A stretch of 48,859 nt of DNA, taken from an uncultured Bacteroidales bacterium (GTDB lineage: Bacteria; Bacteroidota; Bacteroidia; Bacteroidales; UBA4417). The translations under genes and the position numbers were made by a program. Below are positions 1 through 48,859 of the stretch, in pieces. The notes beneath the pieces are model-generated. The model was not told the DNA's origin. It searched no databases and was given only the letters and a program-made list of their open reading frames with translations. How positions within the stretch are numbered: position 1 is the stretch's first letter; every line of letters begins with the position of its first letter. The stretch is from positions 1 through 48,859 of the forward strand of contig CAISRK010000473.1 of the NCBI GenBank assembly GCA_903887815.1, in the 5' to 3' direction.

Positions 1-84
1 CTGGTTTATTGAAAACCCGTGATAGTTGGGAGTAACAATACAAATCAGAAGGTAAGATGTGTGCGAATGCGACATATAAAACGA

Positions 85-114
85 AAACCCCTTCTCTTTT
101 CAGAAAAGGGGTTT
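85..114 (-). terminator. Rho-independent terminator hairpin downstream of the 836-aa gene
   Basis: Perfect 9-bp stem aaacccctt (85-93) / aaggggttt (106-114) with a 12-nt loop, 20 nt past the stop at 135. On the minus strand it is followed by the T-rich run tcgtttta. Confidence 0.6.
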
Positions 115-134
115 AGCGACCGAAAAAAAATAGT

Positions 135-2645
135 TTAGTTCAGGACTATTTTTTTCATTTCTGTCCAGTCAGGGGTAACCACTTTAAGCAAATAAATTCC
201 CCGGCTGTGTGAGGTAAGGTCGAAACTTACTGTTTGCCCGTCCCAGTCCATTTGTTTAACCGGGCGGCCTGTATTATCAAAAATCATAATTACGGCGTCA
301 CGCACGGGAGCTTGTGCCAGGAGAGAAACTTCAAACTTCCCGCCGGTTGGGTTCGGGAATACAGTCAGTATCGAGGATGTGGGTATATAAGGCTTGTCGC
401 CGGTTATCAGAATGATCGGGCTGTCGGCGAAGGATACCAGGTTACAGGCTACATCGAGTGTTGGGTTAAATCCGTCTGCACAATTCGTACATGTAACTCC
501 GGTAATACATGCCGGATTGTTCGGATGGCAATTATCCATGTATGCGTCGTAGAAAACATAACGTAATTGAATATCGTGACCGGCAACAAATGGACTCATA
601 TCAAAATCAAACCAAGGAGCAATCGAACCGGGACACCATCCAGCACGATCATACTGGTATGTACCATTCTGAGGCTGACAACCATCGGGGTTCGGATTGC
701 AGTCGACCCAGTTGTGCTGTGTGAAAGTCATAGCTCCGTTAACCCACAAATTATGCGTTGCATTATAAAATTCTGCAGCATTTCCTGTATTAAGGTCGCC
801 CCAGCCATGCCCGGTTGAAATGAGTTTGAGTTTTGAAGCTACGGCATTGGCAGGAAATTTATAGTTAAATGTATCAACGGGCTGACGGTTGGCATAATCG
901 CCGAATGGATATATTTCTTTCCACACCTGTTTCACTTTACTGTATTTATGAGCCGGAGTCCCCTGCCGGTAATCGAATGTCAGGTCATATAAATATCCGT
1001 TATCGAGAGTTTCACAGTTTACCCTGAAAGCGGTTTTTCCTTGTAGTATAGACATATAGTCTGTTAGGTCAACAACATGTGAACAGGCAACTCCATACGG
1101 AGTTATGTAACGGATAATCTCGAACCAGTTGCCTTCTTTATCTTTAGCATCAACACTGGCCACCCTGTCCCAGGCACCACAGCCGCCTGTAGGGCAGTGA
1201 ACATGCAAGGTTGCAGTTATTTTATCATAAGCGCCCAGGTACGAAGGAAGAACTGCATCGACCGTTACCGTGCTCACGGTCGGGCTAAGCCAAATATCTT
1301 TAAAAGCATCGACGGTTTTACTTACTGCAGTAGGGACAATATTGATATTAACTGTTTTGGTTGCAACAGCCCCGAAATTATTGGCCGACCTGATCTCAAC
1401 TGCATAGCTTCCATAGGTTGGCGGTGTCCACCAGGCTGTAAAATGGCCATTATAGAAGTTCATACCTTCAACCGTTTGTCCGTTAATTTTAAACTGAACC
1501 CAGGCCACTGAGAATAATTCGGGATAGGCAATAGTAGAAATGGCAGCCAGCTGTATCTGCGACAAGGAAGGCACCGGCACATCGCCGGCAAGCGGGTTTC
1601 GTGCATCAATTACAGGTACGAACCAGTTGGGATTAAGCACATGGAACCGCTGAATAACAGGATCGGCTGGGTTGTACTGTGCATTGCCGGGTTGTGTTGC
1701 CTGGACTGCCACAACTCCTGTATCGCCTGTAAGTGTAACGGTATTACCGGTTATTGCAGCAGGTCCTGAAAGAATATTAAAGATCACGGGAAGTCCTGAA
1801 GTTGAAGTAGCTTCCACCTGGAAAGCAGCGGCTGTGTTGAGTTTATTCGGAATTTCGGGGAATGAAATTGCCTGGTAGGAATTATCGAGAGTTCCATTAA
1901 AATTAGAGGTTGCCCCTGTCATGGCAAAGTTAAGCAAATCGCCATCCCTAACAGGTGAATCGACTTTTGAAGTTAACTTAGTAATTGCGGTATTGTTGCC
2001 GCCTGGAACTCCCTGGTTAAATTTATAATACATCTGCAGGTCCGGTTCGGTTCCTGTAAGTTCATTGGTAACCATGGCCTGGATTTCGGTCTGTGTAAGA
2101 GCTTTCGACCATACACTCACTTCATCAATACGCCCTCCCCAGTAAAAATTGAGACCTCCTCCGGCTATACTTCGCCCGATGGCAAAAGCAATATTGGTAG
2201 CAGTAAATGTACCGCTGGCCGCCTTTTGCCCTTTCAGGTTCCCGTTAACATATAATTTTATGGCAGAGCCATCATAAACCCATGCGAAGTGCTGCCATAC
2301 CTGGGGAATAATTGTATTAGCTGGTGCAACGTATTCGAATAGCACATTAGAAGAGTTTATAAAACGACATTCAATTTGGCCATTATTCAGCTGTATCATA
2401 TAAAAACCCTGCGAACCACGGAATCCCATCATTCCCTGTCCATATGCCAGCTGGTCGTCGTAAAACCACCCAGTAATAGTGATTCCTGGTTTATTCGCAA
2501 TGTATTGCGAACCATTTTCGAGTATCACATGATCATCTACCATGTCGAAATGAAGATACTGATTGGTCTGGGCACGCAATCCCGATAAAGATGCAAGAAT
2601 GATCAGCATCAGGATAGTACACGATTTTAAGTAGAACTGTTTCAT
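135..2645 (-). CDS. Secreted LamG-domain / PNGase F-like (peptide-N-glycosidase F family) protein with T9SS type-A C-terminal sorting domain
   Basis: Signal peptide MKQFYLKSCTILMLIILASLSGLRAQT. N-terminal LamG/concanavalin-like region (GRIDEVSVWSKALT). The C-terminal half aligns to Elizabethkingia PNGase F as I recall it: CPTGGCGAWDRVASV vs CPNKTCDEWDRYANV (catalytic Asp of WDR kept), ITPY, and DRAGWCPG identical. The last ~80 aa are a T9SS CTD (VFPNPTGGKFEV...GIYLLKV). Confidence 0.8.
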   Translation of the reverse strand: MKQFYLKSCTILMLIILASLSGLRAQTNQYLHFDMVDDHVILENGSQYIANKPGITITGWFYDDQLAYGQGMMGFRGSQGFYMIQLNNGQIECRFINSSNVLFEYVAPANTIIPQVWQHFAWVYDGSAIKLYVNGNLKGQKAASGTFTATNIAFAIGRSIAGGGLNFYWGGRIDEVSVWSKALTQTEIQAMVTNELTGTEPDLQMYYKFNQGVPGGNNTAITKLTSKVDSPVRDGDLLNFAMTGATSNFNGTLDNSYQAISFPEIPNKLNTAAAFQVEATSTSGLPVIFNILSGPAAITGNTVTLTGDTGVVAVQATQPGNAQYNPADPVIQRFHVLNPNWFVPVIDARNPLAGDVPVPSLSQIQLAAISTIAYPELFSVAWVQFKINGQTVEGMNFYNGHFTAWWTPPTYGSYAVEIRSANNFGAVATKTVNINIVPTAVSKTVDAFKDIWLSPTVSTVTVDAVLPSYLGAYDKITATLHVHCPTGGCGAWDRVASVDAKDKEGNWFEIIRYITPYGVACSHVVDLTDYMSILQGKTAFRVNCETLDNGYLYDLTFDYRQGTPAHKYSKVKQVWKEIYPFGDYANRQPVDTFNYKFPANAVASKLKLISTGHGWGDLNTGNAAEFYNATHNLWVNGAMTFTQHNWVDCNPNPDGCQPQNGTYQYDRAGWCPGSIAPWFDFDMSPFVAGHDIQLRYVFYDAYMDNCHPNNPACITGVTCTNCADGFNPTLDVACNLVSFADSPIILITGDKPYIPTSSILTVFPNPTGGKFEVSLLAQAPVRDAVIMIFDNTGRPVKQMDWDGQTVSFDLTSHSRGIYLLKVVTPDWTEMKKIVLN

Positions 2646-2699
2646 GAGGTTTGTTTATTTATTGGTTAATTGTCATTTCTATTATAAAATTAACTATTC

Positions 2700-4331
2700 C
2701 TACCAAGCCATCCACCACATTTTTACATTGGGGTCTTCGCCACCTTGTCTTGCTTTGGCTTCGTTCCAGTTGGCTGTGTTATACTGACTTTCCGAAGGAG
2801 GATAGGGCATCCGGAAATGACTGATAAGGGCACCTTCGTGAGGTGTTTTCGCAGTCCTCCTGGTTTCGGCATAGGCTTCCCAGGGCTGCCTGAATGCATC
2901 GATCCATCGTTGGGTATAAATAAAACCGAGTTTTTCATCATCGGCATGAGCGTTCCATAAACCGAAGTGTGTGAGTACAGAAACCGAATTCAAATTTGAA
3001 GGTATCGTAATCTTATCAGTAAATTTCATGCCTGATAAAGGCAGCCTCATAATACCTGAAAGATCGGTCCACCATTTAACCGAAGTAAGCACCCCATTAA
3101 TATATTCATTATCAGCCTGATCCTTGTCGACTGATACTCCAATACCCCTGAACAATGCTTCGGCTTTAATGAAATAAACCTCGGCACTTGTCATCAGTAT
3201 GACGGGGACAAAGTTTTCGTCATCAATAAGGAAAAAGTTGAAAGGCGAATAATTCACATTATTCTTAATTTCGTAATTAACCACATCGTCGCGGTGGCTT
3301 CCGTAAGGAATGCCCTGCGATGAAGGTGTGTTTTCGTTTGGAATCTGCGGATATGGTTTCCATTTTTTGTTCTGGTCACCTTCGAAGAAAATATAAGCCC
3401 TGGGATCGAAAATGCCTGTTCCTTCGGAATTATCGCTTGTTGAAAACTGGTGCCAAAGGTTCGATCCCATCCTTAGCCCATTATGTTCGCGGAACGACCA
3501 GCTTACACTGCTGTTGGTAAAACCGTTCTGGGCGGGCCACAAAGCAGCACATTCAATTGAAGTGCTTGTAAAATCGATCCCGCGAAGAACCGGAAGATCT
3601 TTTTCGATAATTTCTTTCAGAATACCTCCGGCTATCTGAGGTTCTTTACCCGACATCCTCAATGCATAACGGAGCCGCAGCGAATTGGCAAACTTGCGCC
3701 ACATTTTAAGGTCACCCCTGAAGAGTTTATCAAATGATGCAAAAGTTACGAAAGGCTCAACCCGTGCAGTAGTATCGTTTATATTATCGGCAGCCCATTT
3801 CAGGTCATCGAGTAGTGAAAGATAGATATCGCGCTGTTTGTCGTATTTCGGGTGCAGGTAATTCAGATCGAGGAATCCATATCCAGCCTCCGAGTAAGGA
3901 ATATCACCAAAAAGGTCAGTGAGTTTGAACGTTTTATATGCTAGTGCAATTTTAAGCATAGCGTTCATATTGGTAACCGAAGGTGATGGCGGAGAGGCCT
4001 CAAACCTTTTCTGAAGTTCCCTCACCGAGGGCAACGACCTGTAATAAAGTCCCCAGATATCTTCGGTTCCTATGGTATAATTCCCCCATGCACTCTGTGT
4101 AAGGGCAGCCTGCTGGGTTTGCTTGTACAGGATTTCGTTATTCACATAAAACTGCTCATTACCGGTAGGCAGCATCGATTGGATGATGCCATTAAAAAGG
4201 GAGCCATCACTTGCTGTTGTAAACCCCTGCGGGTTGGTGTCAATTTCTTCAAAATCCTTCCTGCACGCTGTAAACACAAGCAGAGTTAATAAAAGGGATA
4301 TTATGCCTGCAATTTTCATTTTACTTTTCAT
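2700..4331 (-). CDS. susD: SusD/RagB family nutrient-binding outer-membrane lipoprotein
   Basis: Lipoprotein signal with lipobox (LLVFTAC). 543 aa, immediately downstream of a SusC-type gene. SusD-like helical/TPR-like composition and a W-rich C-terminus. Confidence 0.85.
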   Translation of the reverse strand: MKSKMKIAGIISLLLTLLVFTACRKDFEEIDTNPQGFTTASDGSLFNGIIQSMLPTGNEQFYVNNEILYKQTQQAALTQSAWGNYTIGTEDIWGLYYRSLPSVRELQKRFEASPPSPSVTNMNAMLKIALAYKTFKLTDLFGDIPYSEAGYGFLDLNYLHPKYDKQRDIYLSLLDDLKWAADNINDTTARVEPFVTFASFDKLFRGDLKMWRKFANSLRLRYALRMSGKEPQIAGGILKEIIEKDLPVLRGIDFTSTSIECAALWPAQNGFTNSSVSWSFREHNGLRMGSNLWHQFSTSDNSEGTGIFDPRAYIFFEGDQNKKWKPYPQIPNENTPSSQGIPYGSHRDDVVNYEIKNNVNYSPFNFFLIDDENFVPVILMTSAEVYFIKAEALFRGIGVSVDKDQADNEYINGVLTSVKWWTDLSGIMRLPLSGMKFTDKITIPSNLNSVSVLTHFGLWNAHADDEKLGFIYTQRWIDAFRQPWEAYAETRRTAKTPHEGALISHFRMPYPPSESQYNTANWNEAKARQGGEDPNVKMWWMAW

Positions 4332-4374
4332 TAATTGTTTTTACCATTTATCAAAACCTGCGAGATAAATAAAT

Positions 4375-7300
4375 CTAAAAGGTAACATTTGCACCTATAG
4401 TAATTGAGCGCGTTCCTGGAAAGGAAGCCCATTCAAATCCCTGGGCATTTCCGGAACCTATGATTCCTTCCGGATTGATTTTGTCGGGCAACGTAGTGTA
4501 AAAATAAAAAAGGTCGCGGCCTACGAGCGAGAATGATAAACTCTGGAAAATTTTAGCTTTCGCGAGTGCAGAGCTGCCAACTGTATAGGTCAGTGATATT
4601 TCGCGCATTTTCACCCATGTGTCTTCAATTATTCCCGGGGTTGAAACAAATTTTCCCCATCCGCCTGCATTGGGTAGGTATTTGTACAAATAATTCACTA
4701 CTTTCTCGTTTCGGGTACCATTAGCATATACTCCGTCAAGAATTACCCCCACATTCCTCACATTTCCTTCGGGGTCGGTGTATGGCAAACCTCCGCCATC
4801 GCGCTCAAGCAGCGTTTCGGGGCTTTGCCCGGTCTGAAGTCCTATTACATACGATCCGCAATAAATATCGCCTCCCCATTTGGTATCGATAAGGGTATTC
4901 AGCCTGAAATTTTTATACACAAGTTCCGTGGTGAAGCCCGCAAGAAAATCAGGCGAAGCATTCCCGATCGGAACACGGGTATCGGTGATCTTGTATTTTG
5001 TACCCTCATCATTCAGGATGCGGTTGCCGTTATTGTCGTACACATAGTCATACCCGGTAATTGTGCCGTATTCCGAACCTTCGTAAAGTTCCATTGCCGG
5101 ACCGTTAAGCCCCCAGATATCGGCCAGGTGATACGTATCGGAATACCCGCCCAGGCTCACAATATAATTCCTGTTTCGCGAAAAATTCAACCCCGCTTTC
5201 AAAAGAAATTCCTGCGTCTGGACCGGAACGGTATTAACAGTGAACTCAAAACCCTCATTTGAAAGTTCACCTTCGTTGATTGTAATATTATAGGATCCGG
5301 AGCTTACCGGGACCGGCAGATTCAGGATCTGATCTGTCGAATGTTTGTAATAATAGGTAAAGTCGATATCGATCCGGTTATTAAATAGACCCAGGTTAAG
5401 CCCGGCTTCGTAACCGGTAACAAACTGGGGTTTCAGTTCAAAAGGAGGAATTACACCCGGAAGTGAGGACGATTGCTGGCCTCCGAAAAGACTGGTGTTA
5501 TAATAGAAGTTCTTCTGGTATGGAGTTGCACTGTTGGCCGTTTGTGCAATACCACCCCTGAGTTTCAGGAAGTAGAGCCAGGGCATTGCTGCTTTCAAGT
5601 CGAATGCCTCGGTGGCAATAAAACTGAGTGAACCTGACGGATAGAAATAGGAATTGTTATTTTCAGGCAAGGTCGACGACCAGTCGTTACGCCCGGTAAG
5701 TTCGAGGAAGAGGTAATTGGCATAAGCCAGGTTTACAAATGAATATACTGAGTTGGTACGCTGGTTCATCATAGTTTCACCAGGTACCATATTGCCGGCT
5801 GTATTACCGGGATCGACCACGATTGTATTCCCGTTTTCGTCTGTTGAATAGGTGTATTCGGTAAAATTGAAAAATGTATACATATTGGGATAGTACCAGG
5901 TACCTGAATGGCCCGAAATACCGTATGATTCGTAATTCCACCTGCTGGCGCCGGCACTGATGCGCGCATCCAGTTTCTTGTTCAACATTCCTTCTTTATG
6001 AGCGGATATGAGGAATTCGAAGTTGTCGTTTGTTACCTTCGAAAGGCTGTTGCTATACCCTCCGTTCATCAGGCCGATGTAATCGATGGGTTTGTTTTTT
6101 GATGTGAATTGCTCGACGGTATAATCGCGGCCAGCTCTTCCAGTGGCATTCAGCCAGGGTGTGACATCGTAAATCAAAGCAATGGACCCGGTATATTTAT
6201 CGCGGTCCTGCCATGTGTTGTTGTTGTAATAATTCCACCAGAGATAGCGGTCGACGTAGAGGAAAGGGTACCCTTCAAGTTTGTTTTGTGAGCCGTCGGT
6301 CAGCTGGTAGTTTTCCTTGTCAATTCCCTTATAGCTGCGTGGCCATGAATAGAGGAATCCTTTACTGAATGAATTGCCGTCCTCACCCAGCATAGGGCTG
6401 TTCAACCGCTTGTATTTCACATAAGTAAGAGTTGCATCAGCCTTGAGTTTATCCGAGATTTTAATATTGGTCCCGAAATTAATTGTAGTCCGGGTAAAAT
6501 TGCTGTTTTCAACAATCGGTGTGTTATCCTGGTGGGTAAATGATAAACGAAGGGTTCCTTTATCGTTTCCACCCTGTACGGCGACATTGTGGGTCTGTGT
6601 ATTCCCCGTTTTAAAGGCCATTTCGAGGTTATCGGGCTGAGGCGAATAATCGCGCATTTCGCCGTCCCACCATTTTACCATTTGTCCTTTCATTTCGGGT
6701 CCCCACGAAACCGCCGATCCGTAATAACCGAACTCTTCGGATGTAGTGGAAGTTTCACCCTGCTGGTTAATTACGATTTTATCATTCCCATAAATACCAG
6801 GATAGAGGAGTGTGCCGTTCCCATCTACTGGAAATCCGGGTTCACTTAGCGTAATCGGACCTCCTGCACCGTATTTATTCTGAACTTCACGGTAACGATA
6901 CGGATTTGTGATTTTATAGTTGTAATTATAAGTCACCCCTATCCCCTTCTGTTTTTTACCGCGTTTAGTAGTAATAAGTATTACACCATTGGCTCCCCGT
7001 TCACCGTATAAAGCCGATGCTGCTCCCCCTTTCAGAACCGAATATTCTTCGATATCGAACGCATTCAGATCCGAGATTCCATTTCCCCAATCCACACCAC
7101 GACCAACATCATTCATTCCTGAAACATTATCCATTGGCACATTGTCGACAACAATGAGAGGCTGGTTGTTTTTTGCAAGGTTGTTGTTCCCCCTGATAAC
7201 GATACGGGTTGAACCACCCTCAACGCCATCGCCCTGCGAAACCAATACACCTGCCGACCTTCCCGAAAGGGCACCCAGTACGTTGGGGGTATTGGCACGG

Positions 7301-7695
7301 GTTATTTCGGCTGTATTTATTTTTTCCGACGAATAGCCGATTTCGCGTTTTTCGCGTTTTACACCCAGGGCGGTAACGACAAATTCGTCGAGTTTACGGG
7401 CTTCGGAAACAAGAGATACATCAATTACCTGCTGGTTCACTACAATAATTTCAACCGGGGTAAAACCAATAAAACTAAAAACGACAACATCCATTGAGGC
7501 AACTCCGGCAAGTTTGTATTTCCCGTCGGCATCACTTATAGTTCCCTGGGTGGTACCTTTTATAACGATCGAAACCCCGGGCAGAGAATATCCTTCGTCA
7601 GCTGCTTTAACTGTTCCGGTAATGGTCCGTGTTTGACCAAACAGAACTGCAGAAAAAACAAGAATAAAACTTAGAAAAACAATGACTTTCTTCAT
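4375..7695 (-). CDS. susC: SusC/RagA family TonB-dependent outer-membrane receptor
   Basis: 1106 aa with a signal peptide. Carboxypeptidase-regulatory-like N-terminal domain (ITGTVKAADEGYSLPGVSIVIKGT), a TonB-box/plug region (DEFVVTALGVKREKREIGYS) and a terminal aromatic residue (GANVTF). Confidence 0.92.
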   Translation of the reverse strand: MKKVIVFLSFILVFSAVLFGQTRTITGTVKAADEGYSLPGVSIVIKGTTQGTISDADGKYKLAGVASMDVVVFSFIGFTPVEIIVVNQQVIDVSLVSEARKLDEFVVTALGVKREKREIGYSSEKINTAEITRANTPNVLGALSGRSAGVLVSQGDGVEGGSTRIVIRGNNNLAKNNQPLIVVDNVPMDNVSGMNDVGRGVDWGNGISDLNAFDIEEYSVLKGGAASALYGERGANGVILITTKRGKKQKGIGVTYNYNYKITNPYRYREVQNKYGAGGPITLSEPGFPVDGNGTLLYPGIYGNDKIVINQQGETSTTSEEFGYYGSAVSWGPEMKGQMVKWWDGEMRDYSPQPDNLEMAFKTGNTQTHNVAVQGGNDKGTLRLSFTHQDNTPIVENSNFTRTTINFGTNIKISDKLKADATLTYVKYKRLNSPMLGEDGNSFSKGFLYSWPRSYKGIDKENYQLTDGSQNKLEGYPFLYVDRYLWWNYYNNNTWQDRDKYTGSIALIYDVTPWLNATGRAGRDYTVEQFTSKNKPIDYIGLMNGGYSNSLSKVTNDNFEFLISAHKEGMLNKKLDARISAGASRWNYESYGISGHSGTWYYPNMYTFFNFTEYTYSTDENGNTIVVDPGNTAGNMVPGETMMNQRTNSVYSFVNLAYANYLFLELTGRNDWSSTLPENNNSYFYPSGSLSFIATEAFDLKAAMPWLYFLKLRGGIAQTANSATPYQKNFYYNTSLFGGQQSSSLPGVIPPFELKPQFVTGYEAGLNLGLFNNRIDIDFTYYYKHSTDQILNLPVPVSSGSYNITINEGELSNEGFEFTVNTVPVQTQEFLLKAGLNFSRNRNYIVSLGGYSDTYHLADIWGLNGPAMELYEGSEYGTITGYDYVYDNNGNRILNDEGTKYKITDTRVPIGNASPDFLAGFTTELVYKNFRLNTLIDTKWGGDIYCGSYVIGLQTGQSPETLLERDGGGLPYTDPEGNVRNVGVILDGVYANGTRNEKVVNYLYKYLPNAGGWGKFVSTPGIIEDTWVKMREISLTYTVGSSALAKAKIFQSLSFSLVGRDLFYFYTTLPDKINPEGIIGSGNAQGFEWASFPGTRSITIGANVTF

Positions 7696-8079
7696 TTGAA
7701 AGCGGATTATGGTTTATTTCAATGACAATCGGGGCTAATAGCTAATTACACTTAACTCCAGGTTTTTAATCTATTTTGATTAACCAGGCATACCACTTTG
7801 ACATAATATTACCAAAGTTGCTTTCACAAAAATAGGAATATTATCAAGCCTTTAAAAAAAACAATAAAATATATTGCATCACTTTTATTAAAATACCAAG
7901 CCGGCTGGCAGGCACTTTTCTCTTCCCGAATAACCAACTGGAAAACAGCAAGATAATTTAAGTTTAATCGATATCGGCTGATATATAAATAAAACTGTCA
8001 ACTTTGCAGTACAATCTTACAGGTTTAACCGGTTAATTCCGGAAACGATCCCGGTTTATCAGTTAAAATTATTACTCTA

Positions 8080-8649
8080 ATGCCCGAACACCGACATTTT
8101 ATACATCACAAGCCTTACGGTTACCTCTGCCAGTTTGTTTGCGAACTGCCCAGGAAAAAACTTGTGGGCAATTTATATCCTTTTCCCGAAGGAACCATGG
8201 CTATCGGCCGCCTGGATGAACAAAGCGAAGGTCTTCTGCTTTTAACCACCGACGGGCAGTTGAGCGAATACATCAGGAGCCGGAAAATTGAAAAAGAATA
8301 TTATGCCCAGGTTGACGGGTTGGTTACTGACGAAGCCATAGCACAACTGGAGCAGGGTGTTGAAATCGGGATACGGGATGTAAAGTACATAACTTTACCT
8401 TGTAAGGTTGCCCGCCTGGAAGCCGATCCCGGTTTCGCACCCCGAACCCGTAAAATCCGCGACGACCGCCATGGGCCTACGAGCTGGATTTCAATCGTTA
8501 TAACCGAAGGCAAATACCGCCAGGTGCGTAAAATGACTGCTGCCGCCGGCTTCCCGACCTTGCGGCTTGTAAGAGTCCGGATAGGAAGAATCCTGCTTGG
8601 CGACCTGGCAGCAGGTGAAGTAAAGGAATTAAACGACCTGGGCGTTTAA
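8080..8649 (+). CDS. Pseudouridine synthase, RsuA/RluE family (no S4 domain)
   Basis: Catalytic motif GRLDEQSEGLLLLTTDG and the conserved EGKYRQVRKM motif. At 189 aa it resembles RluE-type enzymes. Confidence 0.85.
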   Translation: MPEHRHFIHHKPYGYLCQFVCELPRKKLVGNLYPFPEGTMAIGRLDEQSEGLLLLTTDGQLSEYIRSRKIEKEYYAQVDGLVTDEAIAQLEQGVEIGIRDVKYITLPCKVARLEADPGFAPRTRKIRDDRHGPTSWISIVITEGKYRQVRKMTAAAGFPTLRLVRVRIGRILLGDLAAGEVKELNDLGV

Positions 8650-8694
8650 ATATCCCATGTCAAAAAAAGGTAATAGAAACAGGATCTGCGCGAT

Positions 8695-8740
8695 CAGGTC
8701 AAATGGCAAAGGTTAAAGGTCAAAGGTCTGATTAAAGTCA
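8695..8740. repeat. Degenerate heptamer array (aaggtYa-type)
   Basis: caggtca aatggca aaggtta aaggtca aaggtct ... read directly in the intergenic spacer after the pseudouridine synthase gene. Confidence 0.5.
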
Positions 8741-8906
8741 TTACTGTTTAAGGCGGAAATCAAAGTACTTATAGCATTGTATTATTGACAAACGCAAACG
8801 ATTTAGCCTTAAATTTGTTATAACATTGAGGTACCTTAAAACTGCCTTCTGTTTTCAGGAATTTTTTAAATAGCACTTTCAGCCTGGCAGATACATTGTC
8901 CTATCG

Positions 8907-11900
8907 ATGAAGAATATGGTATTATATGAGTTTAAATCTTTACTCAGGTTCCACGCCCGGAAAGTGTGGTTATTCTGTTTTACAGTACTCATTTTAACTA
9001 CTACCATTCATGCATTTGCAGAGGGAACGCGGCAGTTTGAACCCACCGGAGCCCCGATGCGTTCCTATTGCAAAATAGCATTAACCCGTAACACTGCCGA
9101 CAGCAGGATTCCATTTGGTTTGATCAATTGTGCTGTTGAATACCGGCTAAATATCCACATCAAAGATTTTACTGCTGAAAAAATCTATCTTGGGGTTGGT
9201 GATATTATCGACTATTATGACAATGCCTTACTATACAATGACTTAAGTTACCAGATTAAGGATCCAAACGGGAATGTACTTCCGGGGTTTTCGCTCAGGC
9301 CTCTGCCAAATAATATAAACCAATCCGGTTATATTGCTACAAACAGCGAAGCTTTGAGCGGGCCTGATATCAATAATTCGAACCCGTCAGGTTATGAACC
9401 TATCGTGATAACTCCATCGATGAACGGTGATTATATACTTGAATTTTCATTACCTGGAAATGATGAAAAAACGATGCGAATCATCAATTATATTGATGTT
9501 ACTGTTGCTAACGGGATTACACCCATCAACGGGCGCCTCTGGAGTAAAGCCTGGCAGCTCAGTTCGGGCAATGTGGATGCCGATGTGAGGGCAACGTACA
9601 CCCTGTTTTATGTGTACTCCAGCGACAGTGTGGTAACGCGCTTCGACTGCAACGGCCTGGCAGGTGGAGTGTGGGCCATATACAGCAACGAATGGGGATG
9701 CGGCACCAGCGGAACATGGAATAACAACCGCCGTTCTATTGTGGGTAATGCAACCGTGGAGCCACAGCATAAAATATTCCTTAATGATCCGGATCCGCCG
9801 GCATATCCTTCGGGTCATATAGGCGAAATGATTGATTTTAAAATACTTCCATCTGATTGTGATACTGTAGTTACGTTCTGGACAAATGTCAGTAAAGGGG
9901 GTAACATTGAGGTAACCATCGATGTTCCACCCTATAATCCTATTACACCAGGCCCCGAAGATGTTCAACTCGGATACAGTGTATCATCGGGTCAAAATAC
10001 CCTGCTACCTGCCTGGAATGGTAAAAACGCCCTGGGAATTCCCGTTCCCAACGGGACGGCGGTGGAAGCACACATACGTTTCCTGAACGGCTTATCGAAT
10101 ATCCCGCTCTTCGATGTGGAAGATAACCCGAACGGGTTTAAAGTGGATATTCAGCGGCCCGTCCCGGTCACAGGTTCCACCCGGCTGCGGATTTTCTGGG
10201 ACGACATGCTTTTACCACCTGCCTTTTCACCAACCAGGAATGTGACAACCGGATGCGAATATACCGGAACGGATCCCTATTCAGGTTGTCATCCATGGAA
10301 CTATATTCAGGGTGGCTTTAATCTTGGCGATCTCAATACGATTAATTCCTGGTGGTATTTTATTACAAACGAAATCCTGTCGATACCAATAACAATCAAA
10401 CTGGGCCCGTCGAAAGGGTTAATTTCCGGACCGAAAAATATTTGCTCGGCCCAGGTGGTGACTTTCCGTACAAAGAGCATTCCTTTCGCACAACAATACA
10501 TATGGCATATAGAGGGGCCGGGATATTCGGCTGATTTTGTAAAGTCAGCTCCCGATACAACTTTCAGTCATGATTTTAACCTGGCAATGCCTGCAGGTGC
10601 TTATGTGGTTTCGGTTTTCGGTAAAAATCCACAGTGCGGCTCAGGCGAGAAGGTTTTTTACGGCACATATCTTAGTAGCGACAAGCCTCCGCCCGTTAGC
10701 GGGGAATCATCGGTATGTGATAAAGCCACGTATCAATATACAATACCGGGGTCCTATTCCAGCACCCAGTGGAGTTTACATAACGGTGAAATTGTTAGTC
10801 AGCCCGGCGCCAATCCCGTTACAATCCACTGGAATACCGTCGGAGCCGATACGTTAAGGGTGCTTGCAACCAATGCCGACTGCGGCACAAGGTTATCGAT
10901 AATTCCGGTTTTAGTACATCCTTCGGCTAAAGCAGGATTTTTTGCCAAAAACGAAGGAACAAGTTGCCCGGGGCTTCCGGTTCATTTTACTGACACATCC
11001 TCGGTAGTATCAGGCAGTCTTGTTTCGCGTTACTGGGATTGGGGCAACAGTGGTTTTCACGACGGGAACGATATCCTGGCTGATTATGCATATACTGCTA
11101 CCGGAACTTATACCGTTAAGCTGAAAGTTACTACCGATAAAGGTTGTACTACCGAAACATCGCAGCAGGTAAAAATTATCCCTTATCCCGAAGCCTCATT
11201 TTCGTACTACCGGAATTGTGTGTCGCAACCTGTACAACTTACCGACAACTCAACCGGAACGGATATAAATTCATGGAAATGGGACTTTGGCCCTGCTGCT
11301 GTTACTTCTGCCAATACAGGATCGAGGCAGCCCGAAGCCGTGTTCCCACTCACCGGTACCTATCCTGTGAGCCTGGTGATTTCAAACCGGTTCGGTTGTA
11401 CCGATACTGTAGTTAAACAACTAACTATTCATCAGCTGCCGGTGGCCGGGTTTGTGAACGAATTCCCCTGCCAGGGAACAAGCCTGCTGTTTACTGATAA
11501 GAGTATTGAGGCCGATACCCTGCTGAAACAATTTTCGTGGGAATCGATATCCGCCAAGGGAGAGCGTAGTATCGTAACCGGCAATCCGGCACTTTTGCGT
11601 TTCAACGAGGCCCTGGATTATATTGTAAACCTAAAGGTAACCGATGCTTATGATTGTTTCGATACCGTATCATCTGTAATCGATGTGAAACCAAAACCGG
11701 AATGTTCATTTTCCTATTCGGTCGTGCCCAACGGTATACTCCTGTTTAACAATACATCCTCCGGTGCAGAGCATTATTACTGGAATTTCGGAAACGGGGA
11801 AAATTCAGATATCGCGGAGCCTGAAACCACTTTTAACTCCGAAGGCGATTATTCCATCATGCTTATAGGAACCAGCAGCGATGGCTGTATTGATACAGCT

Positions 11901-12209
11901 ATAGTTCAATATTCCTATTTACCCGGCTTATGGATGCCTGATGCTTTTTCTCCTGATAATAACGCTAAAAATGATATTTTCAGACCTGTTACACAGCGTA
12001 CCACACTCGATCCTTATCAACTGCTGATATACAACCATTGGGGACAGCTTATCTTCAAAAGCACCAGTTTTTCCGAGGGCTGGGATGGGACCTATAACGG
12101 TGAGCCCTGCCCTATTGGTAATTATACTTACTATATACAATACAGGGAAGCCGGTAAAGACAACACCAACACTGTTATCCAACGCGGGGTGGTTCGGTTG
12201 ATACGATGA
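8907..12209 (+). CDS. Large secreted PKD/Ig-repeat protein with gliding-motility-type (T9SS type-B) C-terminal sorting domain
   Basis: Signal peptide. The first ~500 aa have no motif I recognise. Several PKD-like repeats follow (WDWGN...GTYTVKLKVTTDKGC; WKWDFGP...GTYPVSLVISNRFGC; YWNFGNGE...GDYSIMLIGTSSDGC). C-terminal CHU_C-like domain (WMPDAFSPDNNAKNDIFRP...WGQLIF...GWDGTYNG). Confidence 0.8.
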   Translation: MKNMVLYEFKSLLRFHARKVWLFCFTVLILTTTIHAFAEGTRQFEPTGAPMRSYCKIALTRNTADSRIPFGLINCAVEYRLNIHIKDFTAEKIYLGVGDIIDYYDNALLYNDLSYQIKDPNGNVLPGFSLRPLPNNINQSGYIATNSEALSGPDINNSNPSGYEPIVITPSMNGDYILEFSLPGNDEKTMRIINYIDVTVANGITPINGRLWSKAWQLSSGNVDADVRATYTLFYVYSSDSVVTRFDCNGLAGGVWAIYSNEWGCGTSGTWNNNRRSIVGNATVEPQHKIFLNDPDPPAYPSGHIGEMIDFKILPSDCDTVVTFWTNVSKGGNIEVTIDVPPYNPITPGPEDVQLGYSVSSGQNTLLPAWNGKNALGIPVPNGTAVEAHIRFLNGLSNIPLFDVEDNPNGFKVDIQRPVPVTGSTRLRIFWDDMLLPPAFSPTRNVTTGCEYTGTDPYSGCHPWNYIQGGFNLGDLNTINSWWYFITNEILSIPITIKLGPSKGLISGPKNICSAQVVTFRTKSIPFAQQYIWHIEGPGYSADFVKSAPDTTFSHDFNLAMPAGAYVVSVFGKNPQCGSGEKVFYGTYLSSDKPPPVSGESSVCDKATYQYTIPGSYSSTQWSLHNGEIVSQPGANPVTIHWNTVGADTLRVLATNADCGTRLSIIPVLVHPSAKAGFFAKNEGTSCPGLPVHFTDTSSVVSGSLVSRYWDWGNSGFHDGNDILADYAYTATGTYTVKLKVTTDKGCTTETSQQVKIIPYPEASFSYYRNCVSQPVQLTDNSTGTDINSWKWDFGPAAVTSANTGSRQPEAVFPLTGTYPVSLVISNRFGCTDTVVKQLTIHQLPVAGFVNEFPCQGTSLLFTDKSIEADTLLKQFSWESISAKGERSIVTGNPALLRFNEALDYIVNLKVTDAYDCFDTVSSVIDVKPKPECSFSYSVVPNGILLFNNTSSGAEHYYWNFGNGENSDIAEPETTFNSEGDYSIMLIGTSSDGCIDTAIVQYSYLPGLWMPDAFSPDNNAKNDIFRPVTQRTTLDPYQLLIYNHWGQLIFKSTSFSEGWDGTYNGEPCPIGNYTYYIQYREAGKDNTNTVIQRGVVRLIR

Positions 12210-12330
12210 ACAGGAGGTTAAAAATCAAGCCTGAAATTCCGGGGCCTGGAAGAATAGAACACTAAATGTCGATCAGCAACAATAAGTTAAAAGGAAACCT
12301 TCGAAGACATTAAACCATTGAACCAAAAAC

Positions 12331-12362
12331 CAATCAACCTATCAACACATCAACTTATCAAC
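12331..12362. repeat. 4 x 8-bp tandem repeat NNATCAAC
   Basis: caatcaac ctatcaac acatcaac ttatcaac, read directly. Confidence 0.8.
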
Positions 12363-12488
12363 AATAAGAAAGACCCAAGTCCCATCCGCCTGAGGCGGAC
12401 CAAGAACCAAATTCCAATTTCCAGGTCCCGATTTCGAATTTTGTCTGCCTGAATCGTTTAAAATTCCTGCAATCCGGCAACCGGCCAT

Positions 12489-12647
12489 CAGTGCTCAGTG
12501 CCAAGTGCCCAGTACCCAGCAACCAGCTACCAGTAATCAGTTATCAGAGCTCCGTGCCGAGCAACCAGCAACCAAATGCCAGCTACCAGAAACCAGCTTA
12601 CCAGAAACCAGAAACCAGAAACACAAAACTCAGATTCCAGGAATCAG
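12489..12647. repeat. About 22-unit degenerate heptamer array (CAGTGCY then NWACCAG)
   Basis: cagtgct cagtgcc aagtgcc cagtacc ... caaccag ctaccag taatcag ttatcag ... aaaccag aaaccag ... attccag gaatcag. The array runs into the stop codon (12644-12646) of the DUF2235 gene. Confidence 0.8.
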
Positions 12648-13684
12648 AGCGGATTTCGTTTGAAATAATCAACCAGGTTAGCCGGCCGGTAATTTTTATC
12701 TTTTGTATATCGTTCGATAACTGAGGGATGCAGCCGTTCGTTGGTATTTCCTGAGCCAGATTCAATGATCCCTATTGGACGGAAATATTTAGGCATAAAT
12801 TTATAAAACCCGGTATACGACTCGTGTCCTGCTGCCAGAGGATCCGGCCCGGAAAGTATATTTTCGAAGTTAAGACGACAGGCCTTTGCATTTCCTATCA
12901 TCCACTGCAGAGCAATATCCGAAAGACCGTTTTCGTTTTCGGCATATCCTCCGCCCACATCGGAATGCACACCGGCAAACCAAACCTGTTCCAGAACCTG
13001 TCCGCTGATATCAGGCTGCTGATGCCATAAGGTTGCTTCGAAGTTTTTTCGTTTCTCATCAATTGACAGTGCATGAAATGCATTATCAACATACGATGAC
13101 AAATCGGTATCGTGAAACTGGTTCTTTTTACTGAGCGTTCCGTTAAGGATAAGCGGATTCCCTAAAGCACCTACAGTGTCCCAGACACCGATAAACCGGA
13201 TTCGTGTTGTTTCCTCCACGGCATAGGTCTTACGGAAAAGGGTCGCTTCCGCTTCACGCGGGTGCATTCCCGCCTTCCGTGAATGGTAAATAGCGTAAGC
13301 CCTGTTCACCTGGTCGAGATTTTCTTTTTTCAGAATACCCGAATTCCGGATCAGCCCTGACAAACTTCGTACTGTAAAAGCTCCCCGGCTGAAACCGAAG
13401 AGGAAGAGTTCATCACCTTTTTCGTAGGTATTGATAATGAAACGGTAAGCCTGCAAAATATTTTCCGAAATCCCAGTTCCGGTAGCACCATCATACACCC
13501 GTTTCAGCGCACCCCCTTCACTTCCAATCCCGGTATCATAAAAGAGCAGTTGCGATGCTCCGTCGGATGAGTATTCCCCCAGGGCATTTGCCATTTTAAC
13601 TACATTGGTCAGGCAACGTTTCCCGTTTTCCATCTTGTCGGGCGTGTTCCAGGTGCCGTCGCAAAAAATTGCGATTCGTTTCAT
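12644..13684 (-). CDS. DUF2235 alpha/beta-hydrolase (Tle1-family phospholipase-like)
   Basis: N-terminus MKRIAIFCDGTWNTPD, GxSxG nucleophile elbow in LFGFSRGAFT, and WFAGVHSDVGGGY. All three are family hallmarks. No signal peptide. Confidence 0.85.
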   Translation of the reverse strand: MKRIAIFCDGTWNTPDKMENGKRCLTNVVKMANALGEYSSDGASQLLFYDTGIGSEGGALKRVYDGATGTGISENILQAYRFIINTYEKGDELFLFGFSRGAFTVRSLSGLIRNSGILKKENLDQVNRAYAIYHSRKAGMHPREAEATLFRKTYAVEETTRIRFIGVWDTVGALGNPLILNGTLSKKNQFHDTDLSSYVDNAFHALSIDEKRKNFEATLWHQQPDISGQVLEQVWFAGVHSDVGGGYAENENGLSDIALQWMIGNAKACRLNFENILSGPDPLAAGHESYTGFYKFMPKYFRPIGIIESGSGNTNERLHPSVIERYTKDKNYRPANLVDYFKRNPL

Positions 13685-13761
13685 GAGTTGAGTGTTTATT
13701 GCTGGGTACAGTGTGATTAGTGCTGAGTGCCGGATGCAGATTGCCAGTTACTGGCAGGAAT
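13685..13761. repeat. About 11-unit degenerate heptamer array related to the 12489-12647 array
   Basis: gagttga gtgttta ttgctgg gtacagt gtgatta gtgctga gtgccgg atgcaga ttgccag ttactgg. It shares agtgctSagtgcc (direct) and gctgggtac/gtacccagc (inverted) with the array on the other side of the DUF2235 gene. Confidence 0.7.
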
Positions 13762-13780
13762 TTAGATTTTTAGCAGCGTG

Positions 13781-14116
13781 CTAAATTTTAATGAGGCTGA
13801 AAACAGTACTTGTAATGATATCGAGCAAACCGGCCTTGAATTCATCAGCTTTAATCATGGCCAGGCCAGCCTGTTTCAAGGCATTCATCTCGATAAGTTC
13901 CTTTTGCGCCAATACCAGGAATTCGAAATCAGCCTTCGACAATTCGCCTGATGCCAGCTGTATGGTCCAGTTTTCGAGATTATGCTTTAGCTGATCCAGC
14001 AGGCTCAGCGCATCAGTTTTGGCTGCCTCTTTGTATTCCTTGAATGTGGCAATAGCCAGTTCGGTAACCTTGGTTTTCAGGGTTTCCAGTATGGGTTTAA
14101 AAATATCGTTGGGCAT
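13781..14116 (-). CDS. Hypothetical small helical protein
   Basis: 111-aa ORF co-directional with its neighbours. Charged, amphipathic helical composition. No signal peptide and no motif recognised. Confidence 0.55.
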   Translation of the reverse strand: MPNDIFKPILETLKTKVTELAIATFKEYKEAAKTDALSLLDQLKHNLENWTIQLASGELSKADFEFLVLAQKELIEMNALKQAGLAMIKADEFKAGLLDIITSTVFSLIKI

Positions 14117-14254
14117 AGGTTTGAATTTTTATCTCTTATGTTTGTTATTAGAACTTTACGGTCGCTATTGGCTCTTTCCGAAATTTCGACAGTATATTTT
14201 CTTTGATTAATCAAATCTCAGTAGTGATGATTGTATTAAAAAGGAATACTCCGG

Positions 14255-14701
14255 CTATTTCACTTCCGATGGTTTGATTTTTTTACTTTCCAGTCCCGAG
14301 ATCTGGTCGAAAGCGCCGGCAACAAGTTTCTTTTCTTCCGAAATGAAGGCCTTCCCTAGTGTTTTTTCTTTTTCCCATCGCACCAGGAATCCACCCAAGA
14401 GGTGTCCTTCCGGATCCAGGAGCTTGTCCCACAGTTTTATAGTAATCTCATTTTTCGGCCTGTTCTTTTCATATTCGTATACCTTCTGAAGTTTGGTTTT
14501 CAAATCCTGTGCAGCAACCTTGTTCGTGTCATAATTTTCTTTGGCAAGATCCATCACATTCAAAGCATCGACCTTAACGGAGGTAGTCTGCGCATAGGCA
14601 TACTGATCGAACGATGTAATTGAACTGCAGGAGGAATATATCAGCAAAAGGATTACAATCGATGCATTCAGCATCCTCTTTGGAAATTTACTGTTTTTCA
14701 T
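14255..14701 (-). CDS. Hypothetical lipoprotein
   Basis: 148-aa ORF with signal peptide and lipobox (LLLIYSSCSS). No known domain recognised. Confidence 0.65.
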   Translation of the reverse strand: MKNSKFPKRMLNASIVILLLIYSSCSSITSFDQYAYAQTTSVKVDALNVMDLAKENYDTNKVAAQDLKTKLQKVYEYEKNRPKNEITIKLWDKLLDPEGHLLGGFLVRWEKEKTLGKAFISEEKKLVAGAFDQISGLESKKIKPSEVK

Positions 14702-14767
14702 TTTAATTGATTTAAGAATTTAAATTCTGTAATAAAATGATGACTTAGTTACAAGGGATTGTTGATG

Positions 14768-15295
14768 TTATTTTTCACTTACTTTCCGGTTCCGCAACCG
14801 GCGGATGAGCAGAGCAATCTGAAGCAGAACGTAAAGTATAGGTTTCAACAACCAGAATCCGGCCCTTTTCCCGAAAAAAAATGCCAGTGCAGCAGTTGTA
14901 ACTAAAGGAAGTGAATTCCGGATTCCGGCCAGTATATCGTTACCTGCAAACATATTGCAAAAACCCGCTGATTGGCATGAAACATAAATGCCAGCGAAAA
15001 CCAGGTAAAGTGCCCAGACAATACTTTTAGGCAAAAGCGTCAAGCCGTTCAGTTTCTGCCTGAATGTTTGCATGGCTGAATTCATTTGCTGTTCAATAAG
15101 CAGGTCGGATTGTATCAGGCTGATCATATTGCCGCCAGCTGCGATTTTATTTTTCGGTGAAAAAAAAACAAGAATATCGCCGCAAATATTTCCACGCACC
15201 TGGAAACATACAGTATCTCCTTCGGCCATGCTTTGGATTTCGCCTGTATGCATGATTTCCCTGTATGCCCTGTACGCTTCGACAAAAACTTTCAC
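14768..15295 (-). CDS. Hypothetical membrane protein (soluble ~85-aa N-domain + 3 predicted TM helices)
   Basis: 175-aa ORF. Its ATG overlaps the upstream stop (ATGA at 15292-15295). Hydrophobic segments IVWALYLVFAGIYV, LPLVTTAALAFFFG and ILYVLLQIALLI, followed by a basic tail. Confidence 0.65.
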   Translation of the reverse strand: MKVFVEAYRAYREIMHTGEIQSMAEGDTVCFQVRGNICGDILVFFSPKNKIAAGGNMISLIQSDLLIEQQMNSAMQTFRQKLNGLTLLPKSIVWALYLVFAGIYVSCQSAGFCNMFAGNDILAGIRNSLPLVTTAALAFFFGKRAGFWLLKPILYVLLQIALLIRRLRNRKVSEK

Positions 15296-16098
15296 GATTT
15301 TGTTCCTTTCGGATTAAAAATGCCCAGAATACTTTCGCCCAGCTTAACCACAACCTGAATAAGCGACTTCCAATACTCAACCGAAATGGAAATGGATTGC
15401 TGGTGTACCTGGTGGATAATCGTTATAGGTTGTTCGGCAAAGGATTTCGAAATACGCGTTGTAACGTCCCCGTCCATACCGATAACGGTTTGAATTAACA
15501 CCTGCTCCGTGCCAATATCATTGGCTTTCTTAATAACCATCAGTTGCCTCAGGTCCAGGTTTAGTTCATACGCATCGGCCTTACTGGCGGGCATATTCCT
15601 GAACTCTTTTACATTATCGGCATTATCGAAGTTGAAAGCGGTATTTTCCCTGAAAAGGTCAACGCCTTCCATTTTCAGAATACGCCTGATATCGTCGCAT
15701 ATGTTATGAATCCGCTGCAGCATCATAATGTCGGAATTCAGTGTATCGTCAGGAATCCGGATCATCGCTTTATTTTCATTTAGCTTAGTAATTGAACTTT
15801 CGGCCCTGTCGCTTAATTCCTTAAAGGAATTATATCCTGATCCGGCATAAACACTTTCGCCCCTGAATGGATTAACAGCACTGGAACTACCCGGCTGCAG
15901 GAATGCATTATACTTGTCACCAAGGCTAAGCAGTTTCAGGTGAAATGTTGTTGCCAACGAATGCAATAAAAGTCGCGGGCTTGCAGGAGCCTTTGAAGCA
16001 CTCATTTCGTCCTTGATAATTGTGTTTATTTCAAGGTGAGTGAGGTCGTAAAGTGTGGAACTGACTTTTGCTTCCAGTTTTTTGGTATCGCCAAACAT
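15292..16098 (-). CDS. Hypothetical protein, enlarged paralogue of the upstream 118-aa protein
   Basis: 268-aa ORF. It shares with the 118-aa ORF an N-terminal motif (LYDLTHLEINTII vs LSNLTRLETNTLV) and a C-terminal motif (IGMDGDVTTRISKSF vs LVTGDITTAMTPKF). Confidence 0.65.
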   Translation of the reverse strand: MFGDTKKLEAKVSSTLYDLTHLEINTIIKDEMSASKAPASPRLLLHSLATTFHLKLLSLGDKYNAFLQPGSSSAVNPFRGESVYAGSGYNSFKELSDRAESSITKLNENKAMIRIPDDTLNSDIMMLQRIHNICDDIRRILKMEGVDLFRENTAFNFDNADNVKEFRNMPASKADAYELNLDLRQLMVIKKANDIGTEQVLIQTVIGMDGDVTTRISKSFAEQPITIIHQVHQQSISISVEYWKSLIQVVVKLGESILGIFNPKGTKS

Positions 16099-16119
16099 AG
16101 CTGTAGGATAAACAAGCGT

Positions 16120-16476
16120 TTATTTACCCGTTTTTTTTGACTCTGCTTCGAAAAAGTCAAGAGCCCCGAGAATTTCCTTCAGTATAGCAATATTTTGACG
16201 TACGATTTCGTGCCCCTGGTTCTCACGGGTAAGGTGAAATTCGCGGAGTTCCTTGTATTCGGTCACGAATTTAGGAGTCATTGCAGTAGTGATATCACCT
16301 GTTACCAGGTTGATTTGTGAGCACATACGGTCTTCAGCACTATCCGTAATAATCGAGGTTTTAATACCTGCTGATTCATTAAATGAATATTTGCCCACGA
16401 GGGTGTTGGTTTCGAGGCGCGTCAGGTTCGAAAGGCTAGCCAGGGCCTCCTTCAGGAATGATTTTTTGTCACTCAT
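16120..16476 (-). CDS. Hypothetical small cytoplasmic protein (first gene of a 3-gene operon)
   Basis: 118-aa ORF, 21 nt upstream of the 268-aa ORF. No signal peptide. See the paralogy motifs listed for 15292-16098. Confidence 0.6.
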   Translation of the reverse strand: MSDKKSFLKEALASLSNLTRLETNTLVGKYSFNESAGIKTSIITDSAEDRMCSQINLVTGDITTAMTPKFVTEYKELREFHLTRENQGHEIVRQNIAILKEILGALDFFEAESKKTGK

Positions 16477-16993
16477 AACTTTAGTTTTTAAGGTTAAACC
16501 AGTTGAACTATTTCGAAATAATAATGAAAAGAACGAAAAGTAATATAGAGTTATATTCAGCTATTCAAATTTACGGCCTATCAGACAAAAGTGTACCGGC
16601 AGGAACGATTTTTTTTACTTAATTTGAATCGCATACCTCTGATAACAGCAACAGGGAAATATAGTTCAATTGCGATAGTAATAGCTGGAACTGCAATACC
16701 AATATGAGGGTTTTCCCCAACACATTAAATACCGAAACTTAACCTCCTGATGGGAAATCCAGGCGCGGAAAAGAACCTATCCGGCTAATAGTATTCAAAA
16801 ATACCGGCAGACCTTATCAACAGCCAAACCTGCATTAAAATCATTTGCCGGAAAGCTGACGGCAATGAATATACGTTCGTCAACTCATATGGGAGTTGCG
16901 ATACCGGTCCGGGAAATCAGGAGGAATTGACGCAGCCAAAAAAGCTGCCACAAACAAAGCGAATAACGCAGTCAGATTAATCAGTTTTCATTT

Positions 16994-17632
16994 TCAGCAC
17001 CCGCCGCCCGACCTGGCTTCTTTTTTAACAGGGGCAACCGATTTTTTCACTGGCATTGCAGGCACAGCTGCCTGGCGGCCATTTGCTGGAGAAGTTAGTG
17101 CTTTTAATGCGAGAGTATCGATTAACGGTGTTTCACTCATTTGAGGTAAACTGAGGGTTACCGAGTCGGAGCTGGCCGGATCGAGCTGGGCATAATTTCC
17201 TGTAAATAAAAGCACATTCTTAAATCCTGTCTGATGGAGCATAAGCCATGGACCGTTTGCCTGCTGTTCGGTTTCGCCATAAAGTATTGCCGTCTGACCC
17301 GCTTTTTCGAGATCACGGAAAACCGACTTATTTTTAGGATCGAATAATTCGCGCACCGGGATATTTACCGCATTTTTAATATGGCCAAGTTCGAAAGCTG
17401 CAGAATTCCGGACATCAATAAATAGGGTCTTACCATCACTGTCCTTAAGCAACAAAGCGGCCTGCTGGGGTGTAATAACCAGCGACTGGTCATTCAGCAG
17501 CTGAAGGCTTTCGGTCGGCGAAAGTACAAATTTCAGATCCGGTCTTCTGAAAGTGATCAAACCGGTAATTATAACCAGTACAATAGCAACCACAACGATT
17601 GTAAGCCGGTTAGTTTTCGATAGCTCGTTCAT
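16994..17632 (-). CDS. Membrane-anchored rhodanese-homology protein lacking the active-site Cys, with C-terminal SGGGC tail
   Basis: N-terminal TM (LTIVVVAIVLVIITGLI). Rhodanese fold motifs (LFIDVRNSAAFELGHIKNAVNIP ... FKNVLLFTGNY). The catalytic-loop position is Gly (ILYGETEQQ). A Lys/Pro/Ala-rich linker ends ...KKEARSGGGC-stop, verified in the DNA (tcg ggc ggc ggg tgc tga on the minus strand). Confidence 0.8.
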   Translation of the reverse strand: MNELSKTNRLTIVVVAIVLVIITGLITFRRPDLKFVLSPTESLQLLNDQSLVITPQQAALLLKDSDGKTLFIDVRNSAAFELGHIKNAVNIPVRELFDPKNKSVFRDLEKAGQTAILYGETEQQANGPWLMLHQTGFKNVLLFTGNYAQLDPASSDSVTLSLPQMSETPLIDTLALKALTSPANGRQAAVPAMPVKKSVAPVKKEARSGGGC

Positions 17633-17652
17633 AAGATATTATTTTATGATTA

Positions 17653-18273
17653 TTAACAACCTCCGCCCGATGATGCTCCTGCCGGCTTTTTGGTAACGGT
17701 AACGGCTTTTTTTGTACTTGTAGCTACTTCAGTTTTAGTTTCTGAATTTCCGAAAAAGTGCTGGCAGGCAGCCGAACGGAACTGGTAAAGATTTATTTCT
17801 TCAACCGAAGCCGTTTCCACCGGTTTCACGGCTTTTACAATAGTGCTGAACCAGGTATTTATTCCACCCTGCATCACGTAAATACGTTCCATACCCAGCC
17901 GTTTGCATAGAATCCATGCCTGGTCCGACGTAACATCGGAATTAGAATAAAAAACTTTATCCTTTGCTTTCTGGCCGATTATTTCCCTGGCCGGAGCCGA
18001 CAAAAGCGAATCAACCGGGATATTTATCGCTCCTGGTACCTCAAACGTATTGAATTGTTCTTTTGACCGGACATCAATCAGCAACAAAGCAGGATCCTGT
18101 TTTACAAGCCTGTCGGTTATATCGTCGGTTGAGAGGAATCGCGAAGGATCGTCGATAGCCGCCAGCAGCATTTCAGGCCTGAGTTGTTTGTCAGTATCCC
18201 TTTGAGGCATAAAAAGCATCCCGATTCCGAGAGCAATGATAATGCCGGTTAGTAACAGATATTTCTTATTCAT
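17653..18273 (-). CDS. Membrane-anchored rhodanese-homology protein lacking the active-site Cys, with C-terminal SGGGC tail
   Basis: N-terminal TM (LLLTGIIIALGIGMLF). Rhodanese motifs (LLIDVRSKEQFNTFEVPGAINIP ... IYVMQGGINTW). The catalytic-loop position is Ser (VFYSNSDVTS). The tail ...KKPAGASSGGGC-stop was verified in the DNA. Confidence 0.8.
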   Translation of the reverse strand: MNKKYLLLTGIIIALGIGMLFMPQRDTDKQLRPEMLLAAIDDPSRFLSTDDITDRLVKQDPALLLIDVRSKEQFNTFEVPGAINIPVDSLLSAPAREIIGQKAKDKVFYSNSDVTSDQAWILCKRLGMERIYVMQGGINTWFSTIVKAVKPVETASVEEINLYQFRSAACQHFFGNSETKTEVATSTKKAVTVTKKPAGASSGGGC

Positions 18274-18284
18274 AGGTCCCGGTG

Positions 18285-18878
18285 TTAATACTCAACTTTC
18301 TTAACTTTCTTTTCAACAAATGTTGCTCCGTAGAACATGCCGATGGCTGCCAGGATAAGCAGGAACCCGAAAACGGTTTCACGCATGCCAAGCAAATCGT
18401 AAATTTTTACACCACCCAGGTTACGGCTGTTATAAATGCCTTCGAATAAAGGATATAATTCGGAGAAAATAAATACGCCTATAAACAGGCCGGCACTGAA
18501 AAACATGGCATCGATTTTCCCAATGGCAACACCTGTAAAACTTGTACCCGGGCAAAATCCGCCTAACGCAAATCCAAAACCCATGATAATGCCGCCAATA
18601 ATAGCCGACATAACATAATACGGATTGATATACAGCATGGATGCATCCATCCATCCCATATAATCGAAATAAATTATACCGGTCATTGCTGTTATTGCCG
18701 CAGTAAAGAACACCCGCAAAACCACAAAATCGTAACCGAAAAAGGTACCCATAATTTTGCGCGACGAGGAAAACCCCGATGCTTCGAGTGAGAAACCAAA
18801 GCCAGCACCCAGCAACAATGCAATTACATTGTTCCAGGTTTCGGGTATAACGCCCATTGGAATAAGAGGTCCTACCAT
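18285..18878 (-). CDS. YeeE/YedE family sulfur-compound (thiosulfate-type) transporter, second half-protein
   Basis: 197 aa, polytopic. Conserved GGFCPGTS motif with Cys. Typical two-gene YeeE/YedE arrangement. Confidence 0.8.
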   Translation of the reverse strand: MVGPLIPMGVIPETWNNVIALLLGAGFGFSLEASGFSSSRKIMGTFFGYDFVVLRVFFTAAITAMTGIIYFDYMGWMDASMLYINPYYVMSAIIGGIIMGFGFALGGFCPGTSFTGVAIGKIDAMFFSAGLFIGVFIFSELYPLFEGIYNSRNLGGVKIYDLLGMRETVFGFLLILAAIGMFYGATFVEKKVKKVEY

Positions 18879-18934
18879 ATGTTTTTAGTATTAGATGTAG
18901 TTATGTTAAAAGTTTGTTTTGATTTAAGAATACC

Positions 18935-18995
18935 GATTAACGATTTTAGATTTGCGATTTTTCTGTTCTTTCTGATACTTCTAAAATCGTTAATC
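18935..18995 (-). promoter_or_regulatory. Perfect 15-bp inverted repeat (hairpin) in the spacer between the two YeeE/YedE genes
   Basis: gattaacgattttag (18935-18949) and ctaaaatcgttaatc (18981-18995) are exact reverse complements separated by 31 nt. The loop contains gatttgcgat, a 10-mer also present at 40070-40079. Confidence 0.6.
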
Positions 18996-19002
18996 CTTGT
19001 TC

Positions 19003-19530
19003 TTAAATCCATAGTTTCTTGAAAATCCAGGAAAACACATAAGCTGATCCGAAAATCGCCATCATGGTAATGATTCCCGAAGCCGAAAGTACAGCCATAC
19101 CGCTTAATGCAGCCCCGCTGGTGCAACCGCGTGCGAACTGCGAACCGACACCGAACAGGATACCTCCTATTATAGCCGCCACCAGCCGTTTCCGGCTGGT
19201 AATCTTGGGTGAATGTTCGGTTTTGAACTTCAATCGCCCGTAAAGAGTTCCTGAAAGGAATCCCCCGACAAGCACACCTATAACTTCGAAAACAAGCCAG
19301 TTATTCATCGGGCTGCCTTCGTCGCCCAGGAATTTGCTGTAATATTTGTTATTATCGGCATGAACAGGTGCTACTGCATGAACGGCAGTAACCACAGTGC
19401 TTTTTACAGCGCCGCTGGCACCTAGCCCGCGTCCGGTTATATAATAGGTACTGAAAAGTACCAGGCCCAGCAATACACCACCCAGGTATGGATTGATGTA
19501 AAAGGTACCGTCTCTTTTAAGCTTTTCCAT
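19003..19530 (-). CDS. YeeE/YedE family sulfur-compound transporter, first half-protein
   Basis: 175 aa, polytopic. Motifs ITGRGLGASGA and FARGCTSGAALSG with a conserved Cys. Confidence 0.8.
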   Translation of the reverse strand: MEKLKRDGTFYINPYLGGVLLGLVLFSTYYITGRGLGASGAVKSTVVTAVHAVAPVHADNNKYYSKFLGDEGSPMNNWLVFEVIGVLVGGFLSGTLYGRLKFKTEHSPKITSRKRLVAAIIGGILFGVGSQFARGCTSGAALSGMAVLSASGIITMMAIFGSAYVFSWIFKKLWI

Positions 19531-19625
19531 GATTAAAATATTTTGTTTTGAAAGTAATTTCTGTTTTTAATATTCGAAAGACAGAAGCCAGAATAATGAA
19601 GTCGGTGTCGGAAGTCAAATATGTT

Positions 19626-19689
19626 CCCTTGTCGCCTTGTCTCCATTTCGCCTTGTCGCCTTGTCCCCATTTAGCCTTGTCGCCTTATC
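19626..19689. repeat. 8 x 8-bp tandem array (GCCTTGTC-type)
   Basis: cccttgtc gccttgtc tccatttc gccttgtc gccttgtc cccattta gccttgtc gccttatc, read directly between psrC and yeeE. Confidence 0.85.
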
Positions 19690-19704
19690 ACCGAACCCAC
19701 CAAT

Positions 19705-19739
19705 CCCTAACCCCTAAAACCTAACCCTCAACCCCTAGT
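19705..19739. repeat. 5 x 7-bp CCCTAAN array (G-rich on the transcribed minus strand)
   Basis: ccctaac ccctaaa acctaac cctcaac ccctagt. It overlaps the psrC stop codon (19735-19737). Confidence 0.8.
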
Positions 19740-20676
19740 ACAAATACCGTGTTATCTGCCCAGCTTCCACCATGATGAACCTAAAAATAAGGCCTCCAAA
19801 AAGTATAAAAACAGCAGGAATTATGATTGGCATTTTGTAACCTATAAGCTCCAGTACCTCAAGTATAGCAGGGAAGATCAATCCCAGCAAAATCACAAAC
19901 ACAAAGAACGGAACGGTAAACTGCCCGCCAAGGAAAAGATTGGCTGCATTGATCTGCACCTCGGATCCTGCAAGGAAACCCATGATCATGTGGGTGATAA
20001 AAAACAGTTCGACTACGATAAAAAGGAGGTCGAGGCGGCTTATGATCCTCCGTTCCTCGTGGCTTTTACTCATAAGAATAATGCAGGCTGCCCCGGTCGA
20101 CATACCCGACACCAGGAACAACGGCCCGAGAATGGTTGTATTCCACAATGGACGTGCATTAAAGGCCGAAAGAAGTATACCTGTATAAATCCCGAGTATA
20201 ACGGCATAAATAGCCATAGGCCAGGCGATATACCAACGGTTTCTGATAACCCAGGCTTCGAATGTATACAGGAATTTGAATTTCCAGTCCCAGTTTGGGA
20301 ATACTTCCCTGATATAACTTGCCGACCAGATTATCGAAATCGGGGTCATGATCATTAAAACCCAGGCGCCCCAGCCCATAGGCGATTCGAGGCGGATGGT
20401 TGTGTACAACTGCCAGAAATACATCTTATGCTTCAGATCGAGGAAAAGCATAAACAAGCCTATTATAAGAGCAAACGGTACCAGGAAAGGCGCCCATTTC
20501 ACCGTAGCAGGCATTTCTTTTTCTTTTCCAAGGATGGTATAAACCCCGGCGAGGAAGAGTATTCCTGCGGCCAGTCCTCCAAGGAAAAGGTAAATAGGTA
20601 TCTGCCAGTGCCATATATGCAGGTAAGGGTCAATATTGGGAATATTGCGACCGCTTACAAATAATTCTTCTTTCAT
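19735..20676 (-). CDS. psrC: NrfD/PsrC-type polytopic quinol-interacting membrane anchor of the molybdoenzyme
   Basis: 313 aa with about 8 predicted TM helices, directly downstream of the 4Fe-4S subunit. Size and position match PsrC/PhsC (NrfD family). Confidence 0.8.
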   Translation of the reverse strand: MKEELFVSGRNIPNIDPYLHIWHWQIPIYLFLGGLAAGILFLAGVYTILGKEKEMPATVKWAPFLVPFALIIGLFMLFLDLKHKMYFWQLYTTIRLESPMGWGAWVLMIMTPISIIWSASYIREVFPNWDWKFKFLYTFEAWVIRNRWYIAWPMAIYAVILGIYTGILLSAFNARPLWNTTILGPLFLVSGMSTGAACIILMSKSHEERRIISRLDLLFIVVELFFITHMIMGFLAGSEVQINAANLFLGGQFTVPFFVFVILLGLIFPAILEVLELIGYKMPIIIPAVFILFGGLIFRFIMVEAGQITRYLY

Positions 20677-20700
20677 AGTTTTCTGTCTTTGCGCTAACGG

Positions 20701-21234
20701 TTATACTAAGTAGAAAATCTGTGGTTTTGTTCCGGCTTCGGGTGCAAGTGCCTTGAATTTCCTGTTTTTCAATACATTGACAATTTCCGAATTGGGATCT
20801 TCAAGGTCGCCGAAATACATGCAGCTGGTTGGGCAAACGCTGACACAGGCAGGTTTCTCGCCTTTGCGAACGCGATGGATACAGAAAGTACATTTATCAA
20901 CATACCCGTCAGGATGCGAATATCTGGCTTCATACGGGCAGGATTCGATGCAGGCGCCGCATCCGATACATTTGTTGTGAGTTACAAGTACAATTCCCCC
21001 ATCCTCAAAATGGCTTGCACCTGTCGGGCAGCAACGCACACAGGGTGAATTGTCGCAGTGGTTACACCGTTCCGACCGCAGTTCGATACTTACATTCGGA
21101 TAGGTTCCATCAACGGTTTCGCTAACCCAGTCGCGGCAGAAACCTATAGGGACATTGTTTTCGGTCTGGCAGGCGACCACGCAGTCGCTGCACCCCACAC
21201 ATTTGCGGGTATCTATAGCCATTGCATATCTCAT
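20701..21234 (-). CDS. psrB: 4x[4Fe-4S] ferredoxin-type electron-transfer subunit
   Basis: Four Cys clusters: CVGCSDCVVAC, CNHCDNSPCVRCCP, CIGCGACIESCP and CTFC...CVSVCP. The start overlaps the psrA stop (ATGA at 21231-21234). Confidence 0.9.
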   Translation of the reverse strand: MRYAMAIDTRKCVGCSDCVVACQTENNVPIGFCRDWVSETVDGTYPNVSIELRSERCNHCDNSPCVRCCPTGASHFEDGGIVLVTHNKCIGCGACIESCPYEARYSHPDGYVDKCTFCIHRVRKGEKPACVSVCPTSCMYFGDLEDPNSEIVNVLKNRKFKALAPEAGTKPQIFYLV

Positions 21235-23477
21235 GACTCGGTCTCCTTTCGCGGATCGTCCTTAATAAAAGTTATAAAATTGCCCCGCATACCGGTGCCA
21301 CCCATTATAGGGTCGATCATCACATTGGTAATCATCTCGGTATCATTTGCACCGCGGCCGTAAGCCAGGTGAAGCGGTTTATGGTGATGCCCGAATCCGT
21401 GAACGATATAAACCGAATCCCATCGGATCCGTTCGGTCAACCTTACTTTTACAGGGAATTTCGAAATTTCGCCATCCTGGTTCTTAAGCCAAACATACTG
21501 GTCCTTCTTAAATCCCCATATGCCGGCTACCTGCGGGTTAACCCAAACTGAATTTTCGGGCATCAGGGCAACCAGGTTGGGGTTGTTGGCGGTACGGCTA
21601 AAGGTATGCATAGGAGCCCGGCCGTATATGAGGCGGTAAAATCCTTCCTCCGGTTCAGGATGTTTTGTAAATAAAGGCATAGGGTCGAAACCGGCTGCGG
21701 CGAGTTCGTGCGAAAACAACTGAATCTTACCCGAGGCAGTCTTAAAAATATGAGGTGTTCCCGGTTCAATATAGGGTGAAGTTTTGCGTGCAATCTTTTT
21801 CACACCAATACGCTGCATTTCGGCAAGTGAGGATCCAACCTGTTTCAACTGCCAGTCAAGCACTTCTGTATACTCTTTATAATTGAAGAACGCAGCAAGG
21901 CCAAGTCGTTCACCAAGTTGTTTGGCTATCCACCAGGCTGGCTTGGTTTGGTTTTTAGGATCAACTGCCGGCATGCGAAGTCCCAAAGTTGGTTCGCGGT
22001 GCGCTGTAGTGCGGATGTCGTCGTATCGCTCAAGATATGTACATTCAGGAAGAACCACATCAGCATAGCCTGTAATCTCCATTGGCATTGTATCAACAAC
22101 AATCAGAAGATCAAGCGATTGCAGGGCTTTCTTAAACTGCTCTTTTAATGGAACCGTAGATACCAGGTTTGTACCAGCTACAACCCAGCCTTTAATTTTT
22201 GCTTCCTGTCCTCCCGCGGGACTTGAAGCTTCAATTACCAGGTTGGTTGGAGCTTCGTTGGCCAATGGATAATTTCCGTTCAACAGGTCTTTCCAGGTCC
22301 AGGCGGGTTTAGGATATTCGGGATGCGGGAATTCAGGTATTTTTATTCCTTCTTTAAAGAATATTCCACCCCTGTTCCCCCATGAACCCAGGAGTGCGTT
22401 CAGAATAGCAATTGCCCTTGTACGCTGGACGTCATCACCATACCAGGCTGTATGGCGGCCCGGATGAATTATAGTTGAAGGTGCAGCGTTTGCCATTTCA
22501 CGTGCAGTGCTGCGGATAAGATCAGGTTTTAAAGTGGTAATGCCATACGCCCATTCGGGGGTGAAGGAGACAACATGCGCTTTCAGTTCCTCGAGCCCTT
22601 CGGCATTGGCTGCAACATATTCTTTGTTGTACAAATCATCATAGATGAGTACATGTATCCAGGCAAGTAAAAGTGCTATATCTGTCGATGGTTTTATAGG
22701 CAGCCAGTATTTCGATTTTGAGGCGGCAGTCGAAAGACGGGGATCGACCGTAATGATAACGGCACCGTTGTCGATAGCCTGACTCATTTCCTGAACCTGC
22801 CCGTTATGCATGTTTTCACCTATATGGGAACCGATAAGGACAAGGCACCGGGTATCGCGTATGTCGGTAACTTCGGGACTGCTGACCGATTCCCCGAAAG
22901 TTGCTTCGAAGCCTACATCGCGGGCCCCGCGGCATTGTGCAAACGAAGGAGCAGCCATATTGCCCGTGCCGTAAGCTTTCATGAGATGTGTCAGGTAGTT
23001 GGCCGGGGATCCGTGCATGAACAGAGCCATGCTTTCGGGACCATACTTGGCTTTCATATCCGACATTTTTGTGGCTACAAAATCCAGGGCTTCGTCCCAG
23101 CTGGCTTCGCGGTAAGTTTGTTTTCCATCCTTAATCACCCGCAATAAGGGGGTTTTAAGCCGGTCGGGATCGTTATACATTCCAACACCACCGGTACCGC
23201 GCGGGCAGAGTTTGCCGTTGCACTGGGGATCGTCGTAATTCCCGGTGATTTTTTTAATATTCCCGTCTTCGGTAACATGAGCCCAACCGGCACATTTCCA
23301 GAAACACACCTCGCAATAGGTTGGGTAGCGGTGAAGCTTCTCCTTGCCTCCACCGGTCATCGCCAAAAGATCATCCAAAACAGTTGATCCAAAGGTATAA
23401 CGTGAGATCCCTGCACCCAGTGCCAGTGTTCCGGCTCCCAAAGCTGAAATTTTAATAAAATCTCTCCTTGTCTTCAT
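21231..23477 (-). CDS. psrA: Periplasmic Mo-bisPGD oxidoreductase catalytic subunit, polysulfide/thiosulfate reductase (PsrA/PhsA) type
   Basis: Tat signal MKTRRDFIKISALGAGTLALGAG. I placed the start at this Met (23477) rather than the ORF-track start at 23519. N-terminal FeS motif CEVCFWKCAGW...CPRG. About 748 aa, as for PsrA/PhsA. Followed by psrB and psrC. Confidence 0.85.
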   Translation of the reverse strand: MKTRRDFIKISALGAGTLALGAGISRYTFGSTVLDDLLAMTGGGKEKLHRYPTYCEVCFWKCAGWAHVTEDGNIKKITGNYDDPQCNGKLCPRGTGGVGMYNDPDRLKTPLLRVIKDGKQTYREASWDEALDFVATKMSDMKAKYGPESMALFMHGSPANYLTHLMKAYGTGNMAAPSFAQCRGARDVGFEATFGESVSSPEVTDIRDTRCLVLIGSHIGENMHNGQVQEMSQAIDNGAVIITVDPRLSTAASKSKYWLPIKPSTDIALLLAWIHVLIYDDLYNKEYVAANAEGLEELKAHVVSFTPEWAYGITTLKPDLIRSTAREMANAAPSTIIHPGRHTAWYGDDVQRTRAIAILNALLGSWGNRGGIFFKEGIKIPEFPHPEYPKPAWTWKDLLNGNYPLANEAPTNLVIEASSPAGGQEAKIKGWVVAGTNLVSTVPLKEQFKKALQSLDLLIVVDTMPMEITGYADVVLPECTYLERYDDIRTTAHREPTLGLRMPAVDPKNQTKPAWWIAKQLGERLGLAAFFNYKEYTEVLDWQLKQVGSSLAEMQRIGVKKIARKTSPYIEPGTPHIFKTASGKIQLFSHELAAAGFDPMPLFTKHPEPEEGFYRLIYGRAPMHTFSRTANNPNLVALMPENSVWVNPQVAGIWGFKKDQYVWLKNQDGEISKFPVKVRLTERIRWDSVYIVHGFGHHHKPLHLAYGRGANDTEMITNVMIDPIMGGTGMRGNFITFIKDDPRKETES

Positions 23478-23547
23478 GTAGCATTTTAATTTGGCAATCA
23501 AATACTTACTGATGCACATCAGCCTTTTCTGATTGTTTATTGAATAA

Positions 23548-23579
23548 CAAAAGTATGGTAATGCCTCATATGATTCAAA
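23548..23579 (-). promoter_or_regulatory. Candidate Bacteroidota sigma-A promoter for the psr operon
   Basis: On the minus strand TTTG (23579-23576), then 20 nt, then TActTTTG (23555-23548). This matches the -33 TTTG / -7 TAnnTTTG consensus and its spacing. Confidence 0.4.
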
Positions 23580-23788
23580 AAAAGCAATTCTTCCGAATTA
23601 CAACTCATATCTTTGATTATCTGCACATTACAATATAATCTATATCCATACAAATTAGCCTGAAATATTTATCTTCTCATTATCAACACTATACGTATTT
23701 ATTTAGAACATATATAAATTGCATGCCTTGTTGCTATAATCCTGATATACAGTATTTTAAACAATAATATAACTGCTCAAAATAAAAG

Positions 23789-23802
23789 TTGACACAGATC
23801 AT
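23789..23802 (+). promoter_or_regulatory. FNR/CRP-like box upstream of the Rieske gene
   Basis: TTGACacagATCAT compared with the consensus TTGAT-N4-ATCAA (2 mismatches), 41-54 nt upstream of the 23843 start codon. Confidence 0.35.
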
Positions 23803-23842
23803 AAAATAACATGATCCGGACCTGATTAACAGTAAAGAGGGA

Positions 23843-24304
23843 ATGTTTCATGGATTCAAAATCTTCATAGTTTTGACAATTGATAGTACCGCCTTGGAAC
23901 CTCAGAAATACATTAACAGGAAAACTTTTTTACGGCTGTCTGCAACTGCTTTGGCTGTTGCGTTTCTTGCATTATGGGACAGGCTTACCAACCGCCAGAA
24001 AGTACTGCTTGAAAGCCCGGTAATTACCAGGCTTAATACAGCTACACTCGGAACAGGCACCTATCTGTTCGAAAGGTTTATTGTTTATAAATCAGCCGAT
24101 TCCCTGAAAATCTTCTCAAATAAGTGTACCCATGCCGGCTGCCGGATAAACCAGGAACTGGAAGGACAACTTATCTGCCCCTGCCACGGTTCCCGGTACG
24201 AAGCTGCTACCGGGAAAGTCGTTCAGGGCCCTGCAGGGCTTGATCTGCCTTCGATTCTATTTACATCCGATACAAAAACCGGCGAAATCATTATAAGATT
24301 CTGA
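23843..24304 (+). CDS. Rieske [2Fe-2S] protein, bc-complex type
   Basis: Box I CTHAGC and box II CPCHGS, including the disulfide Cys pair typical of Rieske/cyt b complexes. N-terminal hydrophobic anchor (FLRLSATALAVAFLALW). The exact start is uncertain. Confidence 0.85.
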   Translation: MFHGFKIFIVLTIDSTALEPQKYINRKTFLRLSATALAVAFLALWDRLTNRQKVLLESPVITRLNTATLGTGTYLFERFIVYKSADSLKIFSNKCTHAGCRINQELEGQLICPCHGSRYEAATGKVVQGPAGLDLPSILFTSDTKTGEIIIRF

Positions 24305-24306
24305 AT

Positions 24307-27027
24307 TTGAAAATTCCGGAAACCATAAAAAAGCTAATAGCGTTCGACACGTATGGGTGGATTGCCACTGCATCCATAATACTGTGTGCCGTATCCGGAG
24401 TTTTACTCGTGGTGCCTTATGATGTGGCAAATCCTTACCTTTCGGTTACCCGGCTTGTAACTGCAAATCCGGCTGCCTCACTGGCAAGGAATATACACTA
24501 CTGGAGCGCACAGCTGTTTCTGATCCTGACACTTATACACATTTTCGACCATCTGAGGGGAAATACTGAAACCAACATCAAGAAGAAAAGTGTATGGTTA
24601 AGGCTGACACTTTCCATACTATTTTCTCTTTATGTTATGCTTTCGGGGTTTATACTGAAAGCCGACGGCGACAGCCAGCAGGCGCATCGCATACTTTCGT
24701 CGCTTATCAGCAGCCTGCCTTTGATAGGGACTTTGCTGAAGCAGACATTTATCGGCCCGGAAGGGAATTTCCAGGTTCTGTATATACAACACGCTTCCAC
24801 AGCCACCATTATACTTTTTATAGTAATCATGGAGCACGCACGGAGCCTGAAAGTGAATACGTCAACCCTGCTGATTACGGCTGTTATAATTGTCGTCTTC
24901 AGCTTTCTTTTCCGCGCACCCGTTAACGGGTTAAATGATGCCGTTATGAAAGGGCCCTGGTATTTTGTCGGGTTACAGGAAACGCTCCACTGGGTTTCGA
25001 ATCCGCTCATGGTTTCGGCTGGATTACTTATACTTCTTGCCTTGATATACCTTGTTCCATGGGTGAAACCAATTTATAGCAGGTTAATCAAACGGTTTTT
25101 TGTTGCAATGATCCTGCTTTACGTGATGCTAACCCTGGCAGGGTTTTTCTTCCGCGGGCCAATGTGGCAATGGCAATGGCCCTGGGAAAAGCAGTATAAG
25201 CCGCAGACCTTTTTGTACCCTGAGAAAATCAGCTTTTCAGCCGCTGATACAGCACAGCTTACTATAATACAGGGACATGCCGAGGGTTGTGTTTCGTGCC
25301 ATAAAGGAATGAGTGGCTTTTCGGATGCACACCAACCTGAATATATCGGCTGTTATTCATGCCATGGCGGCGATCCGCTTACGCTTAACAAAACCAAAGC
25401 ACATGCGAAAATGTTCGCATTTCCGGGCGACTTATCCAACGCTGCCGAAGCCTGCGGAAACCAGGGTTGCCATCCTTCAATAGTGAACCGTGTGGACAAA
25501 TCGCTTATGGCCACGCTGGGTGGCATAATAAGTGTCGATAAATGGGTTTTCGGTGAAACCTCCGACCTGAACAGCCGCGAGCATGTCGATGATATAGGGA
25601 GTACAGCAGCAGGAACCCATTTGCGGAATCTTTGTGCCGGCTGCCACCTTGGGAACGAGAAAACTAAAACCGGCCCCGCTGCCTGGCTTGAGAGGGGTGG
25701 CGGATGCCTGGCCTGTCATCTCACTTATGATAAAAAAGCGTTAAGTACTTTGCAGCAAATGAAGAAACGACAGGCAGGCGATACTTCGCTTCCCATGTTC
25801 CACCCGGCACTGGACCTGAATATTACAAACGATAAATGCAAAAGCTGCCACAGCCGTTCAGGTCGCATATCGATGAACTATGAAGGATGGAACGAAACCG
25901 GGTTAAAACCTGAGGATGTTAAAGGAAAGCAGAACTACCAGGTTTTGCCCGATAAACGTGTATTTGCAAAAATGCCCGATGATATCCACCATCAGAAAGG
26001 AATGCTGTGTATCGACTGCCATGGCTCCTTAGAACTTATGGGCGATAGAAAACTTTATTCACACAAGGAAGATGCTGTAAAAATACAATGCAGCGACTGC
26101 CATACGAGAAAGGTTAACAACCAGATTTACCTGGTATCGGCCGATCGTGAAACCCAGCTTATTTCGTGGTCGCGGAAATACAAAGCCGAGGGAGTACAGG
26201 TATTAGCCACACAAAAGGGGCTTTTCCCTCTTGTTAATACTATAGTTGAAGAACAAGGTTCCCGTTTAAGCCTGATTACAAAATCCGGTTCAGGTATTAT
26301 TGTAATGAAACCGCCTGCAAGAGCCTGTACCGAAGGCAAAGCCCACGAAAGGCTGAGCTGCGATGCATGCCATACATCATGGGCACCGCAATGCATTGGC
26401 TGCCACAACAGCTATGAAAGCCAGACTGCAGGATTCGATATGCTGCAAAACAAAATCCGAAAAGGCACCTGGATTGAATATGCCACCGAAGGCGTGGCTG
26501 ATTTACCCGTACTGGGGATTAATGCAACGGATAAAACAAAGAAAAACGGCCAGGTTGGCACTTTTACCCCTGGAATGATTCTGACTATTGAAAAAGGATC
26601 TTTTACCAAAGGAGAAAAAACGGTCTTTCACCGTCTGTATGCCCCTTCGTCGGCACATACAACTCAACGGAAAGGAAGGAGTTGCAAATCGTGCCACAAC
26701 GAACCGCTGGCAATAGGCTACGGAAGAGGAAAACTGGTGCTTTCAAAAGAAGGCCGCTGGACATTCGAACCTTTATTCGAAAACAACAGGTGCGATGGAT
26801 TGCCCGAAGATGCCTGGACCGGTTTCCTGAAGGAACGGAACGATCAGGCGGCAACGCGCATAGGGATGAGGCCGTTTAACCTGTCCGAACAAAAGAAAAT
26901 TCTTACCGCAGGAGCCTGCCTTACCTGCCATAAAGAAGATTCAAAGGTGATGAAAGAAGGCCTGCAGAATTTCGAGGCAGTTTCCGGGAATATGAGAGCG
27001 GTGTGCGTAAAACCAAGGTTTGATTAA
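24307..27027 (+). CDS. Cytochrome b6 + subunit-IV-like membrane domain fused to a periplasmic multihaem (about 12 haem) c-type cytochrome
   Basis: TTG start 2 nt after the Rieske stop. 7 predicted TM helices. R61xxH64-x13-H78 in helix B and H162-x14-H177 in helix D. PWYF (217-220) sits at the PEWY position. Residues 328-885 carry 11 CxxCH motifs (CVSCH, CYSCH, CAGCH, CLACH, CKSCH, CIDCH, CSDCH, CDACH, CIGCH, CKSCH, CLTCH) plus CGNQGCH (Cx4CH). Confidence 0.85.
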   Translation: MKIPETIKKLIAFDTYGWIATASIILCAVSGVLLVVPYDVANPYLSVTRLVTANPAASLARNIHYWSAQLFLILTLIHIFDHLRGNTETNIKKKSVWLRLTLSILFSLYVMLSGFILKADGDSQQAHRILSSLISSLPLIGTLLKQTFIGPEGNFQVLYIQHASTATIILFIVIMEHARSLKVNTSTLLITAVIIVVFSFLFRAPVNGLNDAVMKGPWYFVGLQETLHWVSNPLMVSAGLLILLALIYLVPWVKPIYSRLIKRFFVAMILLYVMLTLAGFFFRGPMWQWQWPWEKQYKPQTFLYPEKISFSAADTAQLTIIQGHAEGCVSCHKGMSGFSDAHQPEYIGCYSCHGGDPLTLNKTKAHAKMFAFPGDLSNAAEACGNQGCHPSIVNRVDKSLMATLGGIISVDKWVFGETSDLNSREHVDDIGSTAAGTHLRNLCAGCHLGNEKTKTGPAAWLERGGGCLACHLTYDKKALSTLQQMKKRQAGDTSLPMFHPALDLNITNDKCKSCHSRSGRISMNYEGWNETGLKPEDVKGKQNYQVLPDKRVFAKMPDDIHHQKGMLCIDCHGSLELMGDRKLYSHKEDAVKIQCSDCHTRKVNNQIYLVSADRETQLISWSRKYKAEGVQVLATQKGLFPLVNTIVEEQGSRLSLITKSGSGIIVMKPPARACTEGKAHERLSCDACHTSWAPQCIGCHNSYESQTAGFDMLQNKIRKGTWIEYATEGVADLPVLGINATDKTKKNGQVGTFTPGMILTIEKGSFTKGEKTVFHRLYAPSSAHTTQRKGRSCKSCHNEPLAIGYGRGKLVLSKEGRWTFEPLFENNRCDGLPEDAWTGFLKERNDQAATRIGMRPFNLSEQKKILTAGACLTCHKEDSKVMKEGLQNFEAVSGNMRAVCVKPRFD

Positions 27028-27057
27028 CTGGCGTATCTGCCTTTAGTCACACAATAA

Positions 27058-27088
27058 GTCTCCCCAAACCGGAAAAGAAAGGGGAGAC
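27058..27088. terminator. Possible hairpin terminator between convergent genes
   Basis: 8-bp stem gtctcccc / ggggagac with a 15-nt loop, 30 nt after the stop at 27027. There is no clear U-tract. Confidence 0.35.
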
Positions 27089-27204
27089 AAATCAATGGAA
27101 GACAATATTAAAACCTGATATACAAACCTGCCATTAACCGCCTTAAATCAATAGCTAAGAGGAAGTAGTCCGTTATTCAGTTTTTTCGGGAATCAGAATA
27201 TCAA

Positions 27205-28260
27205 CTAAATGTATTTTTTCGATTTTTGGTTACCCTGGGCATCGTAATTAACTTGTACTGTCTTCCGTTCGCCGGTAAATGTTCCGACTTCCTCTTTGAT
27301 GGTGGTAGAAGGTCGCGGACCTTTCCCTACATCAGAAGCCATTCCCGACATTACTGCAAGGATAATTGCGCCAACCACAACTATGAATGAGGTAGCAAGC
27401 GTTGTCCAGAAAATGCAAAATGCCGGTATCAGAAGAATCAGGCTGCGCACTATACCGGCTTTTGTCCCGAATTCAATAATGCTCCGGTATACAGCCCAGC
27501 CATAAAATCCAAGGAAAAATACCTGCAGCGACCAGTAAAACTTTACAACAAACACGGATTCGGACGGGTACATAAAAACAGGCAGATGCATGACGAAATC
27601 TTTAAACCTGAGGTCGTAAAATAAGATGGTGAGACCTGCCAGAGCACCGAAAACTGCCGAAGCAACAAGGAAAGCAACCCCCGCCTTATTAATTTTAGGC
27701 CTTTTACCCGACCATTTATAAAATATCCTGTCGATCATGCCTGAGAATATAAGGAAGAGAGCTGAGATCAGCAGTGTAACTCCCAAAACGATCCAAAACT
27801 CTTTATGCGTAAACCGGATCATTGAATCGAGTGCACGTTTTATGCGTCCGTTCCAGGGGCTTGTCCCTTCCTTATAGCAATATTTCGGAAGAGTAACCAG
27901 GTTTAAAACATAGGCCAGACTGCTGTCGGGCAGGCGGACAAGCGCTATCTTCTTGCCGGCAAGCGTTTGAATTTCAATCACTTTGAAGCTGTCGCCCGAT
28001 TTAAGAGTATCCGTCTTCCAATCAAAGAACTCTTTAGTTGCAAGGTCAGTTTTATCAGGATATACGACAAACTGTTTGGCATCCACGATGAAAACATCAC
28101 CTGCCGAAGCATTCAGCAACGAAATGCTATCAGAATACGCAGTATTTTTATCCGGTGTACTGTCAACCGGGGTTTTTGATTTACCGGCGTAGCTCACATA
28201 ATGTAGCAATAGCAAAGAGGCAAATAGAGTGGTAAGCAGTTTTGTGCCTTTGAGTTCCAT
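27205..28260 (-). CDS. Hypothetical membrane protein (signal peptide, ~140-aa extracytoplasmic domain, ~5 TM helices)
   Basis: 351-aa ORF. N-terminal signal (LLTTLFASLLLLHYVSYA) and several long hydrophobic segments in the C-terminal half. No motif recognised. Confidence 0.6.
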   Translation of the reverse strand: MELKGTKLLTTLFASLLLLHYVSYAGKSKTPVDSTPDKNTAYSDSISLLNASAGDVFIVDAKQFVVYPDKTDLATKEFFDWKTDTLKSGDSFKVIEIQTLAGKKIALVRLPDSSLAYVLNLVTLPKYCYKEGTSPWNGRIKRALDSMIRFTHKEFWIVLGVTLLISALFLIFSGMIDRIFYKWSGKRPKINKAGVAFLVASAVFGALAGLTILFYDLRFKDFVMHLPVFMYPSESVFVVKFYWSLQVFFLGFYGWAVYRSIIEFGTKAGIVRSLILLIPAFCIFWTTLATSFIVVVGAIILAVMSGMASDVGKGPRPSTTIKEEVGTFTGERKTVQVNYDAQGNQKSKKYI

Positions 28261-28357
28261 AAATTTTTTTAGGTTAGATACCGGTTTTTTCGGAAAATCA
28301 ATTCATTAATTATGTGGCATTACCTTTTCAGCGAATAGTTGCTCTTTTTTGGCAATG

Positions 28358-29005
28358 CTAATTCCAGCCTTTCGCCTTTTTATAGTCATCATTGCTTTTA
28401 AACAGTATTTTCTTCATTTCGGCATTAGCCTTATTGATGGATATAACACCTGAAACCTTTTGTGTTTCACCGGCTTTCATTTCTTTGCTTACTGCCAGCA
28501 CAAACCAGTGATCATAGGCATGGTCTTTTATTACCTGGTTATTTTCGTTCAGCATGAGTGCGGGGACCGATAACTGCACATTCTGCCCGCCCATGGTTTT
28601 CTCCGAATCAGCTTTCAGTTCAATGGTAGCTTCGAGGGTAGCCCTGTCCCAGTCGAGGGCTGTAATTTTTACATCTTTAACCACATACGCAGTATTCCCT
28701 GTTGAATCAACAAACGGTATTGTAATAGGCAAGCCCATTTTGGCGGCTTCGGCTTTAAATTCAGCCTTTGAATCTTCTTCCAGCTTTGTAAGTTTTGATT
28801 GTGCAGCCACAAGGTCGTCGACTGATTTCGCTTCAGTTTTAGCTTTGGCCGTAAATGAAGAATCTTCATCATGATACGCTTGTTTTATGGAAACCAGCTT
28901 GCCAAAATAGCCTTTGCTTTCCAGATCTTTTTTGGAAGTGCCGCTTCCGCATGAGGCTAAGAATACGATCATAGCCAGGCTAACAAGATTAAATAGGATT
29001 TTCAT
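28358..29005 (-). CDS. Hypothetical lipoprotein
   Basis: I moved the start to the internal ATG at 29005, giving MKILFNLVSLAMIVFLASCGS (signal + lipobox). The ORF-track start at 29044 is a TTG. Confidence 0.6.
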   Translation of the reverse strand: MKILFNLVSLAMIVFLASCGSGTSKKDLESKGYFGKLVSIKQAYHDEDSSFTAKAKTEAKSVDDLVAAQSKLTKLEEDSKAEFKAEAAKMGLPITIPFVDSTGNTAYVVKDVKITALDWDRATLEATIELKADSEKTMGGQNVQLSVPALMLNENNQVIKDHAYDHWFVLAVSKEMKAGETQKVSGVISINKANAEMKKILFKSNDDYKKAKGWN

Positions 29006-29151
29006 ACTGTTATGATTTTTTGTTATACATAAATGTTTCGGCAAATCTATGCCTGTAAAGCAGGGTAATGCAAATAGTTCCGGTGCTGATTTATGAATCA
29101 GTACAAGGTGGAAAGCGACTAAGAAGGATGGTGATTGAAAATGAAAACTAT

Positions 29152-31113
29152 TTATTGAATACCAGCTCTTTGCTGATCAATAAATTCACTCGGGGTAATT
29201 CCTTTTATTTTTTTAAAGGCAGCATTAAAGGCACTTTTGGAGTTAAATCCAACTGACTGGGCAATACCTTCAATGCTCAAATACTGTTGTTTCTGGTTAA
29301 CAAGCTGGCTACAGGCTTCTTCGATCCTGAATTGATTTAAGAACAAATTGAAATTCTGCCCTGTAAGTTCATTTATCACTTTCGAAAGATAAGAGGTATT
29401 GGTTTCGAGCAGTTCGGCAAGGTCGTGCAGGCTCAGGTCGGAGCGGAGGAAATATTTTTCGTCCTGCATTTTCTGTTGAAGCCGCAGCCAGATATTTTGC
29501 TGCATTTCTTCGCTGATAATTAGCTTCGGCGATTTATCGGCAATACCATTGCGTCCCAAATGGCTCTTTGCTTCATTATCCGAAAGCGGGCTATAAGCCG
29601 GGGCAGCCCGTTTCCTGCCAAATACTTTTGTGGAAACACCAAGCAGAATCAGTATTCCAAGGATTGTGAGGATAAGAGTGAAATATCGAATGTAGCCGGG
29701 GCCCGATTTTTCCTTTTCTTTAACCGCCAGATCGATAAGCTGGTCGGAGTTAAGTTCGCTGAGAAGTTCCTGCTGCCGGAGCGGCACAACAGCATTTCGC
29801 ACCGAATCGCCTGCTTCGACATATTTACGGAAATACGCCAGGGCCATACTTTCATCTCCTGTAAGATGGAAAAGATCAGCCATGGATTTTAGGTTGTCAA
29901 GAAAGAAAACATTATTACCGGTTTCGCGCGATAGTTTAAGGCTTGTATTAAAACTGGCCAGTGCATCGGTGAAATCTTTATCCAATACCTGGAACCGGGC
30001 TTTTGAGTTATAAAAAACGATGGCCGAAAGCGGATCGCCTGCGCGGTGCATGTATTTTTCCGCTTCTGTAAGCGACACCAGGATAGGTTCGTACTTTTTC
30101 ATGGTCATGTAAACATCGGCTATGTTGCATGCCGCGAAACAAGCGCCCTGCCAATCCAGGGTCATGGTATCCGACTGTATCGTTCTGGTGAACCACGATA
30201 AGGCTTCATTGTATTTTTTCTGCTCTATACTGTACATCCCCAGCATATTCTGGGCATAGCCCAATCCTTTTTTGTCCTTCAATTTAGTAAATATAGCAAC
30301 GGATTTTTCGAGTGTAAGAAGGGTAAGGTCCTTGGGCGAACTCCCTTTATATACGCCGGATATATTGCAATAAAGGTATCCGAGAAACATGCTGTCGCTG
30401 TATTTCTCGCAGAGCCGGGTAGCCTTAACGAGTACTTTCTGCGCAAGATCATTCATTCCTGCATCGTTGTAAAGCAAACCCACTGAAATTAAAGACCGTC
30501 CGCTGGTAGCTTTATCATTGCAGAGGAGAAATTCTTTCTCAGCCAACCTAAGGTATTCGACAAACTCTTTGAGTTCTCCTTTTTTTTGTGAAATCCTGGC
30601 AAGAAGCACATAGGTTTTAGCAAGTACAAGCCCATCGTTGCACGACTGCGATGATTTTACCGCAACCAGGCAAATTGCATTTGCCCTAGCAAAGTCGTTA
30701 ACGGCAAAAAAATATTTAGCCTGTGCCAGGTAAAAATCGGGATCGAATTGTTGTTGCCCGGTTTGAGCATAGGCTTTTTCGGCATAAGCGAGGACTTTTG
30801 CTATCGAATCGTTCGGTAAACCATTTTGCAGCAAAAGAGTTGCCTTATTTGTATAAGCCCTTGCAATCCAGAGGTGGTCATTTATTTTAGTTGCCTCTTC
30901 CAGGGCTGTATGATTCAGCGACATGGCTTTGGCAACCGAATCGGTATACAGCAATGAAAGTTTCAACAATAAATCCACTTTCGTGCTTCCCGAAGCCGTT
31001 GCGAGTTGCTGCTGAAGCGATGATTTCTGATTCCGGAAATTAATCCCGGCCGCACAGTCAGCCGAAAATGAAACGAAAAATGCTAAAAAAAACAATATGA
31101 AATATTTCAACAT
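29152..31113 (-). CDS. TPR-repeat, membrane-spanning AraC-family transcriptional regulator
   Basis: Signal/TM at the N-terminus, a long TPR-like helical region, one TM (YFTLILTILGILILLGV), and a C-terminal HTH_AraC (LSLHDLAELLETNTSYLSKVINELTG...IAQSVGFNSKSAFNAAFKKIKGITPSEF). Confidence 0.8.
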   Translation of the reverse strand: MLKYFILFFLAFFVSFSADCAAGINFRNQKSSLQQQLATASGSTKVDLLLKLSLLYTDSVAKAMSLNHTALEEATKINDHLWIARAYTNKATLLLQNGLPNDSIAKVLAYAEKAYAQTGQQQFDPDFYLAQAKYFFAVNDFARANAICLVAVKSSQSCNDGLVLAKTYVLLARISQKKGELKEFVEYLRLAEKEFLLCNDKATSGRSLISVGLLYNDAGMNDLAQKVLVKATRLCEKYSDSMFLGYLYCNISGVYKGSSPKDLTLLTLEKSVAIFTKLKDKKGLGYAQNMLGMYSIEQKKYNEALSWFTRTIQSDTMTLDWQGACFAACNIADVYMTMKKYEPILVSLTEAEKYMHRAGDPLSAIVFYNSKARFQVLDKDFTDALASFNTSLKLSRETGNNVFFLDNLKSMADLFHLTGDESMALAYFRKYVEAGDSVRNAVVPLRQQELLSELNSDQLIDLAVKEKEKSGPGYIRYFTLILTILGILILLGVSTKVFGRKRAAPAYSPLSDNEAKSHLGRNGIADKSPKLIISEEMQQNIWLRLQQKMQDEKYFLRSDLSLHDLAELLETNTSYLSKVINELTGQNFNLFLNQFRIEEACSQLVNQKQQYLSIEGIAQSVGFNSKSAFNAAFKKIKGITPSEFIDQQRAGIQ

Positions 31114-31230
31114 AAATTCCGCGAAGCTGGTTAGTTTATACGGGTGGTTTTGGATTTACAGGTTTAAATATATTTCTCCTTCCTAATAATCAGCAAATCA
31201 ATACGTTCAGTATATTCAACAAATTACAGA

Positions 31231-31818
31231 TCATGCCTGGTTCATCATAACCTCGGCATTACACAGATCCTGCTTCGAATTTACATTATAAAATAACCTG
31301 TCGGTATAAAAATCTAAAATTTTATCAATAACCAGTTTGTTGATACTGATTTCCCCGAAAAGATCCGGCAATTTGTAATTTCCCGTTTGTATAAACGTAC
31401 TCATTTTAGCGAGGACTGATGCCGCGTAATACCCGCAGAGCGGCTCATAATGCCGGTTGCCTTCCCAGGGAACCGCAACCTGGTAACCCGCTGCATTTTC
31501 AAGGATAAACTTTATTAAACCATTCGAAACAAAGGGCAAATCGCACGAAAGTACAAGGTTCATTTCGGTATCACTTTTGCGCAAAGCGGAATAAATACCA
31601 CCCATCGGACCAATACCGGGAAACTCATCGGGTACCACCCTGAATCCAAAGGATTGGTAGGATTCGGATGACGAACTGATTATAATGTTTGAACAAATCC
31701 CTGACAGCAATTCAATAGCATAATTTATAAGCGGCTTACCACAAAGCAGCTGCAAGCCTTTCTCGGTTCCCATACGGGTGCTTTTTCCGCCTGCCAGAAT
31801 AATTCCGGTTACTTCCAT
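31231..31818 (-). CDS. mobA: Molybdenum cofactor guanylyltransferase
   Basis: GIILAGGKSTRMGTEKGL, GKPL, GPMGGIYSAL and SCDLPF motifs. 195 aa. Confidence 0.85.
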   Translation of the reverse strand: MEVTGIILAGGKSTRMGTEKGLQLLCGKPLINYAIELLSGICSNIIISSSSESYQSFGFRVVPDEFPGIGPMGGIYSALRKSDTEMNLVLSCDLPFVSNGLIKFILENAAGYQVAVPWEGNRHYEPLCGYYAASVLAKMSTFIQTGNYKLPDLFGEISINKLVIDKILDFYTDRLFYNVNSKQDLCNAEVMMNQA

Positions 31819-31967
31819 CAGCTTATTATAGGTGTTTAATATATTTCCTGGTCAGAATACTAAAGTTTGCGGTCAGCTGTTGGCAGTTGGCAAGAAAATT
31901 TAAATAGCACTACCAGGAAAAGGTATACCGCCCACTGTCCATTGCCAATTAATTATCCACAAATTAC

Positions 31968-33206
31968 TCAATGTTTAAAGAACAGGCAACTATCGCCGTA
32001 ACTCAGGAAACGGAAATCATTGTCCAGGGCATACTGGTATGCATCTTTCCATTGTTCGCCGACGAATGCTGCTACCAGGAGCAGCAAAGTGCTTTTGGGC
32101 TGGTGAAAGTTGGTGATTATTGCATCGGGTAAACGATAGGTATAACCGGGTGCTATCATAAGCGAAGTGGAACCATGTAACTCAGCCAGGCCGGCACTTT
32201 CGAGTGTATCAACCACGCATTGAAGTGCTTCCTCAGCTGAAACTTCCTTTTCGGACAAACCGCAATACGGATCCCATTGCTCAATATGCATTACAGGCAA
32301 TACGGGTTTTTGCTGCAGCCATTTAACGCCCTGCCAGTAAACACTTTCGAGGGTGCGGACGGTAGTAGTACCTACAAGTGTGATATGCCTGTTTTTATCC
32401 TTCAAAATCTCTTTGAGCAAGCTAACAGGAACAATCACCTGCTCGGAATGCATATGGTGTTCACCAATTGTGTCGGAGCTTACCGGCTTAAATGTTCCTG
32501 CACCCACATGCAGGGTAACCGATCCTGTTTCGATATTTTTATTTGCCAGCGTAACCAGAACTTCGGGTGTAAAATGCAAACCGGCAGTTGGTGCAGCCAC
32601 GGAGCCATCGTTACGGGCAAAAACCGTCTGGTAGCGTCTATTGTCGGCTTCGGAAGCTTCGCGGGAAATATAAGGCGGCAGTGGGATTTTACCGAAAAAT
32701 TCAAGTACCTGGGCAAAATTCAGGTCAGCAGGAGTCCATCCGAAACGGATTAAGAAAGTTCCATCGGCCTTCGAAATCATCTCAGCCGAAAGGCTGACCG
32801 CAACGCCTCCGGTTTCACCTTCCATAACAAGGAGGCCTGATTTCCAGCGGCGGGCATTGCCGACCAGGCATTTCCAGGTGCAGCCGCGCTGCTGCTGGAA
32901 AGCCAGTTGAATATCGTTTGTAGGTTCAACGGGCTCGAGGCAGAATATTTCGATCTGCGAACCGCTGACTTTTCTGAAAAGCAGCCGTGCATGCACCACG
33001 CGTGTTTCGTTGGAAATCAGCAGGCTGCCAGCAGGAAGATAGGTCGCAATATTTGCAAAAACATCCCTCCTTGTTTCATTTGCTTTGAGTACCAGTAATT
33101 TCGACTTATCACGCACTTCGAGCGGGAACTGGGCTATCTGGCCAGCTGGCAAAGGATAGTCATATTTTTCGATACGGATGGTACGGATTGAATCGGGCAT
33201 GAGCAA
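31968..33206 (-). CDS. queA: S-adenosylmethionine:tRNA ribosyltransferase-isomerase
   Basis: YDYPLPAGQIAQFPLEVRDKSKLLV, IPLPPYI, YQTVFA, GSVAAPTAGLHFT, VTLHVGAGTFKPV, VGTTTVRTLES and NFHQPKSTLLLLVAAF. The start may be Met1 or Met3. Confidence 0.9.
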   Translation of the reverse strand: MLMPDSIRTIRIEKYDYPLPAGQIAQFPLEVRDKSKLLVLKANETRRDVFANIATYLPAGSLLISNETRVVHARLLFRKVSGSQIEIFCLEPVEPTNDIQLAFQQQRGCTWKCLVGNARRWKSGLLVMEGETGGVAVSLSAEMISKADGTFLIRFGWTPADLNFAQVLEFFGKIPLPPYISREASEADNRRYQTVFARNDGSVAAPTAGLHFTPEVLVTLANKNIETGSVTLHVGAGTFKPVSSDTIGEHHMHSEQVIVPVSLLKEILKDKNRHITLVGTTTVRTLESVYWQGVKWLQQKPVLPVMHIEQWDPYCGLSEKEVSAEEALQCVVDTLESAGLAELHGSTSLMIAPGYTYRLPDAIITNFHQPKSTLLLLVAAFVGEQWKDAYQYALDNDFRFLSYGDSCLFFKH

Positions 33207-33308
33207 AGCAAAAGTGAGGTGGTAAAATTACTTATTTTCGGCCATCCACCCATTACAGATACCAGAGCTGGATTTTGGAATGCATCCAGGCGGAAATCAC
33301 TGTATAAT

Positions 33309-35054
33309 TTATGGTAAAATAATAGTGGATTTTACTTTTAATCCTGCAAATTTTTCAACTTCTCCGAACACTGATTCCGGTGAAGCATCCCTGGCTTCGA
33401 TTATCAACGGATTTTGAAACATCCAGTTATCAAGAACAAGATCAAGAAAATTTTTCCGCACAGTAATAATCAAAGGCATCGAACAATTAATAATCAGTTC
33501 GTTAAGGCTGGCAGCCCAACCCTGGCCCTGCAATTCCCATGCCCCTATTTCATCAATAAGCACAATTTCAGCGTTCTTAACCGAATCAACTGATAAGGAA
33601 CGGATCCCCATCTCAATACCGGAAGGGAGGAAAAAATACCTGCCCACCCTTGGCATTCCAGGAACTTCTTCGATTTGCGAAAGTCGGACCGGCTGACCGG
33701 CAGGCAAAGCGGCAATGGCGTACCCGACTTTTTCATTTCCCTCGTATATGGCTGAAGCAATAATTCCTGATGTCCTGATTCCTTTTTCCAGGAACTGATC
33801 AGCCAGGTGCGAAATCAAAGTGGTTTTTCCGCTGCCAATTTCGCCTGTAATAATAATGACATTGCTTTTTTTCTTCATGGTAAGGGCCACTTTCTCGAGC
33901 CAGAATTCCGCCTGCGAAACAATCTGCCGGGTTACACCCACAGGTTTTCGGAAAATATTCTTCAAAGGAGGCAGGTTTGCAATTACAAAAGGAAGGGTTT
34001 CAAAAGCAATTTCAAGCGCCAAAGGCAACTGCCGGAACGAAGTTCGGATAAAGAAATTCCGTATGATGGGATTACTCAATTCCTTGCCAATAACCGAAAA
34101 ACCGACAATCATGAGGGCTGCGCGAAAGTTCATTTCCAAACCTATAAGCAATCCATCGGCAACCGACATGTGCGCCGATTGCAGGCTTGCAAAAAGAAAA
34201 CTCGAAATCATAGTAATAAAAACGAAAAAGATCCAGAATTTCGGTTTCCGCAAAGGATTAAGTGCGGTCCGGTAGCGGAATACCCAAACAGTGATTACAA
34301 TCAGACCGGAAACAAGCCACCAATAGGTGCCAGCAAGATTCATCAACAACAGAACTGCAACCAGGGCAAAGAAATCAAATGTGAGCCAGGAAAGCGAATA
34401 GTTTATTGATGGAGTTTGTCTTTTCGATTTTATTTCAGCCATACGGTTTTTATCCGAACTCAGCATAATGCGGCCTTGCAATAAAGCTGTCCGGCCAATA
34501 TAAATACCTAGTGTAGCAGCCAGTAACCCGAAAGCAAGGTAAAAAACCCAGAGCAATATAACCGGCATCCACACCGTGCCGAAGTGCATCTGGAGTTGCT
34601 TTTCAGCAAATTTCACCAGCGATGCATAAAGATCAACAATATTGAAACCATAAAAAATAATGTAGTTGGCAATTTTCTGGAAGAAGTTCCACGACATGGC
34701 AAGCAAACTTCCGGCCACAAAACCCAATATGTTTTTACCCATGATCCGCACCGAAAATTCTAGCAAAAGGGCTTCAAACAGTATGGCAATCATGGGTCCG
34801 AAAATAACCGCGCTGGGCGATACCGATTTCATAAGTGCGCATATCAGCCCTGAGCGCCATATTAAACCCTTTTCCTTCCATTGGTAACTGACTGAAATAA
34901 GAAGAATTACCCCTATCGAAGTCAGGAAGATGCTGCTGAAAGGCACATGGAGGTTATGAAGGAAGCTGCCAAGTACAATTTCGGACGATGCCCAGAGGCA
35001 TCCCAAAACGGCCGCTTTCAGCCATGTAATGCTAAGCTGCCTTTCAGGGTTCAT
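33309..35054 (-). CDS. Polytopic membrane protein fused to a C-terminal P-loop NTPase (THEP1/DUF2478-like)
   Basis: About 390 aa with around 9-10 hydrophobic helices. Then Walker A IIITGEIGSGKTT and Walker B-like IVLIDEIGAWEL, with THEP1-like spacing (VGRYFF between them). Overlaps the upstream gene by 11 nt. Confidence 0.7.
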   Translation of the reverse strand: MNPERQLSITWLKAAVLGCLWASSEIVLGSFLHNLHVPFSSIFLTSIGVILLISVSYQWKEKGLIWRSGLICALMKSVSPSAVIFGPMIAILFEALLLEFSVRIMGKNILGFVAGSLLAMSWNFFQKIANYIIFYGFNIVDLYASLVKFAEKQLQMHFGTVWMPVILLWVFYLAFGLLAATLGIYIGRTALLQGRIMLSSDKNRMAEIKSKRQTPSINYSLSWLTFDFFALVAVLLLMNLAGTYWWLVSGLIVITVWVFRYRTALNPLRKPKFWIFFVFITMISSFLFASLQSAHMSVADGLLIGLEMNFRAALMIVGFSVIGKELSNPIIRNFFIRTSFRQLPLALEIAFETLPFVIANLPPLKNIFRKPVGVTRQIVSQAEFWLEKVALTMKKKSNVIIITGEIGSGKTTLISHLADQFLEKGIRTSGIIASAIYEGNEKVGYAIAALPAGQPVRLSQIEEVPGMPRVGRYFFLPSGIEMGIRSLSVDSVKNAEIVLIDEIGAWELQGQGWAASLNELIINCSMPLIITVRKNFLDLVLDNWMFQNPLIIEARDASPESVFGEVEKFAGLKVKSTIILP

Positions 35055-35853
35055 TTACGATACATATTTTGGTAGCACAATAATTGAAGAGATGGAATCC
35101 TGCCGCCCCCTCGGCCACAAGCTCAAACATTTTACCGGCATCGGTAATGCGGGTTGAACCAATAATATTCACGCCTTTTGCAAAAAGCACATCAGGAAGC
35201 AGGCCGCTTGTGGGGCCGACCAGTATCACTTTTGTGTCCACGGGAATAATTTCAAGCAGGCGGTCAAGGGTATCGTTAGCCAGCGAGGCACCCGTAATGA
35301 TCACAATATCGGATTGTGCGATTACAGCTTCAGATTTTTCAAGCGGCACATAGTATTGGCGATAGTGATCGGGTACAGCATTTTCGTTCAGTTCAACTAT
35401 TTTCAGGACCGAATTGCTCTGCGATATTTTTTTTATGTACGATAAAAAAGCGCCAACCACGCATATCTGCTGCTTCTGCGCAAGATCAATTAATCCGACA
35501 GGATCGGCATTTTCAATAATCGTATAACCTTGTCCATTAACCAGTCCGGCCGAAAGGGCATTCATAGCCGCAAGCTGCACTGTCCTGACCAGGCAGGGCG
35601 GATCAGCCAGGTCAAATAAATCAGCGACCTTTTGTCCGGTAAAGTTTCCGGGTGTAAAACTGCCAAATCCCCTGTTGCGGTTATGGGTGCACGAATCAAG
35701 CCTGTCGGTTTCGTTTGAAGCAAGGCCGCAGTAACCGTTCGATAATTTTATAGCTGTAAGATAAATACCGGCAACAAGTTTTTCGATGGTGATATCATTA
35801 AACTCCCCGCTGTAACCCGATTTTATGATTTCTAAAGTTTCGTCAAGTATCAT
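35044..35853 (-). CDS. DUF4213/DUF364 (putative heavy-metal chelation, Rossmann-like) protein
   Basis: 269 aa. N-terminal VAGIYLTAIKLSNGYCGLAS-type segment and a C-terminal Rossmann-like half (ICVVGAF...DIVIITGASLANDTLD...VILVGPT), typical of this family as I recall it. Confidence 0.65.
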   Translation of the reverse strand: MILDETLEIIKSGYSGEFNDITIEKLVAGIYLTAIKLSNGYCGLASNETDRLDSCTHNRNRGFGSFTPGNFTGQKVADLFDLADPPCLVRTVQLAAMNALSAGLVNGQGYTIIENADPVGLIDLAQKQQICVVGAFLSYIKKISQSNSVLKIVELNENAVPDHYRQYYVPLEKSEAVIAQSDIVIITGASLANDTLDRLLEIIPVDTKVILVGPTSGLLPDVLFAKGVNIIGSTRITDAGKMFELVAEGAAGFHLFNYCATKICIVNEP

Positions 35854-36022
35854 GTAAGTACTTTATTCAATGCGAATACCCGTCGACCGATTGTATGTAT
35901 TTTACTTTGGACGGTTTAATAAGCTTATATCGGTTTTTGCCGTAAAATTATGACTTTGGAACGAACTTCTGTAAACAAAATGTTAGTTGAACAGGCATAA
36001 ATGAGTGCGCCAAGCATTAAAA

Positions 36023-36046
36023 AAAGCTGCCCGACCGGGCAGCTTT
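36023..36046 (-). terminator. Rho-independent terminator of the rhodanese-porin operon
   Basis: Stem aaagctgccc / gggcagcttt with a 4-nt loop, 23 nt past the stop at 36069. It is followed on the minus strand by tttttttaatg. Confidence 0.75.
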
Positions 36047-36068
36047 CAATTCAAACCTCAATCAAACA

Positions 36069-36923
36069 TCACTTCACCACCGGGTTTTCGGGCACCGAAG
36101 CCCATTCAGCATAAGCACCTGCATAAAGCTTCACATTCGGAAAACCGGCAATCTCTTTCAGTGCAACATATACAACCGCAGCTTTAATACCTGTCTGGCA
36201 GTAAACAACAATATTCTTTTCGGGGGTTGCTCCTGCTTTAGCCGCAATTGCTATAATTTCATCCTTTGTTTTATATGCACCAGTTGCCGTAAGCATATCT
36301 TTATAGTAAAGGTAAACAGCTCCAGGCAAATGGCCCTGGCTTTTTTTCTCCTTGTCCATTCCATTGTATTCATCGGGTTCGCGCACATCAAGCAAAAGTG
36401 CTTTCGGGTTGCTGCCCAGGGTCTTAACCGAAGCCATATCGATGTTCAGGGCAGGGTTGAGGGAAAGAACAAACGAAACAGCTTTGAGTGCAACAGGAGC
36501 CGAGGTCATAGGGATTCTAGCAGCCTCCATTTGTGCCGGATCCTTATGAAGCAGCCAAACATCATTGGCCCCCAAGTATTTAAGCACCCACCAAACACGG
36601 CTGTTATACTTCTGGGATCCATCGTCGTATAACACAATTTTAGCCGTGTTGCTTACACCTTTTTTGCCAAAAATGGCAGCCAGTTCTTCAGGCGATAAAA
36701 ACTGGCCTTCGATAGCTCCAGTTTTGTACAGGCTTTTATGCGCGATATTTACTGCTCCCTGTATATGCTGTTTTGCATAAACATCAGCAGCCTGCACATC
36801 GATTATAACCATGGCCTTGTTGCTCTTAAGTTCGGCTGCGAAATCCTTTGCCGAAACCGAAACCTGTGCTTTCGCTGACAACAAAGCCACACACGCCAAC
36901 AGTATAAGTATAGTATTTTTCAT
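36069..36923 (-). CDS. Periplasmic tandem-rhodanese sulfurtransferase (thiosulfate/3-mercaptopyruvate type)
   Basis: Sec signal (ILILLACVALLSAKAQ). The N-terminal rhodanese domain is inactive (VLYDDGSQ) and the C-terminal domain is active, with loop VVYCQTGIKAA. Confidence 0.85.
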   Translation of the reverse strand: MKNTILILLACVALLSAKAQVSVSAKDFAAELKSNKAMVIIDVQAADVYAKQHIQGAVNIAHKSLYKTGAIEGQFLSPEELAAIFGKKGVSNTAKIVLYDDGSQKYNSRVWWVLKYLGANDVWLLHKDPAQMEAARIPMTSAPVALKAVSFVLSLNPALNIDMASVKTLGSNPKALLLDVREPDEYNGMDKEKKSQGHLPGAVYLYYKDMLTATGAYKTKDEIIAIAAKAGATPEKNIVVYCQTGIKAAVVYVALKEIAGFPNVKLYAGAYAEWASVPENPVVK

Positions 36924-36941
36924 GATGCTTTTAATTTACGA

Positions 36942-38066
36942 CTAATTAATTTTTACCTGTAACTGAATGTAGAACAGATCATTGGAGGTTTCGTTGTAGT
37001 TGACAATATCAGTCGATGAGCTCGATTCAATATTGTAGAGGTAGTTGATCTGCACGCGGGCCCAGTCGTTCGGGTAATAATTAAGCCCGAAAGTCATTGT
37101 GCTAACCCTGTAAGCGGTATGATCGAAATCTTCCTTATCCATATCGGGATCGTATGTTTCGTACTTTACAAGAGGCATAAGTTTCCATGGCGTGTTGTAC
37201 ATAAGCTGGGCGTAATATCCATTGCTTTTGAAGTTACCAGCAACAAGTTCGGGGGTGGCACCACAACCTCCTCCGATAAGTTTCGATCCTTTATCCTGCC
37301 CGAACACATATTCAGCCTGGAAGATGAAATTGTATTTTTTCAATGTAAGGTCAGCTCCCCAGCGCATGCGTTCGTCCATATCTTTAACAGTAGGGTCGGG
37401 ATTTACGGCTTTACCGAACTGGTAGCTGCCACCAATGCTGATGGATTCGAATGGAGCTATGACTATACGGCCTATTATATCTTTAGCCCTGTCGATGTCC
37501 AGTGTATTTTTACCGGTACCGTTTGTGACTGACAGCGAATACGAAAGTAAATTTTCTTTCTCCAGTCCAAATATTTTAGCTGTTCCGCTTGTACCGCTAA
37601 CCATGATACCCAGGTCGCGGTCGGGCGAAGTAAGTTCATTTACCACTTTTGAGCGGTTAACGGTGTACAAATCCTGGCATCCCGTGGCTCCCAGTTCAAG
37701 TCCGAATGGTTTTTTAAACTGCCCCATCGAAATTTTAAACCAAGGTTTAAAGCGGTTATAAGTTATGAAAGCATCGAGCAGGTACGGCCCATTCTGGAAT
37801 GTACTCAGTTCGGCGAGTACATAGTACGAAAAGTCGTAAGGGATGTTCCCAGCCACACCAATCCTGGCCCTGCGGAAGCCGAAGCTCATTTGATTTTTTG
37901 ATGTCCCGTCGACATTATCGCCCAGGATTGAATATTTGAATTCCGGCTGTATGTACCCGATTATTGTCGGGCCCCCTGTGGAAGACGTCGGCTCCATGCA
38001 TCCCTGGGCGAAACTGTATGCCAATGGCAGAACAAATAAACTGACTATAATAAGAACTTTTTTCAT
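36942..38066 (-). CDS. Outer-membrane porin (OprO/OprP-like beta-barrel)
   Basis: I moved the start to Met17 (38066), giving signal peptide MKKVLIIVSLFVLPLAYSFAQ. Alternating beta-strand pattern, FGFRRARIGVAGNI motif, about 370 aa. Confidence 0.65.
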   Translation of the reverse strand: MKKVLIIVSLFVLPLAYSFAQGCMEPTSSTGGPTIIGYIQPEFKYSILGDNVDGTSKNQMSFGFRRARIGVAGNIPYDFSYYVLAELSTFQNGPYLLDAFITYNRFKPWFKISMGQFKKPFGLELGATGCQDLYTVNRSKVVNELTSPDRDLGIMVSGTSGTAKIFGLEKENLLSYSLSVTNGTGKNTLDIDRAKDIIGRIVIAPFESISIGGSYQFGKAVNPDPTVKDMDERMRWGADLTLKKYNFIFQAEYVFGQDKGSKLIGGGCGATPELVAGNFKSNGYYAQLMYNTPWKLMPLVKYETYDPDMDKEDFDHTAYRVSTMTFGLNYYPNDWARVQINYLYNIESSSSTDIVNYNETSNDLFYIQLQVKIN

Positions 38067-38129
38067 GGTATTAATTTTAAAAAAGGGAAGACAATGTCCC
38101 CCCCTTTGATTCAATATCCGATCTGCCTT

Positions 38130-39143
38130 TTAATTTGCAACAACGGCCCAGTTTTTGGGTCCAGGGTAAACTGTTTTTTTAGCAGTTTTCAGGGGATCGT
38201 ATACCAGGTGGTTTGCTCCAAAACCTATACTCTTGGCATTGTATCCCAGCACATTCAGCCAGAATATTGCTATACTCGAAGTCTGGCCGGTATAACAATA
38301 TACCTGTGCAGGTTTCGACGGATCGATTGTCTTTACAAGGTCGCCTGCAAGCGAAATCACGGGAACATCAAATGCGCCGTTGAAATGGCCGAGAGCGGCA
38401 TAATCAGCTGCTGACCAATAATTAATAATCTGGTAATTAGCCGGGGAAGTGAGCACATCAGCTCCAGCTGTTGTTGAAAAACCAGCTGTTAGAACCGCCT
38501 GTACACGTTCAGCTAGGATGGCTGCTCCATCTGTTGAAGTTGATGTCCAGACAGGTTCGGTGAATGTACCATTGGCCGGAGCAGCCGTAGTTACCCAGTT
38601 TGAATTAGCCACTGCAATATTGCCGTTGGCTGCAGTTTCAAATCCCGAATTACTAACCCATGGTCCTTTGTAGGATGCATTCCAGCCAGCCATACCCCAT
38701 TTTAATACAACAGCATTCTTCCAGCCCAGAAGACGCATTGCCATTACAGCCTGTCCGGCAGTTTGGCCAGTGTAACAAACGACAAGGATTTTTGCATCTT
38801 TTGCCAATGCAGCGGTAGTAACGGTTGTAATAATGTCTTTCAATGCCACATTGGTTGCATTTTTAATATGACCTGTACCATAATCAGTTGCCGAACGAAT
38901 ATCGTAAATGGTATAACCTGGGATAGTACCAGTAATCGAGTCAACAATTCCACCCATATTTGTTGATTTGGGATCTACAATCCAGCTTGTAGCAAGCGCA
39001 GGCAAATCGAGATTATTGGTCACCATGTATGTTTTCAGGGTGAGGTAAGCATTTACTACTTCCGGTTGATCTTTTTTACATGATGCCAGGAAGAGCATTG
39101 GAACCAGTGCCAAAAACAATGCAATTTTGATTAGATTTTTCAT
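38130..39143 (-). CDS. Lipoprotein with two catalytically competent rhodanese domains
   Basis: Lipobox LFLASC. Two active-site loops, LVVCYTGQTAG and QVYCYTGQTSS, each followed by the rhodanese helix. Confidence 0.8.
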   Translation of the reverse strand: MKNLIKIALFLALVPMLFLASCKKDQPEVVNAYLTLKTYMVTNNLDLPALATSWIVDPKSTNMGGIVDSITGTIPGYTIYDIRSATDYGTGHIKNATNVALKDIITTVTTAALAKDAKILVVCYTGQTAGQAVMAMRLLGWKNAVVLKWGMAGWNASYKGPWVSNSGFETAANGNIAVANSNWVTTAAPANGTFTEPVWTSTSTDGAAILAERVQAVLTAGFSTTAGADVLTSPANYQIINYWSAADYAALGHFNGAFDVPVISLAGDLVKTIDPSKPAQVYCYTGQTSSIAIFWLNVLGYNAKSIGFGANHLVYDPLKTAKKTVYPGPKNWAVVAN

Positions 39144-39301
39144 ACAGTTTGATTTTAAGATTTTACGTGAACTTGTTATGAATTGATTGATTGAATTTTA
39201 TATTGTTATTCGATTCACAAAGCTATTCTCAAACAGAGTCATTTATAAAAGTTGCTATACGGTTTACAATTGCAAAAAAACTGCGCTTCGTCAATAAAAA
39301 C

Positions 39302-39315
39302 ATGATGCAAATCAT
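39302..39315. promoter_or_regulatory. Perfect palindrome ATGAT-N4-ATCAT (CRP/FNR-type core) in the divergent promoter region
   Basis: atgatgcaaatcat, read directly, 51-64 nt upstream of the Crp/Fnr gene start. The TGAT-N4-ATCA core matches the FNR/CRP consensus. Confidence 0.35.
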
Positions 39316-39365
39316 AATATAATACATTTACTTTGTACTTTTAACCACAATATAATACTCTACCA

Positions 39366-40058
39366 ATGTCGTTAGCAGGCCCTGAAACGTGTGTTTCGTT
39401 TATATATGAAATTTCCTGTTTCGAATTGCTTACTCCTGAAGAAAAGGAATTAGTGGATTCGCGATCAGTTCTGGTAAATTATAAGAAAGGCGAGAACATT
39501 TGCAAACAAGGTTCGTTTGCATCGCACATTATGTACCTCGAAAAGGGATTGGTAAAGATTTTTCTGGAAGGCAACCCGAAGGACCTTATTTTATCGGTCA
39601 CTCCGCATAAAAACCTTATGGGGCTCCAGGCTCTTTATGAGGGCAACAATACTTTTCTATACAGCATAAGTACCTATACCGAATCCGTTGTGCGGTTAAT
39701 TGATATCCAGATATTCAAACAATTGCTCAAACAGAACCCTTTGTTTGCCTTCCGGATCATTAATATACTGAATGAAAGCACTTCGCAGTCGTACGGCCGT
39801 TTCTTCAGCCTCACGCATAAGCAGTTGCATGGCCGCCTGGCCGACATTTTGCTGTGTCTTTCGAGGAAAATATTTAAAGCCGAAACTTTCGACCTTCCTA
39901 TTTCACGCAGCGACCTGAGCGACCTTACCAGCATGTCGACCGAAAGCGTAATCCGGATTATGAAGGATTTTAAAGATGATGGAATTATTGATATTAATAA
40001 TAAAACCATAACCCTGGTTGATGTACCAAGGCTCGACAGGATCAGTGCTAAAGGTTAG
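39366..40058 (+). CDS. Crp/Fnr family transcriptional regulator
   Basis: N-terminal cNMP-binding-like beta-roll (YKKGENICKQGSFASHIMYLEKGLVKIF) and C-terminal HTH_Crp (ISRSDLSDLTSMSTESVIRIMKDFKDDGII). Confidence 0.85.
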   Translation: MSLAGPETCVSFIYEISCFELLTPEEKELVDSRSVLVNYKKGENICKQGSFASHIMYLEKGLVKIFLEGNPKDLILSVTPHKNLMGLQALYEGNNTFLYSISTYTESVVRLIDIQIFKQLLKQNPLFAFRIINILNESTSQSYGRFFSLTHKQLHGRLADILLCLSRKIFKAETFDLPISRSDLSDLTSMSTESVIRIMKDFKDDGIIDINNKTITLVDVPRLDRISAKG

Positions 40059-40062
40059 GGAA

Positions 40063-40126
40063 GATGTCGGATTTGCGATGTCGGATGTCGGATTTTATAC
40101 AGAAATAAAATCAAAAATCGCAAATC
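40063..40126. repeat. 5 x 7-bp array (GATGTCG/GATTTGC) plus a 10-bp inverted repeat
   Basis: gatgtcg gatttgc gatgtcg gatgtcg gatttta (40063-40097). gatttgcgat (40070-40079) is the reverse complement of atcgcaaatc (40117-40126). The element lies between convergent genes. Confidence 0.75.
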
Positions 40127-40127
40127 T

Positions 40128-40394
40128 TTAATCTTTGGGACCAAGAGTCCCGGCAATATCACTCAACCCGATCTGGTTATCGTATAAATCAAGAACATCA
40201 GAGGGATCGAGCAGGATCACACGATCGATTTTATTATCGGCCTGCCGGTACCATATTTCGGCATAAAAGCCCGACAAGGTGTACAGGTGAATATTATAGA
40301 ACAGATATATCCGGCTTAAGACATGGCGGCCTTTGCCGAAAAGCAATTCGACCTGGCGGAAAATGGTTAGTTTACGAAATTCGTCGCTTTTCAC
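40128..40394 (-). CDS. Hypothetical small protein
   Basis: 88-aa ORF with protein-like composition (FYAEIWYRQADNKIDRVILLD). No motif recognised. Confidence 0.45.
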   Translation of the reverse strand: MKSDEFRKLTIFRQVELLFGKGRHVLSRIYLFYNIHLYTLSGFYAEIWYRQADNKIDRVILLDPSDVLDLYDNQIGLSDIAGTLGPKD

Positions 40395-40569
40395 CTGGCA
40401 TTCCCCTTTAACATTTTGCGATTACCAAAATTACAGAATTTTAACCCTGGAAACAAGTAATAGTTCAAAAAGCAGCTGCATATCAATAAAACAGCAAATG
40501 GTCAGGAAATCACAAACCTGACAACATTTTTGTTAATTTTACCCCGAAACTAATCCCAAGAAACCTGTT

Positions 40570-41298
40570 TTGAAAAAACATATCCCGAATTTTATCACCA
40601 CACTGAACCTTTTCAGCGGATGTACTGGTATTATTATCGCCCTGACTTACCGCATCGATTATGCAGCATATTTCATAGCAATATCAGCTTTTTTCGATTT
40701 CCTTGATGGTATGGCAGCACGCCTGCTGCATGTAAAAAGTGAAATCGGCAAAGAACTTGATTCTCTGGCCGATGTAGTTTCGTTCGGAGTGCTGCCAGGA
40801 ATAATAATCTACCGGCTGATGGCTCAAAGTCAGAATATACCCATATCACTTGCCTATATCAGTATTTTTTCGCTCATAGCCCTGGTTATCCCGGTTTTAT
40901 CAGCCGTACGATTGGCCAAATTTAACCTCGACACACGCCAGACTACTTCGTTTATAGGGTTGCCTGTACCGGCGAATGCGCTGTTCCTTGGATCACTCCC
41001 GTTGATTCAACAGCAGTCGTTTAATACAGAGTGGCTTGCATGGCTGTCCTTTTTCACTGACAATTATTATGTACTTGCTATTATTGCTATCGGAATGAGT
41101 TTACTGCTTGTTTCGGAAATACCTCTGATTTCGCTTAAATTCCAAAACCTGAAATTTGCTGATAATAAGCCACAGTTTATCCTGGTAGCATTTGCTGTAA
41201 TTTCATTTGTACTTTTAGCCTACACAGCCATCCCGGTTATTATTCTGGCTTATATTATAGTTTCATTGATTTATAAACCTGCAGCTTCGCAGGGATAA
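40570..41298 (+). CDS. pssA: CDP-diacylglycerol--serine O-phosphatidyltransferase (CDP-alcohol phosphatidyltransferase family)
   Basis: Signature DFLDGMAARLLHVKSEIGKELDSLADVVSFG (D-x2-DG-x2-AR-x8-G-x3-D-x3-D). Polytopic. TTG start. Confidence 0.85.
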   Translation: MKKHIPNFITTLNLFSGCTGIIIALTYRIDYAAYFIAISAFFDFLDGMAARLLHVKSEIGKELDSLADVVSFGVLPGIIIYRLMAQSQNIPISLAYISIFSLIALVIPVLSAVRLAKFNLDTRQTTSFIGLPVPANALFLGSLPLIQQQSFNTEWLAWLSFFTDNYYVLAIIAIGMSLLLVSEIPLISLKFQNLKFADNKPQFILVAFAVISFVLLAYTAIPVIILAYIIVSLIYKPAASQG

Positions 41299-41338
41299 AA
41301 AGTATTTGATACAGGAATCTTTCGCATGATTTCTATGC

Positions 41339-42394
41339 CTATTTACCGATAAGTACCCCGATTGCTTTAAGATTCAAATTCTGATCGTATTCCTTTATCA
41401 CATCGGCAAGAACAGGCGAAGATGCATTGTGCCCCTCAATATGCACTGCAATAAGCTGAGCGGTTGTAAGACGTAATTTTTTATCAAAATAGTTCCTGTT
41501 TTCGCGCGAAATACATCCCAGGTTCTTTTTCGGATCCTCCGTATCGTAAAATCCCGGGAAATGCAGATTTTCGTCAACCAAACCGGAACCATGCCCCATT
41601 TCGATAATAGCAGGTTTCTCCTCATCGGCTGCCGGCAGGCTTTTAAGCAGGCGTTCGAATTCGGCGATTACGGTTGTATTATGCTGTGTTTCGCGAGAGA
41701 GATAGGTATTCTGCCATTGCGGATCTTTAATTTCTGCAGCTGTTTTTTCAACCTGCACCTGGATTTTTTTAAAGCTCTGAATGGCCAGGCTAAGAAATTC
41801 TTTCCGGGTCATAGGAATATAGGGCTGTTTTCCCGGCAGGGTAAAAACATATACCTTGTCGAATACACCACCACTTGTATTATAATAAAGCCCATCGGGT
41901 TCAAGCTGGTAATAAAAGGCACCATCCCTCACTCCCATCGGCACTTTCCTTGCCACATATACCGAATCATTAAAGGTCACACTACCTGCACCAAGCAGAT
42001 TCTCGCTGTTTACACTTATGCTTACGGCAGTGCCGGTTTCATCATCAACATATTCCTTTTTAACCTCATCGCAGCCGAATTCAAAAAACATTGCCGTACT
42101 GAAAAATACGCCGTTTCGGTATTCCGGATAAGTATCCTGGTCATAGTACGAATCGTTCCAGCGGGCTTCGCATCCAATGGGCTGCGGATAGGCATCCACT
42201 ATAATTTTCCTGAGAGCCAGAGCCTCAGCTTTTTGCTTCAGCAAATACTTGTCCTTTGTTGGCGAAAGATGGGTTTCATCAAATTTCCAGCTTGTCTTCT
42301 TCTGAGCAAGGACAGCAACATCGCAATCCTGCCCGAAAGAAAAGGTTGACTGAACAAGGACGAAAATAATTGAGGTGAAATAGAGTAATTTCAT
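41339..42394 (-). CDS. Secreted hypothetical protein, paralogue of 47339-48337
   Basis: I moved the start to Met11 (42394), giving signal peptide MKLLYFTSIIFVLVQSTFSFGQ. Shares GKQPYIPMTRKEFL, YFDKKL...AQLIAVHI and KEYDQNLNLKAI blocks with the 332-aa protein. Confidence 0.65.
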   Translation of the reverse strand: MKLLYFTSIIFVLVQSTFSFGQDCDVAVLAQKKTSWKFDETHLSPTKDKYLLKQKAEALALRKIIVDAYPQPIGCEARWNDSYYDQDTYPEYRNGVFFSTAMFFEFGCDEVKKEYVDDETGTAVSISVNSENLLGAGSVTFNDSVYVARKVPMGVRDGAFYYQLEPDGLYYNTSGGVFDKVYVFTLPGKQPYIPMTRKEFLSLAIQSFKKIQVQVEKTAAEIKDPQWQNTYLSRETQHNTTVIAEFERLLKSLPAADEEKPAIIEMGHGSGLVDENLHFPGFYDTEDPKKNLGCISRENRNYFDKKLRLTTAQLIAVHIEGHNASSPVLADVIKEYDQNLNLKAIGVLIGK

Positions 42395-42433
42395 TTTACC
42401 TGGTTTACTTGACTGAAAAGGCAATTCTGGATT

Positions 42434-44560
42434 TTAGAAACTAATTTTATTCATACCACTCAGCGTGCCGGCTCCTTCAATCGAGCCATGACCGCTGATA
42501 AGACTAACTTTCGCTTCCATACCAACTTTAGCAGTAACAGAAATATCGCCGGTTTGAATTTCACCAGGTGAATTTGTTTCCGGAACAATAACGCCACCTA
42601 CTGACGCTTCAACACCGACTTTGGCAGTAATATCCTTCAGACCGGTGCGGTCAAATTCAGCTTTCACTCCGCCGCTAACCGAAACTTCAGCCTTGAGTGG
42701 CCCAAGTTCCCTTGAGCCTAACGTTTTACTGGCCCCAATTTCGACGGAGCAACCCATAAACTGGTCGGCAAATCCTTCTTTGTTCATGTTTAGCTTTAAT
42801 CCAAGTTTTATAACATCCAGGTCGAGTTCGGCTGAAAGCCTGCTGCAATCCATATTGATTTTCCCCACCAGGGTTGACAACTCAGAATGGTATTGGCAAT
42901 GGATATCATCAAAATCAGGCAAAGGTTTGCCATTTCCCTTTTTTACTTCTTTTTCAGGACCGCATAAGGGGCCATCGACAAAAATATGAAATGAACTCGA
43001 TATGGTGCTCAGCCATTGGATCTGGGTAGTAAGCTTTTCAACTTCCCAATCTTCGGGCCATAATACGTATTGCCTGTAATAGGTTTCCTGGTTAAATTTC
43101 ACGCGTGTAGCAGCTAAGAATTCATTTTGTATCTGTTCCAGTTCAGTATTATAAGCTTTTATATAGTCATTCTTCAAAGCCATGAACCGTGGACAAAAGT
43201 CGGCATTGGCTCTGCCCTCACCATCCTGTTTTGATTCTTCCTTGTTAAGTTTGTTGATAGCATCATTATAATTCTTAGTTAATATCGCTTTACTGTCCTT
43301 GTAGGTGGTGAGTTTCTGAAGTGCATTATTTATCCGCCTGGTATAGTATCCATCGGCATCGGTTGCCAGAGCTGCAAGTTTAAGTGTAGCCGCCTGCGCA
43401 AAAACAGGTTGCGTCTGCATTTTAGCTCCGGTTTTACCGGCATTCATAATTTCCGCGTCTCTCTTTTTCCTGGCTGCAGTGGCAACCTGTTCGGCCTGGC
43501 CGCGAAGGACTACTAACTGAGCTGTTTTAGCTTCGCATGCATCTTTAAAACCACTCCATTCTTCTTTGAGAAAGATTGATTCTTCTACCGATTCCGGGAT
43601 AGCCGGTGCTACAAATTTCTCGAGTCCCAATGGATCCGATCCGGGTTTAAAAGGCAGCCTGATATCCTTTTCATTAGATTCGTAACCTAATTTTGAGAGC
43701 TGATCATTCTTCTCACCTGTATACGCCTGCTGAATCGATTTTTTCATACAGGCAACGGCAGCAGCAGTGTTTCCTTTATTCTGATCAATTGCGCTTTTGG
43801 TTGCATTGGCCTGTGAATGAGCCGGGTAAAGACGTAGAGTACTATCGAGGTATGCGTCGGCTTTTGGCATATCACCCAGTCCAAACCAGGCCTGGCCAAG
43901 GTTATTCAGGATGGTACTGTTTTTCGGGTACTGCTTGTTAAGTTTATTGAGCAATGGAAGCGCAAGTTGTTCGGCACCACACATCGACAGGATAGAAGCA
44001 TAATTATTCAGGTTGTCGGTATTGGCAGGATCATCAATACAAGCCTTACCCATCACATAAAGAGCAAATTCAATCTTGCCCATCATCCAAAGACCGACAG
44101 CAAAATTACCGGTTGCCTGGGCTGAATGGTATTTGGTTTTAGCAAACTGGTAAAGGTCCTCACCTTTCGATTCCGCCAGCGGGACCAATTGGGTTAAAAC
44201 TTTATTGTGCGTTGCAAGCAGGTACGCCGACAAAGTACCGTTGGTTAAAGGAGTCTTCGAAATAGATGCTATCCTGGTTTCGTCCAGGGGAGGGACAACC
44301 CGGTTTGCCAGTTCCATCATCTGCTGCATTTGCTGTGCATTTCCTTTCGACATTTCCTGACCTGTCGGAAGTTTTATACCCATCTGCTCCATCATCTTTT
44401 TTTGTTCAGGGCTCATTCCCTCCGATATTTTTTGCATCTGTATGGCTGCATCATCTATCTCTTTCTGAGTCGGGGGGACGGGCTGTTTAGGTTTGGTCTG
44501 CGCTTGTATTACAATGACAAAAAGAGTCAGACTTAAGAGTAGCAGGATGATCTTTTTCAT
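42434..44560 (-). CDS. Secreted TPR-repeat protein with Met/Gln-rich N-region and repetitive beta-rich C-terminus
   Basis: Signal peptide. Met-rich stretch MQKISEGMSPEQKKMMEQMGIKL...AQQMQQMMELA. TPR-like repeats (NNLGQAWFGLGDMPKADAYLDSTLRLYPAHSQA). The C-terminus has repeated (K)VGxEAxVS-type strands and ends in F. Confidence 0.65.
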   Translation of the reverse strand: MKKIILLLLSLTLFVIVIQAQTKPKQPVPPTQKEIDDAAIQMQKISEGMSPEQKKMMEQMGIKLPTGQEMSKGNAQQMQQMMELANRVVPPLDETRIASISKTPLTNGTLSAYLLATHNKVLTQLVPLAESKGEDLYQFAKTKYHSAQATGNFAVGLWMMGKIEFALYVMGKACIDDPANTDNLNNYASILSMCGAEQLALPLLNKLNKQYPKNSTILNNLGQAWFGLGDMPKADAYLDSTLRLYPAHSQANATKSAIDQNKGNTAAAVACMKKSIQQAYTGEKNDQLSKLGYESNEKDIRLPFKPGSDPLGLEKFVAPAIPESVEESIFLKEEWSGFKDACEAKTAQLVVLRGQAEQVATAARKKRDAEIMNAGKTGAKMQTQPVFAQAATLKLAALATDADGYYTRRINNALQKLTTYKDSKAILTKNYNDAINKLNKEESKQDGEGRANADFCPRFMALKNDYIKAYNTELEQIQNEFLAATRVKFNQETYYRQYVLWPEDWEVEKLTTQIQWLSTISSSFHIFVDGPLCGPEKEVKKGNGKPLPDFDDIHCQYHSELSTLVGKINMDCSRLSAELDLDVIKLGLKLNMNKEGFADQFMGCSVEIGASKTLGSRELGPLKAEVSVSGGVKAEFDRTGLKDITAKVGVEASVGGVIVPETNSPGEIQTGDISVTAKVGMEAKVSLISGHGSIEGAGTLSGMNKISF

Positions 44561-44663
44561 GAAAACAGAGTGATTAGTTTGTGAAAATTGGATTTTTATT
44601 TAGAATTAACTATTTGAATTACAGACAATTTCAGGTATTCTGAGGCACTGCCTGTCCAGCATT

Positions 44664-45911
44664 TCAGGGCTTTAACTTCATATCGCGGCTGCCGATATAA
44701 AATATTTTACACTCTGAAGGTGATTCATTTAAGAATGGAGTGAAAGACCGCTGTATGATCCTTCCATCGCTATACTTCAAAAGGATTGTGAAGTTTTTAA
44801 TTTCATACGTTCCGCTTCCGGGGCCAAGTTGGGGATCGTTGCTGTACTCACCAATGTAGTTGTTATCAGTAAATTGACCATTTGGTGTAAAACTGATTTC
44901 AGGATTCGGCTTGTTAAGCGAAATGTAATAGGCTATCGAAGTGGGATCGGTCGAAATATAGGTTCCGTTCAGTGTTAACCCATCAACAGGCTGGCATTTT
45001 ACATATTCATATTTATCGAGGTACTTCAATTTTGCAGGAGGATAAAATGCATACATACGGTTGGCAGAGGAATAATGATCCATTTTCGCTGTAACAATAT
45101 TTTTATCCATGGTATAATAACCGGCATAATCGTATTTTGGATCGTTCCGGTTAAAACTGATCAGCCCGTCGTGCGGCATTCCGTCGTAATACTTCCCGTC
45201 GCTCCAGAATACTCTCCATTTTATAGCCTGCGCAGTTGCCTTATACGTTGACCCGTAATTATTCCGGTTGTTCACATAATCGTAGGAGGTAACGCCAAAC
45301 ACATACTTGCCGTTCTCGAAACCTACCCAAACACCGGCAATACCCTGGTCTGACTTTAAAGGAGGGTTCACTTTGTCAATAACAGTGAGGGTTCCGGAGG
45401 CTGATGCTACTGCCGGGCTGTTACCTGATGAATTCCCGTTTTTTATAAATGCGATTGAAGTAAGGAATGCATCGGATTCTTTCCTGTATAGATCCCCGTT
45501 ACTGTTTACCATTGCCGAAATAATATTCCCTTCGTTTGCCAGCGACATCAGATATATATTGAACCTTCCACTTTGCTTGGTAGTAATATCAGCTGATCCC
45601 GAAAACACAGCATATCCGTTCTGAATGGATTGTTTTATTACCGGTGTGACATTTATCTTATAAGGGATATTTACCAGTTCGTTCCATTCCGTGTAAAATT
45701 CGCCTTCGGTAATTATATTTATTTTCCGGCTTGCATAAAGCCCGGCTACACAAAAAATATTGTCCTTTGAAGCTGTAAATGAAATGGAGCCGGTTTGCGT
45801 GTTGCGTTTCCACGATAAGGGCGGATTATACGAAACTATATCGAAAGTTTCGGTTTGAGCAAAAGTGCTTAAGGTGAGAAATAAAACCAGGCTGGAAAGA
45901 AATATTTTCAT
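44664..45911 (-). CDS. Secreted hypothetical protein
   Basis: 415-aa ORF with signal peptide (LVLFLTLSTFAQ). Beta-rich, aromatic/Asn-rich composition. No motif recognised. Confidence 0.6.
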   Translation of the reverse strand: MKIFLSSLVLFLTLSTFAQTETFDIVSYNPPLSWKRNTQTGSISFTASKDNIFCVAGLYASRKINIITEGEFYTEWNELVNIPYKINVTPVIKQSIQNGYAVFSGSADITTKQSGRFNIYLMSLANEGNIISAMVNSNGDLYRKESDAFLTSIAFIKNGNSSGNSPAVASASGTLTVIDKVNPPLKSDQGIAGVWVGFENGKYVFGVTSYDYVNNRNNYGSTYKATAQAIKWRVFWSDGKYYDGMPHDGLISFNRNDPKYDYAGYYTMDKNIVTAKMDHYSSANRMYAFYPPAKLKYLDKYEYVKCQPVDGLTLNGTYISTDPTSIAYYISLNKPNPEISFTPNGQFTDNNYIGEYSNDPQLGPGSGTYEIKNFTILLKYSDGRIIQRSFTPFLNESPSECKIFYIGSRDMKLKP

Positions 45912-46022
45912 TCTTATAAAGTTTTGAGCAACGCAACTCTTAATTCCAATCAGTTAATGTGAAGTTCAAAGCGCTGAATTTATTTGTTTTGTGAAAAGTT
46001 TCAACGATTTGCACTATTGCGG

Positions 46023-47255
46023 TTAAAACTCAACAAACTCAACCCGGCGGTTCTGAGCTTTACCTTCGGGGGTATCGTTAGTGGTTAAAGGTTTGCTTTC
46101 GCCGAAGCCCTTGCTTTTCAGCCGCTTTGTATCAATTCCAAGCGCAACCATTTGATCAAGAATTGCTTTAGCACGCATTTCAGAAAGTTTCTGGTTAGCG
46201 ACTTCATTCCCGTCGCTGTCGGTATGTCCTTCGACCGAAAATCTGAGTTCCGGATGGTCGGTCATCATTTTTACAATGTAATTGATTGTTCCGGTCGATT
46301 CGGGCCTGATGGTAGCTTTATTCACATCGAACCGTATGCCGGTAGTAACAAATTTCCCATCGGTGATGAATTTATCGTAAAGCGGCACGGCTCCTTTTGC
46401 TATGCGTATGTTTTTCACATACGCCCCTCCCTGCTTTGTCATATCGCTGTTGATCGTAATCCCTGTCGGATTTCCATCGACATTGGGAAGATTTAGTACG
46501 CGGGCATCGTCGAGGTATACTTTAAGTGCTCGTATATTAAACGAAATAGCCACATGCCTCCACCGTGCCTGCTTGTCGGTATACCCATCGGCTCCCGGAT
46601 ATTTCTCTTCAGCAATTGTGCCATATTTTACGGCCCCGGTATAAATAGTAAGCGGGGTCATTATACTTGATTGCTTGCGCTTTGCATAAAACGATACCAT
46701 ATAGCGCTGGCTGTTGAACGAAGGGATGAAATAGCAATCAAACTCAACTGTAAATTGTTCGGGAAGATAATCGGCCGAAGGATCTTTCATTAAAGGGAAA
46801 ATTCCTCCGTCGATAGCGTGATCGCGGATGTATATAACATTGGCGGAATCGAAAACCGCATTTTCATATACACCACCTGCTAAATCCCACTTTGAGGGGA
46901 ATTCGCCATTTTGTTCGTCCAGCTGGTTGTCTTCGAAAATAATCTCAGTGCCGGGAACAAAATCATATTTTGCCCATTCCAGGACTGGTGCAGGTTTTTC
47001 CTGTTCCTGAGGAGCACCATTGTTATCCGGGTTTGAGTTTTCCGATTTGGTGTTTCCTGAATTGCCGGCGTCAGCTTTCAAAGTTTTGTCGGTGCCGGTT
47101 TCACCAGCCTGAGTTGTATGTTTCCCTCCGCCTTTTACAATCTCGCTTTCAGCTTTATCGAGGCTGTAGTTTACAATTTTATTTACACTGAACTGTGCCA
47201 AAGCAACCCTGGCTGAAAGATTTAGCAATGCTAGTATTACAATGAGTTTTTTCAT
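46023..47255 (-). CDS. OmpA-family (peptidoglycan-binding C-terminal domain) protein with N-terminal beta-sandwich domain
   Basis: Signal peptide and a low-complexity linker. C-terminal OmpA_C motif VEGHTDSDGNEVANQKLSEMRAKAI...NRRVEFV. Confidence 0.85.
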   Translation of the reverse strand: MKKLIVILALLNLSARVALAQFSVNKIVNYSLDKAESEIVKGGGKHTTQAGETGTDKTLKADAGNSGNTKSENSNPDNNGAPQEQEKPAPVLEWAKYDFVPGTEIIFEDNQLDEQNGEFPSKWDLAGGVYENAVFDSANVIYIRDHAIDGGIFPLMKDPSADYLPEQFTVEFDCYFIPSFNSQRYMVSFYAKRKQSSIMTPLTIYTGAVKYGTIAEEKYPGADGYTDKQARWRHVAISFNIRALKVYLDDARVLNLPNVDGNPTGITINSDMTKQGGAYVKNIRIAKGAVPLYDKFITDGKFVTTGIRFDVNKATIRPESTGTINYIVKMMTDHPELRFSVEGHTDSDGNEVANQKLSEMRAKAILDQMVALGIDTKRLKSKGFGESKPLTTNDTPEGKAQNRRVEFVEF

Positions 47256-47338
47256 ATTAGTATCTGCAAGTTATGAATTGTAACTACCTGATCAATTATA
47301 TTTTACAGGGGAATAACATTATCATGCCAGGTTTCGTA

Positions 47339-48337
47339 TTATTTATCCAGCATTTGCTGTAATGCCTTGAAATCAAAATTCTTTTCAATCATAGTACCAC
47401 AATTCCTTCCCGGGGTACTTCCTCCCCATTTCCAGTAAACGGCTACGAACTGTGGCACATATGCAGCGGGTTTGGAGTTAAAATAGCTCTCATTAACAAC
47501 TATAAGCATCCGCCCTTTATCTTCGTTTTCGAAATTTTTAAAATCGTTCTTATGGTTCCCGGGTTTCAACAGGGCAGGCTTTGCAAGTTCTTGTTCAGGC
47601 TGGTTAGCCAGGTACTCTTTAGCAGGCTGTATATCCTTTTGATATGCCGTTTCCCAGAAACTGATAGAATTATGCTGACTTTGGGCATAGGCTATGTCCT
47701 TCTGATAAGAATCTTCCCTGTATTTCAGAAACGCCAGCAAATATTGCTTTCGGGTTACAGTTGTGTAGGGCAGTTGTCCCTGCCGTGAAATTAAAATCGT
47801 TCGTGAGAACTGGTTACTGCCCTGTAGTTCATTGCCGTCGGCGCCGGCAAAAAGCGGAAAGCCGTTTAGCTCGCCTAATTGGGGAGTGAGCTGATACACC
47901 TGCTTGTTTTCGATCATAAAATCCATGTCCTCCATGGCAAACCGGCCAAATGTATTGGCCCAGATAAAAAACCAGTCGCCCGTTTCGTTTCCCAGTTTTA
48001 AATTGTTGTTTTTTTGAAAGCTGTTGCAATAATATTCCATAAAATCAGCTGTCAGATCATAGGTGAGCGGGATGTTTTTCCTCAGGCTCCTGTCGGTTTG
48101 CTCGTTATACCAATATTTCCCCTCAGTTCCTTTTGGTATATATGCCGACTGCAGAAGTTGCAACATCTGATCCATTCGTTTAATAGTCTCAGGCGATTTA
48201 GCTTTATTCGAATTCGAGCCGGTATTTTTTACCCATTTCCCTTTGATAGCCATGAGTGAGTCGTTGCTGCATTGCGCATGTACAATCAAAGTATTGGCAA
48301 ACAAGGCTATGATAAAAATCAGCACACAATATTTCAT
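47339..48337 (-). CDS. Secreted hypothetical protein, paralogue of 41339-42394
   Basis: Signal peptide (VLIFIIALFANTLIVHAQ). Shares GQLPYTTVTRKQYL, YFNSKP...PQFVAVYW and EKNFDFKALQQMLDK blocks with the 361-aa protein. Confidence 0.65.
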   Translation of the reverse strand: MKYCVLIFIIALFANTLIVHAQCSNDSLMAIKGKWVKNTGSNSNKAKSPETIKRMDQMLQLLQSAYIPKGTEGKYWYNEQTDRSLRKNIPLTYDLTADFMEYYCNSFQKNNNLKLGNETGDWFFIWANTFGRFAMEDMDFMIENKQVYQLTPQLGELNGFPLFAGADGNELQGSNQFSRTILISRQGQLPYTTVTRKQYLLAFLKYREDSYQKDIAYAQSQHNSISFWETAYQKDIQPAKEYLANQPEQELAKPALLKPGNHKNDFKNFENEDKGRMLIVVNESYFNSKPAAYVPQFVAVYWKWGGSTPGRNCGTMIEKNFDFKALQQMLDK

Positions 48338-48723
48338 GGGTTCACAGGTATTTAGATTATCGGGTAATCAACTCATTTTGAAAGAAAAGTAATCAGAAAA
48401 AAAGGGAAGATCCAGCTGCTTTTGCAGCTTCAGGAAACAGGTTTCAGGGTAAAAAGTAAAACGAATACCAACTCAGGCAGAAAGATGAAATCAACATTGA
48501 ACTTTGCGAATTTGTGATCAGCGTTTCAGTCAGTCGCATATAGAAACCATGATTTCCTGATTGAAACCACGATTTAATCAAAATCACACGAACAAATCCT
48601 GCAGGTTAGATTCTTGAAGAATAATTTGTCGACCTTCCCTGTTAAATATACAGGAACATGGGATATTTTTAAACAAAGAACATCCGGAAAAATTACAGGC
48701 TCATCAGCTCTGCAAAGATACAT

Positions 48724-48859
48724 CTATATATTTATTTTAATATCCCTGCCAATCTTTATCCAATCCATGATTCCCATATTAGCCGAATCTAAAACGGGAT
48801 CGTATTCATGGAATTCATATGTTGGCATCGACTCGTTGCTAAGTTCCCTTATCATTTCC
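48724..48859 (-). CDS. Possible 3' end of a gene truncated by the window edge
   Basis: Manual translation of the minus strand from 48858 gives an open frame of 44 codons (EMIRELSNESMPTYEFHEYDPVLDSANMGIMDWIKIGRDIKINI) ending at TAG (48724-48726). It is too short to evaluate. Confidence 0.25.
   Translation of the reverse strand, partial: EMIRELSNESMPTYEFHEYDPVLDSANMGIMDWIKIGRDIKINI

Follow-up and report, generated by a model that had tools for sequence, protein, structure and literature searches.

A conserved operon of paralogous small modules and a membrane protein in Bacteroidota, with a possible link to envelope-degrading enzymes that lack signal peptides

Introduction

Holins and endolysins serve protein secretion in the type 10 secretion systems (T10SS), which are chromosomal, non-phage systems (PMC9527704, PMC10847048). 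Those used for comparison here are Serratia ChiWXYZ, the system of Yersinia entomophaga, and C. difficile TcdE/TcdL. The exit of lytic enzymes without export signals, and of large toxins, is an open problem that is now being addressed through T10SS and holin-mediated secretion. A different kind of comparison is offered by YbaB-type proteins, which are obligate dimers. The YbaB-like ESX-1 proteins EspH, EspD, and EspL act as substrate chaperones (PMC6107294).

Here, we analyze a three-gene operon from an uncultured Bacteroidales bacterium (GCA_903887815.1, contig CAISRK010000473.1). The whole stretch of DNA that was analyzed, 48,859 nt, is called the window. The genes, which we designate A, B, and C, are as follows.

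16476..16120, minus strand: gene A, 118 aa, the bare shared module (ORF, homologs, AlphaFold, dN/dS)
16098..15292, minus strand: gene B, 268 aa, an A-type module interrupted by a helical insertion (ORF, homologs, AlphaFold)
15295..14768, minus strand: gene C, 175 aa, a membrane protein translationally coupled to B via a GTGA overlap (ORF, orthologs, hydropathy)

As in holin and T10SS cassettes, a small membrane protein with a basic tail (C) is encoded beside signal-less envelope-degrading enzymes, and C has the holin feature of a small transmembrane protein with a charged C-terminal tail. Related loci add a second likeness, an endolysin-like CHAP, M15, or Amidase_2 gene at the head of the operon. 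The differences are also clear. C, with 175 aa and an 85-aa soluble N-domain, is larger than typical holins; the triad has no homology to holins, antiholins, or spanins in Pfam, NCBIfam, PHROGs, or the PDB; and at least two soluble paralogs are its obligatory companions. The adjacent peptidoglycan hydrolase of holin cassettes is present in related loci but not in the window, many triads are without any lytic neighbor, and the family was not found in phages.

The locus also resembles the antibacterial effector loci of type VI secretion (T6SS), which encode Tle1 lipases and Tae amidases, as the window contains a bona fide Tle1-like DUF2235 domain and the adjoining lipoprotein could be an immunity protein. 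Related loci encode CHAP amidases, PLD-like enzymes, and proteases without signal peptides, as T6SS effector sets do. In contrast to T6SS loci, no structural, VgrG, PAAR, Hcp, or adaptor genes were found among the scanned window genes or in the inspected loci, and none of the three proteins matches a known family of T6SS adaptors.

Results

A, B, and C are closely spaced genes under purifying selection

The minus-strand coordinates and spacing of these genes agree with the tight operon described in a first-pass annotation of this DNA, with 21 nt between A and B. The 4-nt overlap between the stop codon of B and the start codon of C is also as described there, but it had been read as ATGA, whereas the sequence reads GTGA and the start codon of C is GTG. 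This start codon is supported by C orthologs, which conserve residues N-terminal to the first internal methionine (Met-15). In many loci, B and C are coupled, with a 4-nt overlap at one extreme and a spacing of a few nt at the other.

When compared with a 91%-identical locus (L005), A, B, C, and the three genes downstream have dN/dS values of 0.02–0.17. The individual values for the triad are 0.024 (A), 0.11 (B), and 0.17 (C), so A is the most conserved of the three. These data demonstrate that A, B, and C are real genes under purifying selection.

The intergenic region 5' of A spans 517 nt (16477–16993), as the earlier annotation of a noncoding stretch had stated. The segment next to A contains one candidate feature.

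16477..16573, minus strand: candidate promoter and leader (motif match, conservation in L005)

Within it, TAAATTTG (16573..16566) resembles the Bacteroidetes -7 element, a motif that is not enriched in the window. The leader is AU-rich and unstructured, and its last 65 nt are identical to L005 at 63 positions, while dS in the genes is 0.37–0.59; this conservation is seen in the closest relative only. The segment is probably the promoter and leader of the operon, and we treat it as a candidate. Counts of sigma-70-type promoters and terminators were not above shuffled expectation. A riboswitch or other leader RNA in the 517-nt region was rejected, as no Rfam family matched and the sequence has no stable fold (z +1.2).

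A and B share a small module that is detected by profile comparison

The blocks that define the shared module in the window are listed below; Z is a paralog of A from related loci.

16396..16434, minus strand: A N-terminal shared block, residues 15–27, LSNLTRLETNTLV (hhalign, HMM)
16267..16326, minus strand: A GD hairpin block, residues 51–70, MCSQINLVTGDITTAMTPKF (hhalign, HMM)
16015..16053, minus strand: B N-terminal shared block, residues 16–28, LYDLTHLEINTII (aligned to the A block)
15439..15507, minus strand: B C-terminal hairpin block, residues 198–220, EQVLIQTVIGMDGDVTTRISKSF (invariant columns; aligned to the A and Z hairpins)
15158..15211, minus strand: putative C hairpin motif of the shared module, residues 29–46, VCFQVRGNICGDILVFFS (read directly from sequences)

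Pairwise BLASTP of A against B recovers only the GDITT/GDVTT match (E 0.28). In contrast, an HMM of the A family matches the B protein of the window (E 2.4e-4) in two colinear segments, in which residues 4–30 and 49–74 of A align with residues 5–31 and 198–223 of B, respectively. The same HMM matches all 43 of 43 B orthologs (median E 5e-4); among ~3,000 ORFs, none that is unrelated scored E<1. When the A and B profiles were compared by hhalign, both the N-terminal block (18 columns, E 5e-4) and the GD hairpin block (E 5e-5) were recovered. Because the HMM and hhalign scores are significant while the pairwise one is weak, the shared blocks exceed chance and are visible by profile only. Thus, the paralogy between A and B that had been proposed is real at the level of a module, and these alignments indicate that the two proteins have one small module in common.

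This module consists of a helix, an LExNT strand, a hairpin with the pattern h-(S/Q)-x-h-x-(T/D)GD-h-T-T, and a helix in which a His is conserved. In A, the elements follow in the order helix, strand LETNTLVG, hairpin CSQINLVTGDITTAM, a helix containing His-81, and a long C-terminal helix. The N-terminal block of A is made up of the end of helix 1 plus strand 1, and the invariant residues of its hairpin block are Ser-53, Gly-60, Asp-61, Ile-62, Thr-64, and Phe-70. Thr-25, His-81, and Glu-85 of A are invariant as well. The AlphaFold model of A (pLDDT 73.6) has an alpha-beta3-alpha topology. Homologs of A number 91 by close similarity and 238 by profile.

In B, a helical insertion of ~150–170 aa lies between strand 1 and the hairpin. 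The AlphaFold monomer of B has a confident helical bundle at residues 40–190, between the shared blocks, and low-scoring conserved termini; this model supports the suggestion in the first-pass annotation that B is the A fold with an insertion of ~150 aa. The N-terminal block of B is nearly invariant among 40 homologs, and a helix containing His-232 follows the hairpin block. Glu-23, Asn-25, Asp-211, Thr-213, and His-232 are among its invariant residues. B has ~140 close homologs and belongs to a family of 637 representative clusters at 50% identity, and the label "orphan" given to the operon does not stand.

C is a membrane protein that may carry the same hairpin

C has a soluble N-domain of ~85 aa, followed by two to three hydrophobic helices and a basic tail, RRLRNRKVSEK.

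14804..15043, minus strand: C membrane-spanning region, residues 85–164 (Kyte-Doolittle)

Hydropathy peaks at residues 85–103 (1.75) and 146–164 (1.96), with a weaker third segment at ~128–142; two of the three transmembrane helices previously assigned to C are therefore strong, and the third is less so. An ortholog of C follows B in at least 28 loci, and a shorter variant does so in 9 further loci. The only Pfam match to C is a weak one to DUF6050 (E 0.014), under the cut-off.

The hairpin motif in C had not been noticed in the earlier annotation. Distant C proteins have the hairpin consensus h-Q-x-DGD-h, and an HMM of the short C variants matches the C terminus of B with E 8e-3, while the C protein of the window itself is not significant. 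From these sequences, C may bear the hairpin motif that A and B have, with weak statistical support.

Searches for known domains and the comparison with YbaB

Searches of Pfam, NCBIfam, PADLOC, PHROGs, and the PDB gave nothing above threshold for A, B, or C, in agreement with the first reading that no domain was recognizable. The three proteins have no similarity to Psp/Vipp1, Tol-Pal, the divisome, or other known envelope systems, and no sequence or fold likeness to any holin, antiholin, or secretion component in the databases searched. Sequence searches of the PDB with profiles of A (two alignments), B, and Y (another protein of related loci) and with a single C sequence returned chance matches only (GFP-like proteins, the B2 protein, and a designed helix bundle). 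By Foldseek, B resembled nothing in the PDB beyond generic helical bundles (E 0.09 at best), and comparison of A with BFVD gave nothing informative. We found no paper on the A/B/C family.

The top Foldseek match of A in the PDB is Haemophilus influenzae YbaB (1j8b), a non-significant one (E 0.24, probability 0.41, TM 0.27/0.32). Escherichia coli YbaB (1pug) is at rank 25, and the TM scores of the YbaB matches are 0.27–0.38. In its AlphaFold model, A (~110–120 aa) follows the order of elements of the YbaB/EbfC "tweezer" fold, with a helix, a three-stranded sheet, and a long helix. At the sequence level, we reject membership of this family: PF02575 was not found in A or in 52 members of its family with E values as high as 10 allowed; when an alignment of 10 YbaB sequences (nine fetched YbaB genes plus E. 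coli YbaB) was compared by hhalign with the A, Z, B, and C families, the probability was <1%; and phmmer with E. coli YbaB gave a best E of 0.53. None of the conserved motifs (LExNT, GDxTT, and His) is a motif of YbaB. To our knowledge, neither a helical insertion like that of B nor a fusion to transmembrane helices like that of C occurs in YbaB.

The fold match raises the possibility that A and B are nucleoid-associated or DNA-binding proteins of the YbaB/EbfC type with no tie to the envelope. We consider this very improbable, since the predicted topology and the non-significant fold match are all that favors it, while the YbaB sequence tests fail, the genes are obligately linked to one for a membrane protein, and the conserved surface, rather than being basic, consists of polar and acidic residues (E, N, T, D).

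The triad is conserved and is often next to lytic enzymes

The triad is conserved in 40 GTDB species loci, in an Acidobacteriota metagenome-assembled genome (MAG), and in other distant loci, and the order small protein, B, and membrane protein recurs in both Bacteroidota and the Acidobacteriota MAG. In every homologous locus examined, the triad was conserved and co-localized, which answers the question of conservation raised by the first-pass annotation. The family is widespread and usually single-copy. One MAG has two triads with different neighbors (L009 and L027), and at least one carrier is cultured, Marinilabiliaceae bacterium JC017, whose locus (L042, contig RHGE01000042) has a CHAP lysin together with Z-Y-A-B-C.

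Many Bacteroidota loci add two module-bearing proteins, Z and Y, and relatives of the window locus have a longer operon with the order lysin-Z-Y-A-B-C, an arrangement that had also gone unnoticed. Z is a paralog of A (hhalign probability 90%, E 1.6e-6). Y additionally has repeats resembling PG_binding_1, an amphipathic helix that is long and basic, and a hydrophobic hairpin.

A lytic enzyme without a signal peptide adjoins the operon in ~29 of 46 loci, some of which are near-duplicates. The neighbors are as follows.

CHAP+PG_binding_1 protein, 10 loci
M15+PG_binding_1 protein, 5 loci
Amidase_2 protein, 1 locus
DUF5675 protein, after C, 4 loci
SLT transglycosylase, two genes upstream of the triad in the Acidobacteriota MAG and separated from it by an IS200-type transposase gene, 1 locus
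Tle1-like lipase, on either side of the triad, 8 loci

In relatives, the CHAP, M15, and Amidase_2 genes sit upstream of Z, so that the head slot of the longer operon is occupied by three non-homologous classes of hydrolase. DUF5675 is described as a C82-like lysin (bioRxiv 10.64898/2026.04.11.717860). Other recurrent neighbors are GDPD/PLD-like, Peptidase_C1, and C70-like genes. Tle1-like genes are found in only about one-third of the loci that have A, B, and C alone, and their presence varies among close relatives (L007 and L009 versus L006, L008, and L010). Four distant triads (L046, L047, L049, and L050) have no lytic enzyme nearby and are surrounded by housekeeping genes.

A phage origin of the family was rejected, as tblastn with B found no match in 50,697 phage records and a pattern scan of IMG/VR for the family found nothing.

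The CHAP amidase, Tle1 lipase, PLD-like, and protease neighbors resemble sets of T6SS antibacterial effectors. Together with the alpha-beta3-alpha topology of A, its top PDB fold match, and the parallel with the ESX-1 chaperones, they could mean that A and B are YbaB-like dedicated chaperones or adaptors that bind and stabilize signal-less effectors on their way to a different secretion machine (T6SS-iii or other). We regard this as quite unlikely. The link to YbaB is non-significant, no VgrG, PAAR, Hcp, or T6SS genes were found in the loci inspected, the enzymes do not consistently have immunity genes beside them, and the obligatory membrane protein C is left unexplained.

The window contains a Tle1-like lipase downstream of the triad

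The genes that follow C in the window are as had been annotated.

14255–14701, minus strand: lipoprotein, 148 aa, lipobox LIYSSC
13781–14116, minus strand: helical protein, 111 aa
12644..13684, minus strand: Tle1-like DUF2235 alpha/beta hydrolase (lipase), no signal peptide (PF09994)

The hydrolase matches PF09994 with E 1.5e-85 over the full domain. It lies three genes from the triad, whose core excludes it, and it is the nearest enzyme. There is no peptidoglycan hydrolase in the window. We regard the lipase as a candidate cargo or partner enzyme. The lipoprotein and the helical protein accompany the lipase in only 3 of the 8 loci in which it adjoins the triad, and they are accessory genes. 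The lipoprotein has no Pfam or PDB match; it does match the PADLOC model Csx23 (E 2e-14). Elsewhere, the window contains a polysaccharide utilization locus (PUL, SusC/SusD), genes for T9SS cargo, and a polysulfide-reductase/rhodanese operon.

The match to Csx23 bears on a suggestion of the first-pass annotation, that the operon is a defense system. In such an abortive-infection or anti-phage module, A and B would be the sensors of infection, and killing of the cell would fall to C together with swappable lytic effectors (lipase, peptidoglycan hydrolases, and proteases). A conserved core with diverse, swappable degradative neighbors is a hallmark of conflict systems, and the MAG with two differently flanked triads fits this pattern. 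However, A, B, and C have no PADLOC match (PADLOC-DB v2, E up to 1), no defense genes were found near the triad in the window or the loci inspected, and among these loci neither the window triad nor the distant triads lie in a defense island. In addition, peptidoglycan hydrolases are unusual as defense effectors, the proteins have no nucleotide-binding, nuclease, or signaling domain, and the family is absent from the phage collections. A role in defense is therefore unlikely.

Discussion

The results above describe a triad of real genes, two of which share a small module, that is conserved across distant bacteria. What the encoded proteins do can be proposed tentatively. A, B, and C are made together and most likely form a single hetero-oligomeric assembly at the cytoplasmic side of the inner membrane, to which C would anchor it. 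The conserved polar strands may provide contacts between subunits, which would explain why AlphaFold does not place these strands in the B monomer; the obligate dimerization of YbaB-type proteins fits such a hetero-assembly. From the neighbors, the complex may then gate, release, or activate envelope-degrading enzymes without signal peptides, the client being the DUF2235 lipase in the window and peptidoglycan hydrolases of several unrelated classes in relatives. In that role, it would resemble a holin or a device for the control of lysis, with an origin outside phages. Such a membrane-anchored, holin-like hetero-complex is possible, and we advance it with low confidence. The connection to the envelope that the first-pass annotation had suggested, along with an assembly module, is plausible from these neighbors, and the function itself is left as a candidate.

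The same evidence can be read as a housekeeping complex of the envelope, a scaffold or regulator of wall or membrane homeostasis (autolysins and lipid turnover in growth or stress), in which the lytic enzymes are regulated clients and not exported cargo. It is consistent with the distant triads that stand alone among housekeeping genes, with the strong purifying selection, under which A is the most conserved, with the wide and usually single-copy distribution of the family, and with the setting of the window locus, which is syntenic with L005 and has no mobile island around the triad. On the other hand, nothing in the triad resembles the known envelope systems, the adjacent hydrolases are like phage endolysins and signal-less, which is unusual for housekeeping autolysins, and the patchy Tle1 genes of close relatives look accessory. 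We find this explanation somewhat doubtful.

Returning to the gating complex, its broadest form is that the triad, or the longer Z-Y-A-B-C set, is an undescribed non-phage machine built of paralogous alpha-beta3-alpha modules that exports or unleashes signal-less envelope-degrading enzymes by a new holin-independent route, which would be widespread in Bacteroidota and occur in other phyla as well. We consider this form doubtful. If true, it would give Gram-negative bacteria a new means of moving or unleashing lytic enzymes without export signals. It would also assign a function to a family of >600 sequence clusters that is described in no database, and would establish a new small protein module with soluble, insertion-bearing, and membrane-anchored versions. 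Should the link to lysis fail, A, B, and C are still a deeply conserved and strongly constrained membrane-associated triad without known relatives.

The triad is a compact and constrained operon

Genes A, B, and C, which encode a small protein, a larger protein, and a membrane protein (together the triad), are packed as the first-pass annotation described, with a gap of 21 nt between A and B and with the stop codon of B overlapping the start of C.

Features of the triad and of the region 3' of it
16476..16120, minus strand, gene A, ORF of 118 aa
16098..15292, minus strand, gene B, ORF of 268 aa
15295..14768, minus strand, gene C, ORF of 175 aa
14255-14701, minus strand, lipoprotein of 148 aa, 3' of the triad
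3' of the triad, all-helical protein of 111 aa
3' of the triad, Tle1-like DUF2235 hydrolase without a signal peptide (PF09994, E 1.5e-85)

The 4-nt overlap of B and C is present, formed by the TGA of B with the start codon of C, but it reads GTGA and not ATGA as first reported. Because the residues ahead of the first internal Met of C are conserved in its orthologues, GTG is the true start codon.

When the window was compared with L005, a syntenic Bacteroidales MAG chromosome whose B protein is 91% identical, the dN/dS values of A, B, and C were 0.024, 0.11, and 0.17, respectively, and purifying selection was found on all six genes (the triad and the three downstream genes). The triad and these downstream genes are real genes. 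The operon is preceded by an intergenic region of 517 nt that comes after a rhodanese gene. The last 65 nt ahead of the A start codon (16477-16541, minus strand) match L005 at 63 of 65 positions, where synonymous divergence in the flanking genes is 0.37-0.59. Rich in A and U and lacking a stable fold (z +1.2), this stretch is not conserved in loci more distant than L005 and probably serves as a promoter and as a leader for translation initiation.

Also 5' of the operon is a sulphur-respiration-type cluster (16994-23519, minus strand) that encodes a 762-aa molybdopterin oxidoreductase, a 4Fe-4S protein, NrfD/PsrC, a YeeE/YedE sulphur transporter split over two genes, and two rhodaneses, both ending in GGGC. 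A 906-aa ORF with an N-terminal cytochrome b domain and multihaem cytochrome c3/c7-type domains lies at 24307-27027 (plus strand).

B is an enlarged paralogue of A

Aligned pairwise by BLASTP, A and B show just the GDITT/GDVTT stretch in common (E 0.28). By hhalign, an N-terminal block (A LSNLTRLEvNTLVG aligned with B LYDLTHLEINTIIKD, E 5e-4) and a hairpin block (A I-x-GDITTAMTEKF aligned with B I-DGDVTTRISKSF, E 5e-5) are shared. A non-iterated A-family HMM matches the B protein of the window (E 2.4e-4) over colinear segments (A 4-30 with B 5-31, A 49-74 with B 198-223) as well as 43 of 43 B orthologues, and none of ∼3,000 unrelated ORFs scores below E=1. The AlphaFold monomer of B has a confident helical bundle at residues 40-190; its most conserved stretches, residues 1-37 and 199-229, have a pLDDT below 50. 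The profile matches and the helical bundle bear out the earlier proposal that B is an enlarged A paralogue, and its anatomy had been read correctly: B is the small module (a helix, an LExNT strand, a GD hairpin, and a His-containing helix) interrupted by a helical insertion of some 150-170 aa. This insertion is a separably evolving unit, since in P0247 (L049 6171-7676), a 501-aa member of the B family, two tandem copies of it separate the conserved N-terminal block from the C-terminal one. C contains VCFQVRGNICGDILVFF, the same motif as in A and B, and distant C proteins have h-Q-x-DGD-h and then a His-containing helix; statistical support for the module in C is weak.

The proteins fall outside every described family

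A, B, and C had no matches in Pfam, NCBIfam, PADLOC, PHROGs, or PDB sequences and were not found in phage collections. The AlphaFold model of A (pLDDT 73.6) consists of a helix, three strands, and a long helix, and its best PDB fold match, YbaB (1j8b), falls short of significance (E 0.24, TM near 0.3). Three sequence tests of this lead failed: PF02575 matched none of 52 A-family members, phmmer with Escherichia coli YbaB gave a best E of 0.53, and hhalign against a YbaB alignment from real genes gave a probability below 1%. A resembles YbaB in topology, not family, and a DNA-binding role of the YbaB type is highly improbable. Proteins of the YbaB type form obligate dimers. In ESX-1, YbaB-like proteins are chaperones of secretion substrates (PMC6107294); that A and B are effector chaperones or adaptors serving another secretion system is quite unlikely.

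The triad is conserved across phyla

The operon, initially described as an orphan, has many relatives. When the B profile was searched exhaustively with HMMER, 637 representative clusters matched with E values of 1e-3 or lower, and 447 of them with 1e-10 or lower. Scanning a single genome from each GTDB species gave 40 loci, in Bacteroidales, Lentimicrobiaceae, Prolixibacteraceae, Draconibacterium, Marinilabiliaceae, Cyclobacteriaceae, Roseivirga, and one "Chlorobiota" bin; an Acidobacteriota MAG holds a distant member. The close homologues, ∼140 of B and 91 of A, are all unnamed and contain no Pfam domain. JGI labels the A-family proteins P0122 and P0158 "Asp-tRNA(Asn)/Glu-tRNA(Gln) amidotransferase B subunit," a name that gained no support in searches and looks like an annotation artefact.

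A gene-neighbourhood survey found the order small protein, B-like protein, DGD-motif membrane protein in every complete locus inspected, with B and the membrane gene usually overlapping by 4 nt or lying a few nt apart. MAG JBBQBC01 (Co_metawrap_1396) has two triads (L009 and L027), one with a Tle1-like lipase and the other with a longer B (337 aa) and without the lipase. In the Acidobacteriota MAG (L045), identical IS200/IS605-type transposase genes (8967-9386 and 11719-12138, minus strand) bracket A-B-C, which suggests that this triad was recently mobile or rearranged.

Lytic enzymes without signal peptides recur beside the triad

Two further genes, Z and Y, precede the triad in 21 loci; the window carries A-B-C only. 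The longer lysin-Z-Y-A-B-C operon is carried by L001, L003, L020, L023, L025, L028-L031, and L033-L042 (e.g. L041 6902-11111). By hhalign, Z (125-150 aa) is a paralogue of A (E 1.6e-6, probability 90%). Y, a protein of about 540 aa, contains three PG_binding_1-like repeats, with PF01471 reached by 2 of 19 members (best E 1e-3) and the third repeat also matching the PG-binding domain of adjoining M15 enzymes. The repeats are followed by a long amphipathic helix of basic character and then by another DGD motif, which matches Z (E 8e-4 to 3e-3); a hydrophobic hairpin lies at the C terminus. Z-Y-A-B-C is headed by a signal-less peptidoglycan hydrolase of one of three unrelated classes.

Enzyme genes neighbouring the triad
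Head of Z-Y-A-B-C, CHAP+PG_binding_1, 10 loci
Head of Z-Y-A-B-C, M15+PG_binding_1, 5 loci
Head of Z-Y-A-B-C, Amidase_2, 1 locus
Immediately 3' of C, DUF5675, four A-B-C-only loci
Either side of the triad, Tle1-like lipase, eight loci including the window
Recurrent neighbours, GDPD/PLD-like, Peptidase_C1, and C70-like genes
Two genes 5' of the Acidobacteriota triad, SLT transglycosylase, with an IS200-type transposase gene in between

DUF5675 is classed as a C82-like lysin domain in a 2026 preprint (bioRxiv 10.64898/2026.04.11.717860). Outside the triad and these neighbours, the flanks are not conserved. The 148-aa lipoprotein matches the PADLOC model "Csx23" over its full length (PDLC01072, E 2e-14) and nothing in Pfam, NCBIfam, or PDB. 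The window, L005, and L018 are the only loci that encode this lipoprotein, and in all three it is accompanied by the 111-aa helical protein and the Tle1-like lipase; conferring immunity to the lipase is one possible role among others.

Discussion

These analyses show that A-B-C is one operon, that a module is common to A and B and also to Z, that the third partner is membrane-anchored, and that the triad is conserved across phyla and recurrently adjoins signal-less lytic enzymes in Bacteroidota. We tentatively propose that A, B, and C may form a membrane-tethered hetero-oligomer that gates, releases, or activates the neighbouring enzymes. Its inter-subunit contacts would be made by invariant polar residues (E/N/T of strand 1; S/Q, D, and T of the hairpin; His of the next helix), and C would provide the tether. 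The proposed logic is similar to that of holin/T10SS systems (PMC9527704, PMC10847048), but the triad has no homology to any holin.

Unlike the loci with lytic neighbours, four distant triads are isolated among housekeeping genes (e.g. EF-G, DnaK, Ffh, and helicases). A housekeeping envelope or autolysin-control complex is an alternative only slightly less likely than the proposed gate. An abortive-infection module with lytic effectors is unlikely, and the defence role raised in the first-pass annotation found no direct support. The triad is a well-conserved, strongly constrained three-gene module, and its association with signal-less lytic enzymes provides a concrete, testable hypothesis on its putative function.

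Follow-up and report, generated by a model that had tools for sequence, protein, structure and literature searches.

The window, that is, the whole stretch of 48,859 nucleotides analysed here, carries on its forward strand a two-gene operon that encodes a Rieske protein and a 906-aa polypeptide (24307..27027, TTG start) in which a cytochrome b is fused to a multihaem cytochrome c. Its Bacteroidota origin, proposed in an earlier note made from the letters alone, is supported by the T9SS and SusC/D genes in the window and by the 88% identity of the fused ORF to a homologue from a Bacteroidales MAG. The elements of the operon and its upstream region are as follows.

23520..23842 (no strand): AT-rich divergent intergenic region, from psrA to the Rieske gene
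23843..24304 (+): Rieske 2Fe-2S subunit, 153 aa; Tat-like NRKTFLRL motif and TM anchor, then CTHAGC...CPCHGSRY
24307..24849 (+): cytochrome b6-like part, residues 1-181, helices A-D; haem-b ligands H64/H78 and H162/H177
24850..25176 (+): subunit-IV-like part, residues 182-290, helices E-G
25177..25281 (+): linker, residues 291-325, with a conserved WQWPW motif
25282..27027 (+): ExtM-type 12-haem cytochrome c domain, residues 326-906, with 11 CxxCH motifs and one Cx4CH

The Rieske protein and the fused cytochrome

The TGA of the Rieske gene ends at 24304 and the TTG of the fused ORF is at 24307, leaving a gap of 2 nt. The Rieske protein matches the corresponding Pfam profile (E 2.2e-11) and contains both cluster boxes, CTHAGC and CPCHGS, with both disulfide cysteines; its best PDB matches are b6f-type Rieske proteins (5cxm_A, 1.6e-11). 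The Tat-like RK/RR motif and the TM anchor are kept in 18 orthologues, and a second candidate start, TTG at 23873, would yield a protein of 143 aa, the length seen in the closest relative. The protein also carries a Ser/Tyr pair (CPCHGSRY). Such pairs are associated with potentials above +200 mV (PMC12954380), so the cluster is predicted to be of high potential and to suit high-potential acceptors. A Rieske cluster of this kind would be poorly matched to polysulfide (about -260 mV), an observation that speaks against a part in sulfur reduction.

Pfam Cytochrome_B (PF00033) matches residues 10-151 of the fused ORF (E 1.6e-9), and the best PDB sequence matches are cyanobacterial cytochromes b6. 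H64 and H78 align to His86 and His100 of b6, and R61, H64, H78, H162, and H177 are invariant in an alignment of 57 homologues. An AF2 model (pLDDT 80) contains helices A-G together with the cd and ef surface helices, and its top 50 Foldseek matches are all cytochromes b of bc1 complexes (310-358 columns, probability 1.00). By this model and the alignment, the cytochrome b part has the fold of the Rieske/cytochrome b (bc1/b6f) superfamily and the four histidine ligands of the b haems. With seven TM helices, the topology sets the haem-c domain outside the membrane, in the periplasm.

The helix-D histidines are spaced by 14 residues (H162-x14-H177), which the earlier note called the b6/Firmicute type. 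The spacing stands, but the helix-A cysteine that binds haem ci is absent from the fused ORF: in the alignment, the position of b6 Cys35 is occupied by a nearly invariant Thr15, and an invariant Cys27 lies 12 residues further on. The canonical Qo motif PEWY/PDWY is also absent. In its place is GPWY, with Pro for the acidic second residue, within an invariant Qo-type motif K215-G-P-W218-Y-F (24952..24963); Q224, E225, and H228 of the subunit-IV-like part are invariant as well. GPW[YF] is found in nearly all of the 150 cluster representatives that cover the Qo region.

In the haem domain, CxxCH motifs start at residues 328, 349, 443, 467, 511, 568, 595, 685, 696, 793, and 871, and the single Cx4CH, CGNQGCH, at residue 383; about 0.03 CxxCH would be expected in the fused ORF by chance, as estimated from composition. 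All 12 motifs are invariant across the 57 homologues. The NCBIfam model for ExtM, the 12-haem cytochrome of the Geobacter ext cluster, matches the domain over profile positions 13-584 of 599 (E 5e-73) with 246 bits, which falls below the equivalog cut-off of 800. These scores indicate that the domain is an end-to-end homologue of ExtM and not its orthologue. ExtM and ExtP give the top NCBIfam scores for the fused ORF; ExtP leads among the cytochrome b models, with 46.5 bits against 37.2 for b6, and stays far below its cut-off of 290. NF040968 (416 positions), which bears the name ExtO, hit the haem domain rather than the Rieske protein.

What the earlier note observed in the operon was accurate throughout: the 153-aa bc-type Rieske protein with both boxes behind a membrane anchor, the TTG-initiated 906-aa ORF 2 nt downstream, its seven TM helices with the ligands of two b haems, the 11 CxxCH plus one Cx4CH in residues 328-885, and the periplasmic haem-c domain deduced from the odd number of helices all agree with the profiles, alignments, and model given above. 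The Pfam cytochrome b search that it proposed returned PF00033, and the four histidines are invariant.

Distribution of the fusion and its sulfur-gene neighbourhood

A search with the fused ORF returned 1062 matches, and most of the best 120 have lengths near 900 aa. More than 100 full-length fused homologues, at 48-88% identity, are spread over Bacteroidota, Ignavibacteria, and Calditrichia, with anaerobic Bacteroidales, Lentimicrobiaceae, and Prolixibacteraceae as carriers besides the latter two; among the top 150 clusters at 50% identity, 27 are fused. An assembly, frameshift, or gene-calling artefact, which the earlier note had named as a possible refutation, is rejected as extremely improbable: nothing was found in its favour, full-length homologues near 900 aa have been recovered in numerous separate assemblies from different sources, and the junction and linker motif are conserved. 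The fusion of cytochrome b to the 12-haem domain is thus genuine and widespread. Besides the fused form, there exist a split three-gene form and a stand-alone form; the latter is a TM-anchored ExtM-like protein without cytochrome b, found in Flavobacteriaceae.

The neighbouring genes of the window, all on the reverse strand, are as follows.

16994..18273 (-): two membrane-anchored rhodanese-fold proteins without the catalytic Cys, each with a Lys-rich tail ending in GGC-COOH
18285..19530 (-): two YeeE/YedE-type half transporters (Sulf_transp)
19735..20676 (-): NrfD-type membrane subunit (psrC), by profile matches
20701..21234 (-): 4Fe-4S subunit (psrB), by profile matches
21231..23519 (-): psrA/phsA-like Tat-exported molybdoenzyme, by profile matches, in a conserved neighbourhood
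31231..31818 (-): MobA-like molybdenum-cofactor guanylyltransferase; most relatives keep it in synteny with the cytochrome operon
36069..36923 (-): secreted tandem rhodanese
36942..38114 (-): Porin_O_P outer-membrane porin
38130..39143 (-): rhodanese lipoprotein

The molybdoenzyme scores as a full-length PhsA/PsrA-type catalytic subunit. The last three genes form a rhodanese-porin set that is a distant counterpart of Geobacter ExtH/ExtI: the ExtH model scores 47.7 bits in this set (cut-off 200), and the ExtI model, the only NCBIfam match of the porin, scores 36.6 bits (cut-off 150). The trio is present in relatives as well, often nearby.

The cluster of psr, YeeE, and rhodanese genes lies within 10 kb of the operon in 15 of 22 fused loci, divergent from it in most of them; in loci L033 and L035 the two are co-linear and share a strand, and in L034 the cluster is adjoined by DsrC and DsrE-like genes. 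In seven close relatives, among them the closest of all (88% identity), the Rieske/cytochrome operon is retained but has no psr genes within 10 kb, which counts against a sulfur-reducing role. In the split form (26-33% identity), the gene order is Rieske, cytochrome b, ExtM-like cytochrome, molybdenum enzyme, FeS subunit, b-type anchor, YeeE, YeeE, rhodanese, and in Flavobacteriaceae the stand-alone protein adjoins the cluster in all 11 loci. Fused, split, and stand-alone forms all recur beside a Psr/Phs molybdoenzyme, YeeE halves, and GGC-tailed rhodanese proteins. The divergent psrABC, rhodanese, and YeeE genes had been noticed before; psrABC, two YeeE halves, and two rhodanese genes were confirmed, and the proposed link to sulfur genes, for which a survey of relatives had been suggested, proved to be conserved across rearrangements and families.

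Possible role in sulfur reduction and alternatives

We infer the direction of electron flow and the partner of the complex as follows. The operon probably encodes a menaquinol-oxidising GPWY Rieske/cytochrome b module with a 12-haem wire that serves periplasmic sulfur (or selenium) reduction. In this minimal complex, cytochrome b, the subunit-IV part, and the ExtM-type 12-haem cytochrome c are one polypeptide. Menaquinol would be oxidised at the Qo-like site, with the first electron passing to the Rieske cluster and then to the covalently tethered 12-haem chain, and the second passing via the two b haems. The haem chain could then exchange electrons with the adjacent machinery of periplasmic sulfur (polysulfide, thiosulfate, or selenite) reduction, its most likely contact being the iron-sulfur/molybdenum subunits of Psr or carrier-bound sulfur. 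Such a role would be the one for which the homologous Cbc6/Ext module is placed with respect to MccSep in Geobacter. A point against this reading is that PsrC, being of the NrfD type, should already provide Psr with a connection to quinone, leaving no obvious need for another quinol module.

More tentatively, and with doubt prevailing, the combination of Rieske protein, GPWY cytochrome b, and ExtM-type cytochrome could be a phylum-spanning device for electron delivery to S0/polysulfide (or selenite) respiration, serving two unrelated reductases together with a new class of sulfur carriers. The reductases may be MccSep in Desulfobacterota and the Psr/Phs molybdoenzyme in Bacteroidota, and the carriers may be the catalytically dead rhodanese folds with a single Cys on the Lys-rich GGC tail. 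Should the high potential predicted for the Rieske protein prove real, quinol oxidation by the complex would have 'unusual energetics' in a menaquinone organism, as in anammox bacteria.

Alternatively, the Psr/Phs-like enzyme and the carriers could oxidise reduced sulfur and feed menaquinone, with the Rieske/b-12-haem pair acting as complex III toward a high-potential terminal enzyme (oxidase, nitrite reductase, or N2O reductase); PsrB would, in Flavobacteriaceae, pass its electrons straight to the stand-alone cytochrome. The high potential predicted for the Ser/Tyr Rieske protein fits this wiring, as do the stand-alone forms in the largely aerobic Flavobacteriaceae, the DsrC/DsrE-like genes beside one cluster, and the carrier-like GGC tails, which we take to be reminiscent of SoxY. 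We consider it unlikely, for several reasons. Those Psr/Phs/Srr relatives that have been characterised work as reductases, and the counterpart cluster of Geobacter serves S0 reduction (PMC13510729). The fused form is carried mostly by MAGs of anaerobic Bacteroidales or Lentimicrobiaceae, and none of the loci examined has a gene for a terminal oxidase or reductase linked to the operon.

The 12-haem domain might itself be the terminal enzyme, with an unusually ligated haem reducing polysulfide, selenite, or another periplasmic substrate in parallel with Psr. Its conserved possible distal ligands comprise only 8 non-motif His and 3-4 Met for 12 haems, plus two non-motif cysteines, C674 and C900, which do not vary across 59 sequences of the fused and stand-alone forms; His/Cys ligation of haem is a mark of the sulfur-active cytochromes TsdA, SoxAX, and MccSep (PMC13510729), and the stand-alone form persists without cytochrome b. 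Yet 8 His and 4 Met could ligate all 12 haems, the cysteines may simply form a disulfide, and ExtM in Geobacter is paired with a separate reductase. No solved structural relative of the domain was found, nor any similarity to a catalytic multihaem fold, and we give this enzymatic role a rather small chance.

Smaller still is the chance that the complex is a quinol oxidase for extracellular electron transfer (Fe(III), humics, electrodes), with the haem domain as a periplasmic wire. The Ext/Cbc clusters were first discussed for metal reduction, ExtM and ExtN being more abundant on Fe(III) (PMC5877670), and a b-c fusion in a quinol oxidase has a precedent in CbcL. On the other side, the fused ORF is the only ORF with haem motifs in the window, no outer-membrane porin-cytochrome conduit was found at any locus examined, and the genes conserved nearby relate to sulfur.

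In Bacteroidota, the quinol-to-cytochrome step is generally ascribed to alternative complex III; the Rieske/cytochrome b enzyme described here is widespread in anaerobic Bacteroidales and the other carriers. For structural studies, the fused form with its two genes offers an appealing minimal target. The homology to Cbc6/Ext further provides a concrete hypothesis for the physiological role of Cbc6, unknown according to a 2026 review (PMC13591261), and for the electron donor of ExtKL (MccSep), the polysulfide reductase that is essential for S0 respiration and has an 'unidentified electron donor' (PMC13510729). The recurrence of the sulfur neighbourhood across the fused, split, and stand-alone forms supports this hypothesis, which is open to genetics since cultured carriers exist (Maribellus mangrovi and Draconibacterium with the fused form, Lutibacter and Mariniflexile with the stand-alone form).

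Comparison with known systems

The earlier note regarded the Cbc-type oxidoreductases of Geobacter as lacking a Rieske protein, but Cbc6/ExtMNOPQS contains the Rieske protein ExtO, the cytochrome b ExtP, and the 12-haem ExtM (PMC2825233, PMC5877670, bioRxiv 10.1101/2021.04.15.440034). Like the window, this system (GSU2930-2935, within extHIJKLMNOPQS) combines a small Rieske protein, a cytochrome b, and a 12-haem cytochrome, and the ext cluster also has rhodanese and porin genes (PMC5877670, PMC2825233), the latter encoding a phosphate-porin-like outer-membrane protein nearby, as well as a polysulfide-type reductase alongside. In Geobacter, however, the genes are separate, with cytochrome b split into ExtP/ExtQ, whereas b and c are fused in the window; the additional cytochromes ExtN and ExtS have no counterpart in the window, the adjacent reductase is the pentahaem selenoprotein MccSep rather than a molybdoenzyme, and none of the window scores for ExtM, ExtP, ExtH, and ExtI reaches its curated cut-off.

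By its Qo motif, the cytochrome b part is assigned to the GPWY clade described by Kao & Hunte 2014, which includes an Ignavibacterium album cytochrome b fused to a trihaem c7 domain (PMC4122944). The clade shares with the window the GPWY/GPWF motif, the occurrence in the FCB group and Deltaproteobacteria, and, in I. album, a multihaem c domain C-terminal to cytochrome b; the fused partner in the window is instead the ExtM-type 12-haem domain of about 580 residues. The PWYF noted earlier in place of PEWY is the signature of this published clade. Given this clade with its c7 fusion and the ExtM homology, the Rieske/906-aa pair is a fused variant of a known family and not an unprecedented architecture: the description of an atypical Rieske/cytochrome b complex with a 12-haem fusion stands, but not its framing against prior knowledge.

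The b6c complex (QcrABC) of Bacillus and other Firmicutes resembles the window in the 14-residue spacing of the helix-D histidines, in a c-type domain fused C-terminally behind helix G and lying outside the membrane, and in its menaquinol-using host. In Bacillus QcrABC, the b6 chain is distinct from subunit IV, which carries a fused monohaem cytochrome c; the Qo motif reads PDWY, and a helix-A Cys binds haem ci, as opposed to the 12 haems, GPWY, and Thr of the window. CbcL (Cbc1) of Geobacter, also a quinol oxidase, likewise joins dihaem b and periplasmic multihaem c in one chain. Published descriptions assign its b domain to another dihaem-b family, and it is not known to have a Rieske partner; the window differs from this description by its PF00033 Cytochrome_B match and the Rieske gene directly upstream, and Ni_hydr_CYTB (PF01292) is not among the Pfam matches of the fused ORF.

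The anammox complexes (Kuste4569-4574, Kustd1480-1485) are similar in combining a Rieske/cytochrome b core with multihaem cytochromes in a menaquinone organism, and their Rieske proteins, which measure +303 and +335 mV (PMC12954380), are likewise of the Ser(/Tyr) type. They differ in that their multihaem subunits are separate and in having an HAO-like octahaem protein as well as NAD(P)-linked subunits; the window has none of these. Finally, Qrc and alternative complex III, which are built from multihaem c, molybdopterin-family, FeS, and NrfD subunits, have the same four-part parts list as the TM-anchored ExtM-like cytochrome with PsrABC in Flavobacteriaceae, whereas the molybdoenzyme of the window stands apart from these complexes as a full-length, Tat-exported catalytic subunit of the PhsA/PsrA type.

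Architecture of the Rieske and fused cytochrome proteins

By its sequence, the gene pair is a fused two-gene variant of the Rieske/cytochrome b module of the GPWY-clade, Cbc6/Ext type. This variant is widespread in the FCB group, and no published description of it was found in the literature searched. The earlier note identified the proteins and their link to sulfur genes correctly and overstated their novelty. The genes considered are the following.

23843..24304 (+): Rieske protein, 153 aa
24307..27027 (+): TTG-initiated 906-aa protein, cytochrome b (residues 1-290) plus a 12-haem cytochrome c domain
16994..23519 (-): sulfur cluster with psrA, psrB, psrC, two YeeE genes and two rhodanese genes
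16994..17632 and 17653..18273 (-): the two rhodanese genes, Rhd1 and Rhd2, encoding membrane-anchored rhodanese-fold proteins without the catalytic Cys ([YF][SA]N or Y[GSA] in its place)
36069..39143 (-): secreted tandem rhodanese, Porin_O_P outer-membrane porin and rhodanese lipoprotein, 9 kb downstream

The ORF list and motif scan reproduce exactly the two-ORF layout and haem-motif set proposed from the sequence alone, with a gap of 2 bases between the genes (...TTC TGA at TTG AAA...). The 153-aa protein matches the Pfam Rieske profile (2.2e-11) and scores best against b6f/bc1 Rieske subunits in both NCBIfam and PDB. In 18 orthologues from related loci the boxes CTHAGC and CPCHGSRY are kept, and ahead of a hydrophobic anchor the N-terminus contains a Tat-like motif, which reads NRKTFLRL in close relatives and RRxFL in more distant sequences. 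Since the start in the closest relative (L011, 88% identity) is the equivalent of TTG 23873, the true length of the window protein may be 143 aa.

Residues 10-151 of the fused ORF match Pfam Cytochrome_B (1.6e-9). A PDB sequence search with the cytochrome b part yielded only cyanobacterial and plant cytochrome b6, ARNIH64YWSA being aligned with RSIH86RWSA and LIH78IF with ILH100VF. In the conservation alignment (57 homologues, 48-88% identity), R61, H64, H78, H162, H177, G31, K215-G216-P217-W218, and H228 are invariant in 57/57. The AlphaFold2 model (mean pLDDT 80.2) contains helices 16-35, 55-84, 94-116, 156-178, 185-201, 233-252, and 255-282, as well as short cd and ef helices, and its 50 best Foldseek matches in PDB are all bc1-complex cytochrome b (310-358 aligned columns). 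Thus residues 1-290 correspond to cytochrome b6 and subunit IV in a single chain, and the seven transmembrane helices place the C-terminus and the haem-c domain on the outer side, as the earlier note had deduced from an odd helix count. Its domain assignments likewise held against Pfam, where the Cytochrome_B and Rieske profiles match, and against the structure model, which has the cytochrome b fold. Haem ci was rejected, as Thr15 occupies the position of b6 Cys35. Cys27 (24385..24387), in helix A four residues before Gly31, is also invariant in the 57 homologues and is not the haem-ci site.

The haem domain has CxxCH motifs at residues 328, 349, 443, 467, 511, 568, 595, 685, 696, 793, and 871, and CGNQGCH at 383. 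This third motif is a plain CxxCH in Flavobacteriaceae homologues, so the Cx4CH of the window represents a two-residue insertion within a normal haem site. Foldseek of the domain model (pLDDT 81) against PDB found no relative (best E 0.96), and by sequence the only PDB matches were marginal ones to NrfA motifs; the fold is therefore not assignable from these searches.

Residues 319-883 score best with the NCBIfam model ExtM (E 5e-73, profile 13-584/599, 246 bits against a cut-off of 800), and ExtP is the top cytochrome b model for the ORF (46.5 bits); homology to Ext is drawn from these NCBIfam profiles. The Geobacter cluster GSU2930-2937 encodes ExtM as its 12-haem cytochrome, together with the Rieske protein ExtO, cytochrome b ExtP, membrane protein ExtQ, and 10-haem ExtN (PMC2825233, PMC5877670), and is alternatively named Cbc6/cbcMNOPQR (bioRxiv 10.1101/2021.04.15.440034). 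The presence of ExtO means that the earlier description of Geobacter Cbc complexes as lacking a Rieske protein is mistaken in the case of the closest relative. The Cbc clusters go unmentioned in the G. metallireducens genome paper, and the physiological roles of Cbc3 to Cbc6 are still unknown according to a 2026 review (PMC13591261). The NCBIfam model NF040968 ("FeS_ExtO ... iron-sulfur cluster-binding subunit", 416 positions) does not match the window Rieske protein; it matched the multihaem domain with the coordinates and score of ExtN, which may reflect a misassigned model or model name.

Fused, split and stand-alone forms

A homologue search with the fused protein gave 1062 proteins. Most of the best 120, which stem from NCBI, JGI, ENA, and Logan assemblies, have lengths near 900 aa. 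Recurrence across these sources rejects an assembly artefact, and the fusion noticed earlier is genuine. With the cytochrome b domain alone, only 422 proteins (E<=1e-3) were found among 1.84 billion cluster representatives, so canonical cytochrome b is too remote for detection by that search, and the family is small and distinct. The best 150 of the 422 include 27 fused proteins (at least 800 aa, 10-12 haem motifs) and about 66 haem-less proteins of 270-400 aa spanning the seven helices; nearly all those covering the region carry GPW[YF]. The "GPWY clade" of cytochrome b was defined by Kao & Hunte in Deltaproteobacteria, Ignavibacteria, and Nitrospinae, and in its Ignavibacterium album member the cytochrome b carries a fused trihaem c7 domain (PMC4122944).

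The fused form occurs in Bacteroidales and Lentimicrobiaceae MAGs, Maribellus mangrovi, Draconibacterium, a Calditrichia MAG, and an Ignavibacteria MAG. One subclade has an insertion of 1.7-3.3 kb between the Rieske and fused genes (L014 6714..10000, L039 7537..10000, L040 8263..10000). The L039 and L040 inserts encode thioredoxin, OsmC, and a Zn-ribbon IS1595-like ORF, and the L014 insert contains homologous-looking small ORFs plus a masked N run.

Split loci were obtained with a distant unfused cytochrome b (P0240), for which a homologue search gave three proteins only. In two of these loci (L036 and L037) the cytochrome b (295 aa) shares 33% identity with the window domain, and the separate cytochrome of 603 aa aligns at full length with 26% identity (E 1e-55). 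The gene order there is Rieske, cytochrome b, ExtM-like protein, Tat molybdoenzyme (43% identity with PsrA), FeS subunit, Ni_hydr_CYTB-type anchor, YeeE, YeeE, rhodanese. The third locus, L038, encodes Rieske, cytochrome b, ExtM-like, and 10-haem ExtN-like proteins, which is the Geobacter arrangement. Finally, a stand-alone form with one N-terminal transmembrane helix and 12 CxxCH (624-633 aa) was found in the Flavobacteriaceae Lutibacter, Mariniflexile, Gaetbulibacter, and Gillisia, at loci where Rieske and cytochrome b genes are absent.

Sulfur genes and other neighbours

Gene neighbourhoods were surveyed in 32 genome loci by tblastn of window proteins and in nine more from gene calls. The psrA-psrB-psrC(NrfD)-YeeE-YeeE-rhodanese-rhodanese cluster lies at most 10 kb from the fused gene in 15 of the 22 loci with enough flank, mostly divergent from it as in the window; in L033 and L035 it immediately precedes the Rieske gene on the same strand, in co-linear order. 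The other seven, including the closest relative, have sugar-utilisation genes in its place; thus at the fused-gene site the linkage is frequent, not obligatory. The stand-alone gene is divergent from a psr-YeeE-rhodanese operon in 11/11 Flavobacteriaceae loci. The sulfur link suggested earlier therefore recurs beside the fused, split (L036/L037), and stand-alone forms. MobA is syntenic in most loci. In a sigma-70 promoter/terminator scan, promoter-like sites were less frequent than in shuffled sequence; the model behind the scan does not cover Bacteroidota promoters.

Both Rhd1 and Rhd2 end in a Lys-rich linker followed by GGC-COOH. The missing catalytic Cys and the GGC tail are common to all complete orthologues found (21 Rhd1 and 19 Rhd2, L004-L041), a range that extends from Bacteroidales to Flavobacteriaceae. 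Most Rhd2 orthologues have no Cys other than the C-terminal one, and the distant L036 rhodanese ends in ...EEEEGC. Judged from these termini, the tail looks like an undescribed sulfur-carrier tail, comparable to SoxY GGCGG.

In L002 and L041 the rhodanese-porin trio adjoins the cytochrome gene, in L012 and L039 it lies in the vicinity, and in Flavobacteriaceae it belongs to the psr operon. The sole NCBIfam match of the porin is ExtI, and the tandem rhodanese matches ExtH, both below threshold. A Crp/Fnr regulator (39366..40058, +) stands beside the trio. In L034, DsrC and DsrE-like genes and TatC (1523..2369) adjoin the psr-YeeE-rhodanese cluster; L039 and L041 have TauE-family genes after the cytochrome gene.

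Directly downstream of the cytochrome gene (27205..31113, -) are a 351-aa membrane protein and a 228-aa lipoprotein, both without family match, and a TPR-AraC regulator, a set conserved in L011 and L020 only. A 581-aa protein (33309..35054, -) combines a polytopic membrane N-terminal half with an NTPase_1 C-terminal half, and its gene is overlapped by a DUF364/DUF4213 "heavy-metal chelation" gene (35044..35853, -). In L014, L039, and L040 the NTPase_1 gene comes right after the fused gene, and in L011 it is syntenic; it possibly functions in cofactor maturation. Between a PKD/T9SS protein and the sulfur cluster, 12644..16476 (-) encodes a T6SS Tle1-like phospholipase (346 aa, E 1.5e-85) and then five small ORFs without family match; none of the related loci searched gave a match to them.

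Possible roles and comparison with Geobacter

In Rieske/cytochrome b complexes, quinol is oxidised at an outer-side site, one electron passing through the Rieske cluster to c-type haems and the other to the two b haems. We established here the protein parts, cofactor ligands, topology, and conserved gene partnership of such a system, in which the tethered 12-haem chain would link quinol oxidation to the neighbouring periplasmic sulfur system.

Oxidative wiring, with sulfur oxidation feeding menaquinone and the Rieske/cytochrome b complex acting as complex III, is a serious rival, because PsrC should by itself connect Psr to menaquinol and the window Rieske protein has both potential-raising residues, Ser and Tyr. 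Anammox Rieske proteins with this pattern have potentials of +303 and +335 mV (PMC12954380), and such a protein suits high-potential acceptors over polysulfide. Another rival is that the haem domain is itself catalytic: besides the 12 motifs, a set of 59 ExtM-like sequences, fused and stand-alone, shares eight conserved His and three to four conserved Met as well as C674 (26326..26328, 100%) and C900 (27004..27006, 98%), two cysteines that could form a disulfide or, as known from sulfur-active cytochromes, provide a His/Cys haem ligand. A role in extracellular electron transfer is less probable, as the window contains no further multihaem ORF and no locus has an outer-membrane cytochrome conduit.

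For quinol oxidation linked to periplasmic sulfur reduction, the Geobacter cluster provides an informative parallel. The genes directly upstream of extM encode ExtKL (MccSep), a periplasmic enzyme that reduces polysulfide as well as selenite; S0 respiration requires it, and its electron donor is unidentified (PMC13510729). Srr, which reduces selenite in Bacillus selenitireducens, is likewise a Psr-like enzyme flanked by rhodanese proteins (PMC12481199), so selenium is a possible substrate here too. We infer that the module probably serves S0, polysulfide, thiosulfate, or selenite respiration, and take the parallel between two reductases as the best evidence. This offers a testable role for the uncharacterised Geobacter complex and might supply the electron donor that is missing in sulfur respiration; the fused pair is a minimal system for structural work. 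The polysulfide-type reductases themselves are unrelated, a haem/selenocysteine enzyme in Geobacter and a molybdoenzyme in the window, whereas a homologous Rieske/cytochrome b/ExtM module, with rhodaneses and a related porin, stands beside the reductase in both.

Follow-up and report, generated by a model that had tools for sequence, protein, structure and literature searches.

The passage of insoluble or anionic sulfur species through the outer membrane is still a gap in the picture of sulfur respiration; for polysulfide, a 2026 paper on the Geobacter polysulfide reductase MccSep says that the route across this membrane "remains unclear". The question bears on three adjacent genes in the 48,859-nucleotide stretch of Bacteroidales DNA analysed here (the window), which encode a lipoprotein with two rhodanese domains (rhdLipo), a porin and a periplasmic tandem rhodanese (rhdP284), and which supply candidates for this step that can be mutated. 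An earlier note on this DNA had proposed that the trio captures sulfur compounds for a Psr/YeeE system. On balance, we think it probable that the trio is an outer-membrane entry station for sulfane-sulfur species, feeding periplasmic Psr and equipped with a chemically reactive pore.

The three genes are co-directional on the minus strand, in the order rhdLipo, porin, rhdP284. The gaps between them are 63 nt and 18 nt, respectively; the second had been given as 15 nt, a trivial counting difference. The unit ends in an intrinsic terminator at about 36018–36047 (minus strand) with an 11-bp GC-rich stem, a 4-nt GUCG loop and a U7 tract (z = −3.0), in keeping with the strong terminator earlier placed at 36023–36046. 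Upstream, a divergent control region at 39144–39365 separates the trio from a gene for a Crp/Fnr-family regulator (39366–40058, plus strand), assigned from its cNMP_binding and HTH_Crp_2 domains and from synteny. This divergent gene, also recognised in the earlier note, has been retained at each of the 26 close loci and is found not far from the trio at most other loci, and its product may control the trio. All of the sequence features that had been described for the three genes are indeed present.

The product of the first gene, rhdLipo (38130–39143, minus strand; 337 aa), has a signal peptide that is closed by the lipobox L-A-S-C, with Cys22 (codon 39078–39080, minus strand) as the lipid-bearing residue. 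Two rhodanese domains follow, both predicted to be catalytically competent. Each carries the motif CYTGQT, with the active-site residues Cys123 and Cys283 encoded at 38775–38777 and 38295–38297 (minus strand). Against Pfam Rhodanese (PF00581), domain 1 scores 70.9 bits and domain 2 alone 18.9 bits; the second domain is 33% identical to the first (E 4e-8). In both, the rhodanese fold is accompanied by a cysteine that opens the active-site loop, and the AF2 model has a pLDDT of 91.8. C22, C123 and C283 do not vary among 25 homologs, which bears out the earlier description of a LASC lipoprotein with two CYTGQT-bearing rhodanese domains. The surface-export signal (LES) of Bacteroidota lipoproteins has been defined experimentally as C-X-K-(D/E)2 (PMC5080379). 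The N-terminal consensus of the rhdLipo family, CKKDEPE, fits this signal; the window copy, CKKDQPE, has one of the two acidic residues only. The resemblance of the acidic residues following the lipid-bearing cysteine to the export signal favours the surface side, and rhdLipo probably faces the outside of the cell.

The second gene (36942–38066, minus strand) encodes an OprP-like porin of 374 aa, close to the length of about 370 aa given earlier for this beta-barrel; comparison with homologs places its start at the ATG at 38066 and not at the TTG at 38114. The protein belongs to Pfam Porin_O_P (PF07396), scoring 73.7 bits against a threshold of 20.9 over residues 66–388 of the 390-aa open reading frame. 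Its AF2 model (pLDDT 79, pTM 0.77) is a barrel of 16 main strands with an internal loop L3, and the best PDB matches found with Foldseek are OprP (2o4v) and OprO (4rjw), with an E-value of 3.6e-14 and a TM-score of 0.69. Three of its cysteines are invariant: Cys23 in the 'QGC' of the mature N-terminal tail (codon 37998–38000), Cys130 in the constriction loop L3 (37677–37679) and Cys268 in the 'GGGCG' at the tip of loop L6 (codon TGT, 37263–37265), all on the minus strand. Their placement in space follows from strand counting in the AF2 model, in which the pLDDT of the L6 tip is below 50. The residues invariant across the clade are Q21-G22-C23, C130, G266-G267-C268 and several arginines and lysines. 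Among representatives at 50% identity, the three cysteines set off a separate clade with high scores, and are absent from Porin_O_P proteins that score lower. The description in the earlier note had left out both these cysteines and the selenocysteine variant described below.

Homologs of this protein are publicly annotated as 'phosphate-selective porin'. This annotation, the family membership and the OprP-like fold would all suit a conventional porin for phosphate or for anions in general, with structural cysteines, that has unrelated rhodanese genes as chance neighbours. Such a reading is already disfavoured, and we regard it as very improbable indeed, on account of the genomic context. The order crp<->rhdLipo-porin-rhdP284, with the regulator divergent, is kept in 26 of 26 close (Lentimicrobiaceae-like) loci, and the three-gene order recurs in 22 of 27 evaluable loci from other Bacteroidales families, which answers the earlier question of whether it is conserved. 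In a sample of 201 genomes of the order, 30 of the 31 strong porin matches lie directly downstream of an rhdLipo homolog; the one exception is truncated at the end of its contig. Recurrence in over 50 genomes, from many families, places the arrangement far beyond chance. No pst or pho neighbours were seen at any porin locus inspected, and the more distant Porin_O_P proteins lack rhodanese neighbours; those that lie beside VTC/polyphosphate-type genes have neither the cysteines nor the rhodaneses. The case envisaged in the earlier note, of a phosphate- or other anion-specific porin with unrelated neighbours, does not apply, as the three-cysteine clade is always found beside rhodaneses. Also at odds with an ordinary porin are the clade-specific cysteine signature itself and the replacement of one of its members by selenocysteine. 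Overall, the trio is present in 55 of 401 sampled genomes; among uncultured anaerobic Bacteroidales from lakes, sediments and digesters it is a common feature. It may thereby be of consequence for the cycling of sulfur by organisms that are generally taken to be fermenters.

The selenocysteine form was found in six genomes from four families. In each, a single in-frame TGA stands exactly at the position of C268 and is followed by an intact C-terminal third of 95–100 conserved codons up to a TAA. SelB scores above its cut-off in all six and tRNA-Sec is found in five; in-frame UGA porins are restricted to SelB-bearing genomes. Of four genomes with the cysteine form, three (G106 among them) have neither SelB nor tRNA-Sec and one has both. 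The UGA is thus aligned with a cysteine, the reading frame is kept beyond it and the decoding machinery accompanies it. Because TGA occupies the L6 cysteine codon and SelB is present in all six genomes, we conclude on sequence grounds that the clade is a Cys/Sec porin, of which the window copy is the cysteine form. Public gene calls truncate the Sec-form porins at this UGA, which is an annotation error. Three further representative porins end at ...GG immediately before the C268 position. Hairpins begin 11–17 nt downstream of the UGA, with a perfect stem of 6 bp or more in four of six Sec genes versus 5 of 50 Cys genes; the overall folding energy downstream does not differ between the two forms (p 0.34), and the assignment of these hairpins as SECIS elements is only suggestive. 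In a literature search, we found no paper describing a Cys/Sec porin and no selenoprotein porin.

These residues could serve regulation instead of sulfur transfer. The porin would then be a passive anion channel whose Cys/Sec disulfide or selenenylsulfide (L6, L3 or N-terminal tail) acts as a redox switch, keeping the pore shut unless conditions are reducing and sulfidic, with all of the sulfur chemistry left to the rhodaneses. The location of the three invariant cysteines in mobile elements (N-terminal tail, L3, L6 tip), with the Cys/Sec in a flexible glycine-rich turn, is in accord with this idea, and the presence of a divergent Crp/Fnr gene hints at regulation by anoxia. N-terminal plugs are moreover known in other porins, such as VhChiP, which is among the structural matches. 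Selenocysteine is, however, seldom favoured by selection where a disulfide has a regulatory role only, and GGCG(G) is also the C-terminal tail of neighbouring small rhodanese-like proteins, where it resembles a sulfur-carrying arm. We therefore consider a purely gated channel unlikely.

The third gene encodes rhdP284 (36069–36923, minus strand; 284 aa), which has a signal peptide and two rhodanese domains scoring 112.3 bits with Pfam Rhodanese. The N-domain has aspartate at the catalytic cysteine position and is inactive; the C-domain is predicted to be active, with the rhodanese fold and Cys242 (codon 36198–36200, minus strand) opening its CQTGIKA loop. Cys242 is invariant in 40 of 40 homologs, and the Sec-exported inactive-plus-active tandem reported previously is thereby upheld. 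Assignment to SseA (NCBIfam PRK11493) was rejected at 110.9 bits against a cut-off of 250; the architecture is like that of 1urh and 1e0c, but the protein is exported.

What lies downstream of the trio's products is suggested by other genes in the window. The psrABC operon (19735–23519, minus strand), 12.5 kb from the trio and matching the earlier estimate of about 13 kb, encodes a Psr/Phs-type molybdoenzyme with an FeS subunit and an NrfD anchor. PsrA is closest in sequence to Thermus PsrA (T. thermophilus, 2vpw, E 3e-191) and PhsA, and carries the Tat signal RRDFIK. It is accordingly placed in the periplasm, so that its substrate must cross the outer membrane, and psrABC is likely to be the periplasmic consumer of the sulfur delivered. 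A split YeeE/YedE transporter is encoded at 16994–19530 (minus strand) together with two membrane-anchored rhodanese-like proteins that lack an active-site cysteine and have the C-terminus ...GGGC. At 23843–27027 (plus strand) are genes for a Rieske protein and an ExtM/N/O/P-like cytochrome b/12-haem fusion, which directly adjoin the trio in other genomes.

The linkage to Psr extends across genomes. A PsrA homolog is present in 21 of 31 porin-bearing genomes versus 38 of 170 porin-less genomes of the 201-genome sample, so that the co-occurrence with psr for which the earlier note had proposed a test is seen. In three genomes the trio and psrABC form one contiguous, head-to-tail, co-directional string, and at seven loci the trio is adjoined by the Rieske/cytochrome b-multihaem/psrA cluster; five close relatives are among the carriers of this adjacency. 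The remaining 10 of the 31 porin genomes have no PsrA, and the trio is paired there with Otr-like or YeeE/Hdr-like genes. In some it lies inside YeeE-rhodanese-[trio]-rhodanese-DsrE-MvhD-HdrA-like clusters with TusA, and in others beside a cytochrome b and an octahaem cytochrome matching PDB 1sp3 (E 3e-116), which we take to be the Shewanella octahaem tetrathionate reductase Otr. The proposal of a sulfur-capture module tied to Psr/YeeE is thus supported, but with a link to Psr that is frequent and not obligate.

The YeeE/TusA/DsrE/Hdr-like clusters in which several genomes embed the trio are usually read as oxidative. Together with the presence of AprA in one trio genome, G106, they leave some room for the opposite direction or purpose, in which the trio would export or re-import polysulfide or S0 made in the periplasm during sulfur oxidation or disproportionation; in some hosts, the flow of sulfur may indeed serve oxidation. 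As an account of the trio in general we think this rather unlikely. A gene search showed neither AprA nor DsrA in the source genome, where the Psr/Phs-type reductase is the only evident sulfur enzyme near the trio, and the co-directional strings of trio and psrABC also speak for reduction.

We therefore return to the entry station. As we envisage it, rhdLipo at the surface, beside the porin, would take up sulfane sulfur as a cysteine persulfide, the candidate substrates being polysulfide/S0, thiosulfate and tetrathionate. The porin would be an anion channel of the OprP type that is not chemically inert: a nucleophilic cysteine, selenocysteine in some lineages, would sit at the tip of L6, the long external loop, with another in the constriction at L3 and one more in the N-terminal tail on the periplasmic side. 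Most likely, these residues bind, open or exchange S-S bonded substrates in transit, or gate the pore by redox. In the periplasm, rhdP284 would accept the sulfur and pass it inwards to whichever enzyme the genome carries, in the source genome to Tat-exported PsrABC, in a role similar to that of Sud towards Psr in Wolinella. A bolder version, which we hold to be unlikely, makes the porin itself a sulfur-transferring protein. The attack of the L6 selenolate or thiolate would be directed at S8, polysulfide, thiosulfate or the surface rhodanese in its persulfide form, and the sulfane sulfur would move by a covalent chalcogen bucket brigade through the barrel, to Cys130 at the constriction, to Cys23 in the N-terminal tail or plug and on to the periplasmic rhodanese. 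If true, this would be the first porin known as a selenoprotein, and it would be identified with the 'thiol-bearing outer-membrane protein' whose role in mobilising elemental sulfur has long been postulated.

Elements of the proposed system recur in well-studied proteins. Like Sud of Wolinella succinogenes (1qxn), the polysulfide-sulfur transferase for PsrABC, rhdP284 is a periplasmic protein of rhodanese fold alongside a Tat-exported Psr, and the two share weak sequence similarity (E 4.4e-7). Sud, however, is a single-domain homodimer, whereas rhdP284 has one inactive and one active domain and is closest to SseA/RhdA (1urh, E 7e-26); we know of no outer-membrane partner of Sud. The porin shares PF07396, the 16-strand barrel and conserved basic residues with the phosphate- and diphosphate-specific Pseudomonas aeruginosa porins OprP and OprO, but the identity in structural alignment is about 20% or less, the three invariant cysteines and the Sec variant set it apart, and its context is one of rhodanese and sulfur-enzyme genes, in contrast to the phosphate-starvation regulon of OprP/OprO. 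With rhodanese-type selenoproteins and other Cys/Sec redox proteins it has in common a UGA at an invariant cysteine, in a GG-U-G motif that recalls reactive Sec sites; unlike them, the carrier is an outer-membrane beta-barrel. The earlier note had invoked the logic of SusC/SusD. The pairing of a lipoprotein bearing a putative surface-export signal with the outer-membrane channel encoded beside it holds, but the analogy is loose: the porin has no Plug/TonB_dep_Rec domain or TonB box, being a 16-strand diffusion porin and not a 22-strand TonB-dependent transporter, and rhdLipo is a double-rhodanese enzyme where SusD is a TPR-like glycan binder.

The closest parallel is the extHIJKLMNOPQS cluster of Geobacter sulfurreducens, in which the gene for the rhodanese-like lipoprotein ExtH is directly upstream of that for a Porin_O_P-like barrel, ExtI, beside the periplasmic polysulfide reductase MccSep (PMC5877670). 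According to the title of Jahan et al. 2019, as cited in PMC13510729, ExtI affects the localisation of ExtH. Both the ext cluster and the window combine a periplasmic enzyme reducing S-S bonds (in Geobacter the selenoprotein MccSep/ExtKL) with a Rieske/cytochrome b and multihaem module; the 906-aa fusion of the window matches ExtM at 246 bits and ExtN/O/P weakly. ExtI, which has a single cysteine, is implicated in the reduction and uptake of selenite and tellurite (PMC5877670), and MccSep turns over selenite too, according to the MccSep paper. It is conceivable, though improbable in our estimation, that the trio likewise serves the uptake or detoxification of selenium and tellurium oxyanions, with rhodaneses that handle selenium and a Psr-type enzyme that acts as a selenite reductase. 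The chalcogen promiscuity of Psr-like enzymes and rhodaneses, the investment of selenocysteine in the porin by some lineages and the matches to Ext proteins would be compatible with that role. The ExtI model (NF040900) is the only NCBIfam match of the porin, but it scores 36.6 bits against a cut-off of 150, over residues 71–175 only, and is equalled in unrelated Porin_O_P representatives; with the ExtH model (NF040901, cut-off 200), rhdLipo gives no match at E ≤ 0.01 and rhdP284 47.7 bits over one domain. The partners of the trio are, moreover, sulfur systems (Thermus-like PsrA/PhsA, Otr-like cytochrome, YeeE/TusA/DsrE/Hdr-like proteins), and intact trios occur in genomes without SelB or tRNA-Sec, including the source genome. 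The Bacteroidota unit also differs from ext in its third gene, for the periplasmic tandem rhodanese, in the putative export signal, of the phylum's own type, on its lipoprotein, in the three invariant cysteines of its porin, one of them Cys/Sec, against one in ExtI, and in its terminal enzyme, a PsrABC molybdoenzyme here and Otr-like or Hdr-like elsewhere, versus MccSep. Although these family cut-offs are missed, the proposed role of the trio as an entry station for sulfane sulfur would work by analogy with ExtH–ExtI, both being candidates for the passage of chalcogens through the outer membrane.

The three genes lie on the minus strand of the window, co-directional and in the order rhdLipo, porin, rhdP284, with the anatomy that the earlier note had described. 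The first, rhdLipo (38130–39143, −), encodes a lipoprotein whose signal peptide ends in the lipobox LASC and is followed by two rhodanese domains, each carrying the motif CYTGQT. Domain 2 alone gives a weak Pfam match (18.9 bits); with 33% identity to domain 1 (E 4e-8), it represents an internal duplication of that domain. Cys22, Cys123 and Cys283 are invariant among 25 homologs. AF2 models the protein with confidence (pLDDT 91.8), and its rhodanese folds are placed relative to each other in a non-classical way, the whole-chain TM to tandem rhodaneses being only ∼0.3. The porin gene begins at the ATG at position 38066 (−), as in its homologs, and encodes 374 residues. Its product is a member of the Pfam family Porin_O_P (73.7 bits), and the AF2 model is a 16-strand barrel for which OprP and OprO are the best matches in the PDB. 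The third gene, rhdP284 (36069–36923, −), encodes a rhodanese of the SseA/RhdA type that is exported and has two domains; Asp replaces Cys in the N-domain, and the Cys of the motif CQTGIKA in the C-domain is invariant. Of the two gaps given for the trio, that of 63 nt is correct; the other measures 18 nt rather than 15 nt. The predicted terminator is recognisable as an 11-bp GC-rich hairpin followed by U7 after the last stop codon, and the divergent Crp/Fnr gene is present. This regulator (39366–40058, +) and its homologs have conserved N-terminal cysteines (for example, ...SCTVSNAKCICFDLL...), which are C9 and C18 in the window copy; judged by these residues, the divergent regulators may be redox or persulfide sensors.

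The gene order, too, proved to be conserved. A scan of species-representative genomes yielded 26 close loci, from Lentimicrobiaceae/Bacteroidales MAGs and with porins 68–95% identical, and all 26 retain the rhdLipo–porin–rhdP284 string with the divergent crp gene. Even sampling of the order (201 genomes) gave 31 with a strong porin homolog; 30 of these have the gene immediately 3′ of a co-directional rhdLipo homolog, and the 31st locus is cut by a contig end. The third gene is more variable: among 27 evaluable loci from the 30 fetched from other families, a tandem rhodanese follows the porin in 22, lies a few kilobases off in one and is missing in four. A 401-genome sample of the order contains 55 porin carriers distributed over 34 genera. 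Outside Bacteroidales, only two carriers were encountered in a 401-genome sample of Bacteroidota; this phylum sample is dominated by aerobic isolates, and within it the counts show a porin clade concentrated in Bacteroidales.

Several variants of the trio were seen. The rhdLipo gene is duplicated in tandem in two genomes (L069:9196–11079, −; L070:6079–7914, +) and forms a single 629-residue, four-domain fusion in another (L055:5120–7006, +). In one genome, the porin gene is broken by a TAG codon and is probably a pseudogene (G163:C5:27948–28837).

Alignment of 27 porin homologs, 41–95% identical to the window copy, reveals three invariant cysteines. Cys23 is part of an invariant Q-G-C motif with which the mature protein begins. 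Gln is preferred after the signal peptidase I cleavage site in Bacteroidota, and the Gln of this motif fits that preference. Strands 5 and 6 are joined by a long loop that corresponds to L3, the loop forming the constriction in porins, and Cys130 is located there. Cys268, in an invariant G-G-C, is at the tip of a hairpin between two 18-residue strands, loop L6. Counting strand parity from both termini of a single AF2 model would make L6 external and the N-terminal tail periplasmic; the tip of L6 has a pLDDT below 50 in this model. A profile built from the alignment was searched against 1.84 billion representatives. The 16 best full-length matches all have the Cys-Cys-Cys pattern, and the three cysteines are gone from matches below ∼300 bits; the signature, confined to the high-scoring matches, therefore defines a discrete clade. 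One metagenome protein, P0105, has lost the L6 hairpin, Cys included, through a clean deletion. Among the distant Porin_O_P loci L027–L039, there are no rhodanese neighbours, and most adjoin genes of VTC/polyphosphate type, from which we conclude that the rhodanese association is specific to the three-Cys clade. Two of these distant genes, in L033 (2857–8925; an unplaced 'bacterium' MAG, in which a multihaem cytochrome comes next) and L036 (5980–10381; a Candidatus Glassbacteria MAG), are located directly upstream of psrB–psrA-like genes and may represent an independent pairing of a porin with a molybdoenzyme.

In six genomes belonging to four GTDB families (G118 and G637; G093 and G725; G682; G662), the porin gene contains one in-frame TGA, which in every case aligns exactly with Cys268 in the context ...GG[G]-TGA-[G/D]G.... 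Three further porin representatives from the profile search end at ...GG, immediately before this position. Beyond the TGA, the reading frame continues for 95–100 conserved codons to a TAA and includes the usual C-terminal Phe strand. If these were pseudogenes, decay would have had to strike the same codon in four families; the retention of TGA within genera and the intact downstream third led us to reject this explanation. Reassignment of the stop codon was rejected because TGA occurs only once in each porin gene and the genes terminate at TAA; moreover, the rhdLipo matches from TGA-form genomes of the 201-genome sample came without any reported in-frame stop. SelB scores above its curated cut-off in all six TGA-form genomes and tRNA-Sec above its gathering score in five, in three of them on the selB contig; in the sixth, selB is at a contig end. 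Neither SelB nor tRNA-Sec was found in the Cys-form genomes G000, G106 and G165. Both are present in the Cys-form genome G620, which is unremarkable. We take the L6 position, on the strength of these sequence comparisons, to be a Cys/Sec pair. Hairpins begin 11–17 nt past the UGA of the Sec-form genes, and a perfect stem of at least 6 bp after position 268 occurs in four of six Sec genes vs 5 of 50 Cys genes; in L071 and L072 the stem is kept and the sequences differ. Overall folding energy did not distinguish Sec from Cys porin genes, and the evidence for a SECIS element is only suggestive. We found no description of a selenoprotein porin in the literature searched.

Cysteines flanked by glycine recur in other proteins of these clusters. 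The small rhodanese lipoproteins flanking the trio in clusters of the YeeE/Hdr type have C-termini reading ...GGCGG, ...GGCGD or ...GGC, and in the window, two membrane-anchored rhodanese-like proteins encoded after psrABC–yeeE (16994–18273, −) are devoid of an active-site Cys and end in ...SGGGC. Together with the porin L6 tip, which consists of the same Gly-Gly-Cys-Gly motif, these tails therefore point to a recurring motif on flexible elements of the system. Small rhodaneses with Cys tails were noted at L044:10963–11439, L044:7528–8031, L046, L048, L049, L042 and L059.

The side of the membrane on which rhdLipo resides can be assessed from the residues after its lipid cysteine, which are K-K/E-D-E-P-E in most homologs. 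The experimentally defined export signal of Bacteroidota lipoproteins is C-X-K-(D/E)2-X (PMC5080379). The window copy reads CKKDQPE and a 93%-identical relative CKEDEPE. That most homologs fit the signal favours a surface-exposed location for rhdLipo.

Co-occurrence of the trio with psr, raised in the earlier note, is apparent in the 201-genome sample: a PsrA homolog (E ≤ 1e-80) is present in 21 of the 31 genomes with the porin vs 38 of the 170 without it, given as plain counts because the genomes are related and not independent. In L053, L054 and L078, the genes form one co-directional string, rhdLipo–porin–rhdP284–psrA–psrB–psrC, and in L005, L011, L013, L016, L017, L052 and L069, the trio adjoins Rieske/cytochrome b–multihaem genes, sometimes with psrA or mobA. 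The PsrA of the window is closest to the polysulfide reductase of T. thermophilus (2vpw, E 3e-191) and to PhsA; it carries a twin-arginine signal, so that its substrate must reach the periplasm. The Psr context is present in the same genome as the window's trio, with direct trio–psrABC fusions in relatives. Neither AprA nor DsrA was seen in the window's genome. Of the sequencing runs listed, one covers the window completely, a lake-water metagenome from which it may originate, and no RNA run covers it.

The remaining 10 of the 31 porin genomes lack Psr and have other partners instead. In the Psr-less loci L044, L046, L048 and L049, a YeeE (Sulf_transp) gene is followed by a small rhodanese lipoprotein, the trio, a second small rhodanese and then DsrE-like, MvhD, two HdrA-like and one HdrC-like genes, with TusA also in L049; the cluster in L044 spans 1837–12680 (−). 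AprA is present in G106, so in that genome the sulfur flow may feed a pathway in the cytoplasm that is possibly oxidative. L050 and L055 encode a cytochrome b together with an octahaem cytochrome c matching PDB entry 1sp3 (E 3e-116), the Shewanella octahaem tetrathionate reductase Otr. This cytochrome adds a third type to the terminal enzymes that accompany the outer-membrane module. In these two loci (L050:6581–8964, −; L055:14–4521, +), which belong to two families, the trio comes after the octahaem cytochrome, a cytochrome b561-type subunit and a small Cys-tailed rhodanese. The common denominator of the partners is S–S-bonded anions, namely polysulfide, thiosulfate and tetrathionate.

Other genes near the trio were also recorded. 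A DUF364/DUF4213 protein and a fusion of a ∼385-residue membrane domain with a THEP1-type NTPase are encoded at 33309–35853 (−) in the window and recur just downstream of the trio in L001, L003, L008–L010, L012, L021, L043, L056 and L070; L043 and L070 lack rhdP284 and have, immediately after the porin, a stand-alone membrane domain. This domain has no Pfam match, and a protein-atlas search returned weak leads only, to ECF T-component-like and Gx-transporter-like clusters (scores 0.76–0.79). A 412-residue QueA-like gene at 31968–33206 (−) matches Queuosine_synth (328 bits) and contains an insertion when compared with the 322-position profile; in several families (L001, L002, L056, L069, L074) it occurs repeatedly in linkage with the trio and mobA, and in L056, L069 and L074 it is directly 3′ of rhdP284. 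Downstream of the sulfur operon, a protein with a T6SS Tle1-like phospholipase domain (12644–16476, −; 287 bits) is accompanied by five small ORFs devoid of Pfam matches, and this region appears unrelated to the trio. The window also encodes typical Bacteroidota surface machinery, namely an ordinary SusC/SusD pair accompanied by a T9SS-sorted lectin/PNGase-like protein (135–7695, −) and a large PKD/CHU_C T9SS protein (8907–12209, +).

Our model of the trio starts from what is observed: how the genes are built, that they are conserved and linked to sulfur redox systems of three kinds, that the rhodaneses have catalytic cysteines, and that Sec can take the place of Cys in the barrel. Overall, we consider it fairly probable that the trio is an outer-membrane capture–channel–relay system for sulfur. 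The double rhodanese, probably at the cell surface, would capture sulfane sulfur, and the OprP-type anion channel would admit sulfur species, the reactive Cys/Sec residues of the porin serving to bind, cleave or exchange S–S bonds or to gate the pore. The periplasmic rhodanese could then supply PsrA with sulfur, in the manner of Sud in Wolinella; in other genomes, it might direct sulfur towards YeeE or Otr-like enzymes. A covalent hand-over of sulfur through the porin itself, starting at L6 and passing via L3 to the N-terminal tail, strikes us as improbable.

The likeness to a SusC/SusD pair drawn in the earlier note is loose; the trio is not such a pair, because the porin has no Plug domain and forms a 16-strand barrel. 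The closest described system is ExtH–ExtI of Geobacter, in which a rhodanese-like lipoprotein is likewise paired with a weakly OprP-like porin. A role of ExtI in selenite uptake and in the localisation of ExtH was reportedly described by Jahan and colleagues in 2019. The window, moreover, has a Rieske/cytochrome b–multihaem unit reminiscent of ExtM/N/O/P. ExtI has been implicated in selenite/tellurite reduction (PMC5877670). ExtH–ExtI are encoded beside MccSep/ExtKL, a periplasmic polysulfide reductase essential for S0 respiration, whose authors state that the route of sulfur across the outer membrane is unknown (PMC13510729). NCBIfam model scores and the ExtI paper set the trio apart. The window porin scores 36.6 bits against the ExtI model, for which the cut-off is 150, equally weak matches being obtained with unrelated Porin_O_P proteins, and rhdLipo does not match the ExtH model. 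No protein exceeds the ExtI cut-off in the window's genome, five others reached via loci or the 14 control genomes. ExtI has one cysteine (PMC5877670), whereas the window porin clade has three, one of them Cys/Sec. With scores below the cut-off, no ExtH match and a different number of cysteines, the trio is thus a separate, Cys/Sec-bearing clade, which by analogy would work like ExtH–ExtI with an added periplasmic rhodanese.
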